64,000 bases of DNA from Eledone cirrhosa (Eukaryota), in contig OZ024740.1 of assembly GCA_964016885.1 (NCBI GenBank), positions 383,842,001-383,906,000 on the forward strand, read 5' to 3'. The notes beneath the pieces are model-generated. The model did not search any database. It saw nothing but the letters and a program-made list of their open reading frames with translations, and had not been told where the DNA came from. This document shows positions 1 through 64,000 of this stretch, in pieces (positions within the stretch are counted from its first letter, which is position 1; each line of letters opens with the position of its first letter). The position numbers were made by a program, and so were the translations under genes.

Positions 1-34
1 TTGATGTTTAACTGTACATGTAATGTATTTCATG

Positions 35-134
<100 letters not shown>

Positions 135-892
135 AATGTGTCTGTGTATGTATGTGTACGTGTGTATGAATATAGGTGCGTAGGTGTGTGTGTGTATGCC
201 TTCTTCTAAGGTAACAAAAATGTCAAAGTGCGCACAAAACTAGTACATCGATCGATATATGCAAATATTCTCACACAATGAATACGATATATGAAAAACA
301 TGCTTCCATAACTAAATATGCGTCGATGTAACAATGTGGTTTTTCTGCGTGTGTATGTGAGCATGTATGTGGGTTGGTGTGTTAGTATGTCTCATTACAA
401 GTGAATGTCGTTCTGTATAGATGTATTTCTCTTTGTTTGATTCTGTGAAAACAAATCTAGTGAATAAAACACAGGTCAAGCATGTACATATAAACACATA
501 TAATATTCATTCTTACTTAACCTTTGTTATTCAGTTACTTCGAGCACATCGGGTGTTATTCTTGGCAGGCGTTTCAATATATGCGTATAAGCACATACAT
601 ATGTACATACACAACCACACACACACACACACACACGCGCAAAAACACAAAGACAAGCGCACACACACACAAAGGCAAGCACACACAGGCACACACACAT
701 AGCAAGATAGATATCTAGATAAAGAGGAAGAAGTGTGGGAGCCGGGAAATGCTAGATCGATACAGTAGTATATAATCATATATTATTTGTAAATTTGCAT
801 GTGAATGCATAACATTCTAAAAACTGCTACTCTTACAAAATGCCTGTCAGTATATATACATATATATATATATATAGATAGGAACGAGTAGG

Positions 893-988
893 ACCCCGAC
901 GGCTGAGCTCAAGCCATTTCGACGGCTAATTCTGGACTAAATGAACATTTTTATCCTGGTATATGAATAGCCGAGCTTCTCAGGGGGT
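893..988 (-). ncRNA. Degenerate type I hammerhead in PLE1 pLTR (other copies 4487-4582 minus, 5795-5890 plus)
   Basis: ACCCC-CTGAGAA-[g..cggctattc...gaattagccgtc]-GAAA-tggcttgagctcagccg-TC-GGGGT; stems I-III pair but the core departs from CUGANGA in all three copies. Confidence 0.6.
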
Positions 989-2067
989 AATTCCATATAT
1001 GGTAAAAGTGATTGTCACAAGGATTGGTCAAAAGTTTGTTGTTGAGACACATAATTCTATCATGGCAATTTGGGGTCGGAAGGGTAGCTGAACCTGCCAG
1101 TAGAAGAAAGATGAAGAGGGGGTGGGGGTAACCCAGTCGTGCGTTGATAGTGCCAACTACAGCAGGGCAGGAGGTCAAGGAAGCATACTAGGGAGGGGGA
1201 GGGGGAGGAAGCCGAAACAATAAGTAAAACAATATGGGGTAAATATATAGAAAAATACCGAGAATGTTAAAAAAACAATTAAATATAAAAAACAATTTCT
1301 GGTTACTATTCCCTAAGGACAGCCATCAAGTATCTCACTGGTACTGCTAAACTATAGAAAGGTTTACTAGGTGGGACAAAATTATAATGAGACCCTTTTA
1401 AGAGGTTGTAGTAACCAACCGTGTATATCTTACAGTGACGGGTCAACAAGTGGGGGGCCAAAATACTAAAGAAACTACCACGAAATAATAATTCAGAGTC
1501 CCGAGACTAATACGAAATAATTGTTTCTACCCTAGGCACAAGGCCAGCAACCACCCAGTGCAAAAAAATAAACTAATACGAAATAATTATTCAGAATCCC
1601 GAAAAATAATACTAATACTATCTCTAAGGGTGCCGCTACGATACAAAAATTTTAGTGCAAACTACATAAATGCTCGTACGAAATATATGAAAAATTTGAT
1701 ACGGAAAATCAATTCAGACCCCCACACACACAAAACAAATAAATACTGATATACGAGAAATTAAAGCAAAGATACCACTAAGAAATGTAGAACGCACGAA
1801 AAAGGGGCAGCCATCGGATAAGAAAGGAAGTATCCGGGGTCTATCACATCTGCTATAAAAAGCGGAGTCGGCCAATTCTATCATAGAATAGGGGAAGGGG
1901 GTGGGGGTACTGAGGCTACAAAGGACCGAGGGGCTGCCTCGGGTGGGTGAGAAAGTGAAAAGGACGACGACAAAGAAAGAGGACTGTAGTAGAAGGACGA
2001 GGAAGGGATGGGGGAAAGAAGGAAATATAGAGGAAGCGATAAAAAGATATAAAAGAAGATCTTACGT

Positions 2068-4301
2068 CTACCTTTGCAAGCAAGGGCTACCCATTACAAA
2101 GTCGGCAAGCGGGGTGTTACAGCCCTTGTATACCCCCCACCACCCCCGGATCATTATGGGGTTTGAGGGCGAGGTAAGCCCTACGCAATCTGTGTTTGCA
2201 TGCAGTTATCAGTTCATCTTTCTTGTTTAGGAGTTGGTCCGTCGAAAACAGCATTTGTAAAGTTTCCTCCGAGCATAAATTGCACGCACGGCATCCCCCC
2301 GTGTAAGAGTTGGCTCTGTACAGTAAGCTCTAAGTGAGATCATAGGTAATATCGTTATACTTGAGGTCCCAGATGTGGCCCGAAAGTGTGGTGGCGTGAC
2401 GCCGGGCCGGGTTTTCGGAAGGTATGTCTGTGTTGGTATAGCCGGGTCTTGAAGTCACATGCGGTTAATCCTATATAAGCTTTGTTGTGGGTTGTCCGTC
2501 CTCACGTTGCACTGGTAGATCACATTACGATCTCTGCATCTGTTGTCGAGGGGGCAAATGGATCCATCAGGTCAGTTGCACCTCCTGGTCGGCTCTATAC
2601 TGCTATTTAGGTTATTTCTTCCATCGGGGTTGAGTTTTTTGTTGTTAGAGGAGACGATGTTTTGTGAAAAGTTTGGTGTGGTGCTGTAGGAGAGTTTGAT
2701 GTTATTTTTGTTAATTATGTTCTGGTAGCGGTGTTGTAGTGGGAAGTGTATTTCAATGAGCCAAAGAAGATTTTCCCGATAGGAGTTGTAACCTCGGCGT
2801 TGTGGGGAGGATTGAACCACGTTACGTTGCGTGAGCGGCGTTGTCGCCTGCTGGTTCCGCTAATGGAAGCTGGAGAGTAGGATATTTCCTCCCGGAAACC
2901 ACTCCGCTTGAGGGCCTGGTTATAATAAGGCGCATGTTCCTCGAATATCTGCTCATTAGCGGACAAACGAGATATGCGGAGGGAGATGTTTTTAACCAGG
3001 TTATTGGATGTTCCTAGGATGTTCCTAGGATGGTTTGACCGGCGGTGGATGTAGTGCAGGTTGTCGTTGGGTTTCCTGTATGGGTAGTACAGATCAATAT
3101 CGGGGTCAAGGGTAACGTCCAGGAAGTTTACTCGGGTCAGGTACGTTTGTAAGGTTATTTTAAATCCCCAGTCGCGGAAGAAGCTGATCAATTGTTTACG
3201 GACCCGATCTGTACTACTGGGGTTGTACCATTTAAGTGTAAGGAGCCCATCATCACGGTACAATCCACCGCCGAATGCAGGAAACATATCAGTGAGTTTA
3301 GCTAGTAGGAATAATCCTATAAGATCTGTGACCGCAGCCGAATCCGTCGCGCCCATGCTAACGTCGAAGGGTGAGTCGGGATCTCTCTTTATCCATTTGG
3401 AGTTGTCGAAGAGTAGGGCTGTCTTCCTCGCGTGGAGGATGATGTTTCTTTCCTGGTCGGTGATGGCCGCAAGTGTTTCGGCAAAGTCCAAGGAAGCCGT
3501 AAGTAGCGGTAAGGTAATTGAAGCATAGTAACTCTCTATGTCAAACTGGATGAATTTAGTGTCTCGTTTGTCCTCCATATTGCTGAACCCTGAGATTACT
3601 TCCTGGGTGTTGACCCATAGGCTAAGTCTGGCGTTTTGCTTAACTTTTGGTATAACGCGGTCTAGTATTTTTTTGCTGATTCTCCCTACGTCGGACTTCG
3701 TTGGGTTTATAAGCTTGATAGAAGGTTTACGGTCGAAATCGGATTTGTGGTCCTTCAGTGTGAAGTAGGGTGTCCGTGGGTCTAGAGGTTCCGTGCGGTC
3801 GGCGACCACGAGGCTGGAGGTAATTTGTTGTCCATCTCGATTTATGTCCTCGATGCATGAATGGTTAGCCTTTTTATAGGGGGAGTTTAGGCTGCTCCTG
3901 ATCAGTGTGTGGTATATGTCGGGGTTGACGAAGTAGAGGTTACCAGTTTTATCCGAGTGCACCATGATATCATTCGTGTTATCATACTCTGTTAAGTTGC
4001 TACGGAGTTTTTGTAGGAATCAGTTGTGTCTGGGTTTGAATTTAATGTTCTTGACCAGTTGGAAAAGGTCATTCTCGAAGGGTGAGAGCATAGGCTTCGG
4101 AGGGGGAGATATGTAGGTATTAAATCCGAATCTCTCCTTGGTACCGAAGTCCTGATTGTCGCAATATCTGTCGTAGAGAAAAGTTATCCATCTAAATCTT
4201 TTCGCAAATAGGTCGATTTTTTGCGTGAGCATCCGAAGGTAAAGTTTTTTCGGTGGAACTGGGATGTTCTTGGTAGAGAAGTCGATGTTGTGATTTCGCA
4301 T
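2068..4301 (-). pseudogene. PLE1 RT + GIY-YIG polyprotein with in-frame stops and frameshifts
   Basis: MRNHNIDFSTKNIP start; QFDIESYY, MGATDSA, GLYRDD, VNFLDVTL, CN*PDGSICPLDNRC, NVIY..AYIGLT..FKTRLYQH, CRACNLCSEE. TGA at 4020-4022 and 2572-2574, TAG near 2330, frameshifts near 2770, 2485 and 2415. Colinear with the 42541 ORF. Confidence 0.92.
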
Positions 4302-5996
4302 GGTGCGGGTGAAAGTACTTGAGCTTAGCGGAAAAGTCTGGATACGGCGTGGTAGGGTCCGAAAGTGCTCTACTACGGGAATAGGAGCTAGATAACGAAG
4401 GAAATCTGGTAAGGAACCAGGTGGACCATAACGCACCAAAGTACTCAATACTTAGGGTAGTAGAGTGTGTAATAGGAACGAGTAGGACCACGACGGCTGA
4501 GCTCAAGCCGTTTCGACGGCTAATTCTGGACTAAATGAAAATGTTTATCCTTCTATATGAATAGCCGAGCTTGTGAGGGGGTAATTCCATATATGGTAAA
4601 AGTGATTGTCACAAGGATTGGTCAAAAGTTTGTTGTTGAGACACAAAATTCTATCATTGCAATTTGTGGAAGGAAGGGGTAGCTGCACCTGCCAGTAGAA
4701 AAAAGAGGGAGAGGGAGTGGAGGAAACCCAGTCGTGCGTTGATAGTGCCAACTACAGCAGGGCAGGAAGTCAAGGTTATATACTAGGGAGGGGGAGGGGG
4801 AGGAAGTTGAAACAATAAGTAAAACAATATGGGGTAAATATACAGAAAAAATACCGAGAATGTTAAAACAACAATTACATATAAAAAAAACAATTTCTGG
4901 TTACTATTCCCTAAGGACAGCCATCAAATCTCTCACTGGTACTGCTAGACTATAAAAAGGTTTACTAGGTGGGACGGAATTATAATGAGACCCTTTTAAG
5001 AGGTTGTAGTAATCAACCGAGTATATCTTACGGTGACGGGTCAACAAGTGGGGGGCAAACATACTAAGAAACTACCACGAAATAATAATTCAGAGTCCCG
5101 AGACTAATACGAAATAATTGTTTCTACCCTAGGCACAAGGCCAGCAACCACCCAGTGCAAAAAATAAACTAATACGAAATAATTATTCAGAATCCCGTAA
5201 AAGAATACTAATACTATCTCTAAGGGTGCCGCTACGATACAAAAAGTCTAGTGCAAACTACATAAATGCTTGTACGAAGTATATGAAATATTTGATACGG
5301 AAAATTAATTCAGAATCCCCCCCCCCTCCCCACAAAAAAAATAAATATTGATATACGAGAAATTAAAGCAAAGATACCACTAAGAAATGTAGAAAGCACG
5401 GAAACGGGGCAGCCATCGGATAAGAAAGGAAGTATCCAGGCTCTATCACATCTGCTATAAAAAGTGGAGTCGGCCAATTCTATCATAGAATAGGGGAAGG
5501 GGTGGGGGATACTGAGGCTACAAAGGACCGAGGGGCTGCCTCGGGTGGGGGAGAATGTGAAAAGGACGACGACTTCCTCCCCCTCCCCTCCCTAGTATAC
5601 TTCCTTGATCTCCTGCCCTGCTGTAGTTGGCACTATCAACGCATGACTGGGTTTCCTCCACACCCTCACCCCCTTTCTTCTATTGGCAGGTTCAGCTACC
5701 CATCCTCCCACAAATTAGCATGATAGAATTATGTGTTTCAACAACAAACTTTTGACCAATCCTTTTGACAATCACTTTTACCATATATGGAATTACCCCC
5801 TCAGAAGCTCGGCTATTCATATACCAGGATAAAAATTTTCATTTAGTCCAGAATTATCCGTCGAAACGGATTGAGGTCAGCCGTCCGGGTCCTACTCGTT
5901 CCTATTACCCACTCTACTACCGTAAGTATTGAGTACTTTGGTGCGTTATAGTCCACCTGGTTCCTTACCACATTTCCTTCATTATATATATATATT

Positions 5997-7203
5997 GCCT
6001 GATAGTGGGATTTATAACCTTCGGAGAAATGGAAAAATATGAGTGTTGCCGTACATGGGAGTCGAACCCACATCTTTGCTTATCAGACCACTGTGCTACC
6101 ATTACACCAATACACATCCCGTCTCCTTCCATTCGAATTAGAAGCTATGAACTTAGCAAGTGAATGATAAACAAGCAAATTATAAACGTAAACATGTAAG
6201 TATATTTTTGAAACGGTGCGCGAGTTTGAAATTAGAAATTAGAAATTATAATCTTCTCGCCGTATTTTAGACTAAACGAATTTCTAGCCTGATAGTGGGG
6301 TTTATAACCCTCGGAGAAATGGAAAAAGATGAGTGTTGCCGTACATGGGAGTCGAACCCACATCTTTGGTTATCCAGACCACTGTGCTTCCATTACACCA
6401 CTACACATCCAGTCTCCTTGGTAGCACAGTGGTCTGGATAACTAAAGATGTGGGTTCGACTCCCATGTACGGCAACACTCATCTTTTTCCATTTGTCCGA
6501 GGGTTATAAACCCCACTAGAAATTTCTTTAATCTAAAATACGGTGAAAGTATATAATTTCTAATTTCTAATTTCAAACTCGCGCACCGTTTCAAAAATAA
6601 ACTTACATGTTTACGTTTATAATTTGCTTGTTTATCATTTACTTGCTAAGTTAATAGCTTCTAATTCGAATGGAGGGAGACGGGATGTGTATTGGTGTAA
6701 TGGTAGCACAGTGGTCTGGATAACCAAAGATGTGGGTTCGACTCCCATGTACGGCAACACTCATCTTTTTCCATTTCTCCGAGGGTTATAAACCCCACTA
6801 TCAGGCTAGAAATTTCTTTAGCCTAAAATACGGTGAAAGCTTATAATTTCTAATTTCTAATTTAAAACTCGCGCACCGTCTCAAAAATATACTTACATGT
6901 TTACGTTTATAATTTGCTTGTTTATCATTCACTTGTTAAGTTCATAGCTTCTAATTCGAATGGAAGGAGACGGGATGTGTATTGGTGTAATGCTAGCACA
7001 GTGGTCTGGATTACCAAAGATGTGGGTTCGACTCCCATGTACGGCAACACTCATCTTTTACCATTTCTCCGAGGGTTATAAACCCCACTACCAGGCTAGA
7101 AATTTTTTTAGTCTAAAATACGGTGAAAGCTTATAATTTCTAATTTCAAACTCGCGCACCGTTTCAAAAATACACTTACATGTTTACGTTTATAATTTGC
7201 TTG
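5997..7203. repeat. 290-bp tandem unit with tRNA-like module, arranged as two inverted arms
   Basis: Period 290 (5997/6287; 6703/6993); left arm 5997-6419 is the reverse complement of the right-arm unit (6420-7203); (TA)n on both sides. Confidence 0.9.
6686..6756 (+). ncRNA. tRNA-derived cloverleaf / Pol III promoter (pseudo-tRNA); about 5 full or partial copies in the array
   Basis: Box A TGGTGTAATGG, box B GGTTCGACTCC, D stem gtgt/gcac, stem tggt/acca around loop CTGGATA, T stem gtggg/cccat, imperfect acceptor stem, T5 run ~12 nt downstream. Confidence 0.7.
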
Positions 7204-7263
<60 letters not shown>

Positions 7264-7307
7264 TATATATAGCACGTGACTGCTGGACCCGGATATATAT
7301 ATATATT

Positions 7308-7341
<34 letters not shown>

Positions 7342-7559
7342 TATATTAAAATATAGAGAAAAATACTGCAGGTAGCACATGGATAACATGTAATAAAATA
7401 AGTCCCTCATCAGTGATTTGCCGAAGATCATAGATATTTCATTGCATTAAAAATCATATATCTCACTTCGGTGCAATAATAACCAAAATAAGTTATTAGG
7501 ACAATTTTATATATATATGAAACGAGTACGAAGAATTTCCTTGCGTACAGTTTTATACC

Positions 7560-8750
7560 ACAGATGCGATCTCACCCTGTCCTATCGACACCAAAGGTCA
7601 ACGTTCGGGCGAGTAGAATTGAATCCAACCACCAACAACATAGCTGGATGACCGATAATCAAACCAAACCGGAGTACTGTGATCCTTGTGATTTCCAGAT
7701 ATACAACCACTGACACTGTTACGAAGACCAGAAATCTATACTCCATAATATTGAATCAAGTGATTGATTTGTGCGACCAAAATAGCACCAAACACATATT
7801 GAACTAGGAATATTGGATCCTCCGTCAATGTCCGGTGAGCAAAAATAGAGTTCTATCTGCATTGGAATTTACGAACTTGTGCATCTGCTGTGGTGTCAAA
7901 AACAAACGCACATGACCGCACAAATAAACAATGGACCATGCCACGTGGCTTGAACCCGTAAGTGAATTGAAGGTTCTGCAACTCTGACACACATATTATT
8001 TATTATTAAGATGTATAAACTTGACATAACTATTATCATCTTATATTCTCTCAACTAATCACATTTGATCATATTTCTCTATCCAGTTTTCTTCCCCCAT
8101 AATTATTATATTTTTATTATTATTTGAAGAAAATCGGTTTTTTTACATTGTGTTTTCCCCTCCAAATATTCGCTTATATCTCTTTATATATTCTCTATAT
8201 ATTTTTTTATCTTTATTTTTTTATCTTTATTATTTCCACTTTTATCCTCCTTTATATTTTACCTTATTCTTACTTTTATACCTTATTATAGTGTAATCTT
8301 CCCCATGCCTTATTATACACTATTAATTATAGATTATTATTATTACTCTTTTTCCATTTCTAATTACCTCATGTACTTTCTCCTCCGCTATATATATATA
8401 TATATATTGTATACCCTTTGTGTTTGTGTAGCCTCTGCACACCCTCTGCACCATACTATCGACGCCACCCCATCTATGGTTCAGCTAACCACCCGACTCC
8501 CGGGAATGAATATGACCGCAGCTAGTAAACAAGGACCCACACCCCACCCCCCCGCACCAAAATTAGACTTATCGTCCCCTACTTTTGCTCTTTACTCTCT
8601 TTACTCTTTGTTCTTGAATGTTTAATTGGTAGAGTCCATAACACCAATCAAACACCTTTTATAGCTCTGACGAATCCTACGGTTACGTAAGGAAGAAACA
8701 TTGTAAGCCAATAAAAATATCTTGATGTTGTAGACGCTCTTGTGCTCTTT
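7560..8750 (+). mobile_element. Highly decayed 3' end of a PLE (GIY-YIG remnant, 3' UTR, HHR)
   Basis: Remnant peptides CPIDTKG, CDFQIYNH*HCY, WILRQC resemble the PLE1 C-terminus; ends in HHR + AATAAA, then (TA)n. Confidence 0.5.
8662..8710 (+). ncRNA. Type I hammerhead ribozyme
   Basis: tagct-CTGACGA-atcctacggttacgtaaggaa-GAAA-cattg-TA-agcca followed by AATAAA. Confidence 0.75.
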
Positions 8751-8762
8751 TTCATATATATT

Positions 8763-8828
<66 letters not shown>

Positions 8829-8945
8829 GAGAGAGAGATAGGGGGAGAGAGGGAGAGCGAGAGTGACAGAGAGAGATATGTTTATCCCGGGTTCAATTGG
8901 TGGTAACCACACCAAGTAAGATACTCAGTACAAAGCAGAGTATAA

Positions 8946-9080
8946 GTATTTAATATATAAAAGGCTTCTACAGGACTAGAACTCTTTCACTCAGAAATCA
9001 TCAGGAAGCCCCTGATAATTTCTTTCGAATGAAACTGTTCTAGCCCTGTACCCTGTAGAAGACTATTCTATATTAAATAT
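8946..9080. repeat. Short palindromic insert with two degenerate hammerhead cores
   Basis: Imperfect inverted arms; minus CTGATGA..GAAA gagt TC, plus CTGATAA..GAAA ctgt TC; stem I lost at the turnaround. Confidence 0.55.
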
Positions 9081-9090
9081 ATATATATTA

Positions 9091-12542
<3,452 letters not shown>

Positions 12543-12624
12543 CTATTAAAATAACTGATTAAAGTTTAAGCAAAGAATCGCTGCTTTCACCATTAACGGG
12601 ATCTTCTGAAACTAACAAAGTCAA

Positions 12625-13020
12625 TCTGTGAACGCAGAAGTGAATATTTCAAAAAACGTTGCAACCGGTGGAAGACAGGAAGACGATACTTTGGTTCGTG
12701 GAAACGTTCCCTGGGAAAGAACGGGAAAAAACGAATATAATATGTCATTATTTGGAGCGGTGAAAAACAATTACACGCAAAGACAGAACCATGTTTATGG
12801 TATAAAAGAAGTCGTAGACTAATATTCTCTTAGGTGGTTCATAGAGACGTTCTTGGCAATGAACGGAAAAAACGAAGATAATACGTCATATGTGGATCCT
12901 GGAGAACAATTGCACGCAAAGACAAAACCACGTAAAAAGTATAACTGAAGTCGTAGACTAAAATTCTAACTAGGAAACCGAATGATTCTCCGCTTCAGAG
13001 TTAAGAATAAAGTAGATAAA
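12625..13020 (+). mobile_element. Fragment related to the Helitron-like element at 30781-31905, with an internal tandem duplication
   Basis: gtgaacgcagaagt..aacgttgcaaccg matches the reverse complement of ~31655-31700; a ~110-bp block repeats at ~12720 and ~12860. Confidence 0.55.
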
Positions 13021-13559
13021 ATACAGAGGTATTTGAAATTAAATAAATACTTACACGCATCCAAATACGTACATACACAAGCATACGCGAAAACACTCGC
13101 CATAGGTATACAAATACACGCACATATAAATATGTGTGTGTTGGTGTGCGTGTATACAAATAGTTAAATAAACGTATATAAATAAATAAATACGTATATA
13201 ACAAGTGCACACACATACCTACATGTAAATACATGAATGTTCGGAGACGAGCGTCAACCAAAACACGAAGTACACATATACACACACCCTACATACGTAT
13301 GAACCCGTATACTCACACAGACGCAAAACTCACGTATACACATAACCAAAAGCATATGTAGGAGACTATATAAAATATACGCCATAACATATACAATCAA
13401 ATATATGTACGAGAAAGTATACGTACCTTCACAAAACATACAGGTAATATATACTTATCTATGCAAATAATAATGGTATAATAGTAACATATAATTAGCT
13501 ACCACATCAAGACGTAAAATATCCGCGTATAGATCGTTCTATCCGTTAGGGTATGTATA

Positions 13560-13745
13560 TGGAAGGAAGTGTGGTAAGGAACCAGTTGGACCATAACGTA
13601 CCAGAGTACTCAATACTTAGGGTAGTAGAGTGGGTAAAAGGAAAATCCATAACTCCGACGGCAGAGCTCAACTTGAAAAATACGATGAAATCTTTTTTTT
13701 TATTGTCAAACACACTCGCTGTTTCAAATTAAAGTTGCTTGTATA
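13560..13745 (-). mobile_element. PLE1-family pLTR fragment joined to a 290-bp-family-like fragment
   Basis: ggtaaggaaccag..ggaccataacg..gtactcaatacttagggtagtagagtg matches 4408-4470; followed by aaaatacgatgaaa..gtttcaaa..ttgcttg. Confidence 0.6.
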
Positions 13746-13897
13746 TATATATATATATATATATATACGAAATCATTGATATTCCATAGGAATGAAACAA
13801 CTGTTTTCCTGTAGAAGTGATATCTATATAAAATATAATTTTCTTATTCCCTATAAACGTATTTAATAACGTATGTAACTGGTTATTTCCTGATCCC

Positions 13898-13990
<93 letters not shown>

Positions 13991-14450
13991 TACATATTTA
14001 CAGTCCGGTGCCCATGTGTGTGATTCGTTCACCGGGAAGGAGAGGGCCACGTCCTTGTTTAGACATCATCTAGGTGAAGGAAAACTCTGATGTACAACCT
14101 AATATTCGAAGGCAGCTAATGATGTTGACGCGCTCTTACTTTTGGATACGTTTCAACTTACACACTCACTTATATTTATAAATGTATATCTGTGTGTGTG
14201 AGTGTGTGCATGTGTGTATGTGTTTGTGTGTGTGTATGAGTGTGTGTGTGTGTATACATGCATTTACATATTCATTTATTCAAGCATATGTATATATAAA
14301 TTTATATGAATTATTGAAGTACTGTGTGTCCAAAGCAAAAGATAAATGTAGTATACACAATATCCTGAACTATTATCTATATTCATCTGTTGTTATATTA
14401 GTTTATTTCTGAGTTTGGAATATTCACTATTCCAAATATCGATATATACA

Positions 14451-14561
<111 letters not shown>

Positions 14562-15783
14562 TTGGAAGAAGAATCAGAAGTTTTATGAAAGGTGGGTGAA
14601 CGTGGCGAGAATGGCCCGAGTGAATGGGCCTTCTCGCTATATCAGACTGTAGATTGAGGAAAAAGAGGAAGAGAGGAAAGGGGTACAAACTCTTCGTACT
14701 CCTAGAGATGAGGGTTGCACATTTTTTCGGGGGTATGCGTTACCCATATGAAATGTCTCCCACTATTGGGGAAAATCGATTAATTTTTAAATTGCATTTG
14801 TGATAGTATTTTACACGTTTTTATTGAATGTAAACTTCCCCCTTTGTATTTGTCCCCTTCGTTTGTGCCCCTGTGGCTAATAAAGAAACATATCTATCTA
14901 TCTATCTATCTATCTATCACTGTATCACTCTCTTTTCATGTGGCAAACTTTAGCTTACTTACTAGTATCGTTTATAACCTAAATCCTACAGAGAAGCCCC
15001 ATAACACCTACTTTATGGATTTGTGGCATACAAACTGTTGAACAATTATACATGACCTATCCCTTATCGACACGACATCACTTCCATACACATCTGAAGT
15101 CTTTAATGCGATATGGCAGATGCTTAACTTCACTGTTTCCAATGTATTCAAAAGAAGCCAAATCTCTTTCCAGATAAATAAAACCATAGAACTATCCCGA
15201 GAGAAAATATATAACACTCTTTAGGAAATTTTAATTATCTCATTCAATAAATCATTCCTGGAAAATACTAATATTAGCAGTGCACGCATTCGGCAATAAC
15301 AAGGCACGAATCGAAAAAACATATTTTACAGAACAGCATGAAACATCCTCTGCAATCTACAGGGTGTAGAAACGATTAGACAATTGTGAACATCTACCTT
15401 TTAGCCGAATGTGTGTGTTTAATAATTTAACCCGAAAACAACATTCTATATAATGATTCTTAAATAAATAGATGTGTTTCTCAAGAAACAATAATAAGCC
15501 ATCTCCACAGCGCCCCAAGAAATTTACTTGCACAATTTCAGTGAATGCAATCCTAGCATATAAATCCCTAACAAAATTTTAATAGACTGATAAATGAGGT
15601 CTGGCGAATGCCTCGTTACTTTTATTGAGCTGGTGTGTACGAATTTAAGCAGAATCTACTTCTTTGGTTAGCAATACCAATTACGCCCACTAAGATTTTA
15701 CGTTATTGACTGTGAATATAATAGAATTAAAGATTTATTTGTTGCTTGTCTGCTATCATATAACCACAGACTCTCTTTCTTTT

Positions 15784-15940
<157 letters not shown>

Positions 15941-15941
15941 C

Positions 15942-15975
<34 letters not shown>

Positions 15976-16687
15976 ATACATATATATGCACATGATGATG
16001 TCTGCAATTCGATTTCGAGTAATGATATCGCTTGATACTTAAGCATGAGTACCACGGATGTAGATTTTTAGTCTTGCTAGTGACTTGCCTACCGCCAGTC
16101 ATGCCATGTATTGCAAAATGTCACACATCAAGCGATGCCTGTGCTTGAACTGTTTTTAAATGAGGAGAGGCTTTGCACGGAGCCAATTCCCCTCTTTCTC
16201 AAATCGAATGTATTTACGCAAAGAGTAGATCTGGTCTACATCGTATCATTGGATGAAAACGAAGTCACATATTTTATATCAGGGTGGCTTTCTATAAGGG
16301 AGGTGGCTTTCTCTCACTCCACTACCGAATGGTGGTTCAGTGTAAATAAGCAAAATATTCGAAAGTTTCTACATTTGAGAATCCTGGTTTGAATATATAC
16401 ACAAACGTACTAAGGAGTATACACGCACAGACAATACATCATATATGAGACATCGTAATGAAAATTTACATAGAAACTCACACTACAAGCTTACTAAATG
16501 TTTTCATAATCTTTGGAACTGCCCTGACTCAAACAAAATATACATACACACACACATGCACACACACACACACGCGCGCACACACACAGACACATACACA
16601 CACATACATAAACACACACACACACACACACATACACGCACACACATATACATACACACGCACACACATACATACACACACACACAC

Positions 16688-16734
<47 letters not shown>

Positions 16735-16741
<7 letters not shown>

Positions 16742-17069
16742 ATATTAACAAATGGAAACTATATTTATAAAACCATATTTATTTCATTATGCATATTCAA
16801 GGGTCACCAAGGCAAACTATGGTGCGCTTTCATCAGATAAAATATGATATAGGTTTGTTTTATAAATAAATATTGACATACCCTGAAAAAATGCAACCAT
16901 TATGGTTAGAATATCAATGCAACCATTCTGATTGGAATCTCCTGGAGATTCCGACCAGAATGGTTGCATTTTTTCAGGGTATGTCAATATTTATTTATAA
17001 AACTAACCTGTATAATGAAATAAATATGGTTTTATAAATATAGTTTCCATTTTTTAATATATTGTATAT
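16735..17069. repeat. Palindromic insert; left arm carries a degenerate HHR (16780-16844, minus)
   Basis: Inverted arms; minus strand tattttat-CTGATGA-aag..ctt-GAAT-atgca-TA-atgaaata with an 8-bp stem I. Confidence 0.7.
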
Positions 17070-18479
17070 TTACTCCAATAATTTGTTGAGTGCTTTATAT
17101 CAGTTATAAAAATATTTTGCTTGTTGTATCCCAACAAATTAAATATAATCTCTACATATATATATATTTATATATATATAGGCTTAAAAATGGAATGAGA
17201 GTAAGAAGAAAGCATGAACGGGGGGGGGGGGGAGTCCTCGTCAGTTGTCTCCTGGGGATCTCAGATATTTCAACGCTTTAGTGACAATATACCTAACCCC
17301 AGGCGTTCAATAACCGGGTAAGTTATTGGGAAAACGGATGAGAGAGAGAAGGAAAATAGAAGGGAAAAGGGGAAAAGAGAAAACTGCGACAGAAATACAA
17401 CAAACCAAAGAATGTGAAGCAACTGGAGAAAGAATCCAAGATCACAGCGGTAACAGAAATTAAGTTCGAGAGCCTGTGTATCGATCGAAAAAGGCGACTG
17501 ACCCAAGCGGGTGTGAGTCAGAAAAAGACTGCTAGAAGGTCAGGCGAGGGAAAACAATGAGGTGGCAGGCAGAGAGAGGGTGAGTGAAAGTGAGAGGGTG
17601 ATTCGACTGTTTCAATTTCCAGCAGAGAACAAGGCAAGCACTGGTAGTTGTCCTCCCCACTCATTCTGTTACAATATTCATAGCTAGAAGGCTTTCCAAA
17701 TGTTTATTCGTAAACATACCATATATCATTAAGTATATGAAATTCACATAATTATGTGTATACAGCTCTCTCGTAGCGAAAAATGTAATTCTACTTTCAA
17801 TATGAGAGGGCTTGTACATCTCCTTATTCAAATGATGCTTATCAGACGATCTACATCGGAGAAGAAACTATGTTATTATTCGTAAATATACCATATATCT
17901 TTGGATATTTATATATATACACACAAACATATATATATATATATATAAGTCAACATTTCATAATTTACTTCTTTTATTACCGTTATATATATTTCGGTGA
18001 GAGCCACAATTCAACATAGAGGAAGATAGGGTGTCTATATATATACATTTGCTGGATCTTATTCCATATGAAGATTAAGTGTACATAGCCTGATGATATA
18101 CAATAGATTTTCAGATCAAGTTTTCGATCAAGCTTCTGTCCAAGCACATGCAAATGGCATATAAATACAGAAAATAGATTGAAAATCGATTATTGATATA
18201 TATAAATATATATATATATATTCCTCGTGAAACTTTTCGAAACTTGCACGTACCCACCTGTTCTCTCCTTAACTGAACTTTCCATTACCCGAGGAAGTTG
18301 TTCCATCAGAAGCGCCGAAAGCTCTTCTTTTCTTTCCAAGCATGATCCTAATAAGTCTTTGCATTTCTGTATCTCCGTGTTTGCTCGTTTATATTTCTAT
18401 ACTCATACATGTAAATATACGCATATGCATATTCACACACGTATCCGTGTGTGTGTGTGTGTGTGTGAATTTTGTATAG

Positions 18480-18499
18480 ACATATACATATATATATAT

Positions 18500-18545
<46 letters not shown>

Positions 18546-18550
18546 GTATA

Positions 18551-18606
<56 letters not shown>

Positions 18607-18609
18607 CAC

Positions 18610-18652
<43 letters not shown>

Positions 18653-18703
18653 TATACATATACATATATATATATACATATACATATACACATATACATA
18701 TAC

Positions 18704-18737
<34 letters not shown>

Positions 18738-18753
18738 ATATATACATATACAT

Positions 18754-18787
<34 letters not shown>

Positions 18788-18801
18788 ATATATACATATA
18801 C

Positions 18802-18862
<61 letters not shown>

Positions 18863-18877
18863 TATATATACATATAC

Positions 18878-18965
<88 letters not shown>

Positions 18966-19007
18966 ACATATATATATACACATATACATATATATATATA
19001 TATACAC

Positions 19008-19075
<68 letters not shown>

Positions 19076-19329
19076 ACATATATATATATACACATATACA
19101 TATATATATATATACACATATACATATATATATATATACACATATATATATATATATATATACACATATATATATACACATATACATATATATATATATA
19201 TACACATATACATATATATATATATATACACATATACATATATATATATATATTCACATATACATATATATACACATATACATATATATACACATATACA
19301 TATATATACACATATACATATATATACAC

Positions 19330-19384
<55 letters not shown>

Positions 19385-19388
19385 TATA

Positions 19389-19420
<32 letters not shown>

Positions 19421-19428
19421 CACATACA

Positions 19429-19462
<34 letters not shown>

Positions 19463-19471
19463 CACATATAC

Positions 19472-19502
<31 letters not shown>

Positions 19503-19533
19503 CACATATACATATATATATATACACATATAC

Positions 19534-19564
<31 letters not shown>

Positions 19565-19633
19565 CACATATACATATATATATATACACATATACATATA
19601 TATATATACACATATACATATATATATATACAC

Positions 19634-19722
<89 letters not shown>

Positions 19723-19743
19723 CACATATACATATATATATAT
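18480..19743. repeat. Compound (TA)n/(CA) microsatellite
   Basis: Seen directly. Confidence 0.97.
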
Positions 19744-21116
19744 GGGGGATTTGTATGCATGGATGTTGTGTGTTTGTGTGTTTAGATACAAAGAGAAATG
19801 CCGAGTTGGTAGACACGCTTCCATATAAATATTTGGTGTATATGTTTTTATGATATGCAACAACTTTTCAGTTCAAATTACCGATTAAGCTTCGAATTGT
19901 TGCGGCATCGGTTTTCAAAAACCTTGTTTTCTCATGGTGAAACATCCAATAGCGAACTGCATTATGGTTTTGTTAGTTCTTTGTGGAAAATGTTCACATT
20001 CCAGGAAAGTATTTTTCATTAGTTTCTATTAGTTTCTATTCCTAGAGTATATTTAATATCGATGTCTGTGCGATATATGAGGAATCTGTGCCAATTTATA
20101 ATTCGTAACGTATATCATTCGTTGTCTAATAATGCCAGGCGTTATAAGGTGGATAACATACAAATATATTTATTTCATATCAGAAGTGAAAGTAATGTTC
20201 ACCTACTCAAGGGAATGAAATGGTATTATTATTAACAGCTGAGAGAGAAAAATCTGTTCATGTGATAGATAAATAGACAACTAAATAGATAGAGAGTTAA
20301 AAAGAGAGGTAGTGAGTGAGAGAAACAGGGAGACCTCTCACTGTCTTATAAATATTTTCTTTCTGGCTGTTTCAAAACTGCTTCTAAAGAAATGCTTATC
20401 TCCTACTTCCTTATTGATAAACTGGTAAATTACAAATATCTTAACTGGTTAAGGATGTTGACATCTCGCTGGTAGATTTGAACAAATGAAGAATTGATTT
20501 CAGTACAGCAAACCAACTAAACTGTCGACAATTTCAACAAGAAAGATGTTGCCTTTATTGGTGAAATAACACGGCCGCTGAAATCCAAATATCTTTATTG
20601 TGGCTTCCAAGAATTTCAATTTTCAGCTATGCAATATATGCAAAGGAATTCCTTTTTTCAAAATGTTAAATAGTATTCAAAATTCAATACAAAACTGATT
20701 CTGTTTCTATATAAACTTCTGCCTTCTGCCATGCTATACAAGATAAATATATTCACCTTTCTATTATTAGGCCTGCACTATTCTGAAAATACTTTTGCAA
20801 TTAAAATTAATGTTTAAGATCTATTAGTAAAAGAATGTTTAACAATCTTCTATGAAATGTTTAGATCCCTGGTAAAATAGAAAGTTGCCCATTGATTTCA
20901 CTAAGATAGATTACAAATATGTCTACTCCAACTGCATTGTTATAAAATGGTTATGGGGTTTAAATCTCTTATTTACTGTTCTTCTCCAGCTCACAAAGGC
21001 AGTTTCAACCTTGAAACATTAAGGATGGTCTTGCTTGGTTGCATATTTTGACATTCACCGTATTCAGAAAAAGAAACCCATCCCATAGCACTCACGCTGT
21101 CCCTCACTTTACATAT

Positions 21117-21227
21117 CTATCTCCCTTACGGCGTCGATAAAGTAATGTACCAGTAACTTACTGCGGTAGAACTGATCGACATTTCCATCCCCCAAAATGG
21201 CTGGCCTTGTGCCTAAAATCAGATACC

Positions 21228-21230
<3 letters not shown>
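21117..21230 (+). mobile_element. SINE family A, 3' fragment
   Basis: ccttacggcgtcgataaagtaatgtaccagt...ctggccttgtgcctaaa. Confidence 0.65.
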
Positions 21231-21286
<56 letters not shown>

Positions 21287-21413
21287 TGATCCAGAGTTGG
21301 GTCGTTGTTAATCACAGTAGATAAGGTATACAATACATACGAATGAAACAGTTCTAGTCATCTAGAAAACTCTTCTATATAAACACGTCTCTCGTTCCCT
21401 CTCTCTCTCTCTC

Positions 21414-21446
<33 letters not shown>

Positions 21447-21493
21447 ATATAAATATATATCGAGGGAGAGAGAGGGAACGAGAGACATGGGTT

Positions 21494-22270
<777 letters not shown>

Positions 22271-22965
22271 TAATAATGGAGCTGCGGCGTTGCAAATGGG
22301 TTACATATGAAAAAGTTTGTCCTCATCAGTGGCCATCCAACAGTCGTAGGCATTTCGTCGCATTAAAGGCCATATACCTCAGGTTGGTGCGAGCAACGGC
22401 TAAAAAAAAATTGTTGGGACACGTAAATAAAGGGGACGCTAGGGTAAACAAACAAAATGGTTTAAGCAGCAGAAAGAGAGGAAGAAGGAAACAAGTCCCA
22501 GATTTCTATGAATATAAATTCGGTGGAATCGTGAACGAGAGAATAAAGACCATCAAACCTGGTTGAAATGTGAGCAAGGAAAGAATTTCGCACAGGTCTA
22601 ACGGGAGGAAGAAGGGGTCTGGTCTGCGAATTCGGTAAACATAAGTTCTGTGAAGTCGCAGACGAGAGAGAGAAAAAACATTTATACCGGCTTGGCCAAG
22701 TGCCCACGAGAAAAGGATTACGGACAGGTCAAACGGGAAGAAAGGGGAGGAGGAGAGGTAGTGACAGAGAGTTATTAGACATATTACAATCTGGCTTGAG
22801 GCACGATCGATGCAATGATCAAACTTGACTCAGAAATTGCAAGATCCTCAGATATGTCTCGATTTTGTGTGTGTGTGTGTGTGTTTTCCATGTTGGGCAA
22901 GTAAAAAATAAGTGACAATTACCTTAGTATGGAGGTTCTGTACCCTTTTCGCTACCACGTAAATG

Positions 22966-23399
22966 AAACGGAAAAAAATGAAACGAAATTTCATTTCTCA
23001 CTCTTAGTACGGCTGTTACTTAAATATAAGTATGTATTACATAGATATATGTATACAGACGTACAGTAGTATGTATATATATACATACATGCACACATAT
23101 ATATATGTAAGTATGGATTCACCGAACATTTATTATAATGCCGGGTGTGCTTGAAAACAAACATCCCGAATTAAGCCGTACAGTGTCTAGCAACCATCGT
23201 TGCTCATTTGTTCAACACTGACAAAGGAACACTATACTAGTTTCAAGCTTGAAACTTCCTTTGTCAGTGTTGAACAAATGAGCAACGATGGTTGGTAGAC
23301 TCTATACCGCTTAATTCGGGATGTTTGTTTACAAGCACACCGGGCATTATAATAAATGTTCGGTGAATCCATACGTACATATATATATGTGTGCATGTA

Positions 23400-23457
<58 letters not shown>

Positions 23458-23504
23458 CTACTGTACGTCTGTATACATATATGTATGTACGTATACATAC
23501 TTAT
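22966..23504. mobile_element. Foldback copy of the ~422-bp HHR family
   Basis: Both arms match the 33901-35635 unit; axis gtttcAAGCTTgaaac at 23240-23255. Confidence 0.85.
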
Positions 23505-23544
23505 ATATATATATATAGATATGTATATATATATATACACACAC

Positions 23545-23667
<123 letters not shown>

Positions 23668-25578
23668 TAGAGAGAGTGAGAGAAGGTCATGTTGCCAGTA
23701 AGAACCCACGCACCAGTCTACTTCCAAGTCGTTTTTTATTATTATTTCCTTTATTTCCTCAAACATTCTGCGACCTCATCAATGATTATTGGTATTCCTC
23801 TGTGCCTTCTCTTCATTCTGTTTTAATTTTGTCTACTCTATCTTCCTTTTCTGTGGTTCGGTAATAGCAACCAATAATAGCTATAATTTTCACTGAGAAT
23901 AATTCTAACTGATAAATTATCATTTTTCTTTTTAACTCATCCTTATTATATTGAATATATTATAATTCCTCACAGGCAATTTTAGCTAATACATTTAGTC
24001 GACATTTTGTTTTTTCTTTTGTATTTCATTTACAGTACGTTGTTTGCTTGCAAACATTCGATATTGTATTTGAAATATCCGAATTCATTTAATTTCACGC
24101 TGCCTCAAAACAACAACGTATACATTTATAACTGTTTATTTTTATTGTCTGCCCTTAATACAATAATATTTTTTGTAGGTCTAGACATTCTCTACAAATG
24201 AAAACAATTAGTGCTTATTTTCCGTATTAACAAAAGCAAAACAATTTTTTTGTTCTTAAAATATTTGTGTAATTAAATGCAAAATAGAATAGCAAACTAA
24301 TGAGTATATTGATAATTATATTTCTAAACTGTACCGAGCTTTTTAAAGCAAACTGGACATAAAACAGCACTTTAGTTAGTGTACATATTACTAATTTTCA
24401 TGCAATAGGCATAATCATCACCTATATCCACTTTTTTATACTGTATTATAATGTCATCTTTACTAATCAAAATAATGTAATTCGTGATCTAAACTACTAC
24501 GATCAGCACCGTATAACGAATAACAAGCTTACCGGAATAATATGTTTAAGAAACAATGAGTGTCTTTCTTTATTCTTATCGTTGTGCCCTGGCTAAAGGA
24601 CATTCACACTTTATCATCGTTTTTGCCTTTTCATATATAATGTATCGAAATCTACGCTATCCACTGTGTCCATCATTTTATAACGATACAGCATGTTTCA
24701 AAGGAAATGTATTGAATGTCAAGTGATCGAGTTGAGACATCTCTCTTAACTGGCATCGACAATTTAGTAGATGGAAAATAATTTAAAACAATATATCTCT
24801 TTAATATGAATTAGACGTCCATGAGATGTCTTCCAGAATATATATTTTGGAATGGATACGCCAGCACATGATCACATCCAACAATTGGCCACTATGTTTG
24901 CATTCTTGCAACTGACGTAGCAAACTACATATCACATTGATAAGAGATTGATCAAGTTAAATTGCATACAAATGTTTTAAGAGAATTTCGGAAATAATTA
25001 ATTCAGTTTATCTACAGCAGCAATGTCGGTGGGTTTCCAGTAATGAATACTTACTGATTTAATTATCTATATCTGCTAAAATTATTCTTGTTGGTCCCTC
25101 ATTTGTGGAGATCATTCAAACATATTATGATGTATATCCTAATTGGTGGTTACCTTAATGACATGATGCAATGATGCAATGATGCAATCATAAGTTGTTG
25201 ATGAACAGAAATATTTCACTGTTATATATTTCTAAATTAAAATATTTCTAAAAATCCCATTTGGTGATGGAATGTCATAACAATCGAGTGTCACAGATTT
25301 CTAGTACCACAGCTTCCCAGTGTCACACTTTCTAGTGAAACAATTTCGCAACGCTAACGTGGAATTTCATAGAATATCTCATGCTTTTTGTCAATGCATG
25401 TAATTTCATTCACAACATAATTGAATTTATTTATCATGCAAACTCAGATAAATTACGTTATGATTAATTTGCCCAATTTTATAGTTGCATTACAATCAGA
25501 TATTGGTCCTTCCGCATAACGATGTAATTTTAATTTACCCGAAGTTTACCGTACATTTCAGTATATAGCCCGCCCCCT

Positions 25579-25628
<50 letters not shown>

Positions 25629-25810
25629 TATTTATTTTGTCAATGGTTGTAATTATATTCATTTTATAATTGCGTTCATTCATCATCCGCCAATAAATAT
25701 TACGTGATTCAAATTTCGTAATTAAGGATTTGAGTTAAAATAAGATATCTATACGTCAGCACAACGCCCAAGTCGTATACATTCCATATCAAGATTATAT
25801 CAGGATATGT

Positions 25811-26075
25811 CATTATATATATATATGTATATCTAGTTAATAAATAAAACAAACAAAACACAGGAAGCAACTTTACGCAGTTATATTAGATTATATGTAA
25901 AAAGAGATAGCGAGTGAGAGGGGAGCGAGAGAATGTTACACTCTTTCTTACATTCTCTCGCTCCCCTCTCACTCGCTATCTCTTTTTACATATAATCTAA
26001 TATAACTGCGTAAAGTTGCTTCCTGTGTTTTGTTTGTTTTATTTATTAACTAGATATACATATATATATATAATG
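25811..26075. repeat. Perfect 126-bp inverted repeat with 13-nt spacer
   Basis: Arms 25811-25936 and 25950-26075 read as exact reverse complements. Confidence 0.92.
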
Positions 26076-26949
26076 AAAGAGTGTATAGTAAGATAGATAA
26101 TTCATACGCACAGTTCACATAAAAAAAATAGTAGTTAAATTTCCACGGTCATAAATGTTCGTTGCAACCGGATACAAGCTATCTCAATATTTATATCTAC
26201 ACTTACATTAAGTTTTTTTAAACTCTGATCTTCAGCTTAGTGTTGTAACGGACTATATTCAATCCAGGAACATTTGTTTCTAAACAAATCACACACAATA
26301 TTTCTAAGTTGAGCAAATTTAAAAGTAATAAATTCACATTGCATTTATGATGTCACTAAACTAAAACATGAGGAATGAGATGGGGAAAACTTCCAACAAA
26401 TCCTTGGTGATATATCATTGATGAAGACTACGTAATAGCAGTTAATCAACAGCTGAGTGATCACAATCAAAAGTATCTGGGACTCTACTCGCTGCTGTTG
26501 TTGTGTTAAGTTGTGATTGTGGTGTTGGTGATTGTAAATCATTTTGTTGTTGGTATTCTTGTTTTTCTTTGTTTCTTATCCTCGCAAACATTTTATAAGT
26601 ATTGCCCATGTGTTTGAATCCAATTTTATTAATTTGGGTTTTGTAATTTACATAGGTTATGTTTGTATTTTCAATGTCTTAGCGTGTAGATCCATTACAG
26701 AGAAGGATTCTATTTTATTTCTTATTCTTTTCGGAGCCTAGATTCAGGAAAGCGAGGACGCCCTAAGAGCATGCATGAGGCGTAGATTGCCATAGCTGAA
26801 TGGTCTATCCTAAGAGTTTTATGCACATATGTCAGACATCTTCGCCGATGTACACGTTGATGTATACTGCAACTGGCAGCAGATCGCGAGAATCGCGAGG
26901 TTTGTAGGTCGGTGAGTAACAGCGCTAATGAAGAAAATCTCGAACAAGG

Positions 26950-27410
26950 CAGACACCATTCATAATTATTTCCGGCCCATATTCTTACTTAACACAGAGC
27001 TTAAGATTCGGGGCAAGGTGCTAGGATAGAGGTTGGTCTTTCACCTCAACCGTCTCATCGAAGAAGCGCAAGAAAATATCTACTTCAAATGCGACTTCAT
27101 AGAGAGGGTACGGATTAAAGTTTAGATCAATCGAAAGGATACGACGGGGTATCCCATATCTTTGGAAGTTGTCTACAGGTTAGCCTGTTTCAGTTTCGTC
27201 TTCAAATGCTGGATCGCTTCAATGCACAGCGGCATCTACACAGTGGTCAGAATTAAAGGCCACATACCAGAATCATTACGGATCACGTGCTCGATCCGTC
27301 AAGGATGTCCTATCACTTCGCTTCTCTATGTACTAACTCGTGAGCCACTACTTCGAAAGCTGGAGATGTAGAAGAGTATCCCGCTGGAACTGGAATATGG
27401 AAGCGCTGCA
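26950..27410 (+). pseudogene. L1/Tx1-type LINE reverse transcriptase remnant
   Basis: FRPIFLLNTELKI.GKVL and SIRQGCPITSLLYVLTREPL resemble RPISLLN.D.KI and RQGCPLSPLL..L..EPL. Confidence 0.75.
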
Positions 27411-28399
27411 TCGATATAAGGACTTATGGAGTTTTGTCGAACAGCTATTATTGCGTGTAAGAGGGATCCGGCTTTGATTTAATTCCATCTTGAAGATTAC
27501 CACACCACCTTCTTTTTCTCAGATAGGGCAGCTAAATTTTCTCTACCTGGAGGCTGTGACTTAAGGGGTTATAAAGCGGTCGCGAAAAAAACGACTGAAA
27601 GGAACATTTTCCTTTTCAGCTAAGTCTTGAAATATTTTCTAATTCCACTTGGAAAGGAAGCTGGGGTAGCGAGTGACATGTAGCCCCCTACTACATTTAT
27701 TAAAGTTGCGTAAATCTTGCGAGGAAGGCCTGGGTGATTTATTGCGTAAATCTTGCGAGGAAGGCCTGAGTTGCACAATTCAGAGATAAAAGGGGCGCTG
27801 TTTGGTGTCTGTGGGTTTCTTAAACGAACCATGGGTAATACCGCCCCATTGTTTAATGTTGTTGTTTTACACTGTTGATAATGTTGATTGTTTTCTCTAC
27901 TACCACATTTCTCCCTAACCAACCCCACTGTCACCACTACCAACACTACTGCAGCTTCAATAGCCGGCAATAATTTCATCAAGAACAGTAAGTCTACTAC
28001 AACAGAGAGTCTGCCATCGGCGACATTATTAACAACTACAGTGAAAATAAAGACAAAGAAATACACATTAACGCTACAAATAATAAAAAAATACTACCAA
28101 AATTAAAAATACCCTAAAAAAGATTGCAATCAGACACTGACACAGGAAAATATATTAAGGCTAGCCGAAAAAATAACAGTTGAATAAATAACAATATTAA
28201 ATGAAATAAAGACAATAACGCTACCGATATTAACATCAACAATCACAACAAAATCCTACAAGATGGATGTAACAAAATCAATAGAGAAAGTTAAAGGGTG
28301 AATAGTATCTCCAGCAGCATCAGCAGGAAGAGTTTTAACGATAGCAAAAATATCATCATACCAAGTGTGTGTTACGCCACGTTCGTTAATGGCAGCAAG

Positions 28400-28790
28400 A
28401 GAACATCCTCTACAGTATCGGTGTGGTGTCGGACACTACGCTTTAAGACATAGAATTATGGGCCTTTACATTCTGATTTCAAATTCCTCCGAGGATAGCT
28501 TTGTTCTTCGTTCATTCGATAGAATTAAGTACTAGCAACGACTTTCCCTTCCCACAAAATGTTTGGCTTTGTGCTTAAATCAGACACCATTATTATGATA
28601 CATGGGCCGTAGATTGGCAGTATCGGTAGAGAGCCGGGCATCAAGCTTTTCAGCATAGAGTTACGGCCCTTTATGATCTGAGTTCAAATGCCGCCTAGGT
28701 TAACTTTGCCTTTCATAAGATAAAATAATGTACCAGTAATAAACTGGGGTAATTGTTGGCCTTGTGCCAAAAGTAGAAACAATTATTATG
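28400..28790 (+). mobile_element. Two adjacent SINE family A copies (decayed ~28400-28595; 28604-28786)
   Basis: attggcagtatcggtagag, gagttcaaat and ggccttgtgccaaaagtagaaacaatt shared with the other copies. Confidence 0.75.
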
Positions 28791-30780
28791 ATTCGATACC
28801 AGCTTGCCAGAACGCCTTACAGCTCTTAACACTTTGGAGAGTTTTACCGTTTCAGAATTCTTGAAAATATTTTTATTTATTTGAATTAATACAAAACTGA
28901 ACATGCTGAACAATGTAGAAGTTATTTCCATTAGAATAAACAAATGCGGGTGTATGTTGTTACATTTTTCTAAAGGTATTTGTACGTAAATAAGTCTGAA
29001 ACATGGGAAACAAATAATACTAACAATAAGAAAACAGAATATAAGCATTAACAAAATAACAAAAAGAACGCCTTCAACAAATAACAGAAAAACATGATTT
29101 TTTTATCACAAGTCACACATGTAAAAAGACAAATTTACAATAATACTGACTTTATTAACACTAATGGCAGCACGCAAACACACTGTCACACATACAAACG
29201 CAAGCATAGGTATACACAGAGGTACACATACACACACACAATCGCCACCGAGCAAACGCGCATTCAAGTCAGGAATTAGTTATTCTTCTTTGATTTCTAG
29301 CACTGATAGCAAGATACAAATCACCATAACGAAGGAACACGCCATCATTCTTGACCATGTTATTCATGTGTGAGAAATACTAAACATTTCTCATAACTCT
29401 CTCGCTAGGGAGACAAGGGTATTCGTTATACAAAATGAGATACAAGCTATAAGCAGAAGTCGTGGACTATTGGAAGAACATGACCACATTTGCCTTTGGT
29501 AAACTATACGGGTCTGTGAGTGTAACGAACGGAGCCAACAAACAGATCGAGCGCATTCTCTACACACTTGGGTATACACTTATGCCTAAAGTCCCAGGTG
29601 AGGTCAGGACGTCATGTGCCCTGGTTTCTGATCCCCTTTGTGGAACAGAATGCATATCAGGGAGTACAGACGCAATGTGATTGGATATGGACAGGATGAA
29701 CATAAAAATATTTACGATACCCCAAAGCCAGTAGGAAATTCCAGAACTATTGTAGGAGTGGGTTCAGAATGTAAGTTGCTGGCAATATAGTGTAAAGGAT
29801 GGTGTTGAGAAATTACACAAGGTAAAATAACACAAACTACAGCAATTCCGTCTCACAGAAGCAGAAAAAATTGGCAGAAGTCTGTTCGTTCCTTTGCCCA
29901 TGTATAGCCATTAAGGAGAATGAGCAGTATATAGCAAAGGGGTGGCGTATACAAGGTCAACAACGACGGCTATGAAGCTATCATGCATTCCATGGTCGTT
30001 CGAAAGTCGATCTAAAATGAATTAAATCGGATGACAAGTGATAATACTTTGAGGGAAACCATTTCAGAATATTACCACGACCTAAATCAGTTTTATTCGG
30101 TTATTTACTATAGTTGCTTATACAAATGTATATAAACCTCTTGCATCTGTGGAAATTCTACAGAATGCATAACCTTTACATCTTCATTATAGAATCTGGA
30201 TTAATATTTGTGTGGAGTTTTCTGTTTTCTTCCTCCATTAGAGTGATTCAGAATCAGCAACTTATTTATATTTCTTTTTGAAAATAAACTGATAGACTAA
30301 TTAAAGGTATAGGAATTTCAGTGCTGTGTTCTATTCGTTTTATATTTTATGTAGTAAAGAACTTTTGTTTGTATCTATTTGTAATGACTTATCTTGAATA
30401 AAATTGATAAATATCATTTTAAATTTACTATAAGTAAAAAGGGGCAATTCTAATGCCTTTATTAATTAAAGGTTTACATATTCAAAACCTAACGATTTCT
30501 AAAACAGTCAAAAGAAAAAGACATAACAAAAATATTTTTAAAACGGTGTGAACAAATCCGCGCTTAAAGGAATAATTGCTGCTACTGTTTCCCGGAATTT
30601 TAGTATTTGACAGACCGTCATGCAATAAAGTCAAAAAGTGTTATATTAAATTGTTTTGAAACATATAAATGTTTGTCCAATGAAGAAAAACAAGAATACT
30701 GAAAACAAATCAAAAATGAGAATAGCAAATATTTTCCCGTAAAAGGAATTACGCTATATATGCGTATATATATATATATA

Positions 30781-31905
<1,125 letters not shown>

Positions 31906-32437
31906 TTTGTTTATATATGAATGACAAAAAGAAAAGTACAAAACTATACATGAAGTGTTTCTACTAAACCTTCAATTTAAGACACAACCTACATATTTGA
32001 TAGGACTCCAGCTCACACCTTCTTCTTCTTTTGCTCCCCCTGGAACATTTGGCTGCGAGCCACACCCACATAACGCCATGTTCTGAGTCTGCTTTTCAAC
32101 TCCACCGTGATGCACGGTGCGTCATGGTGTATCTAACCATTTTTGTCGGTCTTACTACGGCTAATTCCTTCCAGAGAGAAAGAAAGAGATGGAAAAATCA
32201 GAGAAGATTCATCCCTGGAGGAATAAAAAAAAATGTTTACACTGCACATTTCATTTTTTCAAAGCTAAAGCTGCAGATCCAAAATCAGTAATTCAACTCC
32301 AGAAAACTTTCAATTATATGCTGTTCTAGCATGAATATTATGCTAAGTATAAGCTGTCCACAAAGTAAGATTTACTGTATATCCCCGCTCAAATAAACAC
32401 ATAAATACATGCATACATACATTAGAAAAGCGTTTTC

Positions 32438-32487
<50 letters not shown>

Positions 32488-32859
32488 CGAAACATAAGTC
32501 AATTGCATGAACTCATAATCCTTTATTTACTGCTTTATTTGTATGAAATTGTAAATAAGACAAACGTTTTAGAACAGGGTAAAATAACTCACCGAACGCG
32601 ATAGTTTTGGGGCCCCGGGGACCACATTTAGAAATTTGAAACCTCGTCTATTTGGTTCCTTGTCACGTTTTACATAGGTGTGTAAATTTTCATATCAGTC
32701 TGACAGCGTCTACTGCCATTTAACCGTGCACATCTGAATTCCAACCACCACGCATTTCACAAATATATATTAGATATAGTGAAAAATGGAACGGGAACAA
32801 AACAGAGTGGCAGTACAAACAAAGGCTTATTAGTTTCACGCTCTTGAGAGTGGCGGGAG

Positions 32860-32889
32860 GACATTTCGGGCATAAGGGCCCTTCTTCGG
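32860..32889 (-). ncRNA. Degenerate Penelope-type minimal HHR in a pLTR remnant (~32780-33120)
   Basis: CCGAAGA-agggcccttatgccc-GAAA-tg-TC; U4 changed to C and stem I does not pair. Confidence 0.45.
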
Positions 32890-33119
32890 GCGAAAAGTGG
32901 GTGGGAAGAGAGTTCCGAGGATGTGTAGGGGAGTGGAGGAGTGACATTTAGAAATAAAAGGGTGGAAGGGGTACAAATAACAAAAATAAAAATAAAAATA
33001 AAAATAAACATGAATATATGTGTTTGGGGTGGGGTGTAGGTCGGTGCGGATGGAGAGGAAACACAGTGGGGGAGATAGCATTGTTATTTTTATAGAGACG
33101 GGCTGATACCGCCCCACCC

Positions 33120-33885
33120 TCACACCCCACTTGCCGACTAAGTTAGTGGAAACCCCAGCTTACATAGGTAGATGTATATCTTTTCTTTTCTTTTCCTCAT
33201 TGTCTTCTTATTCCCCCTGTCTCATCCTATCACTTCCTTCCACCTCCTATTTTCTTCCTCGTCTGCTTTTCCCCTTTCGCCTACCCCGATTCAGCCCATC
33301 GGGCCTCTGTAGCATCAGGTCCCCCACTCCTGTAATTTTAAGATAGAATTGGCCGAATACGTGTTATTAACTACTTAGAGCAGACTTGTTAAACCCCTTT
33401 TATTTTTGTATTAGTTTTGGTACTATTCAATTTCTACAAGATTTTTCTATACTCAACTTATTAACCTGTAATTGTAAGATAGCATTGTGATTTTTATTTT
33501 TATTCATTTAGCACTATCTAATTTTATATATTTTTTTATTTCTTCTATTATCTTTTATTGTCTCCTACTCTCATTCGATTTACCTATTCTATAACCTCCG
33601 TCCTCCACTTCATACACTATCCTAAGACTCTGCTGTATACATATCACTTTCAACGCTTGACAGCTCCACTCACTCCCCTGTTGTTCTACAGGCAGAGTTA
33701 AGCCACCCTACCTCCCACCAAATACCATGATCGACTTATTTGTCTTTTGCAACAAATTTTAACCAATCCTCTTGACAACTACAATCTTCCCATATAAGGA
33801 AGTACCCCCAGGCTAAAAATTCTAATTTAGTCCAGAAATAGCCGTCGAAATGGCTTGAGCTCTGCCGTCGGGGTCATGCTTTTTC
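33120..33885 (+). mobile_element. 3' UTR/pLTR of a diverged PLE1 relative
   Basis: acacccc.cttgccgact, gatagaattggccga, accaatcc..ttgacaa and gccgtcGAAAtggcttgagctctgccgTCggggt match PLE1 in the opposite orientation; the CUGA core is deleted. Confidence 0.75.
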
Positions 33886-33900
33886 CTATATATATATATG

Positions 33901-35635
<1,735 letters not shown>

Positions 35636-35645
35636 AATTCATATA

Positions 35646-35782
<137 letters not shown>

Positions 35783-35783
35783 T

Positions 35784-35874
<91 letters not shown>

Positions 35875-35875
35875 T

Positions 35876-36072
<197 letters not shown>

Positions 36073-36090
36073 GTATATATATATGTATAT

Positions 36091-38002
36091 GAATATAGAC
36101 ATAGAATATTCGAAAATATTCTGTATGTTTATAATAAACATTTTGAAGACCTAATCGCTATAGAATAGAATACGTCACGTATTACAATTAGATTCTCGAT
36201 AAAAGCAAGGGAAGTAATCTACGCGTTTCATTCTTGTTAGAAATCATCAGGACTACATATCCAGTGCTTTTATCGAGAATGACACAGCTAGAGACTTATA
36301 GAATACTTAGCTGTGTACAGGAACTGGTTTGAAAGAGCGGTTGCCGGTCCGGCAGAAATTAGAAATTGGAATAAAAGCTCTGAAATAGCGATATATATGT
36401 GAATATAGACATAGAATATTCGAAAATATTCTGTATGTTTATAATAAACATTTTGAAGACCTAATCGCTATAGAATAGAATACGTCACGTATTACAATTA
36501 GATTCTCGATAAAAGCAAGGGAAGTAATCTACGCGTTTCATTCTTGTTAGAAATCATCAGGACTACATATCCAGTGCTTTTATCGAGAATGACACAGCTA
36601 GAGACTTATAGAATACTTAGCTGTGTACAGGAACTGGTTTGAAAGAGCGGTTGCCGGTCCGGCAGAAATTAGAAATTGGAATAAAAGCTCTGAAATAGCG
36701 ATATATATGTGAATATAGACATAGAATATTCGAAAATATTCTGTATGTTTATAATAAACATTTTGAAGACCTAATCGCTATAGAATAGAATACGTCACGT
36801 ATTACAATTAGATTCTCGATAAAAGCAAGGGAAGTAATCTACGCGTTTCATTCTTGTTAGAAATCATCAGGACTACATATCCAGTGCTTTTATCGAGAAT
36901 GACACAGCTAGAGACTTATAGAATACTTAGCTGTGTACAGGAACTGGTTTGAAAGAGCGGTTGCCGGTCCGGCAGAAATTAGAAATTGGAATAAAAGCTC
37001 TGAAATAGCGATATATATGTGAATATAGACATAGAATATTCGAAAATATTCTGTATGTTTATAATAAACATTTTGAAGACCTAATCGCTATAGAATAGAA
37101 TACGTCACGTATTACAATTAGATTCTCGATAAAAGCAAGGGAAGTAATCTACGCGTTTCATTCTTGTTAGAAATCATCAGGACTACATATCCAGTGCTTT
37201 TATCGAGAATGACACAGCTAGAGACTTATAGAATACTTAGCTGTGTACATTGTAATACGTGACGTATTCTATTCTATAGCGATTAGGTCTTCAAAATGTT
37301 TATTATAAACATACAGAATATTTTCGAATATTCTATGTCTATATTCACATATATATCGCTATTTCAGAGCTTTTATTCCAATTTCTAATTTCTGCCGGAC
37401 CGGCAACCGCTCTTTCAAACCAGTTCCTGTACACAGCTAAGTATTCTATAAGTCTCTAGCTGTGTCATTCTCGATAAAAGCACTGGATATGTAGTCCTGA
37501 TGATTTCTAACAAGAATGAAACGCGTAGATTACTTCCCTTGCTTTTATCGAGAATCTAATTGTAATACGTGACGTATTCTATTCTATAGCGATTAGGTCT
37601 TCAAAATGTTTATTATAAACATACAGAATATTTTCGAATATTCTATGTCTATATTCACATATATATCGCTATTTCAGAGCTTTTATTCCAATTTCTAATT
37701 TCTGCCGGACCGGCAACCGCTCTTTCAAACCAGTTCCTGTACACAGCTAAGTATTCTATAAGTCTCTAGCTGTGTCATTCTCGATAAAAGCACTGGATAT
37801 GTAGTCCTGATGATTTCTAACAAGAATGAAACGCGTAGATTACTTCCCTTGCTTTTATCGAGAATCTAATTGTAATACGTGACGTATTCTATTCTATAGC
37901 GATTAGGTCTTCAAAATGTTTATTATAAACATACAGAATATTTTCGAATATTCTATGTCTATATTCACATATATATCGCTATTTCAGAGCTTTTATTCCA
38001 AT
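36091..38002. mobile_element. Retrozyme-like array: apparently identical 310-bp units, six HHRs, two divergent arms
   Basis: Period 310 (36181, 36491, 36801, 37111; 37491, 37801); inversion junction at ~37249; HHRs start at 36214, 36524, 36834, 37144 (-) and 37491, 37801 (+). Confidence 0.93.
37491..37533 (+). ncRNA. Minimal type I hammerhead ribozyme
   Basis: gtagtc-CTGATGA-tttctaacaagaat-GAAA-cgcg-TA-gattac; palindromic stem III ACGCGT. Confidence 0.9.
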
Positions 38003-38081
38003 ATATGTATATATATATATGTATATATATATATGTATATATATATGTATATATATATATGTATATATATATATGTATATA

Positions 38082-38128
<47 letters not shown>

Positions 38129-38141
38129 ATATATATATATG

Positions 38142-38192
<51 letters not shown>

Positions 38193-38198
38193 GTATAA

Positions 38199-38231
<33 letters not shown>

Positions 38232-38240
38232 TATGTATAA

Positions 38241-38295
<55 letters not shown>

Positions 38296-38306
38296 TATAT
38301 GTATAA

Positions 38307-38346
<40 letters not shown>

Positions 38347-38757
38347 GTATGAGAGATGACCCCTTAGCTTTTGTCAAGGCAGAATTCTAGGAGAAGGAAA
38401 ACTCTGATATAACAACTGCAACTCTGATGGTATCCAATGATGTTGACTTGTTCTTCTTTTTGGTAAATATCATCTTGGTTAAGAGAGTGGGACTGGCTTT
38501 GTGCAGTGCCTTTACTCACTATAAAAGCTTCACGGCACAGGCATTGCTTTATATCTGGAGATCTCTCTGCACTTGTCGTCACATGGTACCATGGGCCCAG
38601 CACTATGTGTCAATAATTGTCACAAGTGTAGTGTTTGTACCAGAGTTTTCAAGTCGCTGGCTGGACTAAAAAGTCACACTTGTTTAGCGCATCGGTAGGG
38701 GTTCTCCTACATGGATATAAAGTAGTGGCCGTACTCGAAAACGAGTTGGCAGCCACC

Positions 38758-39787
<1,030 letters not shown>

Positions 39788-39798
39788 AAATACATATG

Positions 39799-40080
39799 TC
39801 AAATATTTACAATTTGGCTTCGTTTATTAGTGCTATATATATTTCGGTGACAGCCATCTTTGGCTGTGACATCTTCAGGCAGCCCGAATTGGTATGGTAG
39901 AGACGGTTACACTTGTTGTTGAGGTGCTTAACTCCGTCAATACTGCGATACTGTCGTCAACCTTATGTGTACCGGTCTCTACCACATCAATTCGGACTGC
40001 CTGAAGAGGTCACAGCCAAAGATGGCTGTCACCGAAATATATATAGCAGTAATAAACGAAGCCAAATTGTAAATATTTGA
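39799..40080. mobile_element. Palindromic solo-pLTR insert with an HHR in each arm
   Basis: Plus 39996-40050 actgc-CTGAAGA-ggtcacagccaaagatggctgtcacc-GAAA-tatata-TA-gcagt-AATAAA; minus copy 39829-39882. Confidence 0.88.
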
Positions 40081-40193
40081 TTTATTTATTTTATTTTACA
40101 TTACTCCGGAGTAACCAATCCCACCTGCGCACTTCATCGAGTGCTCCAATCTGCATACTGAGGTGTCGGTAAACAACCAACATATACTAAATG

Positions 40194-40266
<73 letters not shown>

Positions 40267-40362
40267 GTTAAACAAGATTCAATGAGTACATCAAAGAATA
40301 AGTTTTACAGTAGATTGGAAGCACTCTACCAAAAAATATTTTCCAGAGTTATTAATTTATTA

Positions 40363-40695
40363 ATATTAAAATATAAATATTAATAAAATAGATGTTCTTT
40401 TGATCAATTAAATTTTATTATACATATTTCAGAGGTACAACAATACGTCCTCATCAGACAAAATATAATGATACATGACATACTCTGAGATGTTAAATGG
40501 TTAAGATTTAATCAAGCTAGTCAACCTTGATTAAATCTTAATCATTTAATTCTTAACCATTTACAATCTCAGGGTATGTCATGTATCATTATATTTTGTC
40601 TGATGAGGACGTACTGTTGTACCTCTGAAATATGTATCATAAAATTTAATTGATCAAAAGATCATCTATTTTATTAATATTTATATTTTAATATA
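40363..40695. mobile_element. Palindromic solo-pLTR insert with an HHR in each arm (different family)
   Basis: Plus 40593-40645 attttgt-CTGATGA-ggacgtactgttgtacctct-GAAA-tatgta-TC-ataaaat; minus copy 40412-40464. Confidence 0.88.
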
Positions 40696-40697
40696 TT

Positions 40698-40779
<82 letters not shown>

Positions 40780-41809
40780 TTAAAGAAATAATGAATAAAC
40801 AATTCCTTATATTAAACAAAAAAAGTTCATTATTTAACGATCGTTTCTAGGGTATATATGTGTTATAATTGGTATGCATATTCAACAGATCTATGTACAA
40901 AATTATACAAAATTATACAAATTATCAAGATTAAATATACATACCTAACACATATATACGCCGTCTTCAGAAATAATGAAGTATATTTATTGATAATAAC
41001 AACAATTCAAAATATCAGTTCAAAATTGACCAATGAAAACACAAAGGGTTAAAAGCAGTTCGGTGTGTGTATATACATGTAAAAACCTTACACATATTTT
41101 ACAATAATGTGTGTATAATTTGTATGCGCATACTAAAAAGATGGATGCAAACACAAAATTTCAAGGTTAATATCTCTGTAAGCTTAATGCGCTGATAAGA
41201 TGCGCATTGATACTTATGGAGTCAAGCATATAAATATATTTTTTCATACTCACACATATCAGTATAATCACACATACATGCGCGTATATGCATAAATATA
41301 CACATAACCACGAACATACAAACACACACACTCCCCCACTCACATTTATATATGTGGATATAAAATCATAAGCACATAGAAATTAAGTCACTCACATAAA
41401 ACACTGGCACACACATTTCAAGATCAAGATACAGAAATTAGGTGGGAGGGGGGGGAGGGGTCAGTATTCAATTGTCTGAGCAGACTGCCTAATATAAATG
41501 TATCTATAAATTAAGAAAAATAAAAAAATAAAAAAATAAAAACAATAAAATATAATAAATATAATATAATGTACATACACATACAGATATATATACACAT
41601 ACATACATGTACGCGCACATAGAGATATTTACGCATACACACATACACACATACATATACAGTCATACACACACATACACTTACACGAACATACACATAC
41701 ACATATAAAAAGATATATATATATACACACACACACGCGCAACACATACACACATACACATATATATAAAAAATAGATAATAAAAATATATATCCATATA
41801 TATATATAT

Positions 41810-41862
<53 letters not shown>

Positions 41863-41951
41863 TAAACATATACATACACATACATCTAAATATACATACA
41901 CATACATACACACATACATGTACATACATGTACATACATATACGCACATCG

Positions 41952-41993
<42 letters not shown>

Positions 41994-42540
41994 TCACATA
42001 GACATAAAGATACATACACACACAACTTACATACACACGTATATATATATATATATAGATGTACCTTCATACATAGAATTAGATATATTTAATCTTGATA
42101 ATTTGTATAATTTTGTATAATTTTGTACATAGATCTGTTGAATATGCATACCAATTATAACACATATATACCCTAGAAACGATCGTTAAATAATGAACTT
42201 TTTTTGTTTAATATAAGGAATTGTTTATTCATTATTTCTTTAATATTTTATCTTGACTCTGTATACCGTTTATCTTTCACCGAAAGTGGATTTTCATTAC
42301 ATCTCTTCTTTCCATGATATCCGGAATACATTGAGTTCTTCATACGGATTGGACACTACCGTAAACTCTTGGTAGATTTATCTACATAATTTTGCTCCTA
42401 TTTTCACGGAAATATTCGTATTTTTGTACTGTAGGTGTGTATTAATTTTATATTTATGTATAAACATATATATATGTATGATTTTGTAAACCCATATACA
42501 TTTAGTTGAGCTCTTTCAATTGTCCATCATCCATATCACA

Positions 42541-44982
42541 ATGGAAAAACAATATTTAGGAACCTCCTTAAAAAACATACCAATACCTTCTAAGGACGAC
42601 TTCTTACTCCTTATGATTCAGAAAACTAATAATTTTATCAGAAGGGTTAGATGGAGAGCCTACCACTTCGATAGAAAATCTAAACAAGCAGATCGGAAAT
42701 ATATGTATGATTTCAATACTTACAAGAATCCACCACACAACTTTTTACTTGAAGACTTCGAGAAAGACCTTTTTAATTTAATTAAACACCTCAAATTTAA
42801 AAAGTATAAATCCGTCTTTCAAAAGGACCTTGATTCTACCCTATTGGACCTAAAAAAGTCTAAAAAAATCCATGTCCACTCGGACAAAACTGGTAACTTG
42901 TATCATATGGATATTGAACATTATAATGAGTTCATATATAAAGAACTCAGAAAAAATTATAAAAAATCTAATAATGTGTCACTCACCAACATCAACAACA
43001 AAACACACAACATAGTAAAAAAACTAAACATTGAAGATAGAACTGAACCTTTGGCATTGAAAAGACCACACTTCAACCTGAAAGATCACAAATCTAACTT
43101 TAACTCTAATCCTTCTATTAGACTTATATGTCCCTCCAAATCAGATATTGGAATAATTAGCAAAAAAATTTTAGATAGAGTCATCCCACAAATAAGAAAA
43201 TACGTTATTTTACCACTCTGGGAAAACACCTCCCAGGTAATTAATTGGTTTAAAAATATTAGGTGTAAATCTTCTGCTTCTTTCCTACAATTTGATATAG
43301 ATAATTACTATTCTTCTATATCACCCATACTCCTGAACAAAGCATTAATATTTGCTAAAAATAGATCTAATTTAACTTCGGATGACATTAACATTATTAC
43401 ACATGCTAGACTAACACTTATTGAATTTCAGAATGAATACTGGACCAGAAACACATACAGTAATCTTTTTGATATTACTATGGGTTCAAGCGATTCCGCC
43501 CAAATTACTGATCTTGTGGGCCTCTTTCTCCTTTTCAACATAAATGCCTCTTTTCCCCACCTCAAAGGTGGTTTATATCGTGATGACTGTCTTCTTCTTT
43601 CTAACAACCTTAGCCTTTCAGAAATCGAAAAAAACAAAAAACATATTAGAACTTTCCTTAAAGACTATTATAATCTTAATATTACTTTTGAAAAAACAAG
43701 TAAAGTAGTAAATTTCCTAGATATAACTTTAGATTTAGCTACGGGTATATACCAACCTTACCATAAACCTAACCAAAACTTACATTACATACACTCACAA
43801 TCTAATCACCCTAAATCTATCCTTAAAAACCTTGCATATAATATATCACTTAGAATTTCTAACCTTTCTTCTAACCAAGATGTATTTGATAAAAATGCGA
43901 CCTTTTATAATGAAGCTCTAGATAGAAGTGGCCACAAAAATAGATTAGAGTATATACCTTCTACTAAAAATACTGAAAGCATACAGCATAATATTACCAA
44001 CAAACACCAAATGAAAAGTACACACCTAAATGCCACCCACAATATACCCCAAAATACTAAATCTTCTAATATAAAGTATAGTAACCCTCAAAAAACTACT
44101 CATCATACAACTATAATAAATATTAATAATAAAACTCCTAATAAAAAAGATAAAACACCTAAATCTACAAATATAACTAAAAATAGTTGTGGTGAGATCA
44201 TTAACATTAATCCTCCTAGTAAAAATCATGATACAACCTATAAAAATAATAAAAATAATAAACAACATAGAAACCGTAATAGACGAGTTACTTGGTATAA
44301 TGCTCCTTTTAATTTACAAGTTAAGGATAATATTGCTAAAAAATTTTTTTATATCCTTGAGAAAAACTTCCCGCCAAACCACAAATACCATCAAATCTTA
44401 AATAGGTCTACAGTTAAATTCTCATACTCTACAACAAATAACATAAAACAAAATATAAGTGCATATAATGCATATAAATGTAAGAAAACCATAAGTATAC
44501 CACCAGTACATCAAATTAACAATAATATCTCCTCAAATACAGAATTAACGAAAGGATGTAACTGTAGAAACAAAACAAACTGCCCATTAAAAGGGAATTG
44601 TCTTGTTAACAACATAGTCTATAAATGTAATGTTAAAACTAAAGATTCTATTTGCTCATATATAGGAGCTACCTCTAACAATTTTAAGACAAGATTTAAT
44701 ACCCACAAACATAGTTTTAAAAATGCCGCACTGGCTAATACAACATCTCTAGCAGAAAAAATCAATAGTTATAAAAATAAGAATATAAAATATGATTTGA
44801 CCTGGAGTGTGCTCAAAAGAGCCACCCCTTATCAAAATAATAGAAAGGAATGTGGATTATGTTCCCAAGAACTATTTGAAATAATGAAGTCTAAGGATAT
44901 CTTATTAAATAAACGACAGGAATTAATTATATCGTGTAATCATAAACTAAAAAAAACATTTAAATATTATAAACCTAATTAA
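42541..44982 (+). CDS. PLE polyprotein: reverse transcriptase, Cys-rich linker and GIY-YIG endonuclease (~813 aa from the first ATG)
   Basis: Uninterrupted ORF with SDKTGNLY, QFDIDNYY, MGSSDSAQITDLVG, GLYRDD, VNFLDITL, CNCRNKTNCPLKGNC, NIVY..SYIGAT..FKTRFNTH, CGLCSQE, LLNKRQE. Confidence 0.95.
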   Translation: MEKQYLGTSLKNIPIPSKDDFLLLMIQKTNNFIRRVRWRAYHFDRKSKQADRKYMYDFNTYKNPPHNFLLEDFEKDLFNLIKHLKFKKYKSVFQKDLDSTLLDLKKSKKIHVHSDKTGNLYHMDIEHYNEFIYKELRKNYKKSNNVSLTNINNKTHNIVKKLNIEDRTEPLALKRPHFNLKDHKSNFNSNPSIRLICPSKSDIGIISKKILDRVIPQIRKYVILPLWENTSQVINWFKNIRCKSSASFLQFDIDNYYSSISPILLNKALIFAKNRSNLTSDDINIITHARLTLIEFQNEYWTRNTYSNLFDITMGSSDSAQITDLVGLFLLFNINASFPHLKGGLYRDDCLLLSNNLSLSEIEKNKKHIRTFLKDYYNLNITFEKTSKVVNFLDITLDLATGIYQPYHKPNQNLHYIHSQSNHPKSILKNLAYNISLRISNLSSNQDVFDKNATFYNEALDRSGHKNRLEYIPSTKNTESIQHNITNKHQMKSTHLNATHNIPQNTKSSNIKYSNPQKTTHHTTIININNKTPNKKDKTPKSTNITKNSCGEIININPPSKNHDTTYKNNKNNKQHRNRNRRVTWYNAPFNLQVKDNIAKKFFYILEKNFPPNHKYHQILNRSTVKFSYSTTNNIKQNISAYNAYKCKKTISIPPVHQINNNISSNTELTKGCNCRNKTNCPLKGNCLVNNIVYKCNVKTKDSICSYIGATSNNFKTRFNTHKHSFKNAALANTTSLAEKINSYKNKNIKYDLTWSVLKRATPYQNNRKECGLCSQELFEIMKSKDILLNKRQELIISCNHKLKKTFKYYKPN

Positions 44983-45514
44983 TAACATTATTCTAGAAAT
45001 TAATTTAATTTAAATGTTAGTTAACCTATAAATTTAATTTAATTAATATTTTATTACAGATGAGAAAATATTATGTAATCATAAATTGTGAAAAACCTTT
45101 AAATATTACTAATATATACTTAGTAATTTAATTTATAGATTAACTTTAATTTATTTAAACCTTTTATTATAATTCTTTTACAGATAAAATATAACAAAAT
45201 AATATCATGTATCCAAGGACGGAGAAAGAATTTTTAGTATTATAGACCTAATTAATATACATTTTGGAAATATATTTATTATTTGGTTTTAGTTTTAATC
45301 ATCCTAAAACTTTAATTTTAATTTGCTTAAAATTAGTATCCTTATACAGACGAATTGCAGAATGTCATGTAATCATAGAATGGGATGTGTTTTGGATATA
45401 TACCTAGTTAATATATTCTGTGCAATTTTTTGAAAAAGATATGTATATGTATATGTATATGTATATGTGTGTGTTGTGTATGTGTATCTGTATGTATGTA
45501 TATGTGTGTATATA

Positions 45515-45557
<43 letters not shown>

Positions 45558-47185
45558 ATATGTATGTATATGTGTATGTGTATGTATATGTATATGTATG
45601 CGTATTAATTTTGATTTCTATTTGCATATAATTATATTATGCTATTGATGAAATACAATATCTGCTTTATGTATTGTATACCTAATTAACATATACTAAT
45701 TAACGTATACTATTGAAATAAATATATAATTTTTAATTTAGTTAACATATAATTTATATGCTACTACCGATGTAATAATTTTTTTTATTTTTATTTGGGT
45801 TTCTTTTCCCTATTACTAAATTCATCTCCTAATATTGATACCATAACGTTATTAACTTTAATTTAGTTATAATGTAATTAATAATCTACTACTGTTTGAC
45901 TTCAAAATTCTGCTTCAAATATTATAAACCTAACTAATTTACACCTTAGAAATCAATATGTTGACTATCTTTGGTTTAGTTAACATATGATTAATGGTAT
46001 ACTTATTTATTTTGAGATGCATAGATCTCGTATTTCCTAGCACTGAAAATATGTAAGAACATACATTGAATTAAGATACGGAAAATATTATATGTTTCTT
46101 GAAACATATATTTACTTTGATCCCCTTCTCCAAACCCCCCCTTTCCCCCATACTATTATCATCTGTATTTGTAAGCGTCTATGTATGAATATATATGTAG
46201 GTAGGTGTCTATATAGGTTTGGGTATTTATATCTAAATATAAAAATACATATATGAGCATGCAAATATGAATGTAAGATTGTGTGTGTATATATGATTGT
46301 ACATACATATGTATGTATATATATGTATATATATGTATTATATATGTATGTGTATGTGAATGTGTTGTATGTATATGTGTATGTATGTGTATATATGTGT
46401 ATGTATGTGTATGCTTGTATATATAGGAATATATATATGTGTATATATGTATGTATATGTATATGCGTGTATGTATGTATGTGTATGTGTGTTGTGTATA
46501 TATATGTATGTCTCTCTATTTATATGTTTATCTTCGTATCTATGTGATATATGTGTGTGTGTATGCACGTATGCATATGTATGTGTTTGTGTGTGTTTGT
46601 ATGTGTGTGTGTATATATGTGTATGTGCGCACACTCACATACACATATATATATATATATATATATATGTGAGTGTGTATGTGTGTCTGTGTGTGTGTGT
46701 GTGTGTGTATGTGTATATATATATATATATATATGTGTATATATATATAGAGATATATATATATATATATATATAGGTGTCTATGTGTGAATATATGTCT
46801 TTATTCGTATGTGTGTATTTATGTATGTATATGTTTATGTGTATGTATGTATGTGTATGTATGTATGTATATATATATATATATATATATGTATATGTGT
46901 ATATATATATATGTATATTATTCTTTATTATTATTGTAATATAACTTATGTGTATATGTGTATAAGTGAGGTTGTGTATGTATATATAATATGTGTATAT
47001 ATAAGAGTAATGAAATATATATATATATATATATGTGCATGTCTGTTTTTTATGTGTGTGTATATATATATATATGTATGTATATATATATGTGTATGTA
47101 TACGTGTGTGTATATAGATATATATATATATACATGTGGGTGTTTGTATGTGTATTTATGGTGGTATGAGTGTGTGGATATATAT

Positions 47186-47222
<37 letters not shown>

Positions 47223-47226
47223 TCTA

Positions 47227-47283
<57 letters not shown>

Positions 47284-47605
47284 ATGTGTATGTGTGTGTA
47301 TGTGTATATATATATGTGTATGTATGTGTGTATATATATATATCTCTATTAATGCGTGTGTGTATGTATATACATATGCCTTTTTATTATTATTTTCATT
47401 TGTATGTCTGAGTTTGGTGAGGTTGTATTGTTTTTTATGTATATACACATATATGGAAGCGTATGTATTTATTTATATGAGTATAAGTAGGTGCATATGT
47501 ATGTATGATTATATATCTAATTCTATGTATGAAGGTACATCTATATATATATATATATACGTGTGTATGTAAGTTGTGTGTGTATGTATCTTTATGTCTA
47601 TGTGA

Positions 47606-47653
<48 letters not shown>

Positions 47654-47742
47654 CGATGTGTGTATATGTATGTACATGTATGTACATGTATGTGTGTATG
47701 TATGTGTATGTATATTTAGATGTATGTGTATGTATATGTATA

Positions 47743-47801
<59 letters not shown>

Positions 47802-48628
47802 ATATATATATATATGGATATATATTTTTATTATCTATTTTTTATATATATGTGTATGTGTGTATGTGTTGCGCGTGTGTGTGTGTATATATATATCTTT
47901 TTATATGTGTATGTGTATGTTCGTGTAAGTGTATGTGTGTGTATGACTGTATATGTATGTGTGTATGTGTGTATGCGTAAATATCTCTATGTGCGCGTAC
48001 ATGTATGTATGTGTATATATATCTGTATGTGTATGTACATTATATTATATTTATTATATTTTATTGTTTTTATTTTTTTATTTTTTTATTTTTCTTAATT
48101 TATAGATACATTTATATTAGGCAGTCTGCTCAGACAATTGAATACTGACCCCTCCCCCCCCTCCCACCTAATTTCTGTATCTTGATCTTGAAATGTGTGT
48201 GCCAGTGTTTTATGTGAGTGACTTAATTTCTATGTGCTTATGATTTTATATCCACATATATAAATGTGAGTGGGGGAGTGTGTGTGTTTGTATGTTCGTG
48301 GTTATGTGTATATTTATGCATATACGCGCATGTATGTGTGATTATACTGATATGTGTGAGTATGAAAAAATATATTTATATGCTTGACTCCATAAGTATC
48401 AATGCGCATCTTATCAGCGCATTAAGCTTACAGAGATATTAACCTTGAAATTTTGTGTTTGCATCCATCTTTTTAGTATGCGCATACAAATTATACACAC
48501 ATTATTGTAAAATATGTGTAAGGTTTTTACATGTATATACACACACCGAACTGCTTTTAACCCTTTGTGTTTTCATTGGTCAATTTTGAACTGATATTTT
48601 GAATTGTTGTTATTATCAATAAATATAC

Positions 48629-48783
48629 TTCATTATTTCTGAAGACGGCGTATATATGTGTTAGGTATGTATATTTAATCTTGATAATTTGTATAATTTT
48701 GTATAATTTTGTACATAGATCTGTTGAATATGCATACCAATTATAACACATATATACCCTAGAAACGATCGTTAAATAATGAA
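48629..48783 (+). ncRNA. Type I hammerhead with 116-nt stem II (second full copy 40826-40980, minus)
   Basis: ttcattattt-CTGAAGA-[gtatatatgtgtta/taacacatatatac; ggtatgtatattt/gaatatgcatacc]-GAAA-cgatcg-TT-aaataatgaa; perfect 10-bp stem I. Confidence 0.85.
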
Positions 48784-49069
48784 CTTTTTTTGTTTAATAT
48801 AAGGAATTGTTTATTCATTATTTCTTTAATATTTTATCTTGACTCTGTATACCGTTTATCTTTCACCGAAAGTGGATTTTCATTACATCTCTTCTTTCCA
48901 TGATATCCGGAATACATTGAGTTCTTCATACGGATTGGACACTACCGTAAACTCTTGGTAGATTTATCTACATATATATATATATATATTCTAAAACTTG
49001 ATTAGTCCCATTCCATAATTGTAAATATATGTATTTAAAATATATATATATATATATATATATATTTTT

Positions 49070-49308
49070 CGAAACAGGCTAAGTAATTTCTTTAGTCACA
49101 ATACGGCGATAGTTTATATTTCTAATATATATATATATATACATATATATATAACGAAGGAAGTGTGGTCAGGAACCAGGTGGACCTTAACGCACCAGAT
49201 TACACAATACTTAGGGTAGTAAAGTGGGTAATAGGAATATGTTCAAGACCCCGACGGTAGAGCTCAAGCAGTTTCGACGGCTTTTTCTGAGTCCAGAAAT
49301 AGCCGTCG
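49070..49308. mobile_element. 290-bp-family-like fragment plus PLE1-family pLTR fragment (minus)
   Basis: caggctaagtaatttctttagtcacaatacggcga; aggaaccaggtggacc..aatacttagggtagt..gagctcaagcagtttcgacggct. Confidence 0.65.
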
Positions 49309-49480
49309 TGAAGGCGCATGGCTTAATGGATAGAGCATTGGGCTAGCAATCGTAAGGTTGTGATTTCAAATCTCGGACCTGGTGATGTGTTGTTTCCTTG
49401 TGCAAGACACTTTATTTCACGTTGCTCCAGTTTACTCAGCTGTAGAAATGAGTACCGGCCTGCCCGCCCAGCCGGTGAGA
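49308..49480 (+). mobile_element. tRNA-derived SINE (family B)
   Basis: TGGCTTAATGG box A, gatttcaaatct box B-like, then ccttgtgcaagacactttatttcacgttgctccag body. Confidence 0.7.
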
Positions 49481-49509
49481 TGGCGTTTTCTTATGGCTAA
49501 AACAACACG

Positions 49510-51250
<1,741 letters not shown>

Positions 51251-51483
51251 CTGAATTATTTTTTAATAAGTTTCCAGTGTCCTCGCTTTGCCTGGAAACT
51301 TACATGAGAATAGACTTTCCTGGCGACGGAATGCTTCTGTATATTATTCTTCGGAAAATATATTTACTCCATTCCAGAAACTAATTAGTTGGAAGTGATA
51401 TTTTAGTAAGTTAATTTTATAATTTTCTTATTTTACGTCTCTTTTATGTATATATATATATGTATATACATATACATATGTAC

Positions 51484-51612
<129 letters not shown>

Positions 51613-51983
51613 CACATATATATATATATATAAGGGTTAAAATAATGGAGCGTGTTGGAGTTAAACACCCTCTTCTTATTATAGAAATGACAGTAAAAGG
51701 TATAGCTCAATGTAGTTAAACAGAGCCGAACAATTAAATTGTCGGCTAATAAAGACTTTTGATGTATTGAAGGCTTCTTTGTTTTACTCTCTTAATTATA
51801 TATATATATATATAAATATGTATATATATATGTATATACATATATATATGTATATACATACATACATAAAAATATATATATATATATATATAGTAATAAT
51901 AATAAATTTGAAGACTAAAATCCAAAGAGGGCTCGATAAGTATGAATATATATCAAATATATAAAAACCCTAGATCAAATATT

Positions 51984-52117
51984 TATTAAAATAAGAGATT
52001 AAATTTTAAGTAAAGAATCGATGCTTTCACCCTTAACGGGATCTTCTGAGTTTCAGAAGATCCCGTTAAGGGTGAAAGCAGCGATTTTTGCTTAAACTTT
52101 AATCTGTTATTTTAATA
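51984..52117. repeat. Short palindrome with HHR-like CAGAAGA..GAAA core (single arm also at 12544-12613)
   Basis: Arms 51984-52049 and 52053-52117. Confidence 0.75.
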
Positions 52118-52191
52118 TATATATATATATATATAACAGGCCTTTCCGCAGCTCATCTCTTAGGTTGAACTGCAGTCTTGTGTCAAGACAT

Positions 52192-52261
<70 letters not shown>

Positions 52262-52498
52262 GAAAGAATAGAGGTTTAACACACAAGTTATTATATATTG
52301 GTAAACGGAATAAAAAATGCTGACAAATTGTTCACAGTTGAAAAATGGTTTAATTAGGAATAAAAGAGTATTAGTGATTGTATGCGTTAGTATTCAGTTG
52401 TGGTTTTAAGTTTTTAAGTTTTTACCGCTTGCGCATTTCTAAATGCTTTTCAAAAATAATTTTGAGATAGAGTATCCGTGTTGTTTGCTCTGATCAGA

Positions 52499-52567
<69 letters not shown>

Positions 52568-53167
52568 TGTATACATATATATATATACAATATACACATA
52601 TATATATATACATATATATATGTATATATATATATGTGTATATATATATACATATATATACATATATATATATATCAATCTCTTGACACAAGACTGTAGT
52701 CCAACCTAAGAGATGAGATTCGGAAAGGCCTGTTTCACAAACGGCGACCACACCATTTCAGCCTTTAGGCAGAACATCTGGAGATGATGCAGCTTCAGCG
52801 AATGTTTACGCATCATTAGACAAGGCCCCAGAGTCCTATAGTGGGGGCTAGCAGCGGATAGATCGCATGATCAACGGAAACTGTTCCCTCTGGTGACAAT
52901 TATAAATAGAATCTAATTTGTTCCATGTCAAATGCAACGGCGACTGTAAATATACTTCCGTAGCATCAAGTGGATTGAAATTCTTAGAAAATGTAGATCT
53001 TAAACGCAGAAAATAACCAACAAAATTGACTGCTATAAATAACCCCATAGGATCTCGCATATATAACTCTATAGGTAGTAACCAGCATCTAGAACTTACA
53101 AATATATGTATTTATTTATATATATACACACATATATATGTATATATATATATATTATATATACATA

Positions 53168-53343
53168 TAATTGCTTTTACTTTTTGGCACAATGCCATCA
53201 ATTAATCCAGTGCAATACTGGTACTTTATTTTATCGACGCCGTAAGGATGAAATGCAAAGTTAACCTCGACGGATTTGAACTCAGATCATAAAGGGCCAA
53301 GCATGGCGTCCGAACCTCTACCGATATTGCCAATCCACCGCCC
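53168..53343 (-). mobile_element. SINE family A
   Basis: Reverse complement of the 56793 copy. Confidence 0.8.
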
Positions 53344-53724
53344 TATATATATATACATCTAATGTCTATTTTTCAATAGACATAAAATGTGCGACAGTTA
53401 ACCATCATCTATATGTTCTTCTCACAGTTACCACTAACACAACAATAAACCATAATGTCAGTGCCGCATTCAATTTTTTCCCCCAAAAATACACAATCGC
53501 CTTAACGCCAATTCATCGATCGCTACAAACATCCTTACCACTTATACCACTACCAGCACTGCTCACACTAACAGTACAACACTTTCCACGGTTAATATCG
53601 TTTCGAATATATTCTCTACAAAAATCAAAGCATCGTGGCCATAGTGATATGTGGAGTCGTATCGTGGTACTGGGAGTGGAGACATAGGTGTAGTGATGTG
53701 GTAATATGTTTGATGAACAAGCGT

Positions 53725-53807
<83 letters not shown>

Positions 53808-53896
53808 CAAAGAGAATGTCGCTCATTATGAACACACATAATTATCAACATTTACTGTTATGAAAAATCTTAGACTCACAATAAGTATTGTATGTG

Positions 53897-53938
<42 letters not shown>

Positions 53939-53972
53939 CACGCATACAAATACACACACCAATACAAATACT

Positions 53973-54005
<33 letters not shown>

Positions 54006-54434
54006 TTATGTGTGTGCGTGTGTGTGTGTGTGTGTACATACATGTGTGTGTACATGTGTTCATCTGTCGATGTGTGCCTTTCTGTATTTATGTTTACTGA
54101 TCTAAAACCAGTCGTGTGTAAAAAGGCGTAACGATTCTAAAAATATAAATCGATAAAATACGTACCAAACTGAAACATGTAATGGGTGTCGATATGATCG
54201 AGTAGAACACTTGAAAGCAGTGACCCAGCGTAGCGGTAGTGTAATGACCTAGACCAGTAAAGAAAATTTGTGTTTGTGTGTGTTTTATACTCGTGGAGTC
54301 AGGGGTTACTGAAATATATTTACATATTCGCAATGTGTGTGTGTGTGTGTGTGTCACAAATAGATATATGCGAAACATACACCAGCCCACACCCACACAA
54401 ACACACACATGCTTACACACCCAGACAAACACAT

Positions 54435-54493
<59 letters not shown>

Positions 54494-54565
54494 TACATAC
54501 ATAGAGAGAGTGAGAGTAGGGGTAGGCGTTATCTATACACCGACACGCACACGAACACCCCCCCC

Positions 54566-54613
<48 letters not shown>

Positions 54614-55038
54614 TGAAAATAATGAAATTAAACAACAAACGGTTAATTCATAGTAAAACTCATTATTTTACGATCGTTTCTGGGGGATAGTTCCCCGTAT
54701 GTCCATTCCCTCTCTCTCTCTATATATACATATATATATATATATTGTTATACTTGGGGAAGGTCATATTTTTGTAATAATATTGCCAGAAATAATAACA
54801 AAATACACTCACTGTTCAGTTGGTTTTCGCCTCTGCATCTTTTATATCTCCATAGTTAATTTATTTGGCAATCAATGATTATCATTGACTGACCTACGGT
54901 TAAAAATACAGACATAAATATATATACTGTATATATAGGCCAACAAAGTTCTTTAGTTGCACATATGCAACATCATCTGTGGTACTATTATCATGTTTCT
55001 TCCTATTGTGTTGTATTGTAAGTCCCGCCATTTCTATT

Positions 55039-55069
<31 letters not shown>

Positions 55070-55274
55070 TGTTTGTCTTCGACTCTGCGCATGCGTTTGC
55101 GTATAATGTTTGGTGTGTGTGTTCGCGTTTGGGTGTATGTGCTTTGGTTTTTGTATTCTATCTTTGTTTACTAGTGTGTGTTTGTGTGTTTGTTGTTATT
55201 GTACTTGTGTATATATTTATGTATTTATTTATATTTTTCTTAAGTCACTATTGTTTGTTTGGATATTGTTGTTG

Positions 55275-55712
55275 TTGTTATTCCGTTCGTTTTTTCTGTT
55301 TAACTTTCGTTTTCTAAGCTCTATTTCACCCGCTTCTCTGATTTGCCTACCTGTTGGGTCATTTCTATGTTTAGATATTATTTTGATTTCTATGTTGTCT
55401 ATATTACCGTCATGTTTTCGTCTGGCGTGTTCGTATAGTACTGAACCGTTTGCTTGTCCTTTTAATCCCCCCCCCCCAGCGTTGGTCTATTCTTTCTCCT
55501 ATGCTTCGAGCTGTCTCACCTATGTATGTTGTTGTCATGTTTCTGCAAGTACCCCCTGTACATCTTATGCTATAGACTACATTTCTAGTTTTACAGTTTA
55601 TCTGGGGGTTCACTTTACATATAACACATTTCGTATTAGTACAGTGGGTTTTCTTAAAAGGATATGTTTTTCTGATCAGGGATTTTATGGTACTTCCTGG
55701 CTTTTCTACCAC
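55275..55712 (-). pseudogene. GIY-YIG endonuclease of a third, 5'-truncated PLE
   Basis: C..C.IC..CKTRNVVYSIRC..YIGETARSIGER, frameshift at a G-run, then SVLYEH..RQIREAGEI..LNRKNE. Confidence 0.85.
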
Positions 55713-56339
55713 TTTAATATTTAAGTGGGTCTTAAGAAGGTTAATTTATAATCTCCTAAGATGGAAACTTTCACTTTCCTGATACAGGAAAGATATCTAT
55801 CTGATTGTATTTCAATTCAAACTTAAGCAACGCAAAAAGTTATCCAACATATGTATGTTGTCCCTCTTTTCTGAACTAAACAAAAATATGTAACAAAATT
55901 TGAAATATCAATGCCTTCGACCAGCCCTATTGGAAAGTATATACCAGATGGTGTAATATGCAATCCTAAAGGTTCTGCAATATAATTCATTTCACGTGAT
56001 AGTGGATTGTTACTGATAGATACAGCTAATTTTTCAGCAGATTTTAATCACGCATAGTTTGGACAACATCCAAATAGATTAGAAATGTGAATTTTTCGTC
56101 TAATGTTCGCGGTAGTTTCTCGTTTGTCACACAATATGCAGTAATTTTTGACGAAAATAAAGCTTTCTCATTAACAACTGAAAACGACATGGCGCCTTTA
56201 CTGATGACAGTAGATCTTGTTTCTTCTATTAGCAATATTCCAATTGAATCCACCCATTTAAAAAACGAATTGCATGTATTTCTCATTGTAGTGCCTTAGT
56301 ACAATCTTCGTTGTATTAGCTGTCCTAAATTATATCAAA

Positions 56340-57070
56340 CTAGCAGAAAAACCACCCTTCGGGTGGTTTTCCGCAAGCAAGTGTAGTGTGTAGATTGATA
56401 TTATACGCAACTATATATACATGTAGATATGATACATCAAATAAAATCGTAATTGACGATATAAACCGAAATTGAAGACGACGTTGTTACACTGTCTTGT
56501 GTAATCAGTAACGTAATCCATGATACATTAAAAAAAGACGATATTATATATAAACTGCATTAGGAGAAAATTAGTATGTTTATTTAAGTGATCGCCACCG
56601 AAAGTGTTGACATCACACACTCTGTCTTTCTATATATATGGTAGTTGAAGTGGTGGTGGTGGCAACGATATACCGGAAGTGCAACTGTGAAAAGAAGTCA
56701 ATTTTCAATTATTTATTTTTACGAAATTATTTCTGTTTAGAAATTTAGTAGATAAATTATGTAATATTCATTCATTATTTATTCAAAGTAATGGCGGTGG
56801 ATTGGCAGTATCGGTGGAGGGTCGGACGCCATGCTTTCCAAACATAGTTACGTCCCTTTACGATCTGAGTTCAAATCCCGCCGAGGTTGACTTTGCCTTT
56901 CATCCTTACGGGGTCGATAAAATAAAGTACCAGTAATGCACTGGGTGATTGCTGGCCTTATGCCTAAAGTAGAAACAATTATTTATTCAAAGTAATCCAA
57001 CTTATTTTAGTAACGGGATAAAAATAAAACCGTACGCAGTCCCGCAGACCTTCCTTTATTATAGTTTAGA
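56340..57070 (-). mobile_element. Non-autonomous Helitron carrying a nested SINE
   Basis: Minus strand A|TCTAAACTATAATAAAG ... hairpin aaaaccaccc/gggtggtttt ... CTAG|T. Confidence 0.75.
56793..56977 (+). mobile_element. SINE family A, full length, 19-bp TSD
   Basis: TSD attatttattcaaagtaat at 56774-56792 and 56978-56996; A and B boxes present. Confidence 0.9.
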
Positions 57071-57156
57071 TTATTTTCATTAGGTTAGTATCATTCATAA
57101 GGTTGGTGGAAGTAGTGTTTTCTTCTGTACCTGTTGAAGTTGATGCACAGTACCGA

Positions 57157-57348
57157 ATAATTGTTTCTACTTTTGGCACAAGGCCAGCAATCACCCCAGT
57201 GCATTACGGGTACTTTATTTTATCTACCCCGCAATGATGAAAGGCAAAGTTAACCTCGGCGGGATTTGAACTCATAACGTAAAGGGCTATAACTCTATGC
57301 TACAAAGCACGATGTCCAAAGCTCTACCGACTCTGGCAATCCACCGCC
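57157..57348 (-). mobile_element. SINE family A
   Basis: Reverse complement of the 56793 copy. Confidence 0.85.
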
Positions 57349-59780
57349 TAATAATGTACCTAATAATAAATACAGCTCGGTAATTTACTACAGTTATGGC
57401 ATTTCTACTATTCAGATGTGACTTTAGTATCTTCCTTACTGTTCTTATATATTCAAATCTTATCAATTCCTTCATTTTATTCACCTTGATGTTATTTGCT
57501 TCCAGAACACCTATATCACTCTACGGTGTTGATCTCTATTATCATCTCCTCCATCGGTATCTCGGTAATCAATAGCGATCTGATGTTGTCCGCCTCTTTG
57601 AACATTTCCAGACAATTGGATATACAAGAATGAACGACTGTGTCGAATGCCTTCTTGTAATCTATCTATCCCATACAAGACCAATATGCCTTCTCTAGCA
57701 TTTCTTTATTATCATTTTGTCAATACGTAACTGGTATGTTCATCTGATAATAGGTTGTTTGTGTCAAGGTGATGGTAGATTTCCTCAGACATAATGAATT
57801 GCAGATTAAAGATTCCATACCAATCTTTAAGTCTCGTTTTATCATCCATTCCCATATGCTAATTCTATCAACATGAGCACACTTTTCTCGTATAAAATGG
57901 CCACGCATTGTCTTTCCGCTCTGCTTTCAAGCTTTTCATCATTTGTCTTCTTTTTGTATTTCTGATTTTGATGCAGGTTTCATATTTCATTCCCTAGGAT
58001 CGTTTCACATACAAGAAAGTAATTTAGCAGTATTTCCAAAATATCACCCTAACCTATTGTCTTCACTTCCTATAAAGTCTTCACATACAATAAAGCCGCG
58101 TACTCCCATAATCCTTGGTATATATAGTCTATCAATATTAATTCTCGGGTGTAATGCACCAAATACAACCATAAACTTCCAGTTCAACACTCCAGTACAC
58201 ACAACACTCTTTCGTAGTACACACAAAGCTTAGATGTTCACAGTCAGACTTTTATTTCTTCTATTCAAAGCTGACTTTAATACTAACTTCAATTGCCTCA
58301 AATAGTCTGTCTCAAACTTCATCATTTGCCCTTCGTTCATTTTATCAGCTTCCAGTATTCCTAGATGTTTATATTCTGCATTCTCAACATCTCTCATGAG
58401 TTGGCCATCCACCAACATAATCTCATCAATTACTATTACCTTTCCTTCTTTCTTATCAATATTTCACTTTTGTTGATTCCAAATTACATTCCTATATCAT
58501 TAATGAATATGTGTACGATATTGACGAATGTATCAATCAGACCTTAGTGTTTTTACAAACATCATAAGAATATATGATTGATCCTTACATTCTATCTATC
58601 CATTTTATAACCTAAAGCTGTTTTTCGCAGCAGAAAAGACAATAGAACCATACATAACACAAAGCACAACGGTGAAAGACTGTCACATTGGAATATACCT
58701 CTCATGATTTTCACTTCTCCAAGAGCCTTACAAGATGATGCAAGCTCTGTTTTCCATCTACTACTAATAAATTCCACTATGCTATTTGTAACACCAAATA
58801 GAGCAATGCATTCCATAATCCAGGAGTTCGGTACAATGTCGTAAGCTTTTTATACTCTACCCAAGCCATTGCTAAGTTGTCATGTCTCCTTCTACAATTT
58901 TCCAATAGCATTTTGTCCTCCGCTGTCCTTCCTACACCCTATATGTTCACCTGGTAATATTTCTTCTCTATCGTGAAACTGATAAATATCTTCTGTAACA
59001 ACACTTATCAATTTCCAAATTAGTGGGCGAAAGATTTCCACAGCATTTCCCGATGGTAGGTCTTTCAATCACAAAAAGAGTTCTTCCCCGAGTCATCTAA
59101 TTTGGAATATCCTGTTCACTATCCAGTATGTAATTCATTCCAATCGCATTTCTACTGTGCAGAGCCAGAAACCATGAACACCGTCAGGCCCTGGTAACGT
59201 TCATTTGGGTATTTACCTGCATTGTGATGCTATCATCTCTCTTGTAATTTTGGTGATGTGCTGTTTACTATACCTTGTTTCTCTGAGTTTCTTCATTCAA
59301 ACTGTTTCACTGTTATGTTCTTTCTCCACACCCCATATTCTATTTCATATTTTCTTTATTGTATCTTCGTTGGGGATGAGTTCATCATATGTCATCTCAT
59401 CAGTTTATTATTGATAAACCTTTTTATCTGTTCGACGTTAAATGTTATGTTTAATCTAGATTTCTTTATGGAATTTATTCCATAGATGTGTCTATTTCTT
59501 TTCTTTTGGTGTTGTATTTCCTTTCTATTGCTTGATTCTTTCCAATTTTAATATGAGCCCCTTATTTCTTCTTTCCAGAATATTCAAATCCTTTCTCAGC
59601 AAATGCAAGTCACCGTGTATTCTATTCTTCCGCCATAGGTTTTTATGTTGTGATGTTTTCGTTGTATTATATATTTCTCTTTTCTTTGCATGCTTTTATT
59701 TTTTCGGTGATGATTATCATGTTATTCTTTCCTTTCAAGAAATCATCTTTATTCAAATATAAAATGTTTGTAATAACGTT
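57349..59780 (-). pseudogene. Decayed R4/Dong-like non-LTR retrotransposon RT (two fragments)
   Basis: PGPDGVHGFWL, RGIFQCDSLSPLCF, YKHLGILEAD, ALHPRINIDRLYIPR..GVRG; a second IDYKKAFDTV near 57650. Confidence 0.8.
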
Positions 59781-60379
59781 ATTTCCAAGATTTTCTCGCT
59801 TCACATTATTTGAAGGCTAACAAACATTGTCATCTACAAACATTTTCAACTTGAAGTCCCCCTCTCTTTGCAATGTAATATTGCCCTCAATTTTTCTCTT
59901 CATGTACAAGAGCCCAAAATTAGCTCATTTATGCCACTAATGTTTATTGTTCACACATATTCAATCAACCGATTCATCTGTGTTGCCACTGCTGGCAATT
60001 AACCTTGATCCAACCTTTTTAAATGCCTTTGTTGTGCTGTACGCCGTTTTCATTAGTTCTTCCTACTCTTCTTTTGACAGTTGTTCATCTCATTTCTATA
60101 AGCTCTGCGTCATCCCATGTCGTTTCGCCGTCACATGTTGGTATGAATTCTTCTTTACTCCTATCTTCGGGAATTTTCCTACTTGCTCTCTTTAACACTA
60201 AGTCAATAAACCATCCGTTTATTATCATCCTGGCCTGATCACATAATCATTGTTCGGTGGCTCGAAGCAACACCATATTTCTTCAGGCTCAGTGTATTCG
60301 CTGTCTATATATTTTAATGTTGAACGACATTTTCGTTAATGGTCATCAATCTTGGCTAATGACCGAAACAATACGCTCG

Positions 60380-60745
60380 CCAAAACAGGCGGCCGAGATG
60401 AGGTTCTCCGAAGGGTCTTTGGAGTAACCTTACTCGATAGTGCGTAGCTCAGAGATAGGAGAGTCACTCCAAGTATAACCCCTAACTTCTTTGAATTGAG
60501 AAATCATAGCTTCGAAACTATGAACATGTGGTTAGAATGTCACTGGAAAGAATCGCTGGATAGATTTTACGGACAAAACCAACTAGCAGGAGACCCCAGA
60601 GCAAGATCGTTGCATAACATCCATGCATTTTCCTGGTCTCGCTTGGAGATCCAGCCCGATCAGTTGGAATCGGTTGCTTCGGACAGGACTCGCTGGAAGG
60701 ATTGTTTGAAGATTCTGCCTCCAAGACCTTCCCGGAAATAAGTGC
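60380..60745 (+). pseudogene. RTE-clade LINE 3' remnant
   Basis: Frameshifted QAAEMRF..GVTLLD..VRSSEI.ESL..HVVRM. Confidence 0.7.
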
Positions 60746-60784
60746 GCGAAGCAGAACGTTTATATCGGAAAAAACATTCCATTT

Positions 60785-60955
60785 ATTGGCCCTTTACATT
60801 CTGAGTTCAAATACCGCCAAGGTTAGCTTTTCCTTTCATCCTTACGGAGTCGATAAAATAAAGAACCAGTAATGCACTTGGATCGATTCCATCGAATTCC
60901 CCTCCTCTTCAAATTGTTGGCCTTGTGCCTAAAGTAGAAACAATTCTTATTATTA
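60785..60955 (+). mobile_element. SINE family A, 5'-truncated
   Basis: ctgagttcaaat..ctttcatccttacggagtcgataaaataaa..ggccttgtgcctaaagtagaaacaatt. Confidence 0.75.
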
Positions 60956-61429
60956 TTTTCGATTGAAGTCTAATCCACGTTCCGTATCGGTTCCATGTAA
61001 ATTTCGATAATATTTTATTTTGTCATCGACTTCAATGTTTTGATCGAGTTTTTATTCTTAACATATGTATCAGGAGGAAACCCCTAAATCTATATCTGGA
61101 AGGACACCCCTGCGGGTCTGTCCTGTCTTTGAAATTATGAACATTTACTTTTTTGTCGTAGTCCAGTTTTTAATATGTATACCTTGAAGAGATAGCGACA
61201 TGATATCGCTAAGAAAGAGGGATGGCAAAATGAAACGTTTTTGTACATGACAGCGTCGGTCATCGATAACATAAGTGAAGAGAGGATATCATGGAAATGG
61301 CGTTATTTTAAAGGAAATATACATTTGAGTAACGAAGATCTCTTGAATAGAACCAATAACATAAACAGCATTAACAAAAACAAAAAACAAAAACAAAAAT
61401 ACAACAACAGCTGTAACATTGAAATGAAC

Positions 61430-62560
61430 TTTAACATTTCAGGAACTGTCCCTGAAAGCTCTAGCAGAGGTAGAGATCGTGAAGATTCCATCCGTCATCT
61501 ACTGCCGCCATGTTGACTTTCTTGCCCCGGTCCTTGTGTGGTTTTATGAGAGCGCCCACACTTCTGCATTTAGTGAAGGACAAGTGTCAATGGTTAACCG
61601 GCCCATCTGCTGTCAACCTTCGCTGCGAGGAGGACTGGACATACCCTGACTGAGGATGTCCAAACATGTTCTGAGGCTACGTCATCCCAAGCGTTTCCTT
61701 GGCGGGGAAAAGTTGTGATCACCTTTCGCTAGAAACGTATTTCCGCAACTTGTATTCTTGATGGAGCTGCAGTGGTGGGTGACGCAACAATTGAGTGGGA
61801 GCGCTTGGAAATTAGAATGGCTTCAAACACTCACATCTTTCCGCCAGTTGAGCACTGTGATTGTTGGTAAATTCACCTTGGAGTTTTATGGAAGATAGGT
61901 AGCGCGGAAAAGCGACGAGGTTCTTGGGGAGACTTTATGCGTCGAAGATGAGCAACTAGCCTCTATCTTCCGAAAAGTTTTCGCTCGGAGCCTATGGATA
62001 AATTCCAGAATTACCTGACATGACAGTGCTCCCAGAATGCTTTGCAAGTTCGATATAAGCATTACAGTCATGGGAGTGCCGTCCATCGAGCATGCCCGAG
62101 ATACGCACAGGGTGATTAAAGCATCATGCACGTATTCGTTCACCACCCGAATGATGACAAACATGTAGAACAGATTCTGCTATGAAATGAATCCATTGTG
62201 ATGATTGCTCTGTCACCTTCCCTTAACTCGGATGGTCAGCTAGTGTTTATAAGCGAAAGAGGTTGTAAGGTGGCCGAGATTAAAGGACGTGAAGAGAAAG
62301 ATTTTCCTCTTTGGCGAATCATCTATCAACTGTTTCAAATTTCACTTCGTGAGGAAAATCAAGGCCAAGAGGTTAGTGTTGAATTCTCGGCATTTTGCTG
62401 AAAAGTGGATGAAAGTAGCAAGTATGGTCCCTGCGAACGGGCCTGCCCTGAGAATACGCCTGTAAATAGTGGCTAAAGAAGTCAGAGCAAACATGGCTTT
62501 ATGGCGTTTGTCCACGAGTAGTCTTCGGACGTCTCCTCCCTACTCCGGAATAATTATTGG
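61430..62560 (-). pseudogene. Highly decayed LINE fragment, probably RTE-like
   Basis: GC-elevated tract with weak remnants (KFETVD, YLGH, KAFWE); no clean frame. Confidence 0.35.
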
Positions 62561-62753
62561 TAGCATTCTATTGTTACATTCCTTTATTATTACATAACTT
62601 GTTTATCTGCAAAGCCCACACAAGAAAATACACATATACACACACATTCAGTGTTTTGTTATGCGCTGTTTTAATGTTTTCCTTAATGTAAACACTTTGA
62701 AGTCATTATTATTAATTTGTTATGATTATCATCATCATCCTCAACATCATCAA

Positions 62754-62754
<1 letters not shown>

Positions 62755-62801
<47 letters not shown>

Positions 62802-62802
62802 C

Positions 62803-62836
<34 letters not shown>
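62755..62836. repeat. (ACT)n immediately followed by (AGT)n, a foldback microsatellite
   Basis: Seen directly. Confidence 0.95.
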
Positions 62837-64000
62837 AACTTTTTTATTCTCGAAGGAGTACGTATATATATTTGCTGCTCATACGTTTATCGCTTTGTTC
62901 TTCAGAACGGAAGAGTGCATAACAAGCTTTGCAAACACACATAACATATACCCAGTCAAACATCCAAAAGCGTATAGAGCATTCTGAAACACTATATATA
63001 TTGACTAAGTCAGCTTCTTTATAGGAAGCACTGAGAATATATCTGAACGAATCATGTTAGTGTGCGTGTTTCTGTGTATATGTGCATGCAAGCATTTATG
63101 TATGTATACGTATAGCTTGAGTACGTTATACATTATAACTTTGGAAACTGTTATCTCTAGAGGGTGCATATATATATATATATATATATATGAGTGTGTA
63201 TGAATGCGTGAGTGTGTATGAATGTGTGAGTGTATATAGTTCTAAGTAGGTTATTTGTGCGTTTGTGTGTATTGCAATGAAAGTAAGATTCTTAACTTGA
63301 CTTTTTGACGAGACATGAAAGATTTACCATTCAATAAATTCTCAGTGACTACGAACTAAATAAAATAACAAAAAAAATAAACAAATAATAAAATAGGTAA
63401 ATAAATAAATAACATATATAAAAGGATACAGCACATAGCCGAAACATAAAGATGACAAAATAAAGTTGTTAAAAAATAGTATCGATTCTTCATGCATACA
63501 TATATACATTCTGTGAAGGGTTTATAGAAAAGTAAAGCAAGGCACCAACTTCACTATGCTACGCATTGCATATGGTGGTGTGTTATAGGGGGTGCTGTCT
63601 GTGATCTGTGATATACCACACAACGCCACTGGGAATGATAATGATGATTAATGGTAATGATGAATAGAAGGATAGGTTGGGAGCGGAAGTGTGGAGGTTG
63701 TACCGTTTTGGCAATAGTGATGATTTTGTTTGTATTTGTGGTGATGGGGTGATTGATGATAGTTATAAACAATTTGTGATAGTGGTGCTGTGTGAGACAA
63801 TATTGATATAATGTATTATGATGAGAAAATGATAATGATGTTGATGATGAGGAGTTGGAAGATCAGGAAAAAGGCTGAGGTAGAAGGGAAGGACGCAGGT
63901 TGGCCTAGGGGTGATTCTGTTGTTGGTGTTGGTTTTAATGATGACAACAACGTTAATGATGATGATGATGACGATGATAATAATAAGGATAATAACTATT

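Follow-up and report, generated by a model that had tools for sequence, protein, structure and literature searches.

Anatomy of a head-to-head array

The locus of interest is an array of a 310-bp unit (34% GC) set between two (TA)n tracts. It was analysed within a window, by which we mean the whole 64-kb stretch of DNA under study, which contains no N at any position. The array and its immediate surroundings consist of the following parts:

35641–36089, no strand: left (TA)n target tract, with G interspersed (sequence inspection)
36090–37249, minus strand: left arm, 1,160 nt, 3.74 units, sense leftwards from the centre (comparison to the unit)
37249–37249, no strand: head-to-head joint, one base common to both arms (arm comparison)
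37249–38002, plus strand: right arm, 754 nt, 2.43 units, sense rightwards from the centre (comparison to the unit)
37968–38002, plus strand: 35-nt "tail" from unit phase 98 to phase 133, starting with the unit's AT tract (arm-end phases)
38003–38350, no strand: right (TA)n target tract (sequence inspection)

Neither arm contains a mismatch to the unit, and the count of ~3.7 minus and ~2.4 plus units without differences, given in an earlier note on this DNA, is confirmed as 3.74 + 2.43 units. The first mismatches fall at 36089 on the left side and at 38003 on the right. The span had been placed at 36091–38002 in that note; its right end stands, and its left end moves one base further left, to 36090. 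The same note described a 1.9-kb palindrome. Two inverted arms are indeed present, but the palindrome is inexact: the arms meet off-register, the left beginning at unit phase 179 and the right at phase 0. The sense 5' ends of both arms are central, and the sense 3' ends adjoin the flanks.

No stop-to-stop frame of at least 100 aa lies wholly inside the arms, and the frames listed enter from the TA tracts. The array has the features by which non-LTR retrozymes are recognised, namely (i) tandem units of ~150–450 bp, (ii) a GC content below 50%, and (iii) a layout that is not of the LTR type. Zero differences in ~1,900 bases place the divergence below ~0.2%, a value that speaks of youth or homogenisation and not of present activity. 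Together with the type I hammerhead motifs described below, this bears out the earlier description of a retrozyme-type unit of very young age.

The outer ends fall at different phases of the unit, as had been observed before: the left end at phase 98 and the right end at phase 133, an offset of 35 nt that is uncertain by ±2 nt of shared bases. The left end adjoins the unit's AT tract; in register, 9 of 11 bases there agree with the actual flanking sequence, a score that 1 of the 310 phases reaches. This agrees with the claim that the left end lies at the unit's AT tract and matches the TA target; the exact match spans 2 bases only, and any end within the ~10-nt AT tract would score similarly. 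At the right end 5 of 11 bases match the target, with 79 of 310 phases as good, so the match is no better than chance. Homology at one end and a chance-level match at the other make priming by microhomology plausible for the left end only. The earlier proposal of reverse transcription primed by microhomology is narrowed accordingly: a reverse transcriptase (RT)-type insertion into (TA)n stands, and microhomology is retained at the left end but not at the right. A search for helper homology at the centre joint gave one shared base only, and a check for target-site duplication found (TA)n on both flanks.

The hammerhead motif and its predicted folding

Each complete unit carries a type I hammerhead motif, and the core is intact in every unit. 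The six hammerhead units that the earlier note reported correspond to six complete cores with a 6-bp stem I (minus strand 37180, 36870, 36560 and 36250; plus strand 37497 and 37807). All of the following were located by a scan for core and stems:

36214–36256, minus strand: type I hammerhead motif, predicted cut after 36220
36524–36566, minus strand: type I hammerhead motif, predicted cut after 36530
36834–36876, minus strand: type I hammerhead motif, predicted cut after 36840
37144–37186, minus strand: type I hammerhead motif, predicted cut after 37150
37491–37533, plus strand: type I hammerhead motif, predicted cut after 37527
37801–37843, plus strand: type I hammerhead motif, predicted cut after 37837

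In order, the motif comprises the 6-bp stem I, CUGAUGA, a U.U followed by a 4-bp stem II, GAAA, a 1-bp stem III with a CGCG loop, and GUA. The cleavage junction had been correctly placed in the earlier note, with the predicted cut after GAAACGCGUA (37527 and 37837). A hammerhead scan requiring stems I and III gave 11 matches in the window, against a total of 1 in 10 shuffles. The sole Rfam match was Hammerhead_HH9, at 19.2 bits against a gathering score of 52, and at the gathering threshold Rfam reported no ribozyme in the searched sequence; the hammerhead is therefore identified by its core and stems. The array is not a plant LTR retrozyme, which carries a type III hammerhead in each of two LTRs, since its hammerheads are of type I and its units stand in tandem.

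The circular 310-nt monomer is predicted to fold at -67.8 kcal/mol (z -4.3 versus 60 shuffles), with 60% of bases paired. Two features weaken the hammerhead: the 1-bp stem III, which resembles that of axolotl HHR_Amex1, and the U.U at the base of stem II, which resembles that of HHR_Amex2. By computation, stem III is unfavourable in the monomer (+2.1 versus -3.1 kcal/mol without it, a cost of 5.2 kcal/mol), while an intermolecular ACGCGU duplex between two copies is worth -7.5 kcal/mol. Cleavage is hence predicted for the dimer, and the ribozyme is predicted to be of a weak, dimer-dependent type. Dimer dependence is a described design of animal type I hammerheads (PMC4209133; PMC7229834), and among frog retrozymes 8 of 9 predicted dimers were uncleaved in vitro (10.64898/2026.07.22.740005).

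Read-through from the left or the right flank alike would likely yield the antisense arm first, and a duplex of up to 754 bp would trap most of the ribozymes; cleavable RNA would need a transcription start inside the element. For this reason the earlier suggestion that transcription would give both cleavable RNA and long dsRNA is doubtful for a single molecule.

Other palindromes and Penelope-like elements in the window

Ten palindromic candidates were examined in the window, and a sense could be assigned to six of these by hammerhead, ORF or tRNA-like motif. The six are the 310-bp array, 39778–40101, 40363–40694, 5997–7208 and two Penelope-like elements (PLEs; 878–5988 and 40775–48974), and every one is head to head. 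The other four are inverted-repeat insertions without assignable sense (8941–9085, 16745–17057, 25810–26076 and 56793–57348). The arms of several window palindromes are only 85–91% alike, a degree of difference that is not to be expected of fold-back artefacts and that indicates divergence in the genome.

Rearrangement of DNA is possible in tandem arrays and AT-rich tracts, and the array could in principle have arisen without RNA, as an ordinary satellite duplicated in inverted orientation where a (TA)n tract had broken. Against this, the flanks are not duplicated, the six orientable palindromes share one polarity relative to the RNA sense, and both the tail offset and the intact ribozyme core in every unit would go unexplained. 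We consider this the most improbable of the explanations weighed here.

The two PLEs belong to the same clade:

878–5988, with frames at 2715–4451, minus strand: older, broken PLE (43% identity to the young PLE)
40775–48974, plus strand: young Hydra-clade-like PLE in (TA)n (ORF motifs, terminal repeats)

The ORF of the young PLE (42490–44982, plus strand) is unbroken over 830 codons, with its first Met at residue 18 and an N/K-rich stretch, and lies 4.5 kb from the 310-bp array. It contains RW, DKT, YRDD, CxCx5C, a YIG endonuclease core, CxxC and CxH, the feature set given for Hydra-clade PLEs in PMC8557442. Its Atlas look-alikes score 0.94–0.98, some of them with RVT_1 (16–48% of members); the PLE protein was not recognised by Pfam (0 of 17 frames) or PDB. 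The head-to-head inverted arm is 98.8% alike, the 305-bp direct terminal repeat is 100% identical, and the tail measures 140 nt. The unbroken ORF and the near-identical arms indicate that PLE machinery was recently active here. Terminal repeats of both kinds, direct and inverted, are present in the older PLE, whose tail measures ~85 nt; ACTC-hairpin-GAGT motifs lie close to its ends (4388, 4466 and 5911).

Two relationships between the array and these elements were considered and rejected. Firstly, the array is not an autonomous PLE, since the insert has no RT + GIY-YIG ORF. Secondly, the 310-bp unit does not seem to derive from the window's Hydra-clade PLEs: no meaningful terminal sequence is shared among the matches listed, and none of the nine ACTC-hairpin-GAGT matches in the window lies in the unit (nor does any lie in the young PLE). 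When the unit was compared with the PLE ends of the window, nhmmer matched the insert only, and the BLAST matches listed were AT-rich or short. Scans for a canonical hammerhead core in the terminal repeat of the young PLE found none.

The remaining orientable palindromes have features of their own. Those at 39778–40101 and 40363–40694 are small, with one hammerhead per arm, arms 85% and 90% alike, and one-sided extensions of ~80–100 nt towards TA tracts. The 5997–7208 palindrome is a tandem array of a 290-bp unit, head to head between TA tracts, with a tRNA-like motif (four Rfam tRNA matches); no hammerhead core was found in it. This suggests that a tRNA-derived RNA without a known ribozyme was inserted there in the same manner.

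Public contigs and a proposed route of insertion

The public sequencing run designated X1 contains 624 contigs with the 310-bp unit, at a summed depth of ~1e5–3.5e5 (which is not a copy number) versus 3–27 at single joints; the unit is a multi-copy dispersed family. The other repeats of the window are also present in X1 at high depth, and contigs of individual variants have depths of 8–16; on these grounds we take X1 to be DNA from the host or from a close relative.

At one position of the unit all six copies in the array have T (37371, 37681 and 37991; on the minus strand 36996, 36686 and 36376). The corresponding base in X1 is A in 99.4% of depth and T in at most 0.6%, and the contigs of two further runs, X2 and X4, also have A. 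Provided that X1 represents the window's species, the rare T shared by all six copies indicates that both arms come from one template lineage. The earlier note had proposed checking that unit identity is not consensus collapse; the array carries this private allele, at ≤0.6% of X1 depth, and not the X1 majority, which argues that it is not the family consensus and speaks against such a collapse.

The wider possibility of an assembly or library artefact, whether a chimeric read produced by fold-back or the polishing of repeat copies to a single sequence, would suit the perfect identity of the units and the long (TA)n on both flanks, and among the X1 contigs listed none crosses the centre joint at 37249. 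Such an artefact is hard to reconcile with units that carry a rare allele instead of the X1 majority (if X1 is of the window's species), with arms of unequal length joined off-register, and with older palindromes of the same polarity whose arms have diverged. We judge it very unlikely.

X1 contains at least 13 other antisense-to-sense joints, of 13 different phase pairs and at depth 3–27, and no sense-to-antisense joint is among those listed. This count leaves out two "opposite strand" rows, which are cyclic X2 and X4 contigs meeting a repetitive reference. Five of the 13 joints are near-symmetric, with arm starts at most 5 nt apart (binomial P 6e-5), and the remaining eight are 25–147 nt off symmetry. 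The outer-end positions, too, appear to recur in the family. Eight X1 contigs have loose ends at the unit's AT tract, with a consensus that ends in (TA)n; in X2, a single 340-nt contig (310+30) opens exactly at the right-end phase of 133, for which chance is 2 in 310; and a contig in X4 has its end at phase 93, which is 5 nt away from the left site.

In anatomy the array is an animal non-LTR retrozyme, and its insertion seems to work like that of a PLE. It combines an inverted, head-to-head 5' copy, a tail within the 30–40 bp class, and a (TA)n/AT-rich target. Features described as standard for PLEs are (TA)n targets, a copy that is inverted and 5'-truncated, and a one-sided tail of 30–40 bp (PMC8557442; PMC3846280). 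Work on the one PLE studied in vitro describes two internal RT start sites with the tail being the sequence between them, the cutting and extension of both DNA strands, and start sites that are not homologous to the target (PMC11167929). The 35-nt offset matches PLE tail length, and we count it in favour of priming from two start sites of the PLE type. Linking the different end phases to the 30–40 nt Penelope tail and to a PLE enzyme is an addition to the earlier note's reading.

The most likely explanation, which we favour with moderate confidence, is a recent retrozyme insertion by twin-ended priming, in which a PLE RT acting in trans copied a circular monomer. The proposed route has six steps: (i) a source array would be transcribed; (ii) neighbouring hammerheads would pair via ACGCGU and cut after GUA as dimers, and the 310-nt monomer would be ligated to a circle by a host ligase; (iii) a PLE endonuclease would cut both strands of (TA)n; (iv) both DNA 3' ends would be extended on one RNA species, with starts at two sites separated by 35 nt, of which one may be helped by pairing to the unit's AU tract and the other would be made without homology; (v) the RT would go 3.7 and 2.4 times round the circle; and (vi) the two cDNA 3' ends would be joined at one shared base and then filled in.

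With sense 3' ends at the flanks and sense 5' ends at the centre, the arms are oriented as they would be if cDNA had been primed by the 3'-OH ends of both flanks. Twin-ended priming is also favoured by the apparent recurrence of the outer-end positions, by the rare allele shared by all six copies, by the 13 or more antisense-to-sense joints in X1 with none of the reverse kind among those listed, by the good fold of the circular monomer, and by the uniform polarity of the six orientable palindromes in the window, of which two are PLEs and one of these has the unbroken ORF. Other observations count against it. The five near-symmetric X1 joints point to fold-back self-priming or to a library artefact for part of the family, and the shorter arm could be a copy of the longer. 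The hammerhead has two weakening features, and most of the frog dimers mentioned above went uncleaved. In addition, the X4 contig ends 5 nt off the left site, the unit has no meaningful sequence in common with the window's PLE ends among the matches listed, and the ACTC-hairpin-GAGT motif of the older PLE is absent from it.

The main rival to twin-ended priming is fold-back self-priming, in which the cDNA 3' end from the left flank turns back and copies its own 754 nt, the far end then being resolved by an endonuclease or end joining. Self-priming has been proposed for head-to-head Penelope palindromes (PMC3846280), and it would account for the near-symmetric joints and for a short arm that fits wholly within the long arm and carries the same allele. 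Yet the joint at 37249 departs from symmetry by 130 nt and shares a single base, most X1 joints are likewise asymmetric, and some of the low-depth symmetric ones may be library products. Fold-back also leaves aside that the right end lies one tail length from the left end, at the very base where the X2 contig opens, and that both strands were extended in vitro (PMC11167929). On balance we regard fold-back self-priming as rather unlikely.

A circular template and a linear multimer would look the same in the sequence of the array, and a further alternative accordingly keeps the PLE enzyme and dispenses with the circle: a linear read-through multimer was copied, or slippage or unequal exchange later lengthened a palindrome that was shorter at first. 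This is in keeping with the weak hammerhead, with in vitro PLE work in which the template was predominantly uncleaved RNA and mutation of the hammerhead did not abolish insertion (PMC11167929), and with Li et al., who favour local tandem amplification (10.64898/2026.07.22.740005). It would need either a source array that already had four or more identical units and the rare allele, or two perfect expansions independent of each other, and related animal retrozymes accumulate as circles (PMC7229834). We hold copying without a circle to be unlikely.

A more specific form of twin-ended priming can be put forward tentatively, as a possibility short of an even chance: the 310-nt ribozyme circle would still be active, and a PLE RT, related to telomerase, would copy it from the two ends of a (TA)n break simultaneously. 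The enzyme would make several rounds of the circle and have two fixed start sites, one start being made by telomerase-like annealing of the target to the AU tract and the other being homology-free. If this is true, such insertions would record rolling-circle twin priming in the genome, and the unit could serve as a minimal template for reconstituting it.

Among known systems, animal non-LTR retrozymes share its tandem, non-coding units of 150–450 bp with GC below 50%, and its one type I hammerhead per unit in a structured monomer (PMC7229834; 10.64898/2026.07.22.740005). Expression and circles have been shown for them in those reports. The locus here differs in consisting of two head-to-head arrays with a PLE-type tail in (TA)n. 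Mobilisation of retrozymes by PLEs was proposed by Cervera and de la Peña 2020 (PMC7229834) and by Li, Clavereau and Pollet 2026 (10.64898/2026.07.22.740005). A term search of the main texts of both papers gave no description of inverted or palindromic arrays, and no head-to-head retrozyme array is mentioned in the titles and abstract starts of the retrozyme, hammerhead, PLE and twin-priming literature searched.

EN+ PLEs, including the Hydra clade, have in common with the array the inverted 5'-truncated copy in head-to-head polarity, the one-sided 30–40 bp tail and (TA)n targets, and hammerheads, which lie in their terminal repeats (PMC8557442; PMC3846280). Unlike them, the array has no ORF, the entire insert being the repeated 310-nt unit. 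Poseidon_Ac of Anolis, studied in vitro by Frangieh et al. 2024 (PMC11167929), likewise has two start sites one tail apart and an AT-rich target of which both strands are cut and extended, steps that we infer for the array. Its template is linear, and its start sites lie in an AC-rich stem-loop without homology to the target, whereas one end of the array coincides with the unit's best target-like tract. In LINE-1 twin priming (Ostertag and Kazazian 2001, via 10.1101/2024.12.14.628481), both ends of a break are also extended on RNA and a 5' part is inverted; the array differs in having neither poly(A) nor an L1 endonuclease site, in having several units per arm, and in start sites that appear fixed.

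The element class is already known, and the locus is one of many such in the genome and not a new system. Its value lies in bringing together two questions for which mechanisms have been proposed: how retrozymes return to DNA, and how the tails and inverted ends of PLEs arise. The two are tied together by an insertion that is free of mutations, has several units in each arm, shows a tail of PLE size and carries a private allele. As a clean test case it predicts exact start sites for work in vitro, at phases 98 and 133 of the unit.

The unit is also found under other organism labels. Twenty of the 24 public runs listed (17 organism labels, 16 studies) contain 66–93% of its words; four of the 20 were examined by contig alignment (X1, X2 and X4 on the array centre, 37249–37600, and on a second stretch with other repeats of the window, X12 on the second only). 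None of the runs with the unit is listed as RNA, and they are uninformative on expression. A Hi-C run under the label of X12 (X21) gave 0 matching reads with ~1% of the run read, which amounts to no test. In X2 and X4 the unit is present as a single cyclic contig. Horizontal spread was considered and set aside: X2, X4 and X12 also contain traces of the window's other repeats, which makes carry-over likelier than horizontal transfer. The near-identical unit under 17 labels is thus probably carry-over, although the fit is imperfect. A second hammerhead family of the window, with a 421-bp unit, has depths relative to X1 of 0.04% in X2, 0.0003% in X4 and 0.02% in X12, and on the same scale the 310-bp unit is richer than this family by 6-fold in X2 and 20-fold in X4. 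An RNA source would explain that excess.

The 421-bp units are ~95% alike and lie at 33895–34298 and 34435–35641, with the octamer ATGCAAAT at 34215, 34833 and 35254. By eye these are two separate insertions, the second arm of the left one being only ~8 nt long. Loose ends are present at 34259 in 49 X1 contigs, with a consensus ending in (TA)n; this site is ~60 nt from the other end site.

Among the X1 variants of the 310-bp unit listed, none at ≥5% falls in the catalytic core; the second listed is an A to G change in hammerhead loop II (37512), at 35% of depth. One X1 contig jumps from the predicted cut at 37527, at a depth of 2.65 that is too weak for use. Loose hammerhead-like cores are seen at 8667 on the plus strand and 9004 on the minus strand, the latter with 14 bases in common with the core region of the 310-bp unit.
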